NCBI GenBank assembly: GCA_965221425.1
Contig: OZ244889.1
Coordinates: 3,077,415-3,141,414, forward strand
Source: Candidatus Poribacteria bacterium
GTDB lineage: Bacteria > Poribacteria > WGA-4E > WGA-3G
Direction of reading: 5' to 3'
DNA length: 64,000 bases
The notes beneath the pieces were generated by a model that did no database searches, was not told the origin of the DNA, and saw only the letters and a program-made list of their open reading frames with translations. Shown in pieces: positions 1 to 64,000 of this stretch; position 1 is the stretch's first letter, and the number at the start of each line of letters is the position of its first letter. The position numbers and the translations under genes are program-made.

Positions 1-69
1 ATAGTCGGACTCTTTTGTTATAAAGATTCTATAGAAAAATGTATAATAAACACAGGCACATCAATACCT

Positions 70-315
70 TTGTTTATCTTAATTTCAACAATAATAATTG
101 ATGGAAAGGTAAGAGTCATGGAATGGGCTGCAATTAAGCGAGAAAGACGTTTACGTCAAGTAAGAGAACGTGAACAACAAATTCGTGCTCAAGCTCAAGC
201 TGAAAGAGAAGCTGAATGGATTGAATGGGCAGCTAATGGTAAAGATCCTGACAAAATGCCATCAGTTGTCAATCCTATAGAAGTCCAAACGACTACAAAG
301 ACTTCTAAAAAATAA
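70..315 (+). CDS. hypothetical small charged coiled-coil protein (R/E/Q-rich); lies in an AT-rich segment at the window edge
   Basis: ORF track only. No recognisable domain. Local AT content is higher than the rest of the window. Confidence 0.25.
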   Translation: MFILISTIIIDGKVRVMEWAAIKRERRLRQVREREQQIRAQAQAEREAEWIEWAANGKDPDKMPSVVNPIEVQTTTKTSKK

Positions 316-382
316 CATTTCCTTACGCTGCTGGCAAGGGTTCCTACGCATTCCCCCTTGATAAGGGGGTTAGGGGGATTAA

Positions 383-637
383 ATGGAAACACAAGAATTT
401 CAGAAAATAGTTATTGACAAGTTCAGTATCATAGAATCCGATTTAAAAGATATTCGTAAGGATATACATGATTTAGATACACGTCTCAGCAATCGTATTT
501 CTGAAGTAGAGAAATCCTTAGCCATTTTTGAAGCACGTGATGCAGAGAAATCCAAAATCAATGCATGGTTATCTAAACTATTTCTTATCGTTATTGGAGG
601 TGCAATCGCAATCTTTGGCAGATATTTAATTCCTTAA
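383..637 (+). CDS. small membrane protein with N-terminal coiled coil and C-terminal TM helix, XhlA/holin-associated-like topology
   Basis: 84 aa. Charged heptad-like N-terminus (DLKDIRKDIHDLDTRLSNRISEVEKSL) followed by a single hydrophobic C-terminal helix (LFLIVIGGAIAIFG). This layout resembles phage XhlA-type proteins. AT-rich context. Confidence 0.4.
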   Translation: METQEFQKIVIDKFSIIESDLKDIRKDIHDLDTRLSNRISEVEKSLAIFEARDAEKSKINAWLSKLFLIVIGGAIAIFGRYLIP

Positions 638-674
638 CGACTTGTACCAGTTACCTGATTGTTTTTGGAACACA

Positions 675-804
675 GCGAGGTTCAGAAACCTCGCCAGCAG
701 ACGGGGCATATTGTCTGAATCGCGGATGAACGCAGATGACGCGGATGGGGTTGGAAAACACAAAATCACTTCCGGGTCATCCGTGATAATCCGCGATGCA
801 GACA
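675..804. repeat. solo core hairpin (GCGAGGTTCAGAAACCTCGCCAGCAG) plus inverted pair of 'TCTGAATCGCGGAT' units
   Basis: The core hairpin at 675-700 is a variant of the dispersed GCGAGGTTAGGAAACCTCGC unit. 'tctgaatcgcggatgaacgcagatgacgcggatgggg' (713-750) and the inverted 'atccgcgatgcagaca' (789-804) reappear at 55010-55290. Confidence 0.5.
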
Positions 805-812
805 ACACAACC

Positions 813-3422
813 CTACCGAATCACAGCCAATCGGTGAATACTCTCCGCCTTTTTATCGTCAAGCACAGCACGGACTTTGTAAAAATAGACACCGTTTGCA
901 AGCGGTGTGCCTTCCGCGTCTTGTGCGTTCCATGCCACCTCGTTATAGCCTTCCTTCGCGGAAACATCTTTCAAAACGTGAATACGCCGTCCGGACACGT
1001 TATAAATTGTAATCTGCACCGTATCCGCATCAAGTGTCAGTTGATAAGTAAACGTAGTATTCCGCTTGAGCGGGTTCGGATAATTGTAGACGTTAGAGAT
1101 ACGCAATTCGGTCTCTTCGGGTGAAAAAGTTTCGTCATGTTTTTGGAGCGTTCGGTAGTCGAAACTGGAGAGAAATGTAACCTCTTCTTTTAAAGTCTTT
1201 ACCAATTCCACCTCATTTGTCTGGTGCGAATACCCGAAAAGCGGACCAAATTCGTTAAATTGCTTGATTAGAGGTTGTATAGACCTTGAGAACTCTGCAG
1301 CGCTGGCAAGTTTAGCACTAATGGCGCTGCCGGTGTTACGTTCATAGCCGAGCGCAATAGCTTCTACCAGTTTTTCGCGGCTCTGAAATAGTAAAACCCA
1401 TAGATTCATTAAGTACACGGCATCGTTCAAATCGTGTGCTGCGGCAAGGTCTACCGGTTCCGCGATTTCGTGTGCTTCCTGTATCTCGTTTGCTGCGCGT
1501 TGTTGCGGTGCTAAAAGTGCCGTGAATCGACTTGCGGCGGTCTGTGCAATTTTTAATTCCGGGATTGCCAACGTATTTTTCACTGCTCTCTCACCAATCA
1601 AGTTCCAAAACCGTGTAGCTAAACCAGCCGACCCGCTGCCGTAGGTGCCACCGATGGAAAGCGAACTTGCATAATCTGAAAAGTAGCTGGCTAACGTCCA
1701 ACCGTTGGTCCGGAGCGCGCTGAGAATCAAGTCAGCTGCCGCCGTGTTGCCGTAGCGTGCCACCAATTCATTATGCATTAGCTGGAGGTGGTCAAGTTGC
1801 ATATCCCAATTAATACGCGCGCTTACGAGACGGTCAAGGTAACCTAAGCCCTGCGTTGCACCTTGCACAGTAAACCCGCTTAACCCAACAACGTCAGGTG
1901 AGTTCGCAAGCTGACGCACCCCTTGTACAAACAGATCGCTTTCAAGCATCCAGAACGGCATAACCTCCTCAACATCATGTGAAAGCACAATGAATCGGTG
2001 TCCCATCTCTCCGAGCGTGTTCATCTGCTCAATCGGAATATTCGGATCGGTGATCGGTTCTCCATCTGCCCCCCATTTTTGCGAAAAAATCGTGCCTTTC
2101 GGTAATTGGCGTGCATAGTCACCATCGGGGTCTTGCAGCCAACTTCTGTTATAGCCTGAAATGTAAAACTTGAAATCGGGTCGGACTTCCTGTGCGGCTT
2201 TAATAATCGTGAAGTATACCTCCCACAGTTTCGCTTGTCCTTGCGGGGAGCGGTCACCACATTCGGGGCAATTGCATGCCCGCGTCTCATGCCCCCAAGA
2301 TCGCAAGTGAAAGCCCGCAAGGGTCGGGTAGGTCTTCACAATTTCCTGCGTTAATTGGCGTGCTAACGTGTGGAACTCCGGTTTTGACCAGCAAAACGGA
2401 CGATAAGAAACCTCGTTCCTTGATGCCCCATATAACACTTCCGGCCCCAACAGATCGGGACGCGCTTGAATAAGTGCCTCTGTCGGTTCACCTGTTAAAT
2501 ACATAAATAGGTACGCATCAATACCGCGATCTCTCAGTGCATTAAACCGGTTTTGAAGCGTTTCGATTCTTTTCAATCGTTGTGAGCGCGGTTCATCTTG
2601 CAGTTCTGAAAACGCGGGAGTGTCCACATATTTGAAGGCAGTGCCAAATCCGTCTTCAATCCCGGTTCCTGTCCAAACACCTTCACCCCCGCTCATATTC
2701 ACACGTTGCCTTGCAAGCCAATCCGGATCATCTATTTCCAATACGGCGCGAATAGGATAAAATGGGCGGGCAGTTGTGTCTAACTGCGGCAAAGACAGCG
2801 AAGGTGCGCGCTTCACTGCTATATCAGGATGGACAGGTTTAAGACCTGTTAACTCGGTAATACATGCCTCAATAAAGGCATAAGTGCCGTAAATCACACC
2901 GCGCGGCGTCCGGGCAGATATGACAATAACGATTTCTGCTCCAAGATCAGCGGATTTAATCTGATACCCCTCATCACCCAATTCTTCTGATAACACTAAA
3001 TCCATCTTTGTGCGAAGCGACTGAATCGTAGGATTTGAGGTCGGTGTGCCTAAAACGATGACCGTTCGCGTTGTCGTTGACTGTTGATTGGTGCGAAGTT
3101 CAAGTTGCGCGCCTGTCCATTTTTCAATAAAAGTTCGGATTTCGGCTGCAGCAAACCGCTCTTGTGTTGAAGCGTTAGCACCGATTTGCACGGTCGCTCT
3201 GGGTTCACCAGATACAACAATCGGTACCGCTGCCGCCTCCGCGTGCATAGCTACTATTAAAAGGCAGAATGTTATTTGCAGAAGAAGACACGCTTTTGTC
3301 CCGGATCGTCTGAATGTACTATTAATGTAACCCGATGACGCGCTGCTGGCAAGGTTTCCTAACCTTGCAGATCGTCTGACTGTACTATTAATGTAACCCA
3401 AGTTACCACCTATGTAGCACAA
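813..3422 (-). CDS. secreted glycoside-hydrolase-like protein with C-terminal Por/T9SS sorting domain (FlgD-Ig-like CTD); true start uncertain, probably near 3296
   Basis: The C-terminal ~80 aa (NYPNPLKRNTTFTYQL..ITIYNVSGRRIHVL..GVYFYKVRA) match the T9SS C-terminal sorting domain pattern. The central region has a CxCxxC motif and TIM-barrel GH-like character. A hydrophobic signal-like segment (KACLLLQITFCLLIVAM) has no in-frame ATG/GTG/TTG just upstream. The ORF 5' end at 3300-3422 translates through MITE-like repeat DNA. Confidence 0.7.
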   Translation of the reverse strand: MCYIGGNLGYINSTVRRSARLGNLASSASSGYINSTFRRSGTKACLLLQITFCLLIVAMHAEAAAVPIVVSGEPRATVQIGANASTQERFAAAEIRTFIEKWTGAQLELRTNQQSTTTRTVIVLGTPTSNPTIQSLRTKMDLVLSEELGDEGYQIKSADLGAEIVIVISARTPRGVIYGTYAFIEACITELTGLKPVHPDIAVKRAPSLSLPQLDTTARPFYPIRAVLEIDDPDWLARQRVNMSGGEGVWTGTGIEDGFGTAFKYVDTPAFSELQDEPRSQRLKRIETLQNRFNALRDRGIDAYLFMYLTGEPTEALIQARPDLLGPEVLYGASRNEVSYRPFCWSKPEFHTLARQLTQEIVKTYPTLAGFHLRSWGHETRACNCPECGDRSPQGQAKLWEVYFTIIKAAQEVRPDFKFYISGYNRSWLQDPDGDYARQLPKGTIFSQKWGADGEPITDPNIPIEQMNTLGEMGHRFIVLSHDVEEVMPFWMLESDLFVQGVRQLANSPDVVGLSGFTVQGATQGLGYLDRLVSARINWDMQLDHLQLMHNELVARYGNTAAADLILSALRTNGWTLASYFSDYASSLSIGGTYGSGSAGLATRFWNLIGERAVKNTLAIPELKIAQTAASRFTALLAPQQRAANEIQEAHEIAEPVDLAAAHDLNDAVYLMNLWVLLFQSREKLVEAIALGYERNTGSAISAKLASAAEFSRSIQPLIKQFNEFGPLFGYSHQTNEVELVKTLKEEVTFLSSFDYRTLQKHDETFSPEETELRISNVYNYPNPLKRNTTFTYQLTLDADTVQITIYNVSGRRIHVLKDVSAKEGYNEVAWNAQDAEGTPLANGVYFYKVRAVLDDKKAESIHRLAVIR

Positions 3423-3605
3423 TCTGTATGAAGATTAAATAAATATTTCGGTAAGGGGGCGAGGTTAGGAAACCTCGCCAGCAGTGGTGTATCCGTACCT
3501 TGGTAATTTTGCGAGGTTAGGAAACCTCGCAAAATTACCGATTTATCTTTTAATTTTCATTTAGATTGTGCATCCGTGAACGCAAACTAACAGTTTGCTC
3601 TACAA
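3412..3605. repeat. MITE-like element, family A, complete copy with ~40 bp TIRs and two GCGAGGTTAGGAAACCTCGC hairpins
   Basis: Left end 'tgtagcacaatctgtatgaagattaaataaatatttcggtaa'. Right end 'ttaccgatttatcttttaattttcat' followed by 'gtgcatccgtgaacgcaaactaacagtttgctctacaa'. The core hairpin is present twice (3459-3478, 3511-3530). Immediately upstream (3303-3400) a 30 bp direct repeat 'gatcgtctgaMtgtactattaatgtaaccc' brackets an inverted core. Confidence 0.7.
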
Positions 3606-3628
3606 AAATCGCTCATGCCGAACTTACA

Positions 3629-4399
3629 TTAATGTACATGCTCATGCTCTAACCCAGGAATAAAATACATAACACATAACGTTACAATCAATCCGACAAC
3701 AAACGCTATTTTCGTAGCAGTACTAATTTTTTCTGCAGATGGCTCATGTCCGCCGCGTAAACCGTCCATCACAACATGTAACAAGGTACCCAAAGCAAAA
3801 GCGAATAAATAGTCCGCTAAATCTTTAAAAATACTGTGTAGTAAACGTTCTCCTATGAATGCCCCGATGAACGGCGCAATTAGAAGGGGGGTGAGCCATA
3901 ACGCTGTCTGTCCAAATCCGTAAACTTGGCGTAACGCTGTCGTTATCACTGTTGCTACAGGTAACCGGTGAAGTAGTATTCCAAGAGCAAGCGCGATACC
4001 CTCTTTTGGTTTTCCTGCTGCGATACTGAGATTAAATCCATCTACAATGGAGTGAATTGATAACCCAATAATGGTTAAGTCTACGCCCCAATGTTGTTTC
4101 TTCTTAACTTTTACCTGATCGCCGAGACGCACCTGCATCCGATGTGTAAGATGTTCCAACAACCAGATCAATAGGAAGCCTCCCCACATCACTATAATTG
4201 GAACTAAAATAGCGAGGGAACCGTCCTCTCTGAAGGGTTGTACCAGACGGTACATAAACATCAAAACGAAGCCGAGGACTGCACCGGCAGTAAAACCGAA
4301 AATGAGGCGGAATTCAGCCTGTTTGTGCCAGAAAACCAGCGCAATTCCTGCACCAATCAGCACTGTTACCGATGCAATTACCAAATATAATAGCAACAT
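3629..4399 (-). CDS. ZIP-family divalent metal (zinc) transporter, ZupT-like
   Basis: Eight predicted TM segments. HSIVDGFNLSIAAG matches the ZIP TM4 HSxxDG signature. Second motif HRLPVA (degenerate HExPE). His-rich C-terminus (LEHEHVH). Confidence 0.55.
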   Translation of the reverse strand: MLLLYLVIASVTVLIGAGIALVFWHKQAEFRLIFGFTAGAVLGFVLMFMYRLVQPFREDGSLAILVPIIVMWGGFLLIWLLEHLTHRMQVRLGDQVKVKKKQHWGVDLTIIGLSIHSIVDGFNLSIAAGKPKEGIALALGILLHRLPVATVITTALRQVYGFGQTALWLTPLLIAPFIGAFIGERLLHSIFKDLADYLFAFALGTLLHVVMDGLRGGHEPSAEKISTATKIAFVVGLIVTLCVMYFIPGLEHEHVH

Positions 4400-4572
4400 A
4401 ATATCAATATATCATATTTTTTTTTTGAATTCAAGCGAAACTTGTGTTATACTTTTGCTATACTGTATTTTGTAAGTTTAGCAATTTGCTATCTGAAAAT
4501 TCCGTATAGCAAATTTTAAGTTTAAACTTGAAACGTTTTTTCATGTCTAATACAACATAAACTTTTAGGAAA

Positions 4573-4735
4573 ATGAAGATTAAATAAATATTTCGGTAAG
4601 GGGGCGAGGTTAGGAAGAAATCAACGGTATGAATGCCATTTAGGCATTCCCCGCCTCGCCAGCAGCAGGTGCACATATCCGCTGACGAGGTTTCCTAACC
4701 TCGCCAAAATACCCAATTTATTTTTATCTTATATT
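4573..4735. repeat. MITE-like element family A copy carrying an extra internal 'AATGCCATTTAGGCATT' hairpin module
   Basis: 'atgaagattaaataaatatttcggtaagggggcgaggttaggaag..tcaacggtatgaatgccatttaggcattcc..ccagcagcaggtgcacatatccgctg..gaggtttcctaacctcgcc..acccaatttatttttatctt'. The 'cattcataccgttgatttcttcctaacc' module is shared with copies at 30400-30740 and 59170-59250. Confidence 0.65.
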
Positions 4736-4851
4736 CCTAAAAGTATGGTAGATCACCGAAAAGTGATGTGTCTAATAATTTGTAATTCACTATAATCCGT
4801 TTTCTCTCTAAAGAAAATGTAATTAAGAAAGACCTAAGGAGTCTAAATTTT

Positions 4852-7593
4852 ATGAAAGTTACAGTGATTTTAAAAACAACCTTAATAGCGATGTCCATCG
4901 CTTTAGCAATTTGTATGGTTTATTTGCCTGGCGCAGTAGCGCAGGAAGAAAGCACAGAAGAAACTGACGCTGCCTCTGAAGAAGAGGCCGTTGAACTTGA
5001 AAGCGTAGTGGTTGTCGGTACTCGGGCAAAGCCGCGTTCCGTTTTGGATTCAGCGGTACCGATCGATATTGTGTCAAGTGATGCCTTTGAAAAACAGGGT
5101 GGCGCGGATCTGCCGGATCTGCTGAGAACTTTGGTGCCATCTTACAACGTCAATACGCAGCCGATTAGTGATGCGTCAACAGTGGTCCGTCCGGCGAATT
5201 TACGGGGACTTGCCCCAGACCATACACTGGTACTCGTCAATAGCAAGCGACGCCACCGTGCCGCAGTGATTCACTGGCTCGGGAACGGTTTGTCTGATGG
5301 TTCACAGGGACCTGACCTGGCACCTATTCCCGCAATTGCTCTGCAACAGGTAGAGGTGCTACGCGACGGTGCATCGGCACAATACGGTTCTGATGCTATT
5401 GCTGGTGTGATGAACTTCCAATTGAAAGACAATTTTGAAGGCGGTTCGATTGAATTTAAACCCGGTATCTACCAACACGGCGACGGTAGACAATTTGCGC
5501 TCGCTGGCAACATCGGTTTAGGGGATACAGACGCGTGGACTAGCCTCAGTTTTGAATACGGTGGCGCAGATCCGACCATCCGTTCTGTGCAACGCGATGA
5601 CGCTATAAACCTGATTAACGCAGGCAATTTTAGTGTGAAAGACCCCGCGCAAATTTGGGGACAGCCGATTATAGAGAATGATGTCAAATTGTTTGCCAAC
5701 TACGGCGCTACCATCACAGATACCATCGAATTCTATGGACACGCCAACTACGCAAGTAAGCGCGTCGAAGGTGGGTTCTATTTCCGAAACCCAAACACTC
5801 GCAATGGTGTGTTTAGCCCAACCGGGAAAGATGATACGTTGCTCGTCGGGGATTTGCGAGGTTTGACAGATGAGATGGCAGCCTGGGAAACCCGAAAGGC
5901 AGAGTGGGAAGCCGAAAATGCGGCAGCAGTGGAAGCCGGGGAAACATTTCCTGAACTCTCACCTCACGATGCTGACGATATCCCAATAATAGATCACGAA
6001 CCGGATCCCGAAAAGTTGCAAGCCGTTAAGAATGACCCGAATCTATTCAATTTTCAAGAGATGTTCCCAGGCGGATTCACCCCCAGATTTGGTGCATTCA
6101 TGTGGGATAGTGCTGTCGTCGTTGGCGTTAAAGGCACCGCGTTCGAAGACACCTTGGATAACGACTTAACTTGGGATCTGAGCGGTTCTTTTGGACGTAA
6201 CCATGCTGATTTCTTTATCTTCAACACTGTTAATGCTTCGCTTGGCCCAGATACACCGACCCATTTTGATCCGGGTGACTATATCCAGACGGATTATAAC
6301 CTCAACTTTGATGTAACCTATCCGCTCAACGACACGGTGTTCCTCGCTTCTGGTTTGGAATATCGGGACGAAGGATTTGAAATCATAGAGGGCGAACGCG
6401 AGTCGCATCAGATCGGACCCCTCGCAGCGCAAGGCTTCACGGCTGCCTCCAACGGATTTTCGGGGTTCAGCCCAGTTGCAGCAGGCAAGTGGCACCGTTA
6501 CAACGTTGCCGCCTATGTGGAAACTGAAATCAGACCGATTGATCCGCTCCTGCTCGCGCTCGCTGTGCGCGGTGAACAATTTGAAATTTTCGGTAGCACC
6601 CTGAACTACAAAGCCGCTGCAAACTACAAGGTTACGGAAACGATGCGGTTGCGGGGAAGTTATAGTAGCGGGTTCCGCGCACCAACACCCGGACAGCAAA
6701 ATACGTTCAACATTACCACTGAATACGATTTTGAGAAGGGTGATCTCGTTAATAAAGGAACAATTCCTTCCACCAACGAGGCTGTTGGTGTTGTGACAGG
6801 CGAGGAAGATAACTCGCTTGACCCGGAAACATCAAATAACCTCACTGCTGGGTTTACCGTCGATATTCTGGGGGTAAACTTCACCGCTGATATTTTTGAT
6901 ATTCGGCTGAAAAACCGGTTATCGGTGTCACAACACTATACATTGGAAGACGAGCAGAAGGCGCAGCTCATTGCCGCAGGTGTAACCAGCGCTGCGAATC
7001 TGGAAACATTCCAGTTCTTTATCAATGACTTCAATACCACAACCCAAGGTGTTGATACTGTCATTACGGCACCAATACCGAATGGTACGCTCATTGCCGT
7101 GTATAACTTCACGGCAACTGAGGTTACCCATATCGTAATCGACGGAGAACTCGTCGAATTAACTTCTGAATTTGATGATCCTGATTATGAAGAGTGGAAA
7201 AAAGCCACACTGGACGCGCATCGAACCAGGGAACTGGAAGAGAATTTACCCAAACACCGCGCCAGCCTGACGCTCGCGCAATCCATAACGGATGCGTGGG
7301 GAGTAATCGCGCGCGCCAATTATTTTAGTGGTTGGTTCGATTCTGAAGATTACCTACAGAATCCAGATGTAGAAGGCACTGGAGAATACACTGGAAAGGT
7401 TACTGTCGACTTGGAAACCACTTACACCGTGGACTCCGGATTGGCACTCACGCTCGGTGGAAGAAATATCCTCAATACCTATCCTGATGAAAATCCGAAT
7501 GGTGCTGCTTCTGTCGGCAACAAATATGGGCAATTCAGTCCGTTCGGTTTTGACGGTGCATACTGGTATGCTAAAGTTGGTTACAGTTTCTAA
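4852..7593 (+). CDS. TonB-dependent outer-membrane receptor (paralog 1)
   Basis: Signal peptide, then an acidic linker (EESTEETDAASEEEAVELE). Plug-domain motifs (VVVGTR..PANLRGLAPDHTLVLVNSKRR; VLRDGASAQYGSDAIAGVMNFQLKD). ~650 aa barrel ending in aromatic 'GYSF'. RBS AAGGAG 10 nt upstream. Confidence 0.8.
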   Translation: MKVTVILKTTLIAMSIALAICMVYLPGAVAQEESTEETDAASEEEAVELESVVVVGTRAKPRSVLDSAVPIDIVSSDAFEKQGGADLPDLLRTLVPSYNVNTQPISDASTVVRPANLRGLAPDHTLVLVNSKRRHRAAVIHWLGNGLSDGSQGPDLAPIPAIALQQVEVLRDGASAQYGSDAIAGVMNFQLKDNFEGGSIEFKPGIYQHGDGRQFALAGNIGLGDTDAWTSLSFEYGGADPTIRSVQRDDAINLINAGNFSVKDPAQIWGQPIIENDVKLFANYGATITDTIEFYGHANYASKRVEGGFYFRNPNTRNGVFSPTGKDDTLLVGDLRGLTDEMAAWETRKAEWEAENAAAVEAGETFPELSPHDADDIPIIDHEPDPEKLQAVKNDPNLFNFQEMFPGGFTPRFGAFMWDSAVVVGVKGTAFEDTLDNDLTWDLSGSFGRNHADFFIFNTVNASLGPDTPTHFDPGDYIQTDYNLNFDVTYPLNDTVFLASGLEYRDEGFEIIEGERESHQIGPLAAQGFTAASNGFSGFSPVAAGKWHRYNVAAYVETEIRPIDPLLLALAVRGEQFEIFGSTLNYKAAANYKVTETMRLRGSYSSGFRAPTPGQQNTFNITTEYDFEKGDLVNKGTIPSTNEAVGVVTGEEDNSLDPETSNNLTAGFTVDILGVNFTADIFDIRLKNRLSVSQHYTLEDEQKAQLIAAGVTSAANLETFQFFINDFNTTTQGVDTVITAPIPNGTLIAVYNFTATEVTHIVIDGELVELTSEFDDPDYEEWKKATLDAHRTRELEENLPKHRASLTLAQSITDAWGVIARANYFSGWFDSEDYLQNPDVEGTGEYTGKVTVDLETTYTVDSGLALTLGGRNILNTYPDENPNGAASVGNKYGQFSPFGFDGAYWYAKVGYSF

Positions 7594-7607
7594 ACCTATA
7601 AAATAAA

Positions 7608-7650
7608 CTCAGTAGGCGTGTTTGTAAATCTGCAATTCACGCCTACTTAC
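7608..7650 (+). terminator. stem-loop downstream of TBDT paralog 1 (stem GTAGGCGTG/CACGCCTAC)
   Basis: 9 bp perfect stem starting 15 nt after the stop codon, followed by T-rich 'ttactttgtaagtt'. Confidence 0.4.
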
Positions 7651-7705
7651 TTTGTAAGTTCTGTTGTAAACCAAGTATTTTCATAACATAAGGGGAGATT
7701 AAATT

Positions 7706-10309
7706 ATGAAAGTCACAATTATCATTAAACCGCTTCTGCTTGCGTTTTACATAGCATTAGCGGTTTCTATGGTCTTTTCACCTGTTGTTGAAGCAGATAA
7801 CCATGAAAGTGAAACTGAACCAAGCGAAGCAGCATCTGATGAAGAAGTCGTAGAGCTTGAAGGATTGGTTATTGTCGGTACGCGTGCAAAACCACGTTCC
7901 GTTCTTGAATCCACTGTACCGATTGATGTTGTGCTTAGCGATGACTTTGTTAAACAGGGTGGCGCAGATGTGCCCGACCTGTTAAGAAATTTGGTACCTT
8001 CTTACAATGTAAATGCACAGCCTATCGCTGACGCAGCAACTGTGGTGCGCCCTGCAAATCTTAGGGGGTTAGCACCTGATCACACGTTGTTGCTTGTCAA
8101 CGGCAAACGTCGGCACCGAGCATCTGTGATTACTTGGCTTGGCAACGGATTATCCGATGGTTCACAAGGTGCGGATCTCTCACCTATTCCTGCTATCGCG
8201 ATCAAACAGATGGAAGTCCTACGGGATGGGGCATCCGCGCAATACGGTTCCGATGCTATTGCTGGTGTGATGAACTTACAATTGAAAGATAGTTACAAAG
8301 GCGGCTCTTTAGTAATTAAACCCGGTATTTATCAAGCAGGTGATGGACTCACATATTCTGTCGCCGGTAATATTGGTTTGGGTAGAGAAGATATCTGGGC
8401 AAATCTCAGTTTGGAATATGGCAACGCAGATGAAACAGAGCGTTCCGTACAACGAGACGATGCCGCCGCTCTGTCCGCTGCAGGGAATAGCTATGTTGCT
8501 AATCCTGCTCAACCTTGGGGACACCCGATTATTAGAGATGACATCAAATTCTTTGCAAATTATGGGGTCGACATTGTTAATAACATTCAACTCTACGGTC
8601 ATGCCAACTACGCACAAAAACAGGTTGAAGGTGGATTCTATTTCCGAAATCCCAATACTCGACCTGCCGTATTTAGCAATGACGGTGGAGAAACCTTGCT
8701 TGTGGGACGTGTAGCTGGGGAGGGTGAAGTTCCTGTGGTCAAGATAACTGATAATGTCCCAGACCCAGAGGCTTTACAAATGGTCTTTGATGACCCCAAC
8801 CTTTTCACATTCCAAGAACTCTTCCCGGGTGGTTTTACGCCCCGCTTCGGAGCTGACACGCAAGACCTTTCTGGTCTTGTTGGACTGAGAGGAACAGTCG
8901 CTGAGGATTTGGGATGGGATTTAAGTGCCTCTTATGGACGGCACGCTTCTGATTTCTTCATCAAGAATACTGTTAACGCCTCCCTTGGACCAGATACACC
9001 TACCGAATTTGATCCGGGTGATTATATCCAAGCGGATACGAACATTAACCTTGACCTTACTTATCCACTGCACGACCTTGTCTTTCTCGCTGCAGGTGGT
9101 GAATATCGAACTGAGACTTTCGAAATTGTGCAGGGTCAGGAGGAGTCTTGGAAAATTGGTCCATTGGCAAGTCAAGGATTCAGTTCCGGTTCAAACGGAT
9201 TCCCCGGCTTCAGTGATATTGCACAAGGCGATTGGACACGTTCCAATTTTGCGGGATATTTGGAAACCGAATTGAAACCGATTGACCCATGGGTTGTTAG
9301 CGCCGCTATCCGAGCCGAAAACTTTGAGGATTTTGGTAGCACAATCAATTACAAAGTTGCAACGAGTTATGCTTTTAGCAACGATCTCAAGGAACTTCTT
9401 ACACTTGATCCCGGGGTTGACTTGAGAGTTCGTGGCAGTTATAGCACAGGTTTCCGGGCACCGACGCCAGGACAACAAAATGCCTTTAACGTCACAACGG
9501 AATTCGGTGAAAACAATACGTTGGTCAATAAAGGCACTATTCCTTCCACGCATGCTGCCGCAGAATTAGTAGGTGGTAAAGCACTTGAACCTGAAAAGTC
9601 AAAAAACTTTACTGTGGGAACGGTGATCAGTGATGATGTCGTTAGTGTTACAATAGATTATTTCAATATCAAGGTTGAGGATCGGTTGGCGCCCACTAAA
9701 GACTTCCAACGCGGCGAAGATATTACTGAGGAACAGATCCAGCAACTCGTTGATGAAGGCATTACAAGTGCCGGAAACTTGCAAGAATTCCGATTCTTTA
9801 CTAATGAATTTGAAACAAGTACCCAAGGTATTGATATTGTGCTGACAGCACCTGTCGCCAAAGGCGCTGTGAGTTTGGCATATAACTACACCAATACTGA
9901 GGTTACCAAACGCAACGCTGATATCCTGGACGATACACGTGTCCGGTTATTGGAAGAAGGACTACCCAAACACCGTGGGAACGTGACGTTAACACAAAAT
10001 GTTGTAGGTAATTTAGGGGTTTTGGGACGCGTCAATTACTACGGACCTTGGTATGAGTATGCTGTCGGTTCACAAATCTATGACGACGTGTTTTTAGTTG
10101 ATCTTGAATTTAACTATGCATTTGCGGATAACTTAGGTATCACCGTTGGTGTGAATAATGTTTTTAATGTTGAACCTAATAACGTCACATGGTCAGACCC
10201 GAATATTGAGAACTTTACCGGTTCAATCGTTGGAAGACCTTTTGGTGAATATAGCCCTTACGGATTTGGCGGAGCGTTTTGGTATACCAAAATCGGTTAC
10301 AATTTCTAA
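7706..10309 (+). CDS. TonB-dependent outer-membrane receptor (paralog 2, tandem duplicate of 4852-7593)
   Basis: Same architecture: signal, acidic linker, conserved plug blocks (ANLRGLAPDHTLLLVNGKRRHRA..VLRDGASAQYGSDAIAGVMNLQLKD), terminal 'GYNF'. Extensive collinear similarity to paralog 1 by eye. RBS GGGGAG. Confidence 0.8.
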   Translation: MKVTIIIKPLLLAFYIALAVSMVFSPVVEADNHESETEPSEAASDEEVVELEGLVIVGTRAKPRSVLESTVPIDVVLSDDFVKQGGADVPDLLRNLVPSYNVNAQPIADAATVVRPANLRGLAPDHTLLLVNGKRRHRASVITWLGNGLSDGSQGADLSPIPAIAIKQMEVLRDGASAQYGSDAIAGVMNLQLKDSYKGGSLVIKPGIYQAGDGLTYSVAGNIGLGREDIWANLSLEYGNADETERSVQRDDAAALSAAGNSYVANPAQPWGHPIIRDDIKFFANYGVDIVNNIQLYGHANYAQKQVEGGFYFRNPNTRPAVFSNDGGETLLVGRVAGEGEVPVVKITDNVPDPEALQMVFDDPNLFTFQELFPGGFTPRFGADTQDLSGLVGLRGTVAEDLGWDLSASYGRHASDFFIKNTVNASLGPDTPTEFDPGDYIQADTNINLDLTYPLHDLVFLAAGGEYRTETFEIVQGQEESWKIGPLASQGFSSGSNGFPGFSDIAQGDWTRSNFAGYLETELKPIDPWVVSAAIRAENFEDFGSTINYKVATSYAFSNDLKELLTLDPGVDLRVRGSYSTGFRAPTPGQQNAFNVTTEFGENNTLVNKGTIPSTHAAAELVGGKALEPEKSKNFTVGTVISDDVVSVTIDYFNIKVEDRLAPTKDFQRGEDITEEQIQQLVDEGITSAGNLQEFRFFTNEFETSTQGIDIVLTAPVAKGAVSLAYNYTNTEVTKRNADILDDTRVRLLEEGLPKHRGNVTLTQNVVGNLGVLGRVNYYGPWYEYAVGSQIYDDVFLVDLEFNYAFADNLGITVGVNNVFNVEPNNVTWSDPNIENFTGSIVGRPFGEYSPYGFGGAFWYTKIGYNF

Positions 10310-10332
10310 CGTTATTACTTCTTGATAGGGAG

Positions 10333-10357
10333 TGGTTTCAAACCGCTCCCTAACACA
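10333..10357. terminator. REP-like hairpin GGGAGTGGTTTCAAACCGCTCCC, 24 nt after TBDT-2 stop
   Basis: 11 bp stem around a GGTTTCAAACC core. Same core as the hairpin at 13478-13504. Overlaps the 5' end of ORF 10322, arguing that gene starts downstream. Confidence 0.45.
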
Positions 10358-10384
10358 TACCAAAATCAAATGAAAGGAAACTTG

Positions 10385-11557
10385 ATGTACTTTCTACTGA
10401 ACAGAACTATGTTCAGAAACATCCCGATTTTTATAGCTCTCACTGCATTTTTCTTTTTAGGTTGTGAGCGAATCCAACATGTCCTCCCACCAGAAGCTTT
10501 AGAAACAACAATCAAAATCGGTTTCATCTATAGTCCTATTGATCCAGGAACCACCCGCAACGGTGTAGAGTTAGCAGTTGCCCTCGCGAATGAAGCGGAC
10601 GGAATCAATGGTAAACCGATAGAGCTTCTCATTAGAGAAAGTAACAGAGAACCTGCACTCAGTGTTCAACATGCAATAGGCTTGATCGCTGAAGGAGCAT
10701 TAGTGATCTTAGGTCCAGATTACAGTGATGAAGCAGTAGAGGTGGGGGTGGTTGCACAAGAACACGGTATCCCGATGATGACAACCTATCCAACGAATCC
10801 AAAGGTTACCAGAAATGGGAATTTCTCATTCCAGGGGGCTATCCTCGATCCAGACCAAGCAAAGATAATGGCAAAGTTCGCAATACAAGAATTGAAAGCG
10901 ATAACTGCCGCTGTCCTTACAGAAATAGGTGATAGCTACTCGGAAGAACTGTCGGAAGCGTTTATTGAAAATTTTGAAGCACAAGGTGGCACAGTTGCTA
11001 CACAACAATTTTATGAGAGGGGAACAGTAGATTTTACTGTACAATTAACTGAAATAAATGCTGTGGATCCTGCTGTAGATATCATCTTTTTGGCAGGTTT
11101 AGGTTCTGAATTTCCATTAGCAGTGAAACAAGCTAAGTCTGAGGAATTCGGTATTGCAGCAACTTTTCTTGGTGGTGATGGCTGGGATCGTCCGGACTTA
11201 GTGGATATCGGTGGAACAGCACTTGAAGGAAGCTTTTTTGCAAATCACTTTTCTCCTGATGCTCAATTAAGTGAACTTGGGAATCTATTTGTTAACTTAT
11301 ATATAGAAAAATTCAGGATTGCTCCTAATGGCCCTGCTGCCCTTGGGTTTGATTCTACGAATATTGTTATTGAAGCAATGCGTAGAACAACAAATTTGAC
11401 ACCAGCAGCAATCCGGGACGAAATAGAAGCAACCCAGAACTACAACGGCGCAATGATGTTGTCCCGTTTTGATGAAAATCGGCAGGCAATCAAAAGTTTA
11501 GTCATTAACACGGTTAAAGATGGAAAGATACAATTCTATCAATCTATTGCACCGTAA
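10385..11557 (+). CDS. periplasmic binding protein type I (Leu/Ile/Val-binding / amide receptor family) lipoprotein; orphan, no ABC permease or ATPase adjacent
   Basis: Start chosen at MYFLL because of the AAAGGAAA RBS. Signal with lipobox FFFLGC. Type I PBP fold features (GPDYSDEAVEVGVVAQEHGIPMMT; FLAGLGSEFPLAVKQA; GDGWD). Confidence 0.65.
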   Translation: MYFLLNRTMFRNIPIFIALTAFFFLGCERIQHVLPPEALETTIKIGFIYSPIDPGTTRNGVELAVALANEADGINGKPIELLIRESNREPALSVQHAIGLIAEGALVILGPDYSDEAVEVGVVAQEHGIPMMTTYPTNPKVTRNGNFSFQGAILDPDQAKIMAKFAIQELKAITAAVLTEIGDSYSEELSEAFIENFEAQGGTVATQQFYERGTVDFTVQLTEINAVDPAVDIIFLAGLGSEFPLAVKQAKSEEFGIAATFLGGDGWDRPDLVDIGGTALEGSFFANHFSPDAQLSELGNLFVNLYIEKFRIAPNGPAALGFDSTNIVIEAMRRTTNLTPAAIRDEIEATQNYNGAMMLSRFDENRQAIKSLVINTVKDGKIQFYQSIAP

Positions 11558-11629
11558 TATTTTTATTTATCGTAGTTGTGAGGTACTTGTATCGCACCTT
11601 CAACTTTATTGAAAGAGAGGTAAATTAAC

Positions 11630-12466
11630 ATGAACAATCAAAACAGAGATGCAGAATATACAATGGGTAGGAGCGAATCTGAAACGGACCGACTGATTGA
11701 GCAGTCCGTGCTTTATGACGATGTAACGCGGCGTTTTCTACTAAGGAGTGGTATTGCCAAAGACATGAAAGTGCTTGATGTTGGCAGTGGTGCTGGGGAC
11801 GTGGCACTAACACTTGCCGAATTTGTTGGTTCAGAGGGAACTGTGGTTGGTGTAGATGTCAATGCTGATATCCTTGAAACAGCGAAAGCACGTGCGGACG
11901 CAGCAGGTTTCACAAACATTGAATTCATTGCAGGCGACACCCGGACATTGGAACTTCCTAACGATTTTGATGCTGTTGTCGGCAGACTTGTACTAATGTA
12001 TATGGCAGACCCAGCAGATGCGCTCAAACATTTAGCAACGCACGTCCGCCCCGGCGGTATCGTCGCTTTCCAAGAAGTTGATTTTTCACCTTATACTGTT
12101 GCTGTACATCCAGATACGCCTTTGATAAACGATTTAATTAAATGGGGACGCACCGTGTTTGAAAAATCAGGCGCGCATGTTGAAATGGGTATGGAACTCT
12201 ACAAAGCCTATGTTGATGCTGGTTTGCCCGAACCCGCACTACATTTTGAGGCTCCCATGGGCGGTCCTGAAGATTGGCCCGGATTTGCATATCTTGAGAA
12301 TAGTTTTCGAAGCATCTTACCGTTAATAGAGGCTTACGAAATTGCCACAGCAGCTGAAGTAGATATTGATACACTTGCAGTCCGTATACAAGCAGAAGTC
12401 GCTGCGTCTAAACGACCAATAATGCTGCCTCCGCACGTCACAGCCCACGTATCTCTTCCAACGTAA
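11630..12466 (+). CDS. class I SAM-dependent methyltransferase (paralog 1)
   Basis: Motif I VLDVGSGAGDV, motif post-I VVGVDVN, motif II/III region (VGRLVLMYMADP..PGGIVAFQE). Confidence 0.75.
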   Translation: MNNQNRDAEYTMGRSESETDRLIEQSVLYDDVTRRFLLRSGIAKDMKVLDVGSGAGDVALTLAEFVGSEGTVVGVDVNADILETAKARADAAGFTNIEFIAGDTRTLELPNDFDAVVGRLVLMYMADPADALKHLATHVRPGGIVAFQEVDFSPYTVAVHPDTPLINDLIKWGRTVFEKSGAHVEMGMELYKAYVDAGLPEPALHFEAPMGGPEDWPGFAYLENSFRSILPLIEAYEIATAAEVDIDTLAVRIQAEVAASKRPIMLPPHVTAHVSLPT

Positions 12467-12477
12467 AAGTTCAAAGC

Positions 12478-13338
12478 ATGGCAGAAAACCATTCACAGAA
12501 ATCGCATGCATCAAATCGAGATGCCACCTACACCTTAGGGCGAACCTCACACGAAACAACACGCCTCATTGAACAATCAAAAATCTATGGGGAGTCAACA
12601 AAGCTTCTCTGTGAACGCGCTGGTATAAAAATAGGGATGCGTGTGCTTGAAATCGGTAGCGGGGCTGGTGATGTTGCTCTCATGCTTGCGGAACTTGTCG
12701 GCACACCAGGGCAGGTTGTTGGCGTTGATATTAACTCCGCGATACTGGAAACGGCACGCCAACGTGCAGCGGATGCTGAGATAAAAAACGTTAAATTTGT
12801 AGCGGCTGACGCGCGAACACTTACATTTGCAGACAAATTTGATGCGCTTGTTGGTCGGTTTGTGTTGATGTATATGGCTAACCCTGTGGAGGCGCTGCAA
12901 AAACTCGTAGCACATTTAAAGCCGGGTGGAATCGTCGCGTTTCAGGAACCGGAATATACACTTTATCCCGCTATTTCACATCCAGGGACACCGCTTATGA
13001 ATCAACTTATCCAGTGGATTTTGGATGTGTTTGAACATTCAGGCGCACATCTCAATATGGGTATTGGACTCTATCGGGCTTTTGTTGAGGTAGGGTTGCC
13101 ACCACCAGAGATGCACCTCCATGCCCCTATCGGTGCAGCAGCGAATTGGGCAGGATACCGATACATGGTAACTATTTTTCAAAGTCTCCTGCCACTTCTT
13201 GAAAAATACGGTATTGCGACAGCGGAACAGGTCGGTATAAACACATTAAGGGAAAGAATCCGTGAGGAAGCGCTTACATCAAAACGTCCATTTTTCTTAC
13301 CTCTACATGTAACAGCGCATGCACGCCTGACATCATGA
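12478..13338 (+). CDS. class I SAM-dependent methyltransferase (paralog 2, tandem)
   Basis: VLEIGSGAGDV..VVGVDINSA..VGRFVLMYMANP..PGGIVAFQE. Collinear with 11630-12466 over the full length. Confidence 0.75.
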   Translation: MAENHSQKSHASNRDATYTLGRTSHETTRLIEQSKIYGESTKLLCERAGIKIGMRVLEIGSGAGDVALMLAELVGTPGQVVGVDINSAILETARQRAADAEIKNVKFVAADARTLTFADKFDALVGRFVLMYMANPVEALQKLVAHLKPGGIVAFQEPEYTLYPAISHPGTPLMNQLIQWILDVFEHSGAHLNMGIGLYRAFVEVGLPPPEMHLHAPIGAAANWAGYRYMVTIFQSLLPLLEKYGIATAEQVGINTLRERIREEALTSKRPFFLPLHVTAHARLTS

Positions 13339-13388
13339 TACCGAAAAAGACAGGCACATTATAGTAAAACCACAATTACCTTCACATT

Positions 13389-13506
13389 AGCGAGGTTAGA
13401 AACCTCGCCAGCGAGAGCGTATCGGGAGTGTTGTCCATTGAGATGTCCACATATTTTCGGATTTTACGATAAAACGGTAGGCGCGGTTTCAAACCGCGCC
13501 TACAGG
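13389..13506. repeat. solo core hairpin GCGAGGTTAGAAACCTCGCCAGCGAG plus perfect 13 bp REP-like hairpin GTAGGCGCGGTTTCAAACCGCGCCTAC between convergent genes
   Basis: Core at 13389-13412. Hairpin at 13478-13504, likely a bidirectional terminator for the methyltransferase (+) and the LamG gene (-). Confidence 0.55.
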
Positions 13507-13536
13507 AATTTTCCACATATTCAGATTTACTATGAA

Positions 13537-14334
13537 TTAACGATGAGAAGACTTTAAACTTCCCCATGTAGTCGTCATTTTGCCACGCGCTTCAACAGCC
13601 AGATGTTCAACGATACCAGCATTCATAATGGATTCAACTTCTTCATGCGTTAATCCGCGCTTCCAGACATTTAGTTCATCCATGAGTCCATTAAAAGGGC
13701 GGTTATTGTCAATATTATAACCGACGCGCGCGCCCTGCCCCCAATCCCCTGCGATCGGATCTGGAAAAGCTGCTTTTGCCTCTCCTACCTGTAAGCCGTT
13801 GATATACAGGTAAGCCATGCCTTCTTCGCGACTGAACGTACCAGCGTAATGTACCCATTCGTTCGCCACGTTTTTGCCAGCACGGATATTAAAAAGCGTT
13901 TTCCCTGGATTATGTCCCCGATTGAGCCAACGATAGTCACCTTCAGCTCGAGCTTCTGGATGCACGAGCCACGTACCGTCACCAGCGCGGGCATTGAAGA
14001 TCGCCATATTTGTAATGGCTTCAACATTAATCCACGCGACGACGCTCATCCCTTCAGTCGGAATATGTTCAGGATCAACGTTTGCACCGTCTAAATCAAG
14101 AAAACTACCTGATGCAAAATGCGCCGCCATTCCAAACTTACCTTCGTTTGACTGCGTGACTTTTCCCATGATTTTACCATCATAACCATGCCCAGATTTT
14201 TCTATAACATTTCCACCTTTAAACTCTTCAAAATCAAAATAAAGCACTAAATCCGGATCTAACACATCAGCGGACAAACCGCTTATTTGAGATGTAAATA
14301 GCACACATATAAGAATTACTACACTACGTTTCAT
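13537..14334 (-). CDS. secreted concanavalin A-like lectin/LamG-domain protein
   Basis: Signal peptide. LamG-type beta-sandwich hallmarks (SFLDLDG..GMSVVAWI..LYINGLQVG..FNGLMDELNVWKRGLTHEEV). Confidence 0.55.
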   Translation of the reverse strand: MKRSVVILICVLFTSQISGLSADVLDPDLVLYFDFEEFKGGNVIEKSGHGYDGKIMGKVTQSNEGKFGMAAHFASGSFLDLDGANVDPEHIPTEGMSVVAWINVEAITNMAIFNARAGDGTWLVHPEARAEGDYRWLNRGHNPGKTLFNIRAGKNVANEWVHYAGTFSREEGMAYLYINGLQVGEAKAAFPDPIAGDWGQGARVGYNIDNNRPFNGLMDELNVWKRGLTHEEVESIMNAGIVEHLAVEARGKMTTTWGSLKSSHR

Positions 14335-14506
14335 TTTTTCGCTCCTTTTGTATAAAATAATGGGGCAATCTCCTGATCATTATTCCGTTGTGTTTACAGT
14401 ATATCATTTTTTGTTAGTCTCTGCAATGAAAAATACGATTAGTTTTTCCTTGATTATTAAGGCGTATTAAGATAAATTAAAAGTCAAGTATTTTGGAGAA
14501 ACGTAT

Positions 14507-16297
14507 ATGAATATTTCACCTATTGATTGGGCAATTATTGTCGGCTATATTCTTTTTGCGCTTGGACTCGGTATCTATTTTTCTAAACGCGCTGGAAAAA
14601 ACATCGACGAATTTTTTATTTCTGGACGGAACCTGCCGTGGTGGTTAGCTGGTACATCTATGGTAGCAACAACCTTCGCGACAGATACACCGTTGGCAGT
14701 CACAAAGCTCGTAGTCAAAGAAGGGATTGCTGGCAATTGGTTATGGTGGAACGTTGTTTTGAGTGGTATGTTAGCCACATTCCTGTTTGCACGATTATGG
14801 CGCCGTTCCGAAATCATTACAGATGTTGAATTTACCGAACTACGCTACTCAGGACCATCTGCAAGTTTCCTGCGCGGTTTCCGCGCCCTTTATATCGGTT
14901 TACCGATTAACTGTATTACGATGGGATGGGTTATCCTCGCAATGCAGAAAATCGTTGTGTTGACCTTTGACCTCCAGGATGATGCAACTACAAAGATATT
15001 GGTAGTCTTGGGATGCCTACTGATTGCAGGTATCTATTGTGTATTATCAGGATTTTGGGGTGTTGTCATAACAGACATTGTACAGTTCGGCATGGCGATG
15101 GTAGGTTCAATCGCACTTGCAATTATCGCCGTTAATAAAATAGGCGGAATTGGCGCTCTCAAAGAAAAACTTATAGGTATCTATGGTGTAGAACATAACA
15201 TATTGAATTTCACTCCTGATTTCAGTGCAGGAAAAATGGCTATTATAACGTTTGGTGTCTATCTCGGCATGCAATGGTGGGCATCAAACGATGTAGATGG
15301 TACTGGTTTTGTTAAACAACGAATGTTTTCAGCACAAAATGAACGGCATTCACTTCTCGCTACATTGTGGTTCAACATTGCGCATTACACATTACGCCCG
15401 TGGCCGTGGATACTTGTTGCATTAGTCGCGATGGTGGCCTACCCCGGACTTGGTAACCCCGACCATGTTGATCCTGCTCTGCACGATGCCGAACTCGGCT
15501 ATCCAATGCTAATGCTTGATTATCTACCTGTTGGATTGCTGGGACTCATGCTCACTGCATTTTTGGCAGCATTCATGTCAACGATTGACACGCATCTGAA
15601 TTGGGGAGCATCCTATCTTGTTAACGATTTCTATAAACGTTTTTTTAAACCCGAAGCGACACCTAAACACTATGTTGCTGCCTCGCGCATCTCAGTAATA
15701 CTTATCATGCTGGTTGCAGGCGTAACAAGCTTATTTATGACTTCCATTACGGAGGCATGGAAATTTCTCATCGCACTAAACGCAGGGATCGGACTTGTGC
15801 AAATTCTACGATGGTACTGGTGGCGAATCAACGCATGGTCGGAAATATCTGCAATGGTAGCATCATTAATTGTTTCAATCATTGTGTTTATACATCCAGC
15901 AACGAAGGATGTTTTCGCATTCCAAATGCTAATTATTGTGCCAATTTCTACTATAGTCTGGATAGTCGTTACGTTCTTAACAGAACCTGTTTCGACTGAA
16001 ACGTTAACAAACTTCTATAACAAAGTTAGACCAAGTAAAAGTGGTTGGAAACTTATAGCAGCGGAGACAAAAGAAGCACCAGATGAAACAGATAGACAAA
16101 ACCACCAAACAGATTCTAAAACGCCTGCTTTGGTTAACTGGGTTATCGGGGTAGTCTTCATCTACTCATTCTTATTCAGTATCGGCAAACTCTTATTAGG
16201 TTTTACCGGAACTGGATTTATTTTTTTATTAATCGCAATTATTAGTGGGGCGATAATGTATTATAATTTACCGCGTAAAGAGAGAAACAACAATTGA
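14507..16297 (+). CDS. sodium:solute symporter family (SSF) transporter
   Basis: ~13 TM segments. SSF N-terminal consensus (GRNLPWWLAGTSMVATTFATDTPLAV). Confidence 0.85.
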   Translation: MNISPIDWAIIVGYILFALGLGIYFSKRAGKNIDEFFISGRNLPWWLAGTSMVATTFATDTPLAVTKLVVKEGIAGNWLWWNVVLSGMLATFLFARLWRRSEIITDVEFTELRYSGPSASFLRGFRALYIGLPINCITMGWVILAMQKIVVLTFDLQDDATTKILVVLGCLLIAGIYCVLSGFWGVVITDIVQFGMAMVGSIALAIIAVNKIGGIGALKEKLIGIYGVEHNILNFTPDFSAGKMAIITFGVYLGMQWWASNDVDGTGFVKQRMFSAQNERHSLLATLWFNIAHYTLRPWPWILVALVAMVAYPGLGNPDHVDPALHDAELGYPMLMLDYLPVGLLGLMLTAFLAAFMSTIDTHLNWGASYLVNDFYKRFFKPEATPKHYVAASRISVILIMLVAGVTSLFMTSITEAWKFLIALNAGIGLVQILRWYWWRINAWSEISAMVASLIVSIIVFIHPATKDVFAFQMLIIVPISTIVWIVVTFLTEPVSTETLTNFYNKVRPSKSGWKLIAAETKEAPDETDRQNHQTDSKTPALVNWVIGVVFIYSFLFSIGKLLLGFTGTGFIFLLIAIISGAIMYYNLPRKERNNN

Positions 16298-17046
16298 TAA
16301 GTGTAGGAATTATTCCAGCCCGATATGCTTCAAGCCGCTTTGAAGGAAAAGCATTAGCAGATATTTTTGGCAAACCGATGATCCAGCATGTCCATGAACG
16401 TGCTTGTAAATCAAAAATGCTAAGCCAAGTTATTGTTGCCACAGATGACCAACGTATCTATGATGCTGTTAAAGGCTTTGGTGGAAATGTTCAGATGACA
16501 GGCGAGTGTGCTACTGGAACCGATCGAGTGTCTGTCGTGGCTGAAAAACTGACATGTGATGTTGTTGTCAACGTACAAGGCGATGAACCATTGCTTGAAC
16601 CAGAACAGATTGATATGATGCTTCGACCTTTTATAGAAAGACCATCTGTCCAAGTTTGTACATTAAAAGAGCGAATTCACACGATGGAGGATTTTCTTGA
16701 TCGGAACGTCGTTAAAGTTGTTACTAATCTTGATGGGGATGCGTTGTACTTTTCAAGAAGTTCTATTCCCAACACACCGATAAACAAACAGCAAATCTTT
16801 GACGAAAACGCATTAGTATATCGGCATATTGGATTATATGCCTTTAGAAAAGAGCAACTACTTGCATTCACATCGTGGGAACGTACTCCTTATGAAATTG
16901 CTGAGGGTTTAGAACAGTTACGTTTTTTGGAACACGGAGTCCCTATTCATGTTGTTGAAACCGACACACCCGTTATTGGAGTTGATGTGCCTGCAGATTT
17001 GGAACGGGTAAAACAGATTTTAGAAAAGGGAGGCCCTCATTTTTGA
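16294..17046 (+). CDS. kdsB: 3-deoxy-manno-octulosonate cytidylyltransferase (CMP-KDO synthetase)
   Basis: N-terminal IIPARYASSRFEGKALADIFGKPMIQHV is the KdsB signature. TTG start overlaps the SSF stop (TTGA). Confidence 0.85.
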   Translation: MISVGIIPARYASSRFEGKALADIFGKPMIQHVHERACKSKMLSQVIVATDDQRIYDAVKGFGGNVQMTGECATGTDRVSVVAEKLTCDVVVNVQGDEPLLEPEQIDMMLRPFIERPSVQVCTLKERIHTMEDFLDRNVVKVVTNLDGDALYFSRSSIPNTPINKQQIFDENALVYRHIGLYAFRKEQLLAFTSWERTPYEIAEGLEQLRFLEHGVPIHVVETDTPVIGVDVPADLERVKQILEKGGPHF

Positions 17047-17056
17047 AGGGAAGAAA

Positions 17057-18670
17057 ATGACAAAATATATCTTTGTGACAGGCGGCGTTATCTCAGGAAT
17101 AGGCAAAGGCATTACAACCGCAGCGTTAGGCAGATTGCTCATTAACCGAGGCTTTAGAGTAAATGTCATCAAAATTGATCCATATCTGAATGTTGATGCG
17201 GGGGTGATGAATCCCTTCCAACACGGCGAGGTGTTTGTCACACACGATGGTGCTGAAACAGACTTAGACTTAGGCAATTATGAACGTTTTCTCGGCGTTG
17301 ACTTGAATAAACATTCTAACTTTACAACAGGTTCAGTTTATAAGGAAGTAATTGAGAAAGAACGACGGGGCGATTACCTCGGTCAAACGGTTCAATTGAT
17401 TCCACATATTACGGATGAAATTAAACACCGCATCTACCAGATTGGAAAAGATAGTGATGTTGACATCGTTATCACGGAAATCGGAGGCACTATCGGTGAT
17501 TTTGAAACACCCCCGTTTGTAGAAGCTATCCGACAAATGGCTGTGGAGGTCGGGCGCGAAAATACGTTGTTCCTCCACGTCTCGCTCATCTACACCTTAC
17601 CTAATGGTGAAAGCAAAAGTAAACCGACTCAGCATAGCATTAGGAAACTTCAAGAGTTAGGTATCCACCCGGATTTATTATTATGCCGCACGAGTCAACA
17701 TATTGATGATAGCGTCCGGAGAAAAATTGCGCTGCTCTGTGGTATCAGTGAAGATTTTATTTTGGAAGGTTTAGATACAAAATGCGTAGATGAAATTCCA
17801 CTCAACTTTGAAGAACAAGGCATGGGACATCTCGTCGCTAAAAAATTAGGTCTTGAGCGGCGCGCAACTTTGGATGCGGAATGGGTAGCCATGGTGGAAA
17901 GACTTAAAAATCCTAAGCATACCACGAACATCGCTATCGTAGGAAAATATACAACTGGAAACGATGCTTATATCAGTGTCCAAGAGGCTATTAAACATGG
18001 TGGCATAGCAAACGAAGCAGAAGTCCATATTGAATGGATAGAAGCTGAAATGTTGACAGACCATTCCAATCTTGATAAACTGTTTGAGAATATTGACGGA
18101 ATTTTGGTGCCCGGTGGATTTGGTGATCGTGGTATTGAAGGTATGATATTAGCGGCTAAATACGCGCGTGAAAACCGCATCCCTTACTTTGGGTTGTGCC
18201 TCGGCATGCAGTGTCTTGTAATTGAGTTTGCTCGAAACGTGGCGAACCTAAAAAATGCAAACAGCACCGAAGTTGATGAGGAAACACCGTATCCTGTTAT
18301 AGATTTGATGTTAGAACAACGTTCAATAGCCGACAAAGGGGCAACGATGCGGCTTGGACATTATCCTTGTGTTCTCAAGGAAGGGACCAAGAGTTACGAA
18401 GCATATCAACAACCTATTATTTTAGAACGGCATAGACATCGCTATGAATTGAATAACAACTACCGTTCGCAATTGAAAGAAGACGGCCTAAGTTTTAGTG
18501 GTGTATCACCCGACGGAAGCCTTGTTGAGATTGCTGAGGTGCCCGATCACCCATGGATGGTTGGTTCCCAATTTCATCCGGAATTTCAATCTAAACCCCT
18601 CACACCACACCCACTATTCCGTGAATTTATTGCAGCAGTACTGCGTTATCAGCAAGAAAAAACCGATTAG
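17057..18670 (+). CDS. pyrG: CTP synthase
   Basis: N-terminal KYIFVTGGVISGIGKGITTAALGRLL. Glutamine amidotransferase domain with GLCLGMQ catalytic Cys. Confidence 0.95.
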   Translation: MTKYIFVTGGVISGIGKGITTAALGRLLINRGFRVNVIKIDPYLNVDAGVMNPFQHGEVFVTHDGAETDLDLGNYERFLGVDLNKHSNFTTGSVYKEVIEKERRGDYLGQTVQLIPHITDEIKHRIYQIGKDSDVDIVITEIGGTIGDFETPPFVEAIRQMAVEVGRENTLFLHVSLIYTLPNGESKSKPTQHSIRKLQELGIHPDLLLCRTSQHIDDSVRRKIALLCGISEDFILEGLDTKCVDEIPLNFEEQGMGHLVAKKLGLERRATLDAEWVAMVERLKNPKHTTNIAIVGKYTTGNDAYISVQEAIKHGGIANEAEVHIEWIEAEMLTDHSNLDKLFENIDGILVPGGFGDRGIEGMILAAKYARENRIPYFGLCLGMQCLVIEFARNVANLKNANSTEVDEETPYPVIDLMLEQRSIADKGATMRLGHYPCVLKEGTKSYEAYQQPIILERHRHRYELNNNYRSQLKEDGLSFSGVSPDGSLVEIAEVPDHPWMVGSQFHPEFQSKPLTPHPLFREFIAAVLRYQQEKTD

Positions 18671-18681
18671 GGAGAGGAATT

Positions 18682-19941
18682 ATGGACAACGTTGCTACAG
18701 TTCGCTCTGGTGCTTGGCACGGAGATAACGAAGTGATGCTAACATTTCCAACCGGTTGGGAAGTGGAAATGTTGAAACCCAAGGACGCTCCTACACTTTC
18801 TGACGCACAAATTGAGCAGGCATTTGCAGAACCAATCGGGACAAAACGGATTTCTGAATTAGCAAAGGGGAAAAAGAGTGCTACCATCATCGTAGATGAC
18901 CTAAGCCGTCCGACCCCAGCATTTAAAGTAATTCCTTTTCTGTTGCGAGAACTCACGACAGCAGGGGTGCCAAAAGCAGAAATCAGATTTGTCGTTGGTG
19001 TCGGCGCACACCGTCCTATCTCCGAGGAAGAGATGGCAAAGAAAGTTGGAACTGACATCGCAGCAGAATATGAGATAACCAACCATAATTTCCTGAGCGG
19101 TGACCTTCGTGCCTTGGGACACCTTGAAAACGGCACACCTGTCTATATCAATCGGACTGTTGCAGATGCTGACTTCAAAATCTGCCTTGGTGGTATCTAT
19201 CCGCATAGCTCAGTCGGTTTTACGGGTGGTGCTAAACTTATTGTTCCCGGTACCGCAGGGTTTTCCACGATGTATTATTTCCATACCTTTCCACAGGGAC
19301 GTGGCCCCGCAGTGATTGAAGGGCAGAGCGATGAACCAGATCGTCGCGACACCATTGAAATGGCAGCGGCCGTGCTTGGGCTCGACGCTATCGCCAATGT
19401 TGTCCTTAATAGTCAACGTGAAATCTGTGGATTATTTGTAGGGGATTTCATAAAAGCACATCGTAAAGGCGCACATTTTGCGATGGATACTTATAAAACG
19501 AAAATCTCGGAAAAAACCCGCACAGAGAGTGATCTTGTTATAATTAACTGTTATCCACTTGATGCTGATGCTATTCAACTTGATAAAGCACTTGCCGCTT
19601 TTTCTTATTTTGAAGACGCTTGGACAATAGCACTTTATCCCGCAACCGATGGAACCTGCTTCCACGGATTGTTTGACAGACTTGATTATCAAAAGTATCT
19701 CCAGCAGAAAGTAGAGCACGTACCCACTAATCCATCACCCGCACCAAAACTTGGAAGACGATCTCAACTACATGTTTGGTCTGAGCATTTTGAAAGAGAT
19801 GATTTCTACAAAGAGTATCCATCCTCGCTTCTTTTCCGCGACTTAGATCAGTTAATTCGATTGTTGATACAGAAACTTCCTAAACGCGCCAAAGTTGCTA
19901 TTTTGCCTGTAGCAGGAATTCAAGTATTAACACCACACTAA
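18682..19941 (+). CDS. LarA-family (DUF2088) nickel-pincer-cofactor-dependent racemase/epimerase homolog, paralog 1
   Basis: IIVDDLSRPTPAFKVIPFLLREL..IRFVVGVGAHRPISEEE matches the LarA N-terminal domain pattern. 'GGAK' lysine precedes LIVPG, the position of the cofactor-tethering Lys in LarA (from memory, unverified). Confidence 0.7.
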   Translation: MDNVATVRSGAWHGDNEVMLTFPTGWEVEMLKPKDAPTLSDAQIEQAFAEPIGTKRISELAKGKKSATIIVDDLSRPTPAFKVIPFLLRELTTAGVPKAEIRFVVGVGAHRPISEEEMAKKVGTDIAAEYEITNHNFLSGDLRALGHLENGTPVYINRTVADADFKICLGGIYPHSSVGFTGGAKLIVPGTAGFSTMYYFHTFPQGRGPAVIEGQSDEPDRRDTIEMAAAVLGLDAIANVVLNSQREICGLFVGDFIKAHRKGAHFAMDTYKTKISEKTRTESDLVIINCYPLDADAIQLDKALAAFSYFEDAWTIALYPATDGTCFHGLFDRLDYQKYLQQKVEHVPTNPSPAPKLGRRSQLHVWSEHFERDDFYKEYPSSLLFRDLDQLIRLLIQKLPKRAKVAILPVAGIQVLTPH

Positions 19942-19996
19942 CAGGAAATCACTAATGTGTTGGATGTTTCTATAGAAGAATTGAATAAAAAATCTG

Positions 19997-20248
19997 ATGA
20001 CTAAAAAAAGAATTGCCACTGGCGTGGTACATAGAGTGCCAGCGGATCTACGAAAGACACTTATTTCTGCAAGTGCGGTGCAAGACGCATGGAATGACCT
20101 TACTCCCCTTGCCCGTAATGAATGGATTTGCTGGGTGACCTCCGTCAAAAAGCCGGAAACCAGAATACGTCGTATTGAGCGAGTGCGCACAGAGTTATTA
20201 GAAGGAAAACGTCGACCTTGTTGTTGGCCCGGTTGTCCTCACCGTTGA
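19997..20248 (+). CDS. YdeI/OmpD-associated (OmdA) family small protein
   Basis: C-terminal NEWICWVTSVKKPETRIRRIERV resembles the YdeI/OmdA family motif. Confidence 0.45.
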   Translation: MTKKRIATGVVHRVPADLRKTLISASAVQDAWNDLTPLARNEWICWVTSVKKPETRIRRIERVRTELLEGKRRPCCWPGCPHR

Positions 20249-20313
20249 AATAGGGAATCAGCGCGCAACATCAGTTGTTCGTTCAAATGGGTGTAAGAAA
20301 ATGGAGATCAGAC

Positions 20314-21573
20314 ATGAACAACACTGCAACGATCCACTCCCGTGCTTGGTATGGTGATGAGGAGTTAACGTTGAATTTTCCAAAGGGTTGGGAAGTAGAA
20401 ATGCTGGGACCAAAGGACGCACCAGCACTTTCTGACAAGCAGATGGAACGCGCGTTCGCTGAGCCAATTGGGACGCCACGCATTGCTGAACTTGCAAAAG
20501 GCAAAAAGAGTGCTGCCATTGTTGTAGATGACCTTAGCCGTCCTACCCCTGCAGCCGAAGTTATCCCGTTCCTACTACGTGAACTCATCTCAGCAGGTGT
20601 TCCAAAATCAGAAACCCGATTTGTCGTAGGCGGTGGGTCGCACCGACCTCTTACAGATGAAGAAATAGCAAAGAAAATTGGGGCTGACATTGCAGCAGAA
20701 TATGAGGTAACAAGTCATGATTTTATGAGTGGTGACCTGCGTGGATATGGAAGTCTTGAAAATGGCATGCCTATCTATATCAATAGAGTTGTTGCAGATG
20801 CGGATTTCAAAATCTGTTTGGGTGGCATCTATCCGCACGGTGCTGTCGGTTTTGGAGGCGGAGCAAAATTGATTGTCCCCGGTGTTTCTGGGTTCGCAAC
20901 GATGTTCTATTTTCATACCTTTTCACCGAGCCGTGGACATGCGGTCATTGAAAGAAAAGACAGCACCCCTGACCATCGAGATTTTGCGGAAGAAATTGCA
21001 GCTGTCATCGGTCTCGATGTTATCGCTAATGTTGTGCTAAATTCTCGACGCGAGATTTGTGGGTTGTTTGTTGGCGACTTTGTACAGGCACATCGCGCAG
21101 GGGCACATTTCGCTTTGGCAACATACAGTACAGAAATACCGATGCAATCCCGAAAAGAGACTGATCTGGTTGTGCTAAATTGTTATCCGCTTGATAGTGA
21201 CCCTATCCAAACAGGAAAAGCGTTGTGGGCATCCAGTTATTTTGAGAAGACATATAAAATGGCACTAAATCCTGCCAGCGATGGTATCTGCTACCATGGG
21301 TTATTTGATCAAATTGATTATAACCGTTTTCTTGAACAAAGAGCAGAGAAGATTCCGCCTGAACTCCCCGAACCTAAACTTGGAAATATTGATCAACTGC
21401 ACGTCTGGTCCGAAAATTTTCTCGTAGACGATTTTTATAAAAAACACCCAAATGCCCTCCTTTTCCGCGACTTGGAACAGCTTCTCCAACTGTTCTCTGA
21501 AAAACTTCCAGCAAAAGCGAAAGTCGCTGTCCTACCTTCAGCAGGAATTCAGGTATTAGCAAAGAACAAATAA
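20314..21573 (+). CDS. LarA-family (DUF2088) racemase/epimerase homolog, paralog 2
   Basis: Start moved to MNNTATIHSRAW (GGAG RBS 8 nt upstream) to match paralog 1. AIVVDDLSRPTPAAEVIPFLLREL..GGGSHRPLTDEE..GGGAKLIVPG. Confidence 0.7.
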   Translation: MNNTATIHSRAWYGDEELTLNFPKGWEVEMLGPKDAPALSDKQMERAFAEPIGTPRIAELAKGKKSAAIVVDDLSRPTPAAEVIPFLLRELISAGVPKSETRFVVGGGSHRPLTDEEIAKKIGADIAAEYEVTSHDFMSGDLRGYGSLENGMPIYINRVVADADFKICLGGIYPHGAVGFGGGAKLIVPGVSGFATMFYFHTFSPSRGHAVIERKDSTPDHRDFAEEIAAVIGLDVIANVVLNSRREICGLFVGDFVQAHRAGAHFALATYSTEIPMQSRKETDLVVLNCYPLDSDPIQTGKALWASSYFEKTYKMALNPASDGICYHGLFDQIDYNRFLEQRAEKIPPELPEPKLGNIDQLHVWSENFLVDDFYKKHPNALLFRDLEQLLQLFSEKLPAKAKVAVLPSAGIQVLAKNK

Positions 21574-21585
21574 CAAAGGACTCTT

Positions 21586-22128
21586 ATGCAATCTTCCTTC
21601 AGAAACTACCTACAGCGTGTAAATACCCTGCTTGGTAAATTTGAAATCGGTGTGTTATGTCTGATTGTGGCAATGCTGGTAGGACTGGCAGTCCTCAAAA
21701 TCGTCGCGCGTTACATATTGCCTCATTTAGGAATCCAATGGGTTTTGACATGGAGTGCCCCGATGTTGCAGCATTTAACTCTCTGGTTGTGTTTTTTTGG
21801 GGCAGCACTCGCCTCCTGTGAAAGACGACACATTAGTATAGACATTCTCAACCGAATTTTACCGAAACGTGTCATGCGTTTTAGTTCCTATATTATTGAT
21901 ATTCTCAGTCTGATTATCGTGAGTATTTTAGCCTATTTCGGTTTTGAGTTTCTTATGGAAGAACAGGAGAGTCCCGCAACACTGATAGGACCTATTCCGC
22001 TTTGGTGGGCAAAAACGATTATCCCGATAGGGTTTGTCCTTATCGGGATTCATTTGGTGCTGCAGATTTTTATCAATTTGACAGAACGTGAAAACGCTCA
22101 AGATAATATTGAAGGAGACTTGGAATAA
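21586..22128 (+). CDS. TRAP transporter small permease (DctQ-like), 4 TM
   Basis: 180 aa, four TM helices with DctQ family pattern (KIVARYILPHLG..W..ELT.WLCFFGAALASCERRHISIDIL). 12 bp after LarA-2 stop. Confidence 0.65.
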   Translation: MQSSFRNYLQRVNTLLGKFEIGVLCLIVAMLVGLAVLKIVARYILPHLGIQWVLTWSAPMLQHLTLWLCFFGAALASCERRHISIDILNRILPKRVMRFSSYIIDILSLIIVSILAYFGFEFLMEEQESPATLIGPIPLWWAKTIIPIGFVLIGIHLVLQIFINLTERENAQDNIEGDLE

Positions 22129-23435
22129 TGGGATTACTCATTGGCATCGGATTAGCAGCCTTCGCACTTCTTGGCGGCGCGCTGTTTGTTTTGCTCGGTG
22201 GGGCATCAATTATCGGATACGCCACTTATGCCGTATCAGAAGAAGAACCACTTTCAATGCTCCAAGCGATTCTAATTGAATTCAATAGTCTTACCGATAA
22301 TCCGTCTATTCTGATTATTCCGCTCTTTACGTTCGCTGGATATGTTATTGCCGAAGGAAAAGCGCCACAACGATTGGTTGGATTTGCGCGTGCAAGTGTC
22401 GGTTGGCTGCCGGGTGGTATCGCTATTGTAGTGCTTGGGACTTGTGCTTTTTTTACAACATTCACAGGGGCTTCTGGTATAACAATTGTAGCACTCGGCG
22501 GTTTGCTCTATCCTATCCTTAAACGTAGTTACAGTGAGCAATTCTCCCTCGGTTTGGTCACAGCTTCCGGCAGCATTGGGCTCCTGTTTCCACCAAGCAT
22601 CCCTCTCATCCTTTATGCCATTGTTGCTCAAGTCAGGATTGATACCATGTTCTTTGCTGGGATTATTCCGGGAATACTTATTCTCACCATCCTTAGCCTC
22701 TACTGCAGCGGATGGAGCGTTTTCAAGCGGACAGAGACGATCCAATTTAGTTTGTCAGATTTCGCACGCACACTCTGGGATGCTAAGTGGGAACTACTCT
22801 TACCATTTCTTGTATTAGGAGGCATCCTCTCAGGTAAGGTTCTGATTGATGAAGTTGCTGCATTAACAGTCATATATGTCTGTGTCGTAGAAATCTGTAT
22901 TCACCGATCAATTTCTGTAAAAAAGTTACCATATCTTGTCAAAGAGAGCATGTTGCTGGTCGGGGCAATCCTAATTATCCTCGGTCTCGCCTTGGGATTA
23001 AAAAGCTATTTGGTCACACTTGAAGTTCCCCAAAACGTCGTGGAGTGGATTCAATCCATAACTTCAAACCGAGTTATTACACTCATTGGTCTTAATATAT
23101 TCCTACTTATAGTTGGGTGTTTAGTGGACATCTTTTCCGCTATTGTTATTGTTGTCCCACTGCTTTTACCCATCGCTGAAGAACTCGGTATTAATAAAGC
23201 ACACCTCGGTATTATTATATTAACAAATCTTGAAATCGGTTACCTCACACCGCCAGTAGGAATGAATTTGTTTATTTCAAGCATGAAATTTGATAAATCG
23301 GTTGTCCTACTCTACAGGTCTGTTTTATTGTTTATCGGTTTGTTGTTAATAGCTTTAATACTTGTAACTTATATTCCAGAGTTGAGTCTATGGCTGCCGG
23401 AGGTACTTGGGAAAACGACAGAGTCGTTGTTTTGA
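22128..23435 (+). CDS. dctM: TRAP transporter large permease (DctM-like)
   Basis: 435 aa polytopic membrane protein. Start ATG overlaps the DctQ stop (ATAATGG), the typical QM coupling. Confidence 0.8.
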   Translation: MGLLIGIGLAAFALLGGALFVLLGGASIIGYATYAVSEEEPLSMLQAILIEFNSLTDNPSILIIPLFTFAGYVIAEGKAPQRLVGFARASVGWLPGGIAIVVLGTCAFFTTFTGASGITIVALGGLLYPILKRSYSEQFSLGLVTASGSIGLLFPPSIPLILYAIVAQVRIDTMFFAGIIPGILILTILSLYCSGWSVFKRTETIQFSLSDFARTLWDAKWELLLPFLVLGGILSGKVLIDEVAALTVIYVCVVEICIHRSISVKKLPYLVKESMLLVGAILIILGLALGLKSYLVTLEVPQNVVEWIQSITSNRVITLIGLNIFLLIVGCLVDIFSAIVIVVPLLLPIAEELGINKAHLGIIILTNLEIGYLTPPVGMNLFISSMKFDKSVVLLYRSVLLFIGLLLIALILVTYIPELSLWLPEVLGKTTESLF

Positions 23436-23545
23436 ACTGCCATAGACTGACTGTAAATATGGTGAACCTAAACTCCCTGATTTTTGCTGAGTTATCTAAA
23501 ATTTGAATTTTAGGCAACTTTACAATTTACAACCCTTGACAAATA

Positions 23546-23554
23546 TGTTATAAT
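23546..23554 (+). promoter_or_regulatory. extended -10-like element TGtTATAAT upstream of BMP gene
   Basis: 'atgttataat' lies 35 nt upstream of ATG 23589. The nearby TTGACA is only 7 nt away, so it is not a canonical -35. Promoter consensus for this lineage is unknown. Confidence 0.25.
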
Positions 23555-23588
23555 AGTCTCAGTCAATACTATACAGGAGAAACATTTT

Positions 23589-24626
23589 ATGAAACAAGTT
23601 TGTTGGTCAAATAAGATTAGCACAAAAGTTGTGCTGTGCATAGGATGCCTATTCGCTCTCGGATCCCTGCTTGTTGGATGTGCAGATACAACGACAAAAG
23701 ATGGATTTAAGGTTGCGATGCTGCTTCCAGCCGATATTACCGACGCAGGGTGGAATGCTTTAGCTTATGAAGGGCTTCAAGCAATCGAAAAGGAACTTGG
23801 GGCAACAGTTAAATATGTTGTGAGTGGCACACCTACCGAACAAGAACAACACTTCCGTTTTTACGCGGAAAAAGGGTACGACCTCGTCTTTGGGCACGGT
23901 TATGAATTTCAAGGCCCCGCAAAAGCGGTAGCCTCCGATTTTCCTGACACAATTTTTATTACGTCTTCGGGAGGCACTATTACTGACAATATTTCCCCAG
24001 TGAATTTTCGCGTTGAGCAACCCGCCTACCTTTTAGGTATTATGGCAGGCATGATGACACAAGAAAATAAACTTGGCACTATTGGCGGCGATGAAATTCC
24101 TTCTGTCAAGAGTACTTTTATCGCTTTTGAAGCTGGCGCGAAAAGTGTTAATCCTGATATAGAGGTCCGCAAGGTATATGTGGGCAATTGGGAAGATGCT
24201 GTGAAAGGCAAGGAACTCTCATTAGCACTTATTAATGAAGGTGTTGACTTTCTGTTCCCAAATGCAGATGCGGCAGGACTTGGCGCTTTTCACGCTGCGG
24301 AAAACGCCCAAGCAGAGGGAAAAACTGTATACACGTTCGGTGCAAATCGAGACAAAAGTGAAATTTCCGCAACAACAGTGCTTGCAAACGCTGTGATTAC
24401 CCCGAAAGCCTTTGTTAAGATTGCTAAAGTCGTTAAAGAAGGTAAATTCAAAAAACAGATCTACACATTCAACATGCTGACAGATCAAGCAATCACGCTA
24501 ACTTATAACCCTAAGCTGAAAGATAAAATACCGCAAGAGGTGCTTGATGCCGTTGAAGCGGCAAAAGCCAAAATCCTTTCTGGTGAACTCGAGGTTCCGC
24601 AAATTGATTTCACTGAAGAGGAATGA
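23589..24626 (+). CDS. BMP-family (PnrA/Med-like) substrate-binding lipoprotein
   Basis: Lipoprotein signal LLVGC. BMP-family blocks (FKVAMLLPADITDAGWNALAYEGL..YDLVFGHGYEFQGPAKAVASDFPDTIFITSSGG). AGGAGA RBS. Confidence 0.75.
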   Translation: MKQVCWSNKISTKVVLCIGCLFALGSLLVGCADTTTKDGFKVAMLLPADITDAGWNALAYEGLQAIEKELGATVKYVVSGTPTEQEQHFRFYAEKGYDLVFGHGYEFQGPAKAVASDFPDTIFITSSGGTITDNISPVNFRVEQPAYLLGIMAGMMTQENKLGTIGGDEIPSVKSTFIAFEAGAKSVNPDIEVRKVYVGNWEDAVKGKELSLALINEGVDFLFPNADAAGLGAFHAAENAQAEGKTVYTFGANRDKSEISATTVLANAVITPKAFVKIAKVVKEGKFKKQIYTFNMLTDQAITLTYNPKLKDKIPQEVLDAVEAAKAKILSGELEVPQIDFTEEE

Positions 24627-24680
24627 TATTTGACTTATTCTGCACAATCTGTAACCCCCGGTAAGATGGAAGCACGGACT

Positions 24681-27377
24681 ATGGCGAAAAAAATGCAAAT
24701 TGATGACGTTGAAGTCACCTTTTCCGAGGGAGAAACTGTGCTTGAAGTTGCACAACGGCATCAAAAAGATATTCCGACTCTTTGTTACGATCCACGCCTG
24801 GAACCGTTTGGTGGATGCCGCTTGTGCATCGTTGAATTAGAAGGTGCACGTAATCCTGTTGCATCTTGTACAACAAAAGCCACCGCTGGGATGGTTATCC
24901 GTACTGCAACCGATACAATAGAAACGTATCGGAAGACACTGCTTGAGATGGTGATTGGTGAAAATAGAGAGATAGATGTCCATCCATTACGCGGCTACGC
25001 TGCCAGCGAGTTGATGAGTCTTCGTGACAGGTACGAAATCGAGAATACAAATATAATAGGGGCAAAATCCGGCACCAGCAAAGCCGATGATAATCCTTTT
25101 ATACTCAGAGATTATGAGCTCTGTATCTCTTGTTACCGTTGTGTAAGGGTGTGTGCTGAACAAGAGGGTGATCATGCTATCAATGTGATGAACCGCGGGT
25201 TTCACACACAGATCACAACAGAATTTGATGGTCTTCTCAAAGACTCCGCTTGTACTTTTTGTGGACAATGTATCCAGACCTGTCCGACAGGTGCACTTGC
25301 CGACAAAAAAGCGCTCCGCGCTGTTGATGAGGTTACTGACGCTGCACTCAACAAAACCCGTACCATTTGCCCTTATTGCGGCGTTGGTTGTTCTGTAGAT
25401 GTGCTAACAAATGACGAAAAAATTGTTGGTATCCATCCTGCTATGGACGGTCCTGCTAATCAAGGCGCCCTCTGTGTTAAAGGACAGTTCGCTTACGACT
25501 TCGTTCAACATCCAGATCGATTGAAAACACCGCTTGTCCGTGGTGAAGATGGTGAACTCCACGAAGCCACGTGGGAAGATGCGCTTGATAAAGCTGCTGA
25601 AGGTTTTAGGAACGTCCATGCCGGGTATGGCAGATACAGCATCTACGGTATCGCTTCTGGGCGTGCGCCGAGTGAAGCTGCGTATCTGATGCAGAAGTTT
25701 ATCCGTGCAGGTTTTGGCACAAACTATATTGACAATTGCAGCCGTGCCTGACACGCTCCGACTGTTGCCGGTCTGGCAGCAACAATCGGACGTGGGGCGA
25801 TGTCTAATCCGCTCGTTGATATGCAGAAACCTGACGTTATTTTCTGCATCGGAACAAATATGACAGAATGCCATCCGGTTGCAGCAACTGGATTGAAAAA
25901 GGCAATTGCACGTGGAGCCAAACTCATTGTGGCAGACCCAAGACGCATCGGGTTAGCAGAGATGTCCCATCTCTATCTGCCGCTTCGTGTCGGATCAGAT
26001 ACTGCGCTACTGCTTGGAATGGCGCACGTTATTGCTCGTGAAGGGTTAATTGATGAAGAATTCATCGAAAATCGCACAACAGGATTTGATGATTTCTTTG
26101 AACATATCAGTCAATGGACACCAGAATGGGCAGAATCTATCACAGGTGTGCCAGCAAAGGACATTGAAACGGCGGCAATGTGGTACGGCACTGCAAATAA
26201 AAGTGCTATCTACTATACGCTTGGTATTACAGAACATATCTGCGGTGTGGAGAATGTTCAGAGCTTGTGCAACCTTGCACTGATGACAGGCAATATCGGA
26301 CGCGAGGGAACAGGTATTAACCCGATGCGTGGGCAAAATAACATCCAAGGCGCGGGAGATAGCGGTGCGCTACCTAACAACTATCCAGGTTTTCAATCTG
26401 TCACTGATCCCAAACATCAGACAAAATTTAAAGAGGTATACGGTAGAGAGATTGACCTTGAGAAGGGCATCACGAAGGTTACTGCCTTGGAACTTTGCGG
26501 TGATAGTATCCATGCAATGCTCATTGATGGTGAAAATACATTGCTGTCCGACCCTGACCGTGAACATTGTGAGCATGCACTTCGTTCTTTAGAGCATCTC
26601 GTAGTAGTTGACATCTTCCTGACCGAAACCGCAGAACTTGCCGATATAGTGCTGCCCGCAACAGCCTGGGGCGAAACGGATGGGGTTTGCACTAATACAG
26701 AACGCCGCGTCCAACGAATGCGTGCTGCTGCCCCGCCTCCCGGTGAGGCAAAACCTGATTGGTGGATTATCTGTCAAATTGCAAAGCGACTCGGATTCGA
26801 AGGGTTTGATTTTGACGCGCCAAAACCGATTTTCAACGAACTTTGCCACCTTTCGCCTATCTACGCAGGATTGGATTGGGAACGCATTGAAAAAAGTGAA
26901 TATCAGTGGCCTGTTCCACATAAAGAACACCCTGGCACACCGCGCTTACACGAAGATACATTCGTGAATGGAAAAGGAATCTTTTCCAACGTTCACTACC
27001 GAGACCCTGCTGAGACAATTAGTGATGAGTTCCCTGTATGGCTAACAACAGGAAGGCGTTTGCAATCCTATCACACACGGACTCAAACGGGTAGAGCGCA
27101 GGGAATTGATTATCTGTTACCCGAAGAATCCCTTGAAGTAAATCCTGCCGACCTCCAAAAATGGAAATTGATGGATGGTGAATGGTGTAAAATGAGCAGT
27201 GCACGGGGGAGTATCAATATTAAAGTCAAAGCAACAAACCGATCACCGCGAGGCACCGTTTTTGCCAGTTTCAGTTTCGCCGATGTGCCTGTCAATCTTT
27301 TAACAGGTTCAGGCTACGATCCCATTACGCACACCGCTGAGTTGAAGGTGTGTCCAGTGAAATTAGAACCACTATAA
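24681..27377 (+). CDS. selenocysteine-containing formate dehydrogenase catalytic subunit (FdhF/FdsA-like: 2Fe-2S + 4Fe-4S N-terminal domains + Mo-bisPGD domain); in-frame TGA at 25749-25751 read as Sec
   Basis: ORFs 24630-25751 and 25800-27377 are in the same frame. Joined through the TGA they read ..NYIDNCSRA-U-HAPTVAGLAATIGRGAMSNP.., collinear with E. coli FdhF ..NCARV-U-HGPSVAGL..GNGAMSN. Downstream regions also match FdhF (RGQNNIQGAGDSGALPNNYPGFQ; IVLPATAWGETDGVCTNTERR). 5' start is ambiguous (ATG at 24666, 24681 or 24693). Confidence 0.85.
25752..25790 (+). promoter_or_regulatory. bacterial SECIS-like hairpin directing Sec insertion at UGA 25749-25751
   Basis: UGA + 11 nt, then the stem 25763-25769/25775-25781 with apical loop GGUCU. 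This has the same spacing and the same GGUC(U) loop as the E. coli fdhF SECIS (..GGUUGCAGGUCUGCACC..). Confidence 0.6.
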
Positions 27378-27387
27378 GGAGAACAAA

Positions 27388-27684
27388 ATGAAATGGAAAA
27401 CACGTTGGTTAGAAGAAAATGAAGATGTTGATACATTAAAAGCGCAATTACAATCAGAGGGATTCGACCCATATCAGTGGTCTGGTCGTCCAGGTGGTGC
27501 ATATCTTGATTATATTCATACTCAGGATGAAGTTGTTTGTGTGTTGTCTGGTACTGCAGAAGCAAAAGTTGCCGATGCGGAAGGCACTGTGGAAAAAGGG
27601 GACCGAATTGATGTTCCTGCAAATACTTATCATTCTTTAACGGTGACAAGTGATGAACCGCTGGTTGTTTTGACGGGTATGTGA
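27388..27684 (+). CDS. small cupin-domain protein
   Basis: 98 aa. Cupin-like beta-barrel motifs (VVCVLSGTAEAKV..GDRIDVPANTYHSL). 10 nt downstream of the FDH stop; possible co-transcription. Confidence 0.45.
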   Translation: MKWKTRWLEENEDVDTLKAQLQSEGFDPYQWSGRPGGAYLDYIHTQDEVVCVLSGTAEAKVADAEGTVEKGDRIDVPANTYHSLTVTSDEPLVVLTGM

Positions 27685-27883
27685 AAATCTAAATAGCAGT
27701 CTGCTGTTAGTTATCAGCAGTCGGCAAGAAACCTAAAGCGAGAACTATTTAAAGTCGGTTCGTATATAAATCATCCTTCAATAGATCAAAAGCCGATAGA
27801 CTATTCCGAAACAGTTCGCGTTGGAACAAAAAATATAATCATCGTTGAAGAGTTTATTAAGTTTTAAAAGGGAAGTTTTGACT

Positions 27884-28612
27884 ATGGGTAAGGTCATCGT
27901 GATAACTTCTGGAAAGAGGGGAGTCGGTAAAACGACATCAACTGCAAACCTTGGTGCCGCCTTAGCGATGATTGGCAAAACAGTAGTTATGGTTGACGCT
28001 GACATTGGCTTGCGTAATCTTGATGTTGTAATGGGATTAGAGAGTCGAATAGTTTATACGTCTATGGATGTAATTGAAAAACGATGTGATCTTAATAAAG
28101 CCCTCGTAAAGGACCGACGTGTTGAAGGTTTAACGCTACTCGCTGCTTCGCAATGGAACAGAAGAAACGATATCAAACCGGAACAGATGCAGGAAATTTA
28201 TGAAAAACTCAAAGAAGATTATGACTTTGTTCTTGTTGACTCCCCCGCAGGAGTTGAGCAAGGATTTCAAAGTGCTGCCGTCGGTGCTAACGAAGCTATC
28301 ATCATCACAACCCCTGACGTATCAGCTATCCGAGATGCTGACAGGACTATTGACCTCTTGCAAAATCAAGGAATTGAATCTATCAACTTGATATTGAATC
28401 GATTGTCACCAACACTCGTTGAAAAAGAGAATAAGATTAGTAAGAATGACGTATTAGATATGCTTAACATTGATCTTCTCGGTGTTGTGCCTGAGGATAC
28501 TGGCATTTTCACCTCTACGAACCGCGGTGTGCCGCTTGTTTATAATGAAGGATCGTCGGGAGCTGAGGCGTATATGCGGATAGCACGCCGTATGACGGGA
28601 CACATACTTTAA
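27884..28612 (+). CDS. minD: MinD/ParA-family P-loop ATPase (MinD-like), orphan without MinC/MinE
   Basis: Deviant Walker A GKVIVITSGKRGVGKTT. Downstream MinD-like blocks (VVMVDADIGLRNLD; DFVLVDSPAG). GGGAAG RBS. Confidence 0.7.
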   Translation: MGKVIVITSGKRGVGKTTSTANLGAALAMIGKTVVMVDADIGLRNLDVVMGLESRIVYTSMDVIEKRCDLNKALVKDRRVEGLTLLAASQWNRRNDIKPEQMQEIYEKLKEDYDFVLVDSPAGVEQGFQSAAVGANEAIIITTPDVSAIRDADRTIDLLQNQGIESINLILNRLSPTLVEKENKISKNDVLDMLNIDLLGVVPEDTGIFTSTNRGVPLVYNEGSSGAEAYMRIARRMTGHIL

Positions 28613-28654
28613 TGCCTACTTTTGCACTTCACTATAAATAGAAAGGAAACATAT

Positions 28655-30142
28655 ATGAACATTACTGTCGAAATTGGCGATTTTCGTCAATCAGAAACCG
28701 ATGCTGTGCTTATCCCTGTGCTTGAAGATGACTTCCACAATGAGTTAATCTTAGCCGCTGACGCTGCTTTAGAGGGACGTATCCAAGCGTTTTTGAATCT
28801 TGGTGACTTCAAAGGTAAACCGAAGACAACCAGTGTGCTTTATACAAACGGTGCTATAACTGCCCCACGTATCATCTTGGTAGGTCTCGGTGTATATGCA
28901 GAACTCAATGCGGAAAAAGTACGCCAAGTCGCTGGACATACCGCTCGTCAGGCACGCGATATGGGACTGAAATCTATCACTGTTCCCATTCCCCCCGAAA
29001 CACAGGACGATTGGGCACAAGCAGCCGTTGAGGCAAGTCTTCTCTCACTCTATGAATTTAAACAACACAAAACACAAAAAGACGATAATGAAGACAAAGA
29101 TAAAACACTTGAATCTATGTCTCTTCTCGTAGGAAGTAAGGCAGAAAAATCGTCCCTGGAACGTATTGTTGAAAGAGGACAGACGATTGCTAAAGGTACT
29201 ATCCTTGCTCGCGATCTCAGCAACCAACCCGGGAACCACCTTACACCGACCCTACTTGCTGAAAAGGCTGAGGAGGTAGCAGAAACGGTGGGACTCAACT
29301 GCACAGTTTTTGACAAACCGACACTTGAGGAAAAAGGTTTCCGCACACTGTTAGCCGTTGCGCAAGGCAGTGCCGAAGATCCGCGCTTCATCATTTTGGA
29401 ATATACCCCTGAAGGAGAAGGACACGATACCGTAGCACTCGTTGGAAAGGGGATTACCTTTGACACGGGTGGCATTTCACTTAAATCTGGAAGCGGTATG
29501 CACGAAATGAAACATGACATGTCTGGTGCTGCAGCGGTTTTAGGCGCGATGCAGGTAATCGGACACCTGAAACCCAACGTACGCGTTATCGGTATAATTG
29601 CGACAACAGAAAACATGCCCGGATCAACCGCAATTAAACCGGGAGACGTTGTCACCTCCTACGGTGGAAAAACAATTGAAATCCTCAATACCGATGCCGA
29701 GGGGAGGCTAATTTTGGCTGATGCACTCGGATGGACTGCCCAGTATGAACCGCAAGGTGTTATTGATTTAGCTACGCTTACCGGTGCTGTAATTACCTGT
29801 CTCGGACATATCGCCGCAGGAGCAATGGGAACTGATGACACCTTAATGGAAAAAATAAAGAAGGCAGCTGAAAAAACGCATGAACGGGTCTGGGAATTAC
29901 CGCTTTGGGACGATTATGATGAAGGGGTAAAAAGTAAAGTTGCCGATGTGCAGAACATTGGGGATGGCACTGCTGGCACACTTGCAGGTGGCGCATTTCT
30001 GAAGAAATTTGCTGAAGGATACCCATGGGTTCACCTTGATATTGCAGGTACTGCTTGGGGAGTGAAAAATTCTACCTATATCCCAGAAGGAGCGTCTGGC
30101 TACGGTGTTCGGTTGTTGGTGCAATTGGTTGAAGATTGGTAG
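28655..30142 (+). CDS. pepA: leucyl aminopeptidase (M17)
   Basis: NTDAEGRLILADAL and VALVGKGITFDTGG signatures. GAAAGGAAA RBS before MNITVEI. Confidence 0.9.
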   Translation: MNITVEIGDFRQSETDAVLIPVLEDDFHNELILAADAALEGRIQAFLNLGDFKGKPKTTSVLYTNGAITAPRIILVGLGVYAELNAEKVRQVAGHTARQARDMGLKSITVPIPPETQDDWAQAAVEASLLSLYEFKQHKTQKDDNEDKDKTLESMSLLVGSKAEKSSLERIVERGQTIAKGTILARDLSNQPGNHLTPTLLAEKAEEVAETVGLNCTVFDKPTLEEKGFRTLLAVAQGSAEDPRFIILEYTPEGEGHDTVALVGKGITFDTGGISLKSGSGMHEMKHDMSGAAAVLGAMQVIGHLKPNVRVIGIIATTENMPGSTAIKPGDVVTSYGGKTIEILNTDAEGRLILADALGWTAQYEPQGVIDLATLTGAVITCLGHIAAGAMGTDDTLMEKIKKAAEKTHERVWELPLWDDYDEGVKSKVADVQNIGDGTAGTLAGGAFLKKFAEGYPWVHLDIAGTAWGVKNSTYIPEGASGYGVRLLVQLVEDW

Positions 30143-30865
30143 AAAGTGTTTGTAGATATGTGCCAAACCTTTAGGTGTCAACTTAAGTACAAATTGCTTG
30201 ATCCTCTCTTGTAGGATTTATAAAGTTTCCACCACCTCTGTAGGCGCGTTTTGTAAACGCGCCGTTTATAGCGTCTGCTGTTTAGGCTCGGCGCGTTTAC
30301 AAAACGCGCCTACCAGGGTGGCGAACCGCTAAATTGATGCATAAGGTGCAGAAACGGAATACAAACTAACAGTTTGTCCTACAACACAGCGGTAGGTGGG
30401 GAATCATGGCGAATACCATACGCGTATTCGCCTAAATGGCATTCATACCGTTGATTTGGAGGTTTCCTAACCGCGCCGATGCAGAGTGTCAAAGTCCTTC
30501 TAAAATCTACTATGGTAAAACCTATAATTAATGGGACACTTCTGAGCATCAACCTGTTAGTTTGTGCAGATACGGACACAAACTAAATAAAGATTAAAAA
30601 TAAATTGGGTAATGTAGCGAGGTTAGGAAACCTCGCCAGCAGAGATATACACTTGCTGCTGGCAAGGCGGGGAATGCCTAAATGGCATTCATACCCGGGG
30701 AATGACTAAACGTCATTCATACCGTTGATTTCTTGATTTCTTCCTAACCTTGCCAATTACCGAAATATTTATTTAAACTTCATACAGTTTGTGCTACAAC
30801 CCCCTGGTAGGTTCGGTTTCCAACCGAACCGAACATAATGTCCAATTAATTCTAAAATCTACTAT
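30143..30865. repeat. 720 bp intergenic nest of at least five repeat units
   Basis: Units in order: 24 bp-stem palindrome pair 'taggcgcgttttgtaaacgcgcc..ggcgcgtttacaaaacgcgccta' (30236-30318); family B hairpins (30352-30390, 30528-30585); partial and complete family A MITE copies (30395-30480, 30588-30799); REP-like hairpin 'ggttcggtttccaaccgaacc' (30803-30826). Confidence 0.7.
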
Positions 30866-30895
30866 ATGCCCGTGCCAAACCTGAAAGGGGTAAAA

Positions 30896-31291
30896 ATGAG
30901 CAATGACTCAAACTACGAAGATTTACAAACCCATATCCGTGGACTGGAAACACCATCAATTGAGACATGGGTAAATCAGTATAGCCACCGGAATTATACA
31001 ATTGAGATTACCAACTTAGAATTCACGGCTGTCTGCCCCAAAACAGGATTGCCAGATTTTGCTACGATCTGTATCACTTATGTGCCAGACCAGCAGTGTG
31101 TTGAACTGAAGTCCTTAAAGGAGTACTTTATGTTTTTTAGGGATGTCGGTATTTTTCATGAGCACGTTATAAATAAAGTGCTTGAGGATTTTATTGCGGC
31201 GTGTCAACCACGAGCCGTAGAGGTTGTAGGTGATTTTAACATCCGTGGTGGAATTAAAACAGTCGTACGTGCAAGTTATGAGAAGGAGTAG
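30896..31291 (+). CDS. queF: NADPH-dependent 7-cyano-7-deazaguanine (preQ0) reductase
   Basis: FTAVCPKTGLPDFATICITYVPDQQCVELKSLKEYFMFFRDVGIFHE is the type I QueF consensus. Catalytic Cys present. Confidence 0.85.
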   Translation: MSNDSNYEDLQTHIRGLETPSIETWVNQYSHRNYTIEITNLEFTAVCPKTGLPDFATICITYVPDQQCVELKSLKEYFMFFRDVGIFHEHVINKVLEDFIAACQPRAVEVVGDFNIRGGIKTVVRASYEKE

Positions 31292-31330
31292 GTTTTGGGA
31301 CAGATATAAAAATCCGTCCCGATAGAAATA

Positions 31331-32359
31331 TTACAGGATTGGTACTGAGCGTCCTATCCGAGCAGATTCATAAAGCGCGTCAAAGATTTTTGCCACGTTC
31401 AATACTTCTTCTGCTGGTACAGGTGAAGGTAAATCCTCTCGAATAGCTGTATGGAAAGATTCAAATTCCCCCGGTAATCCTTTAAGAAGTTCGGGCTTGT
31501 AATTAACCATTTCGTCCTTTTTATCAAGATATATCTGAAGCGGCTTATAGGTGGCACCAGCTAAATCACCCATAAAGAATGTGCCGCCGATATTCTGAAT
31601 ATGCGATGCCCAAGCAGTTTCTAAGGTAACTGTCAATTCACCCTCAAACTTTATTGTTCCCATAGCGAAATCTTCCACATCAAAATCTTCAGGATTCCAT
31701 TTCCCCCATTTATTTAAAGTATCAGGTCTATCTCCAAATTTCTTCGCTGTCATTCCGAATGCCTCAATAGGTTTGGGACACCCTATCATCCAGAGCAGGA
31801 CATCAAGGATATGCACGCCTATATCAATGAGCGGTCCACCCCCTGCGATTGCTTTACTGATAAACGATGGTGATGCTGGCACACCGCGCCGCCGCATTGC
31901 CATCGCGCGGGCATAGTAGACATCGCCAAAGAATCCTTCTGCGTGAAGTTTACGTAGCGTCTGTGAGCCAGCACGAAATCGAGATTGTAACCCAATCTGT
32001 AGTATTTTGCCACTCGCCTTTTGTGCGTCTACCATCGCTTGACCATCAATCGCATTGGCAGCGATCGGTTTTTCACAGATAACGTGTTTTCCTGCATTCA
32101 AAGCCGCAATAGTCGGTCCCGCATGAAAGTTATTTGGGGTACAGACACTCACCGCATTGAGTTCATCCATCTCAACTAACTTTTCGTAATCGGTGAAAAC
32201 GTGCGGGATATCATGTTTTTTAGCAAAAGATTTCGCGCGTGCTTTATCAATATCACATGCTGCAATAACTGATACATCTTTAACGCTGTTATGTCCAGGG
32301 AGATGTTTTCCTCCGGCGATACCACCACAGCCAACAATACCAACCTTTATTTTTTTCAT
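31331..32359 (-). CDS. Gfo/Idh/MocA-family NAD(P)-dependent oxidoreductase
   Basis: N-terminal Rossmann KVGIVGCGGIAGGKHLPG..VSVCTPNNFHAGPTIAALNAGKHVICEKP. Confidence 0.85.
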   Translation of the reverse strand: MKKIKVGIVGCGGIAGGKHLPGHNSVKDVSVIAACDIDKARAKSFAKKHDIPHVFTDYEKLVEMDELNAVSVCTPNNFHAGPTIAALNAGKHVICEKPIAANAIDGQAMVDAQKASGKILQIGLQSRFRAGSQTLRKLHAEGFFGDVYYARAMAMRRRGVPASPSFISKAIAGGGPLIDIGVHILDVLLWMIGCPKPIEAFGMTAKKFGDRPDTLNKWGKWNPEDFDVEDFAMGTIKFEGELTVTLETAWASHIQNIGGTFFMGDLAGATYKPLQIYLDKKDEMVNYKPELLKGLPGEFESFHTAIREDLPSPVPAEEVLNVAKIFDALYESARIGRSVPIL

Positions 32360-32402
32360 TTTATTTCTTTCGTAAAAGTGATGTGAATCCTATTTGCACG
32401 AA

Positions 32403-33218
32403 CTAAATTGTGACGACCTGTGGTGCTTGTTCCAGTTTTAAATTATGATCTGCTGCCCATTGTGCCGCTGCACCGCCACCTCCACCGAGAAATTGTTTGC
32501 CAAGGTCATCAACGTTTTTCAGCACATCATCGTCAGGCTGCTGTTTGTCATTGTAATGTAAAAGATACCCTTCTGGTTTGAGCCAAGCGTAATGGTACCC
32601 GTAAATCACAATTTTAGCGGTTTTATCAGTAAAGTTGAGCCCTGTAGAGTGATAGATGCGGTTTTCAAAGAAATATACATCCCCTGCGCGGAGAAGCGGT
32701 TCAGCATAGGGTTCAATCGGGTCAATTTCACCTTCGGGAATGCCCAAAGGTTCTCCTGAAGTGTGGCTTTTTGGGACAAACAACGTAGCACCAGAATTCG
32801 GAACGGTGAGATCCGTCAAGCAGTAAGCGACCTTCAACCCAACACGCGGGCAATTTTTGTGTCCGAGGTCTAAATGCAAACCGACGTCACGATGCCATCC
32901 ACGATCTTCAGGCATCTCGTGTGGCTGTGGGCGTTTGTAGAGAAGCGCGGTATTGGTAATATGTATATTTGTGCCAAGCAATTGAATAACTAATGGGATT
33001 GCTTTTGTCTGTGATGTAAGTTCTGCAAATGCGGGGTCTTGCACCAATCCGTCCCGCTTGTGGACGTACTGTGCGTCTGTTTCAAGCGAATCCACAATGC
33101 GGTCACCTGCTTCAGTCAAACGAGCTATCATCTCTTCATCAAGTACCGACCGCATGATGAAAAACCCGTTTTCCTCAAATTCCTCACGTTGTTCTTCTGT
33201 CAACTGAACGAATTCCAT
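32403..33218 (-). CDS. phytanoyl-CoA dioxygenase (PhyH)-family Fe(II)/2-oxoglutarate oxygenase
   Basis: GWHRD..H facial-triad context and PhyH-like length (271 aa). Confidence 0.65.
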   Translation of the reverse strand: MEFVQLTEEQREEFEENGFFIMRSVLDEEMIARLTEAGDRIVDSLETDAQYVHKRDGLVQDPAFAELTSQTKAIPLVIQLLGTNIHITNTALLYKRPQPHEMPEDRGWHRDVGLHLDLGHKNCPRVGLKVAYCLTDLTVPNSGATLFVPKSHTSGEPLGIPEGEIDPIEPYAEPLLRAGDVYFFENRIYHSTGLNFTDKTAKIVIYGYHYAWLKPEGYLLHYNDKQQPDDDVLKNVDDLGKQFLGGGGGAAAQWAADHNLKLEQAPQVVTI

Positions 33219-33301
33219 GTGTTATGCTCCTTTGCTGCCGAAAGCGATTGGTATAATGGTCCCATAAATAGAAAATAGCGTCTATTATACCCCAAGTTGC
33301 T

Positions 33302-33470
33302 TTGTAGCACAATCTGTCCGAAGATTAATTCGGTAATTTTCCATCCGCGCGAGGCACATATACCCGACTGCTGGCGAGGTTTCCGAACCTCGCCAAATTA
33401 CCGATTTATTTTCTTAATCTTCATTTCGATTGTGCCTGTGAGTGTGCAAACTGAAAGTTTACGCTACGAC
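33302..33470. repeat. MITE-like element family A copy (single core) with family B tail
   Basis: 'ttgtagcacaatctgtccgaagattaattcggtaa..ctgctggcgaggtttccgaacctcgccaaattaccgatttattttcttaatcttcat' then 'gtgcaaactgaaagtttacgctacgac'. Confidence 0.65.
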
Positions 33471-33664
33471 TTCCATTGTCCGTTATGTTTCCAAACAGGT
33501 TTATCAAAGTGTCCCAATAATTTCAAAGTTCACTATATGTCTCTATATTATCATGAAAGGCAGTTCTATCAAAGCGAAATTTCTACAGACATAAACCTTG
33601 AAAATTTTCATTTCACTTAATATAATGGAGAGCATACCCATGGCAAAATCCCATATAAACTGAA

Positions 33665-36103
33665 ATGACACGCAAACCACGCCCCGCGCTCTATTTTCTC
33701 ATTCCGTTTTCGCTCGGAATATTAATAAGCAGTTATACATCAATTCCGATGCTTTGGTTATGGTTATGTGTGTTGATATGTCTTATTGGCAGTATTCTGG
33801 CGCGGATTAGGACAAAATATCTCTGTTATGTGCTGCTTCACATTGCGGTGTTTGCAAGTGGGATGGTGAGATTGGAAATTGCTACTGTCCCATCAATCCC
33901 TTCTCACTTTTTCGACCAACCGGTTAGCTTTACAGGCAAAACTGTGTATCAGCCGGAACGCGGTGAAACTTGGGAAGCAGGTTATGCTGCTGGACAGGTT
34001 CAACTTTTATCAGAACCATCACAGACAGTATCGGCAAAGTTCTTGATAAGGTTTCAGGAATTGATACCACTACGCTACGGTAAACATATAACTTTGACAG
34101 GTGTGCTACGTCAACCCGATACGCGAAGAAATCCTGGCGGTTTTGATTATCGCGCCTATCTTGCGCGGCAAAATGTCTCTGGAATCATATATCACCAAGG
34201 ATTACTTCGTATAGAAGATAAACAATCTGGATTTCCACCGTTGCGTTGGACAGAGGCACTTCGCCTTAAAACTGAAAAGATTATAGAAGAAACTTATTAC
34301 AAAGACTCATTACATGTGAAGTTGCTAAAAGGAATCCTACTTGGGAAACGCGGAGATGTACCATCAGAGACTTTAGACATCTTTCGCAACAGTGGTACTT
34401 TTCATGTGCTGGCGGTGTCGGGTTTACACGTTGGACTCGTTGCGATGTTTTGTTACTTCGGTTTGTCTCCTTTTAGAATTCCCAAAAAGCTGCTTTCTCT
34501 CTTAACAATTGTAGTGGTTCTTATCTACGCTTGTTTAGTCGGATTCCGTCCTTCTGTCTTTCGTGCTACACTCATGGCAACTCTATACTTATTTGCCACA
34601 ATAATTGATCGTGATGCAAACATCTACAATATGCTCGGAGTCGCTGCCTTGGTATTACTCCTCTTAAATCCAATGCAGTTATGGGATGTAGGTTTTCAGC
34701 TATCATTTGTTGCGGTCGCGTCCATTGTCTATTTTGTTCCAAAAATGGAGAAACCTTTACAGAGTCTGTGGAGTTCTGATAAATCTGATGATAGAAATAT
34801 TCTGCTCAAATTTAAGAATACCGCCATAAAATGGATAATGCTATCCTATCTTGTGACATTCGCTGCACAACTCGGGACTGGACCTCTCATCGCTTTTCAC
34901 TTTTATAAGGCATATCCATTCGGCATAATTGTGGGACCGTTTGCGGTTGGGCTTGTTTCGTTAATCGTTGGTGTAGGCATAGTATCGGTCTGTATAGGTT
35001 TTGTGTTGCTTCCATTTGCTAAACTGTTGGCACTGGTTAATCACGTGATCATCTTCATTTTTCTAAAACTCATCGGAATTTTTGGACAAGAATGGAGTGT
35101 AATGAAGATAGCACCGCCAACATTTGGTCTCATCGTTGTCTACATAGCAATATGTTTAGGCATTACACATTGGCGATACGTGTATAAACAATGGAAAGTG
35201 GCAAGTCTCATCGGATTATTGGTTGTGGCAATCTGGATTTGGGACAGTGCTTTTCATGAAAAAGGCCGTTTGTTAGAAGTAGTTACGCTTGATGTTGGAC
35301 AAGGGGATGCAGCTATTGTCAAATTTCCTGATAAACGAACAATGTTGATTGACGGTGGCATCCAACACTCATATTACGATGAAAAGCGGCGGAGGGAAGT
35401 TGAATATGACGTAGGTAAACGAATTATTGAACCGTATCTTAATGCTCATGGGATTCGGAAGCTTGATTTGGTGATGCTTACGCACCCAGACATTGATCAT
35501 GGAGGTGGAATTGCCTACATTCTTCAAAACTTTAAAGTGAAGCATATCCTTGGAATACCGGACAGGAAACTTGCTTCTCAAATCCATCAACGATTGCGGA
35601 GCATTGCCAGAACGCAAGACATTCCCTATTCTTTTCCGTACGCAGAAGAAATAAAATTCACGCCAACTGCTACGCTTAATCTACTACATCCGATTGATGC
35701 TGCGTCCACCGATCTAATGGACACGGATAAAAACAATGATTCGCTTGTGCTGAAACTCAGTTATGGCGAAGTAGATATCTTGTTCACTGGCGATATTGAA
35801 GCAAAAGCTGAAACTCAATTAATCGCATCCCGACAAGATTTAAGATCAGAAATAATAAAGGTCCCGCATCACGGAAGCCGAACCTCAAGCAGCACGATGT
35901 TTATAGATACTGTTCAACCACGTTATGCTATCTTTTCACTTGGTCAAAGGAATCGGTTTCAATTTCCGCATACAGAAGTCGTTGCAAGGTATAGAGAACG
36001 TAATTGTGTTCAACTCAGAACAGATCAACTTGGTGCGATTACACTGAAAACTGATGGAGTAAGGTGTTGGTTTAGGTATACCGTCGTGCCAGATAGAATT
36101 TAA
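33665..36103 (+). CDS. comEC: DNA internalization competence protein ComEC/Rec2 (competence domain + C-terminal metallo-beta-lactamase domain)
   Basis: Competence-domain block FRNSGTFHVLAVSGLHVGLVA. MBL block VVTLDVGQGDAAIVKF..LIDGG..LVMLTHPDIDHGGG. Polytopic N-terminus. Confidence 0.85.
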   Translation: MTRKPRPALYFLIPFSLGILISSYTSIPMLWLWLCVLICLIGSILARIRTKYLCYVLLHIAVFASGMVRLEIATVPSIPSHFFDQPVSFTGKTVYQPERGETWEAGYAAGQVQLLSEPSQTVSAKFLIRFQELIPLRYGKHITLTGVLRQPDTRRNPGGFDYRAYLARQNVSGIIYHQGLLRIEDKQSGFPPLRWTEALRLKTEKIIEETYYKDSLHVKLLKGILLGKRGDVPSETLDIFRNSGTFHVLAVSGLHVGLVAMFCYFGLSPFRIPKKLLSLLTIVVVLIYACLVGFRPSVFRATLMATLYLFATIIDRDANIYNMLGVAALVLLLLNPMQLWDVGFQLSFVAVASIVYFVPKMEKPLQSLWSSDKSDDRNILLKFKNTAIKWIMLSYLVTFAAQLGTGPLIAFHFYKAYPFGIIVGPFAVGLVSLIVGVGIVSVCIGFVLLPFAKLLALVNHVIIFIFLKLIGIFGQEWSVMKIAPPTFGLIVVYIAICLGITHWRYVYKQWKVASLIGLLVVAIWIWDSAFHEKGRLLEVVTLDVGQGDAAIVKFPDKRTMLIDGGIQHSYYDEKRRREVEYDVGKRIIEPYLNAHGIRKLDLVMLTHPDIDHGGGIAYILQNFKVKHILGIPDRKLASQIHQRLRSIARTQDIPYSFPYAEEIKFTPTATLNLLHPIDAASTDLMDTDKNNDSLVLKLSYGEVDILFTGDIEAKAETQLIASRQDLRSEIIKVPHHGSRTSSSTMFIDTVQPRYAIFSLGQRNRFQFPHTEVVARYRERNCVQLRTDQLGAITLKTDGVRCWFRYTVVPDRI

Positions 36104-36287
36104 TTAATTGGGTGTGCATAAAGAATTCAATGTCATGTCCGTCCTTAAAGGTAGTCCGTATTAACTGGGACGTTTTGTAAGATGAAAGTGCCTTTGTCAA
36201 AGCCTATTTTTAACGGTGTCATTCTTTCAACTTCTTCGGTGCGTTATCCTAACTCATTTCGCGAACGGGTTCAATGACTTCTGTCCT

Positions 36288-36482
36288 CTATTTTGGCTTT
36301 TGTGCTTGTTGAATCTCCTTGAGGATCATTTTGATATCTTGTTCAGGTAGTTTATGTCGATCAATAGTGTAATCACCTTTACCGCTTTTGTCTTTAAGGA
36401 TTTTATCTAAAAGTGCATGAAGTTCCGGATCGCTATACTGTAGTTCTTCCATCTTTTTATTCAGTATCGCTTGGGTGTTCAT
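36288..36482 (-). CDS. hypothetical small protein in AT-rich spacer
   Basis: ORF only; no recognisable domain. Confidence 0.2.
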   Translation of the reverse strand: MNTQAILNKKMEELQYSDPELHALLDKILKDKSGKGDYTIDRHKLPEQDIKMILKEIQQAQKPK

Positions 36483-36653
36483 CAGGTTTCAAGATAGATT
36501 TTCAAGTTTTGAAATTGATTTTGCAATTGCTGATCCTATAACAGTTTCATTAATTTCTTATGCATTTACATTTGAATTATACCATACTTTCTGTTAATAT
36601 AAAAGAAATTTGGTTAACGCAAAACAGAAAAATTACAAGAAAGGAAAGAATCT

Positions 36654-37619
36654 GTGCCGAAACTCATAATAACGCCGCCACAGAACGCGGAATCACACGT
36701 GTGGGCAGAACGTATACAAAACGAAGTGCCCACATACAACATCGTCTTACCGAAAACAGAAGCAGACGTAAATACACACCTCCCCGATGCAGATGCTGTT
36801 TACGGTTGGGTGTCTCCTGAACAACTACCATTAGCAAAAAATCTACGATGGTTACAAAGTCCTGCCGCTGGTCCTTCTCCCGGCTTCTATTATCCTGCAC
36901 TGATTGAGCACCCGGTTGTTGTTTGCAACCCACGTGGTATCTATAATGACCACATCGCACAACATATTATGATGTTTGTGCTTGCGCTTGCACGCGGATT
37001 GCCCTATTACATGGATGCCCAACGTGAAAGCATTTGGAACAATAACGCACGCAAAAATGGATATATTGACCTTGCAGAGGCAACTGCGTTAATTGTCGGT
37101 GTAGGTGGTATTGGGCACGAAACAGCACGACTCTGTGATGTGTTCGGCATGAAGGTGATAGGTGTTGATGCAAGATGGGAATATGCTGTGCCGTTTGTGG
37201 AAAAACATGAACCGGCGGAATTAGACACACTCCTTCCACTTGCTGACTTTGTGATAGTTACGACACCTCACACACCAGAAACGGAGGGCATGTGGCATAA
37301 AGATCGCTTTAAGCTGATGAAAAAGACAGCTTATTTCATTAATATCGGTCGCGGTAAAACAACAAAACTTGCCGATCTTGTTGAAGCACTTGAGCAGGGA
37401 ACAATTGCGGGATGTGGATTAGATGTTTTTGAAGTTGAACCGTTGCCTACTGAAAGTCCGCTGTGGCAAATGCCGAATGTTCTAATAACGCCACATATTG
37501 CTGTTAAGGATGCCGAAAATATCTCGGAACGCCACTTTGAGGTCTTTTTAGAAAACGCGCGTCGGTTTGCTGAAGGTGAACCGTTGCAGAATGTTGTTGA
37601 TAAAGCGGCATGGTATTAA
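36654..37619 (+). CDS. D-isomer-specific 2-hydroxyacid dehydrogenase (NAD-binding)
   Basis: GTG start with AAGGAAAG RBS. GVGGIGHETARL NAD motif. Catalytic region INIGRG..GLDVFEVEP..PHIA. Confidence 0.85.
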   Translation: MPKLIITPPQNAESHVWAERIQNEVPTYNIVLPKTEADVNTHLPDADAVYGWVSPEQLPLAKNLRWLQSPAAGPSPGFYYPALIEHPVVVCNPRGIYNDHIAQHIMMFVLALARGLPYYMDAQRESIWNNNARKNGYIDLAEATALIVGVGGIGHETARLCDVFGMKVIGVDARWEYAVPFVEKHEPAELDTLLPLADFVIVTTPHTPETEGMWHKDRFKLMKKTAYFINIGRGKTTKLADLVEALEQGTIAGCGLDVFEVEPLPTESPLWQMPNVLITPHIAVKDAENISERHFEVFLENARRFAEGEPLQNVVDKAAWY

Positions 37620-37692
37620 GAAGTTGTGGAAAGAATCCCATCCCAGAATGTTCTCAACTGGTAGATAGGAGGGTTGGCAGCATCTTATCAAT

Positions 37693-39117
37693 CTAACTAA
37701 GCGTCGCTGTCCTGAGAATAATCCTGTCCTCTGTCCAATTGTCCCGATACCATGTGCAAGCCTCAAAGGTGTCGTTGAGGGCATCCATACGTTGCTTTAA
37801 CATGTTACGAAAATCATCTCGGAGTGCTTGTGATGTGGGGTCATCTGCCAAATTACGGGTTTGGAACGGGTCTGCCATATTATCAAAAAGTTTCTCACAT
37901 CCATCAGGACGGTGAACAGCATAAGTATGTTGCTTTGTTCGGAGTGCTCGCCATTCATAACCATCCTCCCATTTTGCTGTACATCCCATTCCTTGCATAA
38001 ACGCTGCGTCCGGTTCATCAAAAGCTTGATTAAACGCCGCTTGACTTAGGTCAGAGCCTTCAACATCTTTAGGAATAGGTAGATTCATCATTGACAGGAA
38101 TGTCGGCATGATGTCGGGTGTATTTAAACAAGTGTCCGCGACATGTCCCTGCGGAATTTGATTAGACCAACGCACAAGAAATGGAACACGCACTGATTCT
38201 TCATAAAAGATATTTTTTGCACGACGTCCCTGTGCACCGAACATTTCGCCATGATCAGAAGTAAAGACAAAGATGGTGTTGTCCCGCAATCCAAATTCAT
38301 CTATAGCTTGCAGCAGCCTCCCGATATTCCAATCCAGATTAGTTGTCATGGCGTAATAGACACGCATCCATTCAGGAATTTTGGCGCGATCTGCTGCGGA
38401 CATCATTGCCCACGTATCGCCATAAGGATCGTTGTCTGCTTTGTAATTCGGTGGCAGTGGGAAGTCAACATCTTTGAACATCTCGTAATATTCATTCGGA
38501 ACATTGTTTGGTGTCCACGGGTCATGTGGCGTGCCGATTGAAAGGAAAAGCGCGAAAGGATCGTTTTCTGCTGATGCGCGTTGTAGGTAATCAATCGCCA
38601 TATCTGTCTGCCCATCCGGTTCATAGCCGGGAATCGTTATCTTTTCTGGACTGTCTTTATGATAATATGTGTCAAAATAGGTATGATGAAAATTGTATGC
38701 AGACCATTCCCCATCAAAACCGAGACGGTGCGGTCCTGGTGGAATATACGAATTCTGAGGGTCGTGATGTTTTCCCAACTGATTAGCCCACAGATGCCAT
38801 TTTCCGATATAACTTGTCTGGTAGTCGTTGCGATGCAAAACGTGACCAAAGCAGTCATGGTCGGAGTTCATGCGGAGTTCATTGATTGCCATGCCGGTGC
38901 TGCTCGCGTATTTGCCGGTGAAAAGCGAGGCACGATAAGGTGCACACATCGGACTGCCAGAGACAGCATTGCAGAAATTCGCCCCCTCTGTGGCAAGCCG
39001 GTCGATGTTTGGCGTGCGCGCACGGGTATCCCCTGCATAACCACACGACTGATAACGAAGCTGATCTGCAAAAACATAGACGAGATTCGGTTGCTTTTTG
39101 CTTGAATGAGACATCAA
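37693..39117 (-). CDS. sulfatase (formylglycine-dependent, Cys-type)
   Basis: N-terminal LVYVFADQLR..SPMCAPYRASLFTGKY contains the C-x-P-x-R signature. C-terminal SDHGEMFG block. Confidence 0.9.
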   Translation of the reverse strand: MMSHSSKKQPNLVYVFADQLRYQSCGYAGDTRARTPNIDRLATEGANFCNAVSGSPMCAPYRASLFTGKYASSTGMAINELRMNSDHDCFGHVLHRNDYQTSYIGKWHLWANQLGKHHDPQNSYIPPGPHRLGFDGEWSAYNFHHTYFDTYYHKDSPEKITIPGYEPDGQTDMAIDYLQRASAENDPFALFLSIGTPHDPWTPNNVPNEYYEMFKDVDFPLPPNYKADNDPYGDTWAMMSAADRAKIPEWMRVYYAMTTNLDWNIGRLLQAIDEFGLRDNTIFVFTSDHGEMFGAQGRRAKNIFYEESVRVPFLVRWSNQIPQGHVADTCLNTPDIMPTFLSMMNLPIPKDVEGSDLSQAAFNQAFDEPDAAFMQGMGCTAKWEDGYEWRALRTKQHTYAVHRPDGCEKLFDNMADPFQTRNLADDPTSQALRDDFRNMLKQRMDALNDTFEACTWYRDNWTEDRIILRTATLS

Positions 39118-39395
39118 AATATTCCTTTCGATTTGTAATGTCTACAACATAGCATATTTCAGTAGATTCTTCAAGGTAAAAACGAAAACGTATTCTCTTC
39201 CAGATTGGCATATAGAAGTCAAAAAATCGGTGAAGAGAACACGGTGTCCTCCAGAAAAGTCCACAAGGGAGATACAAGGTCTTTTCTACTGACCTCTTTT
39301 GAAAAATTTGGTATACTCTTGCCTATTGTTGATTGTAGTGGTAAACTGAAAATATCACAAATCTGGTCTAACCCAATTAAGAAGGAGTATTTTTA

Positions 39396-42266
39396 ATGCA
39401 GAATAAGGAACCTTTCGTTCCGAATGTAATAGGGCTGAAAGCCAACATTACAAAAATAGTTTTCTCTATTTTACTGTTAGGTATTCTCATGCCTGCCTTC
39501 TCTCAAAACGAAGAGGGTTTTAAACTTCAACTGCTCCACGCAGCAGACATGGAGGGCGGGATTGAGGCACTCGAAAATGCACCTCGCTTCTCATCGGTGC
39601 TGAATGCGCTCAAAGCTGATGTTGAAAACACAGTGATCATCGGTGCCGGCGATAGTTATATTCCCGGTCCGTTTTTTGCAGCTGGCAATAACCAGAGCCT
39701 TCGTGAAGTATTAGGGAGGGAAGGTTCAGGACGCGCCGATATTCTGATGCTCAACGCGATGGGCTTCATGGCGGGTGCACTTGGAAATCATGAATTCGAC
39801 GCAGGCACCGGGACACTTGCAAGTTTGATCGCAGCAGATAGAGATTACGTAGGTACAGCATTTCCATTTTTGAGCGCGAACTTAGATTTTAGTCTTGATA
39901 GTAATCTCGCTTCCCTTGTTGTTGAACCGGGACAGGAAGCAAGCACAATTCCCAACAGTATCACGAAAAGTGTCGTTATCACCACGCCTTCCGGCGAAAA
40001 GATCGGTGTAGTCGGTATTACAACACCGCGGCTCGGCAGCCTTTCTGTACCTGGGAACGTTGGAATTGCACCGGCAAACCCAAACGATATGGCGGCATTG
40101 GCAGCTATTGTTCAAGAATCCGTTGACGCACTGATAGCAGCAGGCATCAATAAGATTATTCTCACCGGACATCTCCAACAGATTAGTCTTGATGAAGAAA
40201 TCGCAATGCACATCAAGGATGTTGACATTATCATTTCAGGTGGTTCAAATACGCTTCTCGCCGATGAAACAGATCGTCTCCATCCCGGTGATACCGCGGA
40301 CCGCCCCTATCCGATCTTGACGCAGTCCGCATCAGGCGAACCAATTGTAATTGTTGGAACAGATGGAAATTACCGATACGTTGGACGGTTAGTCGTTGAT
40401 TTTGATGCGGCAGGTGTTTTAATTCCTGAATCAATTGACGCGGCAGTCAGCGGTGCCTTTGTCACCGATGCGCAAGGTGTTGTAGACACGGGTAATGCGA
40501 AACCTGCAGCACGTGTGGTTGAAATCATAGAGGCGGTACGAAATGTTGTGGTTGCAAAGGACGGTAATATCTTTGGACAAACGAGTGTCTATCTGAACGG
40601 AAACCGTGGCTCTGTCCGCACGGAGGAAACAAACATCGGTAACCTAATCGCCGAGGCGAACCTTGCCGCAGGGAAACAGGTTGATCCAAACGTAGTTGTG
40701 TCTTTGAAAAACGGCGGAGGCATTCGCGCCCCAATTGGTGTTACTATAGGTAGTGAACTGTCCCCACCGCCTGCAAATGCCTTGGTTGGTAAAGCGATGG
40801 GGCAGATTTCACAGATTGACATCGAAAATACGCTTCGGTTCAACAACGGATTGACGCTTTTGACCTTAAGCGCAGCAGAACTGCTTGAAGTCATTGAGCA
40901 CGCAGTCGGTGCCTCTGGTGAAGGCTCAATCCCCGGACGTTTCCCGCAAATCGCAGGCATGGCATTCAGCTTTGATACTTCACTGCCGGTGGGTTCAAGG
41001 GTTCAGTCACTTGTTATTACTGACGCAGATGGAAATCCGATAGACACAATCGCCCAAAACGGTGAAATCGTAGGCGATGTGGATCGCACGTTCCGAATGG
41101 TCACGATCACCTTCCTTGTTGATGGCGGAGACAGCTATCCGTATGCTAATTTCCCGAATACGAATCGTGTTGACCTTGCTGAAGTGATGACAGAGGAAGA
41201 ATCTGGTGGGCAAGCGACTTTTGCTGCTCCCGGCACAGAGCAAGACGCGCTTGCAGAATATCTTGCGGAGAACTTCTCTGAAGTCCCGTTTGCAATTGCG
41301 GATGTTGGTCCCAAGAACGATGAACGCATTCAAAACCTTGCATTCCGCGCCGACAGCCTGATGATGCCAAGGGCAAGCGAGAACGTTTATGACATATCAC
41401 TCAGCGCGGGTTTGAATATGATCAGTCTACCACTGATGCCAAATGAACCGGACACAGCGCGTTCTTTCATGGAAAAAACCGGCGCGACTATTATCATTGA
41501 ATTAGATGCCGCTGCGCAAAGGTTCATCGGATGGACAGCAAATTCTATCGGCAATGGATTTTCAATTGAAGGTGGAAAGGGGTATATTATCAACGTCCCT
41601 ACACCGAAGACTGTCAGTTTCAGCGGTAGTGCTTGGCAAAACACCACCTCGACAGCAGCGGCTCCGATGCAGCCATCAATTCCGAAGACGTGGGCATTTG
41701 TTCTCCGCGCGCAGCTTGAAGGTGTCAGTGGTGTCCGGCTCACTGTCTATAATGGACACACCAGAGTCGCTGAGGCGGTTGAGAGTAACAATTTTCATGC
41801 TGCTTGGGCAGATATGAACCTTCAAGCAGTTGTCTCTGTTAGTGATATGTTAACGATCGAAGTACGTGATACAACTGGAACTCTGATTCGCACACTCCAA
41901 CACGAAATCAGTGCCACAGACGTTCACCGAGCGTTCACGGAACTCCGACTCACACCTACTGATCTAATTCCGAAACGGACTGTACTGCTTGCCAATTACC
42001 CGAACCCGTTCAATCCAGAAACGTGGTTGCCGTATCAGTTGGCAAATGATGCTGAGGTCACAATTCGCATCTATTCATTAGTGGGACAACTCGTCCGAAA
42101 TCTGGATATGGGATTTCAACAGGCGGGATACTACATCGGCAAGTCTCGCGCGGCTTATTGGGATGGTCGTAATGATTCGGGTGAACGGCTCGCTTCAGGT
42201 GTCTACTTCTACCAGTTAAGTACTTCTGAATCATCGGAGACTCGCAAGATGGTTATTAGGAAATAG
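39396..42266 (+). CDS. secreted 5'-nucleotidase/metallophosphoesterase-family protein with C-terminal Por/T9SS sorting domain
   Basis: GNHEFD metallophosphatase motif. 5'-nucleotidase C-domain blocks (VSLKNGGGIRAPIG; NTLRFNNGLTLLTLSAAEL). The first metal motif is divergent (LLHAADMEGG, no DxH). CTD NYPNPFNPET..VTIRIYSLVGQLV..WDGRNDSGERLASGVYFYQL matches the T9SS C-terminal domain. Confidence 0.75.
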   Translation: MQNKEPFVPNVIGLKANITKIVFSILLLGILMPAFSQNEEGFKLQLLHAADMEGGIEALENAPRFSSVLNALKADVENTVIIGAGDSYIPGPFFAAGNNQSLREVLGREGSGRADILMLNAMGFMAGALGNHEFDAGTGTLASLIAADRDYVGTAFPFLSANLDFSLDSNLASLVVEPGQEASTIPNSITKSVVITTPSGEKIGVVGITTPRLGSLSVPGNVGIAPANPNDMAALAAIVQESVDALIAAGINKIILTGHLQQISLDEEIAMHIKDVDIIISGGSNTLLADETDRLHPGDTADRPYPILTQSASGEPIVIVGTDGNYRYVGRLVVDFDAAGVLIPESIDAAVSGAFVTDAQGVVDTGNAKPAARVVEIIEAVRNVVVAKDGNIFGQTSVYLNGNRGSVRTEETNIGNLIAEANLAAGKQVDPNVVVSLKNGGGIRAPIGVTIGSELSPPPANALVGKAMGQISQIDIENTLRFNNGLTLLTLSAAELLEVIEHAVGASGEGSIPGRFPQIAGMAFSFDTSLPVGSRVQSLVITDADGNPIDTIAQNGEIVGDVDRTFRMVTITFLVDGGDSYPYANFPNTNRVDLAEVMTEEESGGQATFAAPGTEQDALAEYLAENFSEVPFAIADVGPKNDERIQNLAFRADSLMMPRASENVYDISLSAGLNMISLPLMPNEPDTARSFMEKTGATIIIELDAAAQRFIGWTANSIGNGFSIEGGKGYIINVPTPKTVSFSGSAWQNTTSTAAAPMQPSIPKTWAFVLRAQLEGVSGVRLTVYNGHTRVAEAVESNNFHAAWADMNLQAVVSVSDMLTIEVRDTTGTLIRTLQHEISATDVHRAFTELRLTPTDLIPKRTVLLANYPNPFNPETWLPYQLANDAEVTIRIYSLVGQLVRNLDMGFQQAGYYIGKSRAAYWDGRNDSGERLASGVYFYQLSTSESSETRKMVIRK

Positions 42267-42319
42267 TATCAAATGACCATAGGATAGTTGGAAGGCGGTA
42301 TTCTTTTCTTTGCCTGCTT

Positions 42320-43732
42320 TCACTTATCAGGCAGCTTTCTCCATTGTCCCGCAGTGACTTGTTCTATCAATATGCGCGCTTTCTGACTCTCGCGCACCTG
42401 TCTCTCAATTTCAACAGGATTCCATTCTGCTAATAGTTGTGCTTCCAATTCACGACAAATTGTCTGATACATCGACTCATTGGCAAGATTGTGGAATTCC
42501 CCTGGATCTTCCGTTACATCGTAAAGCTCAGATGGGTCGCCGAGGCTATAGTTAAATTTGTATCTTCCCTTCCGCAGCATCGCCATCGGACGTTCAACAC
42601 CGTGGGCGAGATATTCCGAGAACGCAAAATCTTTCCAGTCGGTTGCTGTACCTTGGACCAAAGGAAGCAGACTATCACCATCAAATTGACTAAAAGAATG
42701 CCCCCTCGCAATATCAACCAGCGTTGCCGTCAAGTCAACCAGTGAAATGACTTCATCAATCCGTTTACCTGCGGATAGATGATCGGGAAACATAATCTGT
42801 AGTGGCACGCGAGCAGATGCCTCGTAGAAGTTTGATTTGCGCCACATGCCGTGTTCTCCGTTCATTTCACCGTGATCACTGGTATAGATGACAACGGTAT
42901 TCTCCGATTGCCTAGTCTCTTCAAGCGTCTGAAGCAGCCTTCCGATTTTTTCGTCAAGATAGGTAATCAACCCGTAATAGCCAGCGCGTGCGCGGCGGAC
43001 TAAATCTTCAGGAAAATCAACACACCCGAACATACGCCGCATCCGTTGATAGACTGGATGCTGGTTTTCAAGGTGTCCTTCTGGGATATTGGGCAGGTCA
43101 ATCTCATCAAGCGGATAGAGGTCCCAAAACCTTTGCGGAACAACAAGCGGAAAATGCGGGGCGATGAACGAGACGTTGAGTGCCCAGGGTTGTTCCTGCC
43201 GTGCGGAATCCCGAAGATATTTCAGTGCCTCCGATTCGGCAAGATCATCAACTTCAATTTCCTCCGTTGTTCCAGGACCGGCTTGTGCGAGTCCTTGCCA
43301 TGGACGGGATGCTGGCGGTGTACCGTTATCCCAATCCGTCAGTCCGTGTTGTCTTTCTGCGTGGAGGTCGCGGGCGAGTTGCGCACGAAATCCGTGCAAT
43401 TGATCCATTCCGCCAAAGTGCTGTTTTCCTGAGAGAACGACATCGTAGCCTGCATCGCGCAAGATGTGTGCCCATGTGACAGCATCTGGACGCAACGGAG
43501 CTGCGTTGTCCCATGCACCAATGTGATGGATATACCGACCTGTCATGAACGACATCCGCGAGGGCATACAGAGCGGTGAATTGCAGTAGGCATTTGTGAA
43601 AGTAATACCGTCTTTAGCAAGTCTATCTATATGTGGGGTTTTAACTATCGGATGGCCGTAGGGTCCGCTGAACATCGGGGCATGTTCGTCAGACATGATA
43701 ATAAGGATATTGGGAGGTTGGTTTGCGGGCAT
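42320..43732 (-). CDS. sulfatase (Cys-type)
   Basis: ILIIMSDEHAP..SPLCMPSRMSFMTGRY (C-x-P-x-R). TSDHGEMNGEHGMWRK. Confidence 0.9.
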   Translation of the reverse strand: MPANQPPNILIIMSDEHAPMFSGPYGHPIVKTPHIDRLAKDGITFTNAYCNSPLCMPSRMSFMTGRYIHHIGAWDNAAPLRPDAVTWAHILRDAGYDVVLSGKQHFGGMDQLHGFRAQLARDLHAERQHGLTDWDNGTPPASRPWQGLAQAGPGTTEEIEVDDLAESEALKYLRDSARQEQPWALNVSFIAPHFPLVVPQRFWDLYPLDEIDLPNIPEGHLENQHPVYQRMRRMFGCVDFPEDLVRRARAGYYGLITYLDEKIGRLLQTLEETRQSENTVVIYTSDHGEMNGEHGMWRKSNFYEASARVPLQIMFPDHLSAGKRIDEVISLVDLTATLVDIARGHSFSQFDGDSLLPLVQGTATDWKDFAFSEYLAHGVERPMAMLRKGRYKFNYSLGDPSELYDVTEDPGEFHNLANESMYQTICRELEAQLLAEWNPVEIERQVRESQKARILIEQVTAGQWRKLPDK

Positions 43733-43918
43733 GATATACTACTAATCCAACATAATTTTTTTGTAGGATACCACTCCTTGCTTAAACTGTCAATAGAAAA
43801 ATCCCATTATAATTTGCCAATCTCTTAAAAAAGCTCTGCTGATTCTTACCATCTCCAAAATGATACCATATTTAGCAAAAGAATGAGTTGCGAAGTTGTA
43901 AGTTTGTAATATAAATCG

Positions 43919-44992
43919 CTAAGGCACTAACTGTACCTTAATCGAATCGGCACCTTTCTGAACCATCTCAAAGGCGGTGAGAAAATCTTCCAGCGGGAGT
44001 TGATCCGTAACCATAAGACTTACGTCTATAGCACCGCTTTGAATATAATCAATAGCAAGCGGATATGCATAGGGACCTAAGTGAGATCCGTGGATATTGA
44101 GCTCTTTCGTATCACCTATGATGGTCCAATCAACGGTTACCGGTTCCCGCATGACGCTGAATTCGACGAAAGTGCCAGCCTTTCGGATCATGTGGAGCCC
44201 TTGTTCAACTGCCTTTGGGTGTCCTGTTGCTTCAATATAGACATCACATCCGTACCCATCGGTTAAATCTAACACTTGTTGAACAGCATCCGTTTCCGAT
44301 GGATTGATGGTGATATCTGCCCCCAATTTCTGTGCCACATTTAACCGCTTAGGGATAAGGTCAATAGCAATGAGTGTGCCTGGGTTTTTCAGCTTTGCCG
44401 CACCTATCATGCCAAGACCGAGCGTGCCAGCACCTGCTACAACGACAACGTCTCCGAATTCAATGTTTCCGCGTTGAACAGCATGAATAGAACAAGCAAG
44501 CGGTTCAATCATCGCTGCACTTGCGGTAGGCATATCAGGTGGCACTTTATAAACAAGTGAGCGCGCGGGAAACTTCATATAGTCTGCCATACCACCGTTG
44601 ACAACTGGCTGAAATCCGTAGATGTTGTGGACTTGGCAGAGCCAATACTTTCCGGTTCGGCAGTAGCGGCATTCCCAACACGGGACGATCTGTTCTGCAA
44701 TGGCGATGTCTCCGAGTTGCAATCCGTACTTTTCACCTGCACCATCACCGAGTTGAACAACTTGTCCAATAAATTCATGTCCAGCAATCACGGGTGCTTC
44801 CACGTAAGGCTCGCGGTTTTCATCACCCCAAAAAAGGGGTGCACCTGTATAACATTTAATGTCGCTCGCGCAAACACCACAAGCGTTGACCTTAATTACA
44901 ACTTCACCATGACCAGCCTGCGGCATCGGGACATCTTCAAGATCATAATCTTGCGGTCCACGGCACATTATAGCGCGCATCGTTTTGGACAT
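43919..44992 (-). CDS. Zn-dependent alcohol/polyol dehydrogenase (MDR family)
   Basis: GHEFIG catalytic-zinc motif. Structural-zinc cysteines CWECRYC. GAGTLGLG Rossmann. Confidence 0.85.
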   Translation of the reverse strand: MSKTMRAIMCRGPQDYDLEDVPMPQAGHGEVVIKVNACGVCASDIKCYTGAPLFWGDENREPYVEAPVIAGHEFIGQVVQLGDGAGEKYGLQLGDIAIAEQIVPCWECRYCRTGKYWLCQVHNIYGFQPVVNGGMADYMKFPARSLVYKVPPDMPTASAAMIEPLACSIHAVQRGNIEFGDVVVVAGAGTLGLGMIGAAKLKNPGTLIAIDLIPKRLNVAQKLGADITINPSETDAVQQVLDLTDGYGCDVYIEATGHPKAVEQGLHMIRKAGTFVEFSVMREPVTVDWTIIGDTKELNIHGSHLGPYAYPLAIDYIQSGAIDVSLMVTDQLPLEDFLTAFEMVQKGADSIKVQLVP

Positions 44993-45541
44993 CTAAATTT
45001 CCTTTGACGCATGTAAAATATGGTAGGCTGCGATTCCAAGCGACACATGAACGTTCATTGACGCACCTTTTCCATACATTGGAAGAAAAATAACCGTATC
45101 ACAAACAGCGAGTGTTCGTTTTGTCACCCCATGATCTTCATGTCCCACGACAAGGCAGATTTTATCAGGATATTCAACTTCATAATAGGGAATAGACTCG
45201 GCAGTAAGTTCTAACGCACAGATCATATATCCTTCTTCTTTGAGCAAAAGTATTACGTCTGACGCTTGTTCTGTATAACGCCATTGGACGCGTTTCTGTT
45301 TTCCGCGTGCCACCTTTCGGAGCAGCGGGTGGGGTGGTTGTGCGCTAATGCCAGTCAAAATAAGTTCTTGAACACGGCACGCATCTGCTATTCGAAATGC
45401 AGAACCAACATTAATTGGGTCTTGTACGTCTTGCAGAATAAAGATCAGTTCTTTTTCATGGTGTTTTACCTGTTTCAAAAAGTCCTTGAGCGGTTTGCCA
45501 CGTAGCTGCTTCATATCTAAATAGGTGGATTTAAGAAACAC
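44993..45541 (-). CDS. SpoU/TrmH-family RNA 2'-O-methyltransferase
   Basis: SPOUT motifs (NVGSAFRIADA; LVVGHEDHGV; VIFLPMYG..SMNVHVSLGIAAYH). Confidence 0.8.
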   Translation of the reverse strand: MFLKSTYLDMKQLRGKPLKDFLKQVKHHEKELIFILQDVQDPINVGSAFRIADACRVQELILTGISAQPPHPLLRKVARGKQKRVQWRYTEQASDVILLLKEEGYMICALELTAESIPYYEVEYPDKICLVVGHEDHGVTKRTLAVCDTVIFLPMYGKGASMNVHVSLGIAAYHILHASKEI

Positions 45542-45552
45542 AACGAGAGACG

Positions 45553-46347
45553 TTATGCTGCCTTACTTTGAACAAGACGTCTTCGCGCGCTTGCCCGTGC
45601 CAATCCAACATCCAGTGTGATATGCTGATCTTCAGTCATGCCGAGGTTAATCGCGTGTGCTGTTTCAAGATTGAAACCCCACTCAATCCATTCAGGCCTA
45701 TCTGCTTCGGGAATATCTCCCGCTACGACAACCTTCATAATACTAATACCTTTGCCGAGGTTGTATGCACGTTGGATATATTCCAGGTGTTTTTCAAAGG
45801 GGCCACCCTCTAACATTCTGCCTTCCTTGTTCGCTGTCGTGAGAATAACATCAATCTCCGGATGATCAATCACGGCATCCATGACTGCCCCTGTGTATAT
45901 GTGAGTGGAACACCCGATAACGCGGACTTTACCAGCGGCTTTCGCTTCTCGAAAAGCATCAAACGCACCTTCACGTTCCCGTGTTGCCAAATCGTCTGGG
46001 GAAGAGATTGCGTGTAACAACATAACATCTATATACGCTGTTTGCAGTTCGCGCAGTGCTTTTTCTATGCTGGCTGATGCGCTTTTGTGATCTTTGTTAG
46101 CAGTTTTCGTTTGGATGACGATTTCTTCGCGGTTAATCTGTCGAATTGCTTCGCCGAGGTGCGGTTGCGTTCCGTAGCCTTCGGCAGTGTCCCAAAAGGT
46201 AACGCCCTCATCAAGTGCCTTCAACATCAGTTTAGCACCGGATTCATGCGTTTTACATGTATCTCCGAGTCGCCCCGCGCCGAAGCAGAGTCGTGAGATT
46301 TCCAAACCTGTTTTTCCATACGTTAGATATTCCATTACTGCCTCCAT
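45553..46347 (-). CDS. aldo/keto reductase
   Basis: LGFGAGRLGD-type N-terminus. FWDTAEGYG motif. Confidence 0.8.
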   Translation of the reverse strand: MEAVMEYLTYGKTGLEISRLCFGAGRLGDTCKTHESGAKLMLKALDEGVTFWDTAEGYGTQPHLGEAIRQINREEIVIQTKTANKDHKSASASIEKALRELQTAYIDVMLLHAISSPDDLATREREGAFDAFREAKAAGKVRVIGCSTHIYTGAVMDAVIDHPEIDVILTTANKEGRMLEGGPFEKHLEYIQRAYNLGKGISIMKVVVAGDIPEADRPEWIEWGFNLETAHAINLGMTEDQHITLDVGLARASARRRLVQSKAA

Positions 46348-46474
46348 ATTTACATGTTGCCCATGTGATCAGTCTGGATTCGTTCAAGGTTTAACATACA
46401 TTAACCGAATTTGACAAAAAAAGCAACACTTTTTTCTGGCAATAAATCAATTTTTAGTTTATAGTAAACCCATA

Positions 46475-47626
46475 ATGAAATTCAGTGGACATACCATTTT
46501 TGATAACATACCCGTTGAAATTACTATTGCGAACAATTGCGTTCAATCAATGCGTGAGGTTACATCTGTTGATAGTAACGCGTGGATTGCGCCTGCCTTA
46601 GTAGATATTCAGGTAAATGGATTTGCGGGATTTGATCTCAATGTTGCCACCGTAACAGCAGCGGATGTATGTGCAATGGTTCGTGCGCTCTGGTGTGTTG
46701 GGACCGGTTTCTTATGTCCAACAGTAGTGACAGCGTCCTTTGAAAGTATTTGTAATTCTCTCCGTGCCGTTGTCCAAGCATGTGCAACAGACCCACTGGT
46801 TGCACACACAGTCCTTGGTATACATCTTGAGGGTCCCTATATCTCAACAGAAGATGGCCCACGCGGTGCGCATCCGTTAGAACATACCAGAGATCCAGAT
46901 TGGGACGAATTTCGGCGATGGCAGGACATCGCGGAGGGCATGATACGTATCGTAACCCTTGCGCCTGAGAAAGAGGGTGCTATTCCGTTTATTGAGAAAT
47001 TGGTTGCAAATGGGATAGTTGTGGCATTAGGACATACGAATGCGGCTGGGGAAGATATTCGCGCGGCAGTTAGTGCTGGAGCCAAACTTTCTACACACCT
47101 CGGCAACGGCGCGCATGCTATGATGCAAAGACATCCGAACTATATTTGGGAGCAACTCGCTGCAGATGAACTTAACGCAAGCCTTATTGTAGATGGACAT
47201 CACCTTCCGCCTGCTGTTGTCAAATCAATGATACGTGCCAAGACGCTTGATAGGTGTATTCTCATCAGCGATGCTACTGCATTAGCAGGGATGCCGCCTG
47301 GGGAGTATCAGTTCGCGGGACAACCTGTGGAACTGACTTCGGATCGGTGTGTCCGTTTAGCTGGCACGGAGTACCTTGCAGGTTCTGCTATTGAATTAGC
47401 ACGAGGTATTGAAAATAGTGTGCGATTTGCTGGAATTACTTTGAAAGAGGCGATTTCTCTTGCAACGTTACAACCTGCGCGGTTACTCGGTGTGGTAGAA
47501 GATATTGGCAGTATGGATGAGAATAGTCGACCTAACCTGATTTTATTTCAGTGGAATGATGCAACTTGTGAAATAGATTTGACAACCATGATTCTGGCGG
47601 GACAGGTGGTTTATCAGAGAGATTAA
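46475..47626 (+). CDS. nagA: N-acetylglucosamine-6-phosphate deacetylase
   Basis: ALVDIQVNGFAGFDLN, IHLEGPYIS, ALGHTNA, STHLGNGA and ISDATALAG are NagA metal- and substrate-site blocks. Confidence 0.85.
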   Translation: MKFSGHTIFDNIPVEITIANNCVQSMREVTSVDSNAWIAPALVDIQVNGFAGFDLNVATVTAADVCAMVRALWCVGTGFLCPTVVTASFESICNSLRAVVQACATDPLVAHTVLGIHLEGPYISTEDGPRGAHPLEHTRDPDWDEFRRWQDIAEGMIRIVTLAPEKEGAIPFIEKLVANGIVVALGHTNAAGEDIRAAVSAGAKLSTHLGNGAHAMMQRHPNYIWEQLAADELNASLIVDGHHLPPAVVKSMIRAKTLDRCILISDATALAGMPPGEYQFAGQPVELTSDRCVRLAGTEYLAGSAIELARGIENSVRFAGITLKEAISLATLQPARLLGVVEDIGSMDENSRPNLILFQWNDATCEIDLTTMILAGQVVYQRD

Positions 47627-47667
47627 TTGTTGCTTCATTAAGTTTTTATAGTAGAGCATATAATTAC

Positions 47668-47800
47668 TTGGACATTTCTGAGCATCAACCTGTTAGGTTG
47701 TGCAGAAACGGAACACAACCTAACAGGTTGTGCTACAACACATGCAGTCCGTTAGGTTGCTAAACGCATGGATAAAAGTGTGCAGGTAATTCTAAAATCT
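47668..47800. repeat. family B palindromic repeat unit between convergent genes
   Basis: 'ggacatttctgagcatcaacctgttaggttgtgcagaaacggaacacaacctaacaggttgtgctacaaca', then the 'aattctaaaatctactat' motif also seen at 30500 and 30850. Inverted copy at 58315-58380. Confidence 0.65.
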
Positions 47801-47826
47801 ACTATAGGTGCTAAGATAAGTAAGGT

Positions 47827-48570
47827 TCAAGCCTTTTTGTGGCAAACCATAGCAGTGATCCAACAGAAACGCTTAAGTATCGGAAGCATTCGCAAAAAAG
47901 TTCTATCAATCAATCTGAGCAGTTGGAGTGTCCCCCGATAAAATAACGGAATTGGAATAACCTTTTGCCAAAACAACGCGCCTAAAGAGAAGAGATGGAA
48001 TTCACGGTGTTCCATCTCCTCAAATTCTTTGCCGATTGCCTTAATATCAGAGATCGAGAAATAATGCAACTCGCGGGAGTATTTGAGAAACAGTTTGCGG
48101 TAGAGCCATACCATCGGATGATTCCGCATATTTTCAATGAAAATTGCTTTTCCGCCCGGTTTAAGGACACGGTGACACTCTTTCGCTGTTTGCGCATGTT
48201 CGGTAAACACTAACACAGATTTAGAGATGATAAAATCGAAGGTATTGTCTGAAAAAGCGAGTTGCGTTGCATCCATCAGCGAAAAATCAACAGCATTTGC
48301 GACATTGTGTTGGTTTACCCTCTCTTTTGCTTCACCAAGCCGAAAGGGCAACAAATCAATTCCAACAACAGATGCCCCCTGTTTTGCAAGCATCGTTGCC
48401 GTGCCGCCTGTGCCCGTGCCTAACTCAAGCACTTTTTTTCCTTCCAATGCCCCCATCTTGGGTAGGACGTACTCAAAGATGGGTAGGTAAAAGTCTTCCC
48501 ACCAGAGCAAAAGGTCTGTCTCAACTGCGTTGACACTACCTTTCGGTTGCGATGCATCGGGTTTACGCAA
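47827..48570 (-). CDS. class I SAM-dependent methyltransferase
   Basis: Motif I VLELGTGTGG, post-I VVGIDL, motif III PGGKAIF. Confidence 0.8.
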   Translation of the reverse strand: MRKPDASQPKGSVNAVETDLLLWWEDFYLPIFEYVLPKMGALEGKKVLELGTGTGGTATMLAKQGASVVGIDLLPFRLGEAKERVNQHNVANAVDFSLMDATQLAFSDNTFDFIISKSVLVFTEHAQTAKECHRVLKPGGKAIFIENMRNHPMVWLYRKLFLKYSRELHYFSISDIKAIGKEFEEMEHREFHLFSLGALFWQKVIPIPLFYRGTLQLLRLIDRTFLRMLPILKRFCWITAMVCHKKA

Positions 48571-48572
48571 AC

Positions 48573-49331
48573 CTAAATTTTCCCCATCTTTCGTAGATTT
48601 TCAAGACATTTTTCGGCACATTCAAGCGGCGGATATGCATAACTTTCCTGCTCTACGATGTACCATTCGGTGCCGCCGACGGTTTCAAAGGCATGGAACA
48701 GATCACCCCACGGTATATCCCCTTCTCCGATAAGTGCCTTGTCATTCGTGGCAGAGTATTCTTTGATATGTACGAGTTTTGACCTGCCGGGGTAACGTTC
48801 GATAAACGTAACATTGTCTGCTCCTGCACGGAGGACATGTCCAGTGTCAATTTGTAGGACAACACTGTCATGGGTGTTACTGCCAAACGTATCCCACGGC
48901 ACTTCACCTTCTAAAGGTTTAAATTCACCCGTGTGGTTGTGGTAGCCAACAAACATGTCTTGGTCGGCGATTTTTTCGGCAATTTCGTTGAAAAGTTTTG
49001 CTGTGTTTCGCCACGCCTCCTGCGAATTTGTGTATTCTCCTCCCAGTCCTGGTACAATCAGATAGGGATTGCCGAGTATTTTATTGAATTCCACTGTCTT
49101 GGCGAGTGCGTCCCCAAGGAGTGTATTCAATCCTGTATGTGTGCCAACGACTTTTAATTCGAGGTCATCACACATGCCGCGCAATTCTTCTGCGGTTCGG
49201 TCATGGTATCCGGCAAATTCTACGCCTTCATATCCCATCTGTGCGACTGCCTGAAGTGTAAGGGATAGGTCTTGCGCACAATCACCTCTAACGGAATATA
49301 ACTGTAAGGCTATCGGTATTCTTTCGCTCAA
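48573..49331 (-). CDS. sugar phosphate isomerase/epimerase (xylose-isomerase-like TIM barrel)
   Basis: IPIALQLYSVR..GYEGVEFAGY N-terminal pattern of AP_endonuc_2 / Xyl_isomerase-like barrels. Confidence 0.8.
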   Translation of the reverse strand: MSERIPIALQLYSVRGDCAQDLSLTLQAVAQMGYEGVEFAGYHDRTAEELRGMCDDLELKVVGTHTGLNTLLGDALAKTVEFNKILGNPYLIVPGLGGEYTNSQEAWRNTAKLFNEIAEKIADQDMFVGYHNHTGEFKPLEGEVPWDTFGSNTHDSVVLQIDTGHVLRAGADNVTFIERYPGRSKLVHIKEYSATNDKALIGEGDIPWGDLFHAFETVGGTEWYIVEQESYAYPPLECAEKCLENLRKMGKI

Positions 49332-49398
49332 TTAAGTTCTCCTTGTTTGAAATTGGGTTGTGAAAAGCGTCCAAGAAATTATATAAATTATCGTCTAT

Positions 49399-50427
49399 CT
49401 ATGTCATCGGCAGATTGACAACCTGACCACTATCTGCAGAAACAAGTCCTGCTTCCAAGATTTCTTGTGCATCTCGACTTATGTATGGACAGCATAAACC
49501 ATCTATCGGTTCACCTGTTTCGAGGCAGTGAATTAAGTATTCTGGAGCATTCCGCTTACCTTCAGGAAGTGGGTCAGGGTCTATAACTTGAGCATCACCA
49601 CCAGCGGGATTTAGGTTGACTTGGTTACCAGTTACTGTCAATGCCCCCTCTGTGCCGTAGACCACAGGATTAGGTGTGACATAACCTGTTTTTTGTGTCC
49701 ACGATGCTTCCGTGACACCGAATGCATTGCCGTATTTCATCAGGATAACGGCATTATCGTCAGGAAGTGGATAGTCTTTGACAAAGGTGCCGCGGAAGGC
49801 GGTTACCTGCTCTGGCTTTCCCAACAAATATGCACACATATCGGCACAATAACAGCAGTAGTCCATCAATGCCCCCGCGCCATTTTTCTCTTCATCGTAT
49901 AACCACTCGTAGAAGTAGCGAGAACATCCAATCTCTTTTGGTCCGTTGTGTGCTGAACGCCATTTGAAATAGAAAACCTCACCGATTGCACCGTCTTTGA
50001 TAAGCTGCATAGCAGTATTCAGTGCTGGGCTCCATGCAGTGGGCCAATTGATCATGAGTGAAATGCCAGCGTTTTGTGCAGCGTTTAACATCTGATCTGC
50101 TTGCGATAGTCGTGCTGACATCGGTTTTTCTGAAACGACGTGAATGCCTTTCGCCGCTGCCGCTTCAACGATCTCCGGACCAGCGTTATTTTCTGCACAT
50201 GCTTGAACGATGTCTAATTCCTCTTTTTCCAGCAATTCTTGCCAAGAATCATAAACGTTTTCAACACCCGTTTCTGATTTGAACTGGTCACGTAATTCAG
50301 CGTTGACATCGCCTGCAGCGACGATCTCAACGTTTGGGTGTTCCTTCCAACGATTCAGTTCGCCCCAGACATGGTCATGTACGAGCGAAGCAAAGCCAAC
50401 GCGATAGGTTTTTGACATAAGTTGCAT
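49399..50427 (-). CDS. Gfo/Idh/MocA-family oxidoreductase
   Basis: N-terminal Rossmann YRVGFASLVHDH..VEIVAAGD. Typical size. Confidence 0.8.
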   Translation of the reverse strand: MQLMSKTYRVGFASLVHDHVWGELNRWKEHPNVEIVAAGDVNAELRDQFKSETGVENVYDSWQELLEKEELDIVQACAENNAGPEIVEAAAAKGIHVVSEKPMSARLSQADQMLNAAQNAGISLMINWPTAWSPALNTAMQLIKDGAIGEVFYFKWRSAHNGPKEIGCSRYFYEWLYDEEKNGAGALMDYCCYCADMCAYLLGKPEQVTAFRGTFVKDYPLPDDNAVILMKYGNAFGVTEASWTQKTGYVTPNPVVYGTEGALTVTGNQVNLNPAGGDAQVIDPDPLPEGKRNAPEYLIHCLETGEPIDGLCCPYISRDAQEILEAGLVSADSGQVVNLPMT

Positions 50428-50492
50428 CTCCTATATTCAATTATTTGTTTTTCTTTACCAAATTAACAAGGTTTATCTTATTTTATTGGAGT

Positions 50493-50527
50493 CAGGTGCG
50501 GTTAGGAAACCGCACCTACCGAGACGG
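50493..50527 (-). terminator. REP-like hairpin AGGTGCGGTTAGGAAACCGCACCT downstream of ADH gene
   Basis: 10 bp stem with the GGTTAGGAAACC loop core shared with the family A core hairpin. 18 nt after the stop of 50545-51597. Confidence 0.45.
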
Positions 50528-50544
50528 ATCACGTTAATTTGGTA

Positions 50545-51597
50545 TTATTCCTCGGCGCGGACAGCAATTTTGATGGCTGTTTCGCCACTGAGACGGTAGC
50601 CGCCATCAAGCGCCTTAAATCCATCTTCAACCTGTGAGAGCGGTAACTGATGGCTAACCATATCGGCAAACGGTAATTCACTTTTTTCAAGGAGTGGAAG
50701 TCCTCGGACGAAGTGTTCATATTGACTTCCCCAGATAGCCTCAACACGAAGGTTTTTGCGCATAAGTAACTGATTGATATTGAAATCAATTGAACCCATA
50801 TCCACAAAGTGACCAACTTCCACAAAAGTCCCGCTACGTCTTGTATAACCTAATCCCTCTGGCGTTGCGGGGAGAAAGCCAGCACATTCAAAGACAACAT
50901 CTGCTCCTCCATTGCGCGGTGTTTCAGATTTAACGAGTTCTGTTCGCTCCTCAGGGGAAGTAACCTTTTCAATATCAATTGTGACATCTGCCCCGAACCG
51001 TTTTGCGAGTTCCAATCGTCCTGCAGGCCCACCGACCATAATTATTTTTCCTGCGCCGCTCAATTTCGCGCAGGCAAGGGTTACCAAACCGATTGCGCCC
51101 GAACCTTGCACAACGACGGTATCACCGAATTTTATCTCACCTCGCATGACAGCGTGAACACCGACAGTGAAAGGCTCTGTCAGGACAGCAACCTCTGGTG
51201 AAACCTCTGTTTTCATAAAACAGGTATTCGGGTAGGTGAGATACATGTAATCCGCAAACCCACCACGGAAATGGGGGGCTTCATCCGGGTTCCATTGAAA
51301 ACCGTAACCGCCGTAGTCGGTGCCGGGTGCAAATATCACCCTGTCCCCTTCTTTGATCGATTTGCCGACATAGTCTGTCTTCACGCCTTCCCCAATTGCT
51401 TCAACAATACCGACATTTTCATGCCCTAATAGAATCTCTGTTTTGAATCCATTCTGCCAGTTATGGAGGTCGGTGCCACAGATACCTGCTAACTCTTGAC
51501 GGAGTAGCAATGTATTCGGTGCAGGATCAGGCACCGGATATTCGCGGATCTCAAAATCTTTACCATAAGCAACTACGGCTCTACCGGTTCGAGGCAT
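50545..51597 (-). CDS. Zn-dependent alcohol dehydrogenase (MDR family)
   Basis: Start set at MPRTG (GGAG RBS); the longer ORF overlaps the upstream gene. GHENVGIVEAIGEGV catalytic Zn site. VVVQGSGAIGL Rossmann. Confidence 0.85.
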   Translation of the reverse strand: MPRTGRAVVAYGKDFEIREYPVPDPAPNTLLLRQELAGICGTDLHNWQNGFKTEILLGHENVGIVEAIGEGVKTDYVGKSIKEGDRVIFAPGTDYGGYGFQWNPDEAPHFRGGFADYMYLTYPNTCFMKTEVSPEVAVLTEPFTVGVHAVMRGEIKFGDTVVVQGSGAIGLVTLACAKLSGAGKIIMVGGPAGRLELAKRFGADVTIDIEKVTSPEERTELVKSETPRNGGADVVFECAGFLPATPEGLGYTRRSGTFVEVGHFVDMGSIDFNINQLLMRKNLRVEAIWGSQYEHFVRGLPLLEKSELPFADMVSHQLPLSQVEDGFKALDGGYRLSGETAIKIAVRAEE

Positions 51598-51659
51598 AGC
51601 TATCTCCTTTATAAATGTGAGGTAAGGCTGTGAGTCCAACCTTACCTCGCAATCTATTT

Positions 51660-51950
51660 TTATACATATTTTCGCTTTTTTCGCGAGAGAATGAAGAAAA
51701 TTACAACAATGCCGATGATTGAAATCCACAACCAATTGGCTTTAAAAATCTCAAAGAAAAAGTTAAACGCTATCCAAATAAGGATTTCCAATCCGACAAT
51801 TGCGATAGCTTTTCCCCACGGAAAATCTGCATTTTTATAACGTTCACGCAATTTGTAGGCATATAACCATGAAACACCTAAAGTGCCTAACACAACTACG
51901 AGAAACAGCAAATTAACGAGTCCCTGAATGCCGCTCAAAATGGAATCCAT
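51660..51950 (-). CDS. small membrane protein (3 TM), unknown function
   Basis: Three hydrophobic helices, KKRK C-terminus. Confidence 0.4.
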   Translation of the reverse strand: MDSILSGIQGLVNLLFLVVVLGTLGVSWLYAYKLRERYKNADFPWGKAIAIVGLEILIWIAFNFFFEIFKANWLWISIIGIVVIFFILSRKKRKYV

Positions 51951-52051
51951 GAAAATTTACTCCTTTTAGTTTACTTATCCTATAGAGACGCCACATCTCA
52001 AAAAGATAGCAGAATTTGCCGGCACAATTAGAATTGTCTGTTCATATCTTC

Positions 52052-52903
52052 CTATTCACTGAAAATCCGATCAGGATGACTATAAACTGCCATACGTTCT
52101 CCGCGCATGAAACCGATTAATGTAAGATTTCCTTCATCTGCTAAGTCAACAGCAAGTGTAGATGCTGCTGAAACAGCGACAACGATAGGAATCCGTGCAA
52201 ACAGTGCTTTTTGCACTATCTCAAAACTTGCGCGTCCACTCACCATTAAAATGTGTTTGTCAAGCGGCAGCATCTCTGCTAACAAAGCCTGCCCGATGAC
52301 TTTATCAACGGCATTATGCCTACCGATGTCTTCTCTAACAATAAGGAGTTCACCATTTTCATTGAAAAGCCCTGCTGCATGGAGTCCACCCGTCTTTTCA
52401 AAAACGGATTGCGCAGCGCGTAACCGATCATTGAGTTTGTAAAATACCCTCTGATGTAAGCGGAATACCGAATCCAGAGGAGCTACTTGATGTTTAACAG
52501 ACTCAATTGTCATTTTACCACAGAGGCCGCAGCTTGCATTTGCATGGAAATTCCGTTGCCATCCTTGCTGATCCTCAATTTTCAATTCCTCAGTAAGACG
52601 AACATTGACAATGTTCTGCATTGTTTCCAAACCCACACCGTGGCCGTTAGTTTTTTCATTGGCAGTATTTTCGGTACAGTATGCTATGATTTCAATGTCA
52701 TCTCCCGATTTGATGAGGCTTTCGGTATAAAGGAACCCTGCTGCAAGTTCAAAATCATGTCCAGGTGTTCGCATGACAACGATCAAGCTCTGTTCTCCCA
52801 CCCGAATTTCAAGCGGTTCTTCTACAACCAATTCGTCTTCAACAGATGTCGGTTTTGACTGATGCCAGCGGATGACCTGTTTTGTACTTGTCTGTTGTTG
52901 CAT
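52052..52903 (-). CDS. fdhD: formate dehydrogenase accessory sulfurtransferase FdhD
   Basis: DIGRHNAVDKVIGQAL, the CGLCGK cysteine loop and MVSGRASFEIVQKA are FdhD hallmarks. Start set at MQQQTST after the upstream stop. Confidence 0.85.
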   Translation of the reverse strand: MQQQTSTKQVIRWHQSKPTSVEDELVVEEPLEIRVGEQSLIVVMRTPGHDFELAAGFLYTESLIKSGDDIEIIAYCTENTANEKTNGHGVGLETMQNIVNVRLTEELKIEDQQGWQRNFHANASCGLCGKMTIESVKHQVAPLDSVFRLHQRVFYKLNDRLRAAQSVFEKTGGLHAAGLFNENGELLIVREDIGRHNAVDKVIGQALLAEMLPLDKHILMVSGRASFEIVQKALFARIPIVVAVSAASTLAVDLADEGNLTLIGFMRGERMAVYSHPDRIFSE

Positions 52904-52938
52904 GATTACATAAGTAAAGTGTTCGGCTGTCCAAAATC

Positions 52939-54876
52939 CTATTCTTCCGTCTGGCTGAATTTTTGTTTCTCTATCATCAGCATGCCTTTGTTGGTACCTA
53001 TCCACGCGCGATCGTTGTCAATTGCAATACACTGGACAGATAGATCTTCCAATACTATTTTCGGGTAGTCAATAGTACCCACATACTTATCACTATGTAG
53101 GTCATAAATAGTAACGTAGTGTTTTACAGCAACCCATAGGTATTCTTTGCCAGCAACTCCAGTAACGAAGATGTCATTTAAATCTTCCTTTACCTCTAAA
53201 TCGGATTCCACGGGATAAGAAACACCATCCGCACCATCCCAGTTTGCCTTAAAAAAGCCGTTTCCCCTATTTTCTTCATTATACCAAGAAAATAGTGTTT
53301 TGTCTTCAACAACATCAAACCTTACAACTTGTGTCTCTGGTTCAATCTCCAAAAAATTTTTAGATTCCCAAAGTTCTAATTCACGATCAAAAACAGCGAT
53401 GTCGTTTCCTGATGTGCCAACCCATACCGTTTTGGGGGTGAGTGTTATAGTGTGAACGTCATTAGGAATGTTGCTGTTTTCTTGATTATAATGGGCTTCT
53501 ATTATTCCGGTCTTAAGATTCTGTCGTACAACGCCAGCATCTGTGGCAAACCAAATTTCTTCATTATCCATCTTGATATCTCGGATCCACATGCTGGGCA
53601 AACCGTCGGCAATTGTGTAATTTTTTACTTCGGTCGTTTTTTTGTTAAAATGTAAGACACCTTGATTTCGAGTGCCAACCCACACTTCAGATTTGTTCAC
53701 TGCAATTGCGCTGACATCAGGTGTTGTGGAAACATGCTTGTTATCGTTAATTCGCCATGCGGCGGCTTCATTCGCTTTCCATCCGCCAGTGCCGTCGGTT
53801 TCGATTTGGGCAATCCCCTTTGGTGTCCCTATCCACAGCGATGTTCCATCAACGGCAATAGCCTGGATATTCGGATCAGGTAAATTGTCTGTGTAGATGT
53901 TCCACGCGCTCGCTTGTAATACATCGTTTGCTTGTTCAATAATGGTGGTGTCATCACTATTTTGCCGGACAAGGTTCGCTACGTTAACAGCGTTTTTTCT
54001 ATCCCCGACTTGTAAATAAATTATCGCGCGTTTTAAGTGGGCATCATCAACCCAATCGCTGTTTGGATAGATCCTACTGAATTGTTTCAGAATATTTAAG
54101 GCGTTTTCGAATTCTCCGGTTTCAGCTTGTAATACCGCTATTTGGTAAACAGCCTCTTCATGTTCAGGTAAATTAGGAAATTGATTGACCGCTTTTTGTA
54201 ATAATTCAAGCCCTGCTGGAACGTCTTTTAATTCTTTTACCAGAAGGAATCCTGTTTGGTAACTAAGTTTTGCAACAGATTCATGTTCAGGATAATGCTT
54301 GAGTATTAACTGGAAGGCGTTAACTGTGTGGATATAGTTTCCAATAGCAATGGCATTATTACCAATCTCTTGAAGTAGCGGTACAAGGTCAAAATTCTGT
54401 GCATCTATGAGTGCAACAGAACGGAACCTTACTAATGTTTTATCTATATCTCCATCTATTTTATAAAGTAGTCCGAGTTGATAATGTGCATCGGCAAACT
54501 TCGGAAATTCTTCTAATGCTGCTTCAAATTTTCGTTTTGCTAATTCTGGTGATTCTAAATCTAACAAGGCAAGCCCATTACGATAATGTTTTGCTGCGAT
54601 TTGGTTTGGAACATTTTCAAGGTCTGAGATAAAGCTAAGTGTGTGTCCTTTCAGTGGAAACCTTAAAACTTGTCCATTGTATTCAATTTCAAAATGTGTA
54701 TCAGTAGCATTGCGGAATATACCTGTGAGCCTGTCGCCGTTTTCACGGTCTACAATGACATATTGCTCACTACCAGAGAGGTCAGGACGTATTATATCAC
54801 AATAAGCAGTGCTTGTGAATAGCAGGAGCACCAGCGCGAGACTTGTTAATGAAAAGAGGGGGTAAGTGTTTTTCAT
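52939..54876 (-). CDS. secreted TPR-repeat + two-component-regulator-propeller (Reg_prop-like) beta-propeller protein, no kinase domain
   Basis: Signal peptide. Several TPR-like helical pairs. Five or more propeller repeats of type (W/F)(I/V)GT..G(V/I). Confidence 0.55.
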   Translation of the reverse strand: MKNTYPLFSLTSLALVLLLFTSTAYCDIIRPDLSGSEQYVIVDRENGDRLTGIFRNATDTHFEIEYNGQVLRFPLKGHTLSFISDLENVPNQIAAKHYRNGLALLDLESPELAKRKFEAALEEFPKFADAHYQLGLLYKIDGDIDKTLVRFRSVALIDAQNFDLVPLLQEIGNNAIAIGNYIHTVNAFQLILKHYPEHESVAKLSYQTGFLLVKELKDVPAGLELLQKAVNQFPNLPEHEEAVYQIAVLQAETGEFENALNILKQFSRIYPNSDWVDDAHLKRAIIYLQVGDRKNAVNVANLVRQNSDDTTIIEQANDVLQASAWNIYTDNLPDPNIQAIAVDGTSLWIGTPKGIAQIETDGTGGWKANEAAAWRINDNKHVSTTPDVSAIAVNKSEVWVGTRNQGVLHFNKKTTEVKNYTIADGLPSMWIRDIKMDNEEIWFATDAGVVRQNLKTGIIEAHYNQENSNIPNDVHTITLTPKTVWVGTSGNDIAVFDRELELWESKNFLEIEPETQVVRFDVVEDKTLFSWYNEENRGNGFFKANWDGADGVSYPVESDLEVKEDLNDIFVTGVAGKEYLWVAVKHYVTIYDLHSDKYVGTIDYPKIVLEDLSVQCIAIDNDRAWIGTNKGMLMIEKQKFSQTEE

Positions 54877-55009
54877 GGTTTAATTTCTATCTGTTTCCTT
54901 GATAAGTATATTGATATAATATCAGAAACAGTGTTAAATGTCAAGTAAGTTTCAGACTGATCATTTACACACCCAGAGTTGACAATGGGTGTGTAAATAT
55001 TTTGGCATG

Positions 55010-55290
55010 TGTGTCTGAATCGCGGATTACACGGAGGACGCGGAAGACGCGGATGGGAGATTGACAAGATAAGTTCCTTTTCAAGAGATTTAGGCAAACT
55101 TTGAATAGGAGTTTGGGAGGTGAAGATTAGGTTATTAGTTCAGTAATTTTCTGTCCAATGCAGGTGTACACCTCTGTTGGCGAGGTTTCCTAACCTCGCC
55201 AAATTACCTAATTTATTTTTTATCTTCATGCCCCAAACTTAATAATCCGCGAAATCTGTGACAATCCGCGATTCAGACAGAGTTGACAAG
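55010..55290. repeat. half MITE family A element flanked by inverted 'GTCTGAATCGCGGATT' units
   Basis: 55012-55060 'gtctgaatcgcggattacacggaggacgcggaagacgcggatggg'. 55161-55230 'caggtgtacacctctgttggcgaggtttcctaacctcgccaaattacctaatttattttttatcttcatg' (right half only). 55262-55282 'aatccgcgattcagac' inverted. Confidence 0.6.
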
Positions 55291-55338
55291 AACCCTTATT
55301 TATGATATTCTATTCCTGTTTTACAGTAAAAAACAAAT

Positions 55339-55995
55339 TTGAATGGAAGCATAAAAATGGGAAAAAATGGTCCGATTAAACCAATCACCGTTGGAATTAT
55401 GGGAGGTTCAGCCTCTGGAAAAACAACGTTTGCCACTGCTTTGGCAGAACAACTCGTTGAATTTTCACCTATCACGTTACATCAAGACTCCTACTTTCGG
55501 GATTGGTCAGAATACACACCTGAAGAACGCGAAAAGGTGGTAACAGCAAATCATCCAGATGCGGTGTGTTGGGATGTACTTATTACAGATGTTGAAAAAC
55601 TCCGAGCGCGAAATCCGATTGAAACACCTACACCCGGAACCCGTGCAGCGCAACGTGGTGATGAAAAGAAAATTATAGAATCAAGCGATGTCGTAATTGT
55701 AGAAGGACACCTTATCTATTGGAATCAGCAACTCCGAGAGTTAATAGATATTAAAATCTTTTTGGACGTTGACGCACATGAAAGGGTCCTGCGACGAATG
55801 CTGCGCGATGTCGGCACGCGCAGCGGAAGTCTTGAAAGTGCAATCAGTTGGTACCGACGGGATGTCCTACCTAATTTCCCAATTTACACGGAACCTTATA
55901 AAAAGTACGCCGATCTAATAATTCCGTTTTTGAATGATAATCCTGTTGCGTTACATACCGTTGCAGCGGGGATACGCGCTCAACTTTCTGAGTAA
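55339..55995 (+). CDS. udk: uridine kinase / PRK-family nucleoside kinase
   Basis: P-loop ITVGIMGGSASGKTT followed by the DSYF motif. Uridine kinase family size. Confidence 0.75.
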   Translation: MNGSIKMGKNGPIKPITVGIMGGSASGKTTFATALAEQLVEFSPITLHQDSYFRDWSEYTPEEREKVVTANHPDAVCWDVLITDVEKLRARNPIETPTPGTRAAQRGDEKKIIESSDVVIVEGHLIYWNQQLRELIDIKIFLDVDAHERVLRRMLRDVGTRSGSLESAISWYRRDVLPNFPIYTEPYKKYADLIIPFLNDNPVALHTVAAGIRAQLSE

Positions 55996-56147
55996 AAAAA
56001 AGAACCTACCTTCTCTGCCTATCTAAATTTACCCACAACTCTCCGACTATCACAACCCCGCCTTTTTGACATAGACACCATTTCAATATGGCACGGATAT
56101 GTCAATATGGCAGATTGATTTCCAAAGTTGTCTTATAAGAATCTTGC

Positions 56148-56178
56148 TTCAATCAATTTCTACAAAGGATTGATTGTG
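56148..56178. promoter_or_regulatory. inverted repeat CAATCAAT-N12-ATTGATTG upstream of the Hsp20 cluster (candidate operator)
   Basis: Perfect 8 bp arms ~200 bp upstream of the first Hsp20 ATG. Does not match CIRCE or HAIR consensus. Confidence 0.25.
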
Positions 56179-56255
56179 AATTTCTCTGGACTCCGTTAGC
56201 AGTATGGCAATATCCGGGTTTAATCGCTCATTATAGATAGGATAAAACGTTGTTT

Positions 56256-56271
56256 TGGCATATAAATTGCT
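56256..56271 (+). promoter_or_regulatory. sigma-54-like -24/-12 element TGGCAT-N5-TTGCT
   Basis: Matches YTGGCACG-N4-TTGCW in the GG and GC positions with correct spacing. ~100 nt upstream of the Hsp20-1 start. Confidence 0.3.
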
Positions 56272-56371
56272 CATACCTATTGTAGATGGAAAGCATTTTA
56301 GAATTGTGTCAAAAATTGGCACAGAACTTGCTAATTAAACTTACAAAAAACATAAATCTAAAGGAGAAAAA

Positions 56372-56825
56372 AATGAGACATTTAACAACACGCAGACCGA
56401 TAGGAAATCTATTCAACCTTCACAACGAGATGGGAAGAGTTTTTGGAGATCTGCTCTCCTCTCAGGACAGTGAAACTAATGCTGAAAATACGTCTTGGAT
56501 GCCCACGGTAGACATCTCTGAAACAGAAAATAGTTTTGAAATTCATGCTGAACTTCCTGGTGCCGTGGAAAGCGATGTCAACGTCTCAGTAACTGACAAC
56601 CTGCTCACAATTAAAGGTGAAAAGCGACAGGAAGAGAAGGCTGAAGGCAAAAACTTCCATCGTATAGAAAGAAGATACGGTAGTTTCCAAAGAAGTTTTA
56701 CGCTACCGAGGAATGTTGAAACCGCTGATATCAAAGCTGGATTCAAAGATGGTGTGTTGGCTCTTACAATTCCAAAAGCGGAAGCGGCAAAACCGACTGA
56801 AATTCCGATTTCGGTAAACTCTTAA
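56372..56825 (+). CDS. Hsp20/alpha-crystallin small heat-shock protein (1 of 3 tandem)
   Basis: ACD consensus WMPTVDISE..FEIHAELPGAVESDVNVSV..LTIKGEKRQE..RIERRYGSFQRSFTLP..GVLALTIPK. AAGGAGA RBS. Confidence 0.85.
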
Positions 56826-56908
56826 CCTAATAAAAACGGACGTGCCCTTCTCCAAAATACTATGAGGGCATGTCCTCCGATACGCATAACAAGATAAGGA
56901 GAAGAAAA

Positions 56909-57364
56909 ATGACTTATTTGACTTTACGCAAACCAGTAGCAAACCCTTTCAGGTTCTACAACTCTCTGTTTACGCCGTTATTTGCGCGACCCGAAACACA
57001 AGAATACAAATGGAGACCATCTGCTGACATTACAGAAACGGATGATAGTTTTGAAGTTCGGGCTGAACTCCCCGGTGTCACAAAGGATGATGTCCAAATC
57101 TCTGTTAAAGAGAACCTCTTAACGATAAAGGGAGAAAAACGGCAGGAAAAAACTGACGATTCCAAGAATTTTCGGCGAGTCGAACGACATTACGGAAGCT
57201 TCGAACGGAAATTTGCACTTCCTCCGAAGGTAGAAGCTGACAGCATCAAAGCCGAATTCAAGGACGGTGTCTTAACGGTGTCTATTCCAAAACCAGAAGA
57301 GGTAAAACCGAAAGAAATTCCGATTATTGCTGAATCGGCTGCGGATGCGCCGCAAGAGCGTTAA
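56909..57364 (+). CDS. Hsp20/alpha-crystallin small heat-shock protein (2 of 3)
   Basis: WRPSADITE..FEVRAELPGVTKDDVQISV..LTIKGEKRQE..RVERHYGSFERKFALP..GVLTVSIPK. AAGGAGA RBS. Confidence 0.85.
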   Translation: MTYLTLRKPVANPFRFYNSLFTPLFARPETQEYKWRPSADITETDDSFEVRAELPGVTKDDVQISVKENLLTIKGEKRQEKTDDSKNFRRVERHYGSFERKFALPPKVEADSIKAEFKDGVLTVSIPKPEEVKPKEIPIIAESAADAPQER

Positions 57365-57386
57365 AATAATCCTAAATTCAATAGGG

Positions 57387-57420
57387 TAGGCACAATTGGT
57401 TGTGCCTACCCTATTGACGT
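57387..57420 (+). terminator. 16 bp-stem hairpin AATAGGGTAGGCACAA/TTGTGCCTACCCTATT after Hsp20-2
   Basis: Near-perfect palindrome 23 nt after the stop codon. Confidence 0.4.
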
Positions 57421-57511
57421 TGCATCACTTAATCCGAACAATTTGAGAGGTATAGCGGTCAAAGAAAGTGAAGAATAAATTAGATTACAAATTTAGAAAA
57501 GGAGAATTGGA

Positions 57512-58186
57512 ATGAGAAATAGACCACAACGCGGTCCCAGAGGTGGACGGCGACATCAGTTCACACAGGGACGCGGTAGAAGACAGCGTCCTCATCGTTC
57601 GGGACACACTGAAGCAGAAAGACAGGGACCACCACTGCAAGCAAAAGGACGCCGACAACACCGATCACCTGAAACACGTGGAAATTGGGAACACCGTCCA
57701 CCGAGAGGTAGGAGAAATCGTCGCCGTTCAGCACAAGTGAACTTCAGACCACATCATCCAATGCGAGATATTTTTCTGCATCACAATCGGATGAGGCACG
57801 TTTTTGACAGAAGGTTCGCGTATCGTGAAGGAAAAACGAAAAGAGAAAAATCTAATTGGCGTCCACCCATTGAGTTTTCTGTTTCTGAAGATAAATATGA
57901 AGTATTAGTTGAACTCCCTGGCGTTTCACAAAACGATGTCAGTGTTTCTGTAACTGACAATCTATTAAAGATAAAAGGGGAAAAGGAGCGGAAGGACACA
58001 GATGAAAAGCAAAGGGTACGCCGATCTGATCTACGATACGGAAGTTTTAAACGTGCGCTGCCACTCCCACCAAATGCGAAAGCTGACGGTATAAAAGCCG
58101 AATTCAAGGATGGTGTTTTAACAATTGAGATTCCGAAAACAGAAGCGGCAAAACCAACTGAAATTCCTATCAACGCTGATGCTTAA
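57512..58186 (+). CDS. Hsp20/alpha-crystallin protein (3 of 3) with ~90 aa arginine/glycine-rich basic N-terminal extension
   Basis: ACD WRPPIEFSVSE..YEVLVELPGVSQNDVSVSV..LKIKGEKERKD..RRSDLRYGSFKRALPLP..GVLTIEIPK. N-terminal RGPRGGRRHQFTQGRGRRQRPHRSGH..RGRRNRRRS. The AAGGAGA RBS sits 7 nt before the ATG at 57512, the same context as the two upstream paralogs. The internal Met at 57764 lacks an RBS. Confidence 0.65.
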   Translation: MRNRPQRGPRGGRRHQFTQGRGRRQRPHRSGHTEAERQGPPLQAKGRRQHRSPETRGNWEHRPPRGRRNRRRSAQVNFRPHHPMRDIFLHHNRMRHVFDRRFAYREGKTKREKSNWRPPIEFSVSEDKYEVLVELPGVSQNDVSVSVTDNLLKIKGEKERKDTDEKQRVRRSDLRYGSFKRALPLPPNAKADGIKAEFKDGVLTIEIPKTEAAKPTEIPINADA

Positions 58187-58269
58187 TCCGATATATTGTG
58201 ATGTAAGGTCCCTGTGCCTTGCAATAATAAAAAAGTAAGGCTATAGTAAACTTTAGAATTAATTGGACA

Positions 58270-58380
58270 TTAGGATCGGTTCGGTCAGAAAACCGAAACT
58301 ACCGCAGGCACTGTCCCATAACCTATTAGGTTGTGTTCCGTTTCTGCACAACCTAACAGGTTATGCTACAAAATGTCCTT
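58270..58380. repeat. family B palindromic repeat (inverted orientation relative to 47668 copy) between convergent Hsp20-3 and aquaporin
   Basis: 'cctattaggttgtgttccgtttctgcacaacctaacaggttatgctacaa', preceded by 'ggacattaggatcggttcggtcagaaaaccgaaactaccgc'. Confidence 0.6.
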
Positions 58381-58422
58381 TTAATGCTAAAAGCATCAGC
58401 CTGTTTTCTTTTAGATTATTCA

Positions 58423-59076
58423 CTACTCAGCTTTAGCGTCTTTCTCTTTCAAAACACCAATATAGAGAAGTGCAGCAAGCACTGCCCCTATAAATGGACC
58501 AACAAAGTAGAGCCAAAGGTCAGCATAATTACCGCTTGCAATAGCAGGTCCAAGCGTCCGTGCAGGATTCAGAGATGCCCGCGTCAATGGACCACCCATC
58601 AGGATACAAAACACTAAAGTTAACCCGATGGCAAGTCCTGCAAGGTTTCTCGCTTTTCCGCTTACGGCTGTGTTGAAAATCGTATTAACGAGGAAGAAAG
58701 TTAGTATGATTTCAACTATTAACCCATTTATCGGTGTCACATTGGTAGCTAAAATAGTTACACCCAAATCACCATCTACCGGTAGTACTGCTTTAAGCAC
58801 CAATGCCCCTGCAATTCCACCAGCAAACTGCACAATCCAATATCCTATCGATGCAGCAAATCGGATTTCTCCTGCTACCAAGAGTCCGAGCGTCACAGCA
58901 GGGTTAATATGTGTGCCTGAGATATGCCCATAAGCATACGCAAACGCCACAATGACCAACCCGTGGGCAAGTGCAACGCCTACTAACCCTCCCTTGTCAA
59001 TTGCTAACGCACCAGCACCGATAAAAATTAGCGCGAAGGTACCGATAAATTCAACAACTAAATTCCGTGTATTCAT
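58423..59076 (-). CDS. aquaporin / MIP-family channel
   Basis: Two NPA boxes (SGTHINPAVTLG; SLNPARTLGPA). Six TM segments. Confidence 0.9.
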   Translation of the reverse strand: MNTRNLVVEFIGTFALIFIGAGALAIDKGGLVGVALAHGLVIVAFAYAYGHISGTHINPAVTLGLLVAGEIRFAASIGYWIVQFAGGIAGALVLKAVLPVDGDLGVTILATNVTPINGLIVEIILTFFLVNTIFNTAVSGKARNLAGLAIGLTLVFCILMGGPLTRASLNPARTLGPAIASGNYADLWLYFVGPFIGAVLAALLYIGVLKEKDAKAE

Positions 59077-59088
59077 AGAAAATCTATC

Positions 59089-59285
59089 TTGGGTTCAAAT
59101 GAAGTTTAAATAAATATTTCGGTAATGTGGCGAGGTTAGGAAACCTCACCAGCAGCAGGTGTACATCTCTGCTGGCGAGGCGGGGAATCATGCAGCATGC
59201 CACACGCGCATGCTGCCACGCGCATTCATACCGTTGATTTCTTCCTAACCTCGCTAAATTACCCAATTTATTTTTTAATCTTCAT
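59089..59285. repeat. MITE-like element family A, complete copy with both TIRs
   Basis: 'atgaagtttaaataaatatttcggtaatgtggcgaggttaggaaacctcaccagcagcaggtgtacatctctgctggcgagg..catgctgccacgcgcattcataccgttgatttcttcctaacctcgctaaattacccaatttattttttaatcttcat'. Confidence 0.7.
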
Positions 59286-59405
59286 AAGAACCCACCTCCC
59301 TTAGGTATGCACGCTTTACAAGCATGCTGTTTAAAGTTAAAACATCGTTTACAATATAGTGTGAGGTCATTACTTACACATCGTCCAAAACTGACGACTC
59401 GTACA

Positions 59406-60764
59406 TTAAACAGGCCATCTATTCTGGAATTGTTCAACCATTGCTTCTGGACCACCGTGCTGCCCCAAGAATTCCAAAAACGCTTGATAGAGTCGGCGTG
59501 CTTCGCCTGTATCCGACTCAAACCGATTCTGCATCTGTTCGGGATCCGAAGGAAGATGGAACAGATGTTGAGGTGATCCTTTATTTTCCAACAGTAGCGA
59601 CCATGTGCCATCCGTAACACTTCCGTGTGGACTTCCACCATCAGGACTCCATCCGCCGCCCCAAGCACCGTGGGTAATCGCATAATCTCTACCTGTGTCG
59701 GTGTCTCCCATGACGATTGGCAGCAAGCTATTACCTTCAACTTGCTTACCGCGTTCTGCGCCGAAAACATCAATCACTGTTGCTGGTATATCAATAATAC
59801 TGGCAAGCGCATCTGTGTGGCGAGGTGTAACCTCCGGATGATAAATGAGCAGCGGAATATGGACAATCTCCTCATACATACCGAGATTTTTTGCGATAAG
59901 TCCATGTTCACCCAACAGAAAGCCGTGGTCCGCCATAAAAATGATCATTGTATTTTCCATCAATCCCATATAGTCAATTTTCCGCAGCAGATGCCCTATC
60001 CAGTTATCTACGAGACACGCTTCGGATCGATATAAGGCATTGAGACGTTGGGTTGTGCGTTCATCCATATTGTTTGGACCGTAGGTTGGATAGATAGGTT
60101 CCGGTCCATCATAATCGTCTGGGTCAAACCGTCTGATGTACCACTCTGGCACGTCCCAAGGTTCATGCGGATCAAAGGTGTCTACCATCAGATAGAAATT
60201 TTCGTGTTGATAGTTGCGTTCCAGCCAGTCGCATGCAGTTTGTACCGTTTGTGCGACGAAGGTGTCCCCCTCATTCCTCCGAGAGTCACTATTTTTAAGG
60301 TGGTTGAAGAGTCCCGCGGGCAACTTGTTCGGATGTGGGCGCGTGTGTTCACGATAGCGCAGTCCTTCCTCTGTATCAAAGTCATAAGGGTGGGTTTCCA
60401 AAAGATCGCTTTCCTGTCCGCGAATCCATTTCCATCCTGTAAACCCTCTATTATATAGGAATCCGTTGTTGAGATGGTGCGGTGTGTCGGCGATCATCAT
60501 ACTGACAACATCCGCTTTTGTAAGTGCATTCGCAATCACAGGCACGTTGCGTTGCAGCGGTTCCCATCCACGACGACATATACCCACCTCCCCCGTCACT
60601 AAATCGCCACGGATCGGTACGGTTGGGTAGCTACAAACATAGGCTTTGTCAAAAACAACGCATTTTTCAGCAAAGGCGTTGAGTGCGGGACTGTAACCCT
60701 TGCCTCCATAAATCTCTAAGTTATCTCGTCTAAATGTATCTGAAATAATGTGGATTATATTCAT
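59406..60764 (-). CDS. sulfatase-family (alkaline-phosphatase superfamily) hydrolase with degenerate FGly motif
   Basis: IIHIISDTFRRD and MADHGFLLGEHGLIAKN are sulfatase-like. The active-site region reads CSYPTVPIRGDLVTG rather than a clean C-x-P-x-R. Start set at MNIIH (TGGAG RBS). Confidence 0.65.
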   Translation of the reverse strand: MNIIHIISDTFRRDNLEIYGGKGYSPALNAFAEKCVVFDKAYVCSYPTVPIRGDLVTGEVGICRRGWEPLQRNVPVIANALTKADVVSMMIADTPHHLNNGFLYNRGFTGWKWIRGQESDLLETHPYDFDTEEGLRYREHTRPHPNKLPAGLFNHLKNSDSRRNEGDTFVAQTVQTACDWLERNYQHENFYLMVDTFDPHEPWDVPEWYIRRFDPDDYDGPEPIYPTYGPNNMDERTTQRLNALYRSEACLVDNWIGHLLRKIDYMGLMENTMIIFMADHGFLLGEHGLIAKNLGMYEEIVHIPLLIYHPEVTPRHTDALASIIDIPATVIDVFGAERGKQVEGNSLLPIVMGDTDTGRDYAITHGAWGGGWSPDGGSPHGSVTDGTWSLLLENKGSPQHLFHLPSDPEQMQNRFESDTGEARRLYQAFLEFLGQHGGPEAMVEQFQNRWPV

Positions 60765-60803
60765 GTTTGGCTCCAAAATTTAACATCTATGCGGTTTGTT
60801 AGA

Positions 60804-62207
60804 TTATACCCTATTTTCGTTTTCTTGTGGTGTAATTTCCTTTTCTCGCTCCGCAATTTGCACAACGGCAGGCAGCAATCCGTAAATTCCCCAAAACGGC
60901 ACGCCGATGGCATCACCATTCAGAAGATTATTCACAACGAAATGCACCATTAAAGAAATTTCAGCTGCCATAAGTCCAATAACAATGGAGCGGTAAAAGC
61001 CATCCTCAATCCGTTTAAGGGCACGAAAGCCGTAGCGTAAAAACGCAAGATTCAACCACATCCATACTGCTAACCCGACAACTCCGAGTTCTGCCATAAC
61101 TTGAAGATATTCGCTGTGTGCCCCTAACTGAAACTGTGCGATGTAGCTACCCACAAGTCCAACATCTTCCTCATAAAGCAGGGCAAATGCTCCGTAACCT
61201 TTTCCCAAAATAGGGCTTTCAAGAAACATACTAACTGCCTGTCCCCACCGCATAAGTCTCGCTTGGTTGGAGGCGTAGCTTAAATCTATCGTTGATAAGA
61301 CTCGTTCCATAACCGAACTATAAACCCCTGGTAGACTTAAACACACTAATAAAACAAAACCTGCAGCCCCAATAAATAGAATCTTTTTGTGTGTAACACC
61401 TCTCCCTAATTGTATCAGCATGAATCCAACAGCAACGATAACTGAAAGCCATACCCCACGCGAAAAACACATAATCAGACCTACTCCGAAGCAGATAAAC
61501 CACCCTACCCACATGGCACGGTTATATTGTTGATTATCAAATAACAAGCGACTGAGGCAGATTAGAAAAAAGACTGCTGTAAATGAACCGTAGACAGAAT
61601 AATTTGTGAACGGAGAACTCCGATAAGCACTTGTCCACTGCCATTCGTCAATATGATAGAGGAGTACAAAAACTGTCCATACAACAGCAATTGCTGCACT
61701 CGGAAAGGAGGCGATAAATACGCGCTTTAAATTTTGCCGATGTTGGGCTAAATCGTACATCACTAAACTGAACATTATGTAGGTAGAAGCACGAAACGCA
61801 CCTTTCAAAGTGCCAAATAGGTCTGGCGTATTGATTACGGATAGGAAGGTAACAAATATCAAAAAGCAAACAGGTAGTAAAAATGGAAAGGTTGGAATGC
61901 GTTGCTGCTTTTCCAGCACAAAATCTAAGATCTTTTTTAACAAATAAACAGCACTGAGCATGCCTAACAACGGCTCAGTCGGTGTTTGAATTTCAAGAAG
62001 TTGAGGAATAATATAGCGAAAAGAGAAGGGTAAACAGATTAGCAGCACATAAAGTGCTAACTCCATCCCTACGAATACAAACGTTCCTATCGCGACTAAT
62101 AGACAGAGAAAAGCAAGCGGCGTTTCTGAGTAGCGTCCGAGGATTATCCCGAACATGAGACAAATTAGAAACGGAAGGATGCGGGTAGCGTATCGTTTGA
62201 AGTTCAT
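60804..62207 (-). CDS. O-antigen ligase/polymerase-like (Wzy_C-type) polytopic membrane protein
   Basis: ~11 TM segments with a large periplasmic loop near the C-terminal third. Family assignment from topology only. Start set at MNFKRY to avoid overlap with the upstream gene. Confidence 0.45.
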   Translation of the reverse strand: MNFKRYATRILPFLICLMFGIILGRYSETPLAFLCLLVAIGTFVFVGMELALYVLLICLPFSFRYIIPQLLEIQTPTEPLLGMLSAVYLLKKILDFVLEKQQRIPTFPFLLPVCFLIFVTFLSVINTPDLFGTLKGAFRASTYIMFSLVMYDLAQHRQNLKRVFIASFPSAAIAVVWTVFVLLYHIDEWQWTSAYRSSPFTNYSVYGSFTAVFFLICLSRLLFDNQQYNRAMWVGWFICFGVGLIMCFSRGVWLSVIVAVGFMLIQLGRGVTHKKILFIGAAGFVLLVCLSLPGVYSSVMERVLSTIDLSYASNQARLMRWGQAVSMFLESPILGKGYGAFALLYEEDVGLVGSYIAQFQLGAHSEYLQVMAELGVVGLAVWMWLNLAFLRYGFRALKRIEDGFYRSIVIGLMAAEISLMVHFVVNNLLNGDAIGVPFWGIYGLLPAVVQIAEREKEITPQENENRV

Positions 62208-62214
62208 CCAACGA

Positions 62215-62913
62215 TTAGAACTGCGTTCTAACTCCGATTCCAATCGCAGTTCCATCTAAAATTATATTAAACGGTTGAGGACCAGTGGTTTCAACGGTTT
62301 TCAGAATTCGTTTTAATTCTAAACTGATAATGGCATTTTTTCCGATGGTGGCGCGAGCACCGGGTTGCGACTCCCATTGAAACAACTCAATACCAGCAAT
62401 TACATAACCGATTGTTGATGATGCGCTGTCATTAAGCGCGATGCCTTGTTCTGCAAGCAAGTCAACCACGTTACCATCAAAATTAGCTCTTAAAAAACCG
62501 ATACCTGCCCCGAAATAAATGGGTAGATATTCATATAGTAGCACCGGACGGTAGATTAACTGATAGGATATAGGCATAAGCGTGGCTTTGAGTGATATTG
62601 AATTAGGCGGTGGTGTATCAAGTTGAGTGCGCCAATACCCAATTTCTAACCGAGAATCTAATTCAGGTATGTGTTGTAGAACAATTGAGAGTGTAGGCAT
62701 CATGGCAACAGGGGACTTGGATACGCCAGCACCCTGTAAAATCTGAGTCAAGTTACCCAGTTCAGGTTTATAAGAAAAAAGGGAAAACTGTAATGATGGC
62801 GTTTGATTCTGTAAAAAAGATGGAGGGTGTGATGTCTGCACATCGGAAAATTCAGCGTATGAAATGCCTGAGATGATAAAAATGGAAAATAGGATTATAA
62901 ATAGATAGCGCAT
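62215..62913 (-). CDS. putative outer-membrane beta-barrel protein
   Basis: Signal peptide. Alternating amphipathic strands. C-terminal aromatic (..GVRTQF). Confidence 0.4.
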   Translation of the reverse strand: MRYLFIILFSIFIISGISYAEFSDVQTSHPPSFLQNQTPSLQFSLFSYKPELGNLTQILQGAGVSKSPVAMMPTLSIVLQHIPELDSRLEIGYWRTQLDTPPPNSISLKATLMPISYQLIYRPVLLYEYLPIYFGAGIGFLRANFDGNVVDLLAEQGIALNDSASSTIGYVIAGIELFQWESQPGARATIGKNAIISLELKRILKTVETTGPQPFNIILDGTAIGIGVRTQF

Positions 62914-62984
62914 TATTCAGAGCATCCAAGCTATAAAGCTGAGGTAATACCATTTCTAAACAATGATTTCTCATTACTGAATTT

Positions 62985-63030
62985 CGTGAACTGCAATGTT
63001 GGACGGCACAAACTGGAAGTTTGTGCTACA
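62985..63030. repeat. family B hairpin fragment 'GGCACAAACTGGAAGTTTGTGCTACA'
   Basis: Shares the ACAAAC..GTTTGTGCTACA unit with 3580-3605, 30370-30390 and 30786-30800. Confidence 0.5.
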
Positions 63031-63184
63031 TAAGAGAATATATTATTCGAAACGGTATAATATCCGAATTTCAAAGAGTATAGACATAAAACGGTACAAA
63101 ACTTCAAAAAAGTAGGATGCCCCAAATTAGGACATCCTAACAATATTGGATAAAAAATTAAGGGCAAATCTGAAGGGTAAAAAG

Positions 63185-63967
63185 TTACATCATAGAACCG
63201 GATGGGTTCAGAATCACTTCTACCCGGCGATTCATTGCTCTACCAGCAGCGGTATTTTGTGACGCAACCGGATCAGTATGTGCTTTTCCAACAGCTTTAA
63301 TCCTGGCAGCGTCGACACCTTTGCTTTTCAAATATTTAACGACAGAGTTTGCTCGTGTCTGAGATAGATCCCAATTGCTTCGGTGACTACCACGTAATAC
63401 TGGCGTGCCATCTGCATGACCCTCTACAAGTATTTCAGCTTCTGGGTTTTCCATAATCTGACCAACGATGCCATCGAGCATCTCTTTAGCTTTGCTGGAC
63501 AAACCTGTCTGGCCACTGTTGAAATTGACGGTAGCCAAAAGCGCTGGTTTTGAGGCAGCATCAGCTTTGAGTTCGGCAATACCATCTGAATTAGCCGACA
63601 CTGCAGCCAATATTCTTTCAACCCTAGCCGTTAATGCCTTCAAACCACTGGAATTTGCCATAACATCTTTTTGGATTTTTGCATCTTCAGCTTTAGCGAG
63701 ATTCATTGTCTTTTCGCTCTGCATATCCATAGATTTTGTAATATCAGAACGAAGTTTGGCAATCTCTTCTTTGGTGTTTTGCTCAGCAGCAGCCATGGTG
63801 TCAGCATCTCCTTGCTGTGATGTGGCAATTGCCTCATCCTTTCCTTTAGAGATAGCCTCCATTGCGGCTTTATTATTCTGATCAACCTTTCCTTCAAGTT
63901 TCGTAACTTGTGCTTTTATTTCTGTATTGGATTGGTCGACCTGCATAACATGTTCATTTTTCCACAT
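63185..63967 (-). CDS. OmpA/MotB-domain peptidoglycan-associated protein with N-terminal coiled coil
   Basis: C-terminal OmpA-like block NFNSGQTGL..ILVEGHADGTP..SNWDLSQTRANSVVKYL..GRAMNRRVEVIL. N-terminal ~150 aa is charged coiled coil. Confidence 0.75.
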   Translation of the reverse strand: MWKNEHVMQVDQSNTEIKAQVTKLEGKVDQNNKAAMEAISKGKDEAIATSQQGDADTMAAAEQNTKEEIAKLRSDITKSMDMQSEKTMNLAKAEDAKIQKDVMANSSGLKALTARVERILAAVSANSDGIAELKADAASKPALLATVNFNSGQTGLSSKAKEMLDGIVGQIMENPEAEILVEGHADGTPVLRGSHRSNWDLSQTRANSVVKYLKSKGVDAARIKAVGKAHTDPVASQNTAAGRAMNRRVEVILNPSGSMM

Positions 63968-64000
63968 TTCAAACTCTTCTTGACTTAGCTTACCGCAACC

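What the first reader, a model, noticed from the sequence alone, without database searches (positions are those of the whole stretch)
56148..58186. Three tandem Hsp20 genes, the third carrying a ~90 aa Arg/Gly-rich basic extension; sigma-54-like promoter and palindromic operator upstream
Three alpha-crystallin-domain genes sit head-to-tail, each preceded by the same AAGGAGA RBS context. The third begins 250 nt upstream of its ACD with RGPRGGRRHQFTQGRGRRQRPHRSGHTEAERQGPP..RGRRNRRRS, an RGG-like disordered basic tail. Such tails suggest nucleic-acid or polyanion binding and are atypical for bacterial sHSPs.

Upstream of the cluster there is a TGGCAT-N5-TTGCT (-24/-12-like) element at 56256-56271 and a perfect CAATCAAT-N12-ATTGATTG inverted repeat at 56148-56178. 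Neither is a known heat-shock operator (CIRCE/HAIR).
Basis: partly seen in the sequence, partly recalled or inferred. Interest (0 to 1): 0.5.

Follow-up and report, generated by a model that had tools for sequence, protein, structure and literature searches.

The report
Poribacterial heat-shock cluster with polycationic sHSP
This is a conserved stress locus of the sponge-associated phylum Poribacteria: three small heat-shock protein genes behind two tandem sigma-54-type promoters, the last gene encoding a chaperone with a translated, disordered, very arginine-rich tail seen only in this phylum.

Summary
The core observations hold. Three Hsp20 genes lie head to tail (56373-56825, 56909-57364, 57512-58186). 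The third carries about 75 extra N-terminal residues (31% Arg, net +20).

The extension is translated. Start codon, Shine-Dalgarno and reading frame are kept in more than 30 poribacterial orthologues (201-315 aa). dN/dS is 0.25-0.63. The internal Met is not conserved.

These are the only two matches in 64 kb. The pair is conserved in 12 of the 15 distinct poribacterial loci compared; the other three keep one element.

The palindrome is mis-placed (56150-56176, N11), is no rarer than chance and is not conserved. A 53-bp block at 56062-56114 is conserved instead and is the likelier enhancer.

Also new: a covarying RNA hairpin after gene 2, and a conserved sigma-E-like promoter (57435-57463) just upstream of gene 3.

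Sigma-54 control of sHSP genes has precedent. The polycationic tail has no homologue outside Poribacteria. Its function (polyanion binding) is inferred. No rpoN or activator gene lies in the window or the fetched loci, and their presence in the genome could not be tested.

The parts
56062..56114 (+). Conserved upstream block cTTTTTGACATA-N-TTTCAAnATGGCACGGATATGTCAATnTGGCAG. It is the candidate enhancer (UAS) for a sigma-54 activator.
   Evidence: It is the only strongly conserved stretch of the intergenic region in 14 distinct poribacterial sequences. The core pattern occurs once in the window and once per locus, and once in each of 12 poribacterial species genomes. In every case a -24/-12 promoter follows 125-508 bp downstream. 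Divergent loci L043 and L044 keep a variant of it.
56150..56176 (.). Probably not functional as an operator.
   Evidence: The window contains 106 such perfect 8-bp inverted repeats. The repeat is reduced to 6 bp in L041, degenerate in L001/L035 and absent in the other relatives.
56256..56271 (+). P1, the distal sigma-54-type promoter, TGGCATataaaTTGCT. Predicted transcription start near 56282.
   Evidence: Exact match. Conserved with the same GG-N10-GC spacing in 14 of 15 distinct loci. It has decayed by a 1-bp spacer deletion in L001/L003/L035.
56317..56332 (+). P2, the proximal sigma-54-type promoter, TGGCACagaacTTGCT. Predicted transcription start near 56343, about 30 nt before the ATG.
   Evidence: Exact match to the consensus. 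Conserved in every locus that reaches this far. It usually lies 61-72 bp downstream of P1.
56373..56825 (+). hsp20-1: 150 aa, pI 5.4, 'MRHLTTRRP' type.
   Evidence: Pfam HSP20 E 2.2e-26. pI. Present in some poribacterial loci and absent in others.
56838..56875 (+). RNA hairpin after hsp20-1: a 12-bp stem including G.U pairs. No U-tract follows.
   Evidence: Fold and alignment. Kept with changed sequence in L025, L039 and L015, and deleted in L001/L035.
56909..57364 (+). hsp20-2: 151 aa, pI 6.0, 'MTYLTLRKP' type.
   Evidence: Pfam HSP20 E 2.5e-28. 51% identical to hsp20-1. Present in nearly all the loci.
57378..57417 (+). Conserved 18-bp RNA hairpin after hsp20-2. Possibly a terminator, attenuator or transcript-stabilising hairpin. 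No U-tract follows.
   Evidence: Perfect inverted repeat. Five of 16 pairs show changes on both sides, and G.U pairs indicate a structure in the sense-strand RNA. Present in every locus aligned.
57435..57463 (+). Candidate ECF / sigma-E-type promoter for hsp20-3: CGAACAAttt-N-CGGTCAAA. Spacer of 17 nt here and 16 nt in most relatives. Predicted transcription start near 57470.
   Evidence: The only match in the window. CGAAC and GTCAAA are invariant in 11 loci, and become GTCYAA in L043/L044. It matches the E. coli sigma-E motifs GGAACTTTT and (T/C)GGTCAAAA with a 15-19 nt spacer (PMC1312014). RNAalifold predicts no consensus RNA structure over it.
57512..58186 (+). hsp20-3: 224 aa, pI 11.3, net charge +26. 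Layout: extension, canonical N-terminal domain, alpha-crystallin domain, C-terminal I-P-I motif.
   Evidence: Pfam HSP20 E 1.9e-24 over residues 124-220. More than 30 full-length orthologues. I218, P219 and I220 are invariant. AlphaFold2 gives a beta-sandwich with pLDDT 84-87.
57512..57736 (+). Codons 1-75: the disordered polycationic extension (23 Arg, 10 Gly, 8 Pro, 8 Gln; net +20).
   Evidence: Composition. pLDDT is below 50. dN/dS is 0.25-0.63 in seven pairwise comparisons. The start MRNxPQxGPRG and the Shine-Dalgarno are conserved. The tail alone finds no homologue outside the poribacterial orthologues among 1.84 billion representatives.

Best explanation
This is the phylum-wide small heat-shock (sHSP) locus of Candidatus Poribacteria.

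Shown:
- Two or three paralogous sHSP genes sit in a conserved neighbourhood (PRK kinase, Hsp20 genes, aquaporin, sulfatase).
- The last gene always encodes a canonical sHSP (N-terminal domain, alpha-crystallin domain, I-P-I motif). A disordered, Arg-rich, strongly cationic extension is prepended to it.
- The extension is translated from the ATG at 57512.
- Upstream of the first gene lie two tandem -24/-12 (sigma-54-type) promoters. A conserved 53-bp block lies 145-205 bp further upstream.
- A covarying RNA hairpin follows gene 2.
- A conserved two-block motif resembling sigma-E/ECF promoters follows the hairpin, about 50 nt before gene 3.

Inferred:
- An as yet unidentified enhancer-binding ATPase binds the upstream block. 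Under proteotoxic stress it opens the sigma-54 closed complexes at P1 and P2, transcribing the acidic sHSPs hsp20-1 and hsp20-2.
- The hairpin limits read-through or stabilises that transcript.
- The basic hsp20-3 can also be switched on separately by an ECF sigma factor.
- The polycationic tail tethers this holdase to polyanions, most likely RNA, ribosomes or the nucleoid, or else polyphosphate. It may also drive co-assembly with the two acidic paralogues. The chaperone would then act as a charge-driven sequestrase for nucleic-acid-associated clients.
For: Genes and domains:
-.

Organism and synteny:
- Source names give the organism.
- Loci L001-L007, L043 and L044 give the synteny.

Translation of the extension:
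- 32 orthologues of 201-315 aa keep the frame despite length changes, and keep the MRNxPQxGPRG start.
- The AAAGGAGAAtt-ATG context is invariant.
- Met84 has no Shine-Dalgarno and is replaced or deleted in orthologues.
- dN/dS is below 1 in all seven comparisons.

Charge and disorder:
- The region before the alpha-crystallin domain is 92-206 aa long, 18-31% Arg and net +19 to +34.
- It is only 5-14% hydrophobic, against 27-38% in the N-terminal domains of genes 1 and 2.
- Residues 1-109 have pLDDT below 50.

Sigma-54 promoters:
- There are two matches in 64 kb against 0.22 expected.
- GG and GC are invariant at fixed spacing while the spacer bases vary across the 15 distinct loci. Twelve keep both promoters.

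Upstream block:
- As a control, 12 of 12 poribacterial hits to the block pattern have a downstream -24/-12 site. Only 2 of about 21 independent non-poribacterial hits do.

Hairpin covariation:
-.

Sigma-E-like motif:
-.

Precedents:
- E. coli ibpB is sigma-54 dependent (PMC2831329).
- Sigma-54 sites are enriched before GroEL/IbpA/DnaK-type genes in Planctomycetota and Bacteroidota (PMC12316311).
- The sHSP IbpA binds mRNA (PMC10474464, PMC10410725).
- HSPB8 has an Arg-rich disordered region, and the Hsp42 N-terminal extension drives sequestration (PMC13287201).
Against: - No rpoN, enhancer-binding protein or ECF sigma gene lies in the 64-kb window or in any fetched locus. Their presence in poribacterial genomes could not be tested with the tools.
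- No transcript data are available, so all transcription starts are predicted.
- The upstream block is not a clean palindrome, and its arms do not covary consistently.
- Neither hairpin is followed by a U-tract, so a terminator role is uncertain.
- The -35 of the sigma-E-like motif reads CGAAC, not GGAAC.
- The tail contains almost no RGG triplets.
- Nothing here measures binding to RNA, DNA or polyphosphate.
Confidence: 0.7

Rival explanations
1. The tail's job is not nucleic-acid binding. It could pair electrostatically with the two acidic paralogues to set hetero-oligomer size and activity. It could instead bind polyphosphate or anionic membrane lipids. It could also act simply as a solubilising entropic bristle.
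For: Genes 1 and 2 have pI 5.4 and 6.0, against 11.3 for gene 3, and they always sit in the same cluster. Charge is conserved while sequence and length are not. Two-sHSP systems with a division of labour are known for IbpA/IbpB (established knowledge; background in PMC10474464).
Against: Nothing discriminates between these roles and nucleic-acid binding. A net charge of +19 to +34 over about 100 residues would bind any polyanion in the cytoplasm, and RNA is the most abundant one.
Confidence: 0.35
2. The conserved CGAAC...GTCAAA block before gene 3 is not a promoter. Gene 3 would then be expressed only by read-through from the sigma-54 promoters. The block would be a regulator-binding or RNA-processing site within a tricistronic mRNA.
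For: The spacer between the two blocks is also partly conserved (TATAnn), more than is usual for a promoter spacer. The upstream hairpin lacks a U-tract, so read-through is plausible. No ECF sigma gene was seen.
Against: The two invariant blocks sit at the sigma-E spacing of 16-17 nt, and the -10 matches the E. coli motif at 8 of 9 positions. Insertions in L005/L028 fall between the hairpin and the block, not inside it. No consensus RNA structure is predicted there.
Confidence: 0.3
3. The TGGCA-N6-TTGC boxes are not sigma-54 promoters. They would be binding sites for some other factor, with the cluster transcribed by a sigma-70-type holoenzyme.
For: rpoN could not be verified. The consensus scan reports a weak sigma-70-like match overlapping P1 (TTGGCA-17-TATTGT, 9 of 12 positions).
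Against: The sigma-70-like hits are no more frequent than in shuffled sequence (5 against 4.7). The invariant positions are exactly GG and GC at sigma-54 spacing, in two copies across 15 distinct loci. The orientation and the distance to the ATG are typical for such promoters. Sigma-54 control of chaperone genes has precedent.
Confidence: 0.08
4. The palindrome CAATCAAT-N11-ATTGATTG is the operator of a heat-shock repressor or an IHF-type bending site.
For: It is a perfect 8-bp dyad lying between the conserved upstream block and P1. Its minus strand matches the IHF core WATCAANNNNTTR.
Against: The window holds 106 equally good dyads. The dyad and the IHF-like match are found only in the window and in L041, and are absent from the other relatives.
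Confidence: 0.05
5. The Arg-rich region is an annotation artefact, and the real protein starts at the internal Met (57761).
For: A protein starting there would be a normal-sized sHSP of about 141 aa.
Against: There is no Shine-Dalgarno before 57761. This Met is Val or Phe, or is deleted, in orthologues. The upstream frame, start codon and Shine-Dalgarno are conserved, with dN/dS below 1.
Confidence: 0.02

Closest known systems
E. coli IbpA/IbpB two-sHSP operon, including the sigma-54 promoter of ibpB
   Same: Adjacent paralogous sHSP genes form one stress locus. A sigma-54 promoter serves an sHSP gene (PMC2831329, citing Kuczynska-Wisnik 2001). IbpA also binds mRNA (PMC10474464).
   Different: Here sigma-54-type promoters are the only recognisable promoters of the first genes, and there are two in tandem with a conserved enhancer-like block. 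No sigma-32-type or RNA-thermometer element was found (Rfam search). One paralogue carries a 75-165 aa polycationic tail that IbpA and IbpB lack.
Predicted sigma-54 heat-shock regulons of Planctomycetota and Bacteroidota (PMC12316311)
   Same: -24/-12 sites are enriched upstream of GroEL, IbpA-type sHSP, DnaK, DnaJ and GrpE genes in non-proteobacterial phyla.
   Different: Poribacteria are not mentioned in that paper's main text (0 occurrences). The tandem promoter pair and the specific upstream block are not described there.
Yeast Hsp42 N-terminal extension and the human HSPB8 Arg-rich disordered region
   Same: In both, a long disordered N-terminal region added to an sHSP changes where and how it sequesters clients. 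HSPB8 uses an Arg-rich disordered region to enter RNA-binding-protein condensates (PMC13287201).
   Different: There is no sequence homology. The Hsp42 extension is prion-like rather than Arg-rich. These are eukaryotic proteins. A bacterial equivalent has not been described in the library searched.
E. coli sigma-E (RpoE) promoters
   Same: The -35 contains GAAC followed by T-rich sequence. The -10 reads CGGTCAAA. The spacer is 16-17 nt (PMC1312014).
   Different: The first -35 base is C, not G. The cognate sigma factor is unknown, and no transcription start has been mapped.
Xanthomonas HspA and other solved bacterial and plant sHSPs (5j7n, 3gla, 7bzw, 1gme)
   Same: The alpha-crystallin domain and part of the N-terminal domain align, with E 1e-19 to 1e-11.
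   Different: No solved chain covers residues 1-65 of Hsp20-3.

Membership tests
Small heat-shock protein / alpha-crystallin family (PF00011) | Alpha-crystallin domain with a beta-sandwich fold | tested here: met
   Pfam HSP20 E 2e-26, 2.5e-28 and 1.9e-24 for the three genes. AlphaFold2 gives a beta-sandwich with pLDDT 84-87 for Hsp20-3. Matches to solved sHSP structures.
Small heat-shock protein / alpha-crystallin family (PF00011) | C-terminal I/V-X-I/V anchoring motif | tested here: met
   I218-P219-I220 is invariant across 19 aligned sequences, including genes 1 and 2.
Small heat-shock protein / alpha-crystallin family (PF00011) | ATP-independent holdase activity and oligomer formation | not testable with these tools
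   Requires biochemistry.
Sigma-54 (RpoN) dependent promoter | GG at -24 and GC at -12 with exactly 10 nt between them, in the TGGCAC-N5-TTGCW context, oriented towards the gene | tested here: met
   Two exact matches at 56256 and 56317, the only ones in 64 kb. Conserved across 15 distinct loci.
Sigma-54 (RpoN) dependent promoter | Upstream activator (enhancer) site about 100-200 bp away | tested here: inconclusive
   A conserved block lies at 56062-56114, always upstream of the promoters. Binding by an activator has not been shown.
Sigma-54 (RpoN) dependent promoter | rpoN and at least one enhancer-binding AAA+ activator encoded in the genome | not testable with these tools
   No GAFTGA, activator Walker-A or RpoN-box motif occurs in the window or in 18 poribacterial loci. 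The rest of the genome could not be read. No literature links Poribacteria with sigma-54.
Sigma-54 (RpoN) dependent promoter | Transcription start 11-13 nt downstream of the GC, and dependence on rpoN | not testable with these tools
   Needs 5'-end mapping and genetics.
ECF / sigma-E type promoter | -35 GGAAC(TT), -10 (C/T)GGTCAAA, spacer 15-19 nt | tested here: inconclusive
   CGAACAA-N17-TCAAA at 57435-57463. The -10 matches at 8 of 9 positions; the -35 has C in place of the first G. Conserved in 11 loci, plus two variants. No cognate sigma factor was identified.
RGG/RG-motif proteins | Clustered RGG repeats (di- or tri-RGG box) | tested here: not met
   One RGG in this protein and 0-2 in 32 orthologues. 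RG dipeptides number 1-11. The region is better described as an Arg/Gly/Pro/Gln/His-rich polycationic disordered region.
Known heat-shock operators and RNA thermometers (CIRCE/HrcA, HAIR/HspR, ROSE, fourU) | Consensus inverted repeat or an Rfam covariance-model match in the promoter or 5' UTR | tested here: not met
   No CIRCE match with up to 3 mismatches. The only HAIR-like hit is at 48457, far from the cluster. No Rfam match with E up to 1 in 55900-58500.
Hsp42-type sequestrase sHSP | Long disordered N-terminal extension that is prion-like (Q/N-rich) | tested here: not met
   The extension is long and disordered. It is Arg-rich and cationic, not prion-like. It is therefore an analogy in function only.

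The most novel reading that the evidence does not exclude
Hsp20-3 is a bacterial counterpart of the eukaryotic condensate-associated sHSPs. Its polycationic tail would drive stress-induced co-condensation with RNA, ribosomes or nucleoid DNA, and with the two acidic partner sHSPs. It would protect or sequester nucleic-acid-bound clients. It would be switched on separately through an ECF sigma factor, while the acidic partners respond to a sigma-54 activator.
Probability: 0.2. Interest if true: 0.7.

Novelty: new variant of a known kind. Interest (0 to 1): 0.42.

Why it matters
- sHSPs are usually acidic, with short hydrophobic N-terminal domains. A phylum-wide paralogue with a +19 to +34 disordered tail, always partnered with acidic sHSPs, offers a natural system for one question: how do charge and disorder direct a holdase to particular clients or compartments in bacteria? 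So far that question has been addressed mainly in eukaryotes.
- The regulatory layout gives concrete, testable elements for the stress response of an uncultivated sponge-symbiont phylum. These are the tandem sigma-54 promoters, the conserved enhancer-like block and the separate ECF-type promoter.
- The layout also adds another phylum to the predicted sigma-54-controlled chaperone genes outside Proteobacteria.

Tried and rejected
1. It is common by chance and not conserved.
2. Compensatory change between the arms TTGACATA and TATGTCAA of the upstream block. L004 looked compensatory, but L001 and L007 are not, so each arm is simply conserved on its own.
3. An anti-Shine-Dalgarno sequence (CTTCTCC) in the loop of the hairpin after gene 1, as an RNA thermometer. 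It is not conserved in L039 or L015, and the hairpin is deleted in L001.
4. A second conserved hairpin around CGAAC. RNAalifold does not predict it.
5. CIRCE, HAIR and Rfam thermometers. None found.
6. Activator, RpoN and ECF sigma genes in the window or in the fetched loci. None found.
7. Homologues of the tail alone among 1.84 billion representative proteins. Only a poribacterial orthologue and one spurious repeat ORF turned up.
8. Literature on Poribacteria combined with sigma-54, RpoN, NtrC or Hsp20. Nothing relevant.
9. The AAA (616 aa) and RRM genes that flank the cluster in relatives. Both are absent from this window, and the AAA gene carries PF00004 rather than a sigma-54 activator domain.
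Full report
**What is in the sequence**

The window is from a member of Candidatus Poribacteria. The closest proteins carry that name in NCBI, and an identical protein lies on a 5.24-Mb contig.

Three genes lie head to tail on the + strand:
- hsp20-1, 56373-56825, 150 aa.
- hsp20-2, 56909-57364, 151 aa.
- hsp20-3, 57512-58186, 224 aa.

Each has a Pfam HSP20 domain, with E 2e-26, 2.5e-28 and 1.9e-24. Each has AAGGAGA 5-6 nt before its ATG. The longer ORFs that the ORF list gives for genes 1 and 2 (179 and 164 aa) are not supported. Orthologues start at MRHL... and MTYL.... The neighbours are a PRK-family kinase upstream and a convergent aquaporin and sulfatase downstream.

**The extension of gene 3 is real and translated**

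A search of 5.8 billion proteins returned more than 30 poribacterial orthologues of 201-315 aa. They cover the query end to end at 44-79% identity.

- All begin MRNxPQxGPRG, or a near variant of it.
- All stay in frame into the alpha-crystallin domain, despite large length differences caused by internal repeats.
- In alignment A1, residues of about 76-115 of Hsp20-3 align with the ordinary N-terminal domains of genes 1 and 2. The true extension is therefore about 75 residues.
- The ribosome-binding context AAAGGAGAAtt..ATG is invariant across loci.
- The internal Met (codon at 57761) has no Shine-Dalgarno. In orthologues it is Val or Phe, or is deleted.
- Nei-Gojobori dN/dS for codons 1-75 is 0.25-0.63 in seven pairwise comparisons. 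For the alpha-crystallin part it is 0.19-0.30. This is the pattern expected of a constrained but flexible disordered region.

**Properties of the extension**

- Residues 1-75 hold 23 Arg, 10 Gly, 8 Pro and 8 Gln, with net charge +20.
- The whole protein has pI 11.3. Genes 1 and 2 have pI 5.4 and 6.0.
- In 32 orthologues the region before the alpha-crystallin domain is 92-206 aa long, 18-31% Arg and net +19 to +34.
- That region is only 5-14% hydrophobic or aromatic. The N-terminal domains of genes 1 and 2 are 27-38%.
- RGG triplets are rare (0-2), so 'RGG box' is not the right label.
- AlphaFold2 with the alignment gives pLDDT below 50 for residues 1-109, and a confident beta-sandwich (pLDDT 84-87) after that.
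- The tail alone finds only a poribacterial orthologue and one spurious repeat ORF among 1.84 billion representative proteins.
- No solved structure covers residues 1-65.

**Promoters**

TGGCAY-N5-TTGCW matches twice in the 64-kb window on both strands, against 0.22 expected. Both are on the + strand and lie 61 bp apart. P2 is 41 bp before the ATG of gene 1.

I collected orthologous loci in two ways.
- Exact-protein look-ups gave L001-L007, L043 and L044.
- A pattern scan of one genome per species gave 12 poribacterial species.

Together with the window these make 15 distinct loci.
- Twelve have both promoters, with invariant GG and GC, fixed spacing and variable spacer bases. They are usually 61-72 bp apart, and 178 bp apart in L014.
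- In L001/L003/L035, P1 has lost one spacer base and an insertion of about 170 bp separates it from P2. P2 therefore looks like the main promoter.
- In L011 the fetched DNA ends before P2.
- The promoters are kept in genomes that have only two Hsp20 genes.

**The upstream element**

It is one of 106 equally perfect 8-bp inverted repeats in the window. It survives only as a 6-bp version in L041 and a degenerate trace in L001, and it is absent elsewhere.

The stretch that is conserved is 56062-56114: cTTTTTGACATA...TTTCAAnATGGCACGGATATGTCAATnTGGCAG.
- It carries TGNCA-type half sites at 56067, 56089 and 56100, that is 22 and 11 bp apart, and another at 56108.
- Its core pattern occurs once in the window and once per locus.
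- It occurs exactly once in each of 12 poribacterial genomes. A -24/-12 site always follows 125-508 bp downstream.
- As a control, only 2 of about 21 independent non-poribacterial hits to the same pattern have such a site nearby.
- The variable distance to the promoters, which includes insertions of mobile-looking DNA, is what is expected of an enhancer acting by looping.

I therefore read this block as the binding site of the sigma-54 activator. This is inference, because no activator has been identified.

**Between the genes**

After gene 2 lies an 18-bp perfect hairpin at 57378-57417. In six loci, 5 of its 16 pairs change on both sides while staying paired. G.U pairs place the structure in the sense-strand RNA. 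No U-tract follows it.

Directly downstream is a two-block motif, CGAACAAttt-N-CGGTCAAAg, at 57435-57463.
- It is the only match in the window.
- CGAAC and GTCAAA are invariant in 11 loci, and become GTCYAA in the two most divergent ones.
- The spacing is fixed at 16-17 nt.
- It matches the E. coli sigma-E motifs GGAACTTTT and (T/C)GGTCAAAA with a 15-19 nt spacer (PMC1312014).
- No consensus RNA structure is predicted over it.

I read it as an ECF-type promoter that gives gene 3 its own stress input, and I hold this with moderate confidence.

The hairpin after gene 1 (56838-56875) is kept in some relatives and deleted in others. No CIRCE, HAIR or Rfam element is present.

**Mechanism**

Shown: the gene set, the coding status and physico-chemical nature of the tail, and the conservation of the promoter-like elements, the upstream block and the hairpin.

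Inferred:
- A stress-responsive enhancer-binding ATPase bound at 56062-56114 activates sigma-54 holoenzyme at P1 and P2.
- The hairpin limits read-through or stabilises the transcript.
- An ECF sigma factor drives gene 3 separately.
- The polycationic tail tethers Hsp20-3 to cytoplasmic polyanions (RNA, ribosomes, nucleoid or polyphosphate) and/or to its acidic paralogues.

**Precedents**

- The sigma-54 dependence of E. coli ibpB (PMC2831329).
- The enrichment of sigma-54 sites before chaperone genes in Planctomycetota and Bacteroidota (PMC12316311).
- mRNA binding by the sHSP IbpA (PMC10474464, PMC10410725).
- The roles of the Arg-rich disordered region of HSPB8 and of the Hsp42 N-terminal extension (PMC13287201).

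**Limits**

- No rpoN, activator or ECF sigma gene lies in the window or in any fetched locus. The rest of the genome could not be read.
- No paper in the library links Poribacteria with sigma-54.
- All transcription starts are predicted.
- The function of the tail is untested.

**Verdict**

The 'operator' is not supported.

Sigma-54 control of an sHSP locus is a new member of a known kind. The polycationic sHSP paralogue, confined to this phylum and paired with acidic partners, is a new variant of a known kind. It is of moderate interest.

Noticed in passing
L008 (around 2113-2137), L021 (335-359), L031 (5411-5435): Three Magnetococcales genomes share an intergenic ATGGCAGATATGTGACACTGTGGCA. 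It matches the poribacterial upstream-block pattern. About 106 bp downstream lies a -24/-12-like site (TGGTAT/TGGTAC-N5-TTGCT/CTGCT; a near match in L021). The gene that follows encodes a secreted protein of about 460-514 aa. A gammaproteobacterial MAG (L010) also has TGGCACaggccTTGCT 123 bp from its match. This TGGCA array may be a more widespread type of sigma-54 enhancer, or the hits may be chance.
   Followed up: partly
L001 1169-3477 and equivalents in L003-L007, L043, L044; absent from the window: In relatives the PRK-Hsp20 cluster is preceded by a 616-aa AAA (PF00004) gene and a roughly 100-aa RRM_1 RNA-binding protein with a Gly/Arg-rich C-terminus. Neither is in this window (tblastn found nothing). 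A TPR / Reg_prop protein (52939-54876) sits there instead.
   Followed up: partly
L011, L025, L014, L001/L035, between the upstream block and P1 or between P1 and P2: Insertions of 150-250 bp carrying repeated GTCCCTACGGGAC-type palindromes (MITE-like) have landed between the conserved block and the promoters. The conserved elements themselves are not disrupted.
   Followed up: no
window 58312-58370: A 24-nt inverted repeat (88% complementary, 11-nt loop), built from two AACCTAnnAGGTT palindromes, lies between the convergent hsp20-3 and aquaporin genes. It is probably a bidirectional terminator.
   Followed up: no
whole window: Perfect 8-bp inverted repeats with 3-20 nt spacers are about five times more frequent than in locally shuffled sequence (106 against about 20).
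   Followed up: no
P0013, P0014, P0018, P0019, P0025, P0026 (loci L006, L038): In some orthologues the tail has grown to 144-206 aa through tandem copies of a unit of about 40 aa (…RRSEYPEGEGHGPPRVRGPRRERPRQAYGKSEHRPPQNRRD…). In L006 a DDE transposase sits next to the cluster and the aquaporin gene is split.
   Followed up: partly
window 813-3422 and 39396-42266: Two large secreted proteins carry FlgD_ig and Por_Secre_tail (T9SS-type C-terminal sorting) domains. Two adjacent TonB-dependent receptors lie at 4852-10309.
   Followed up: no
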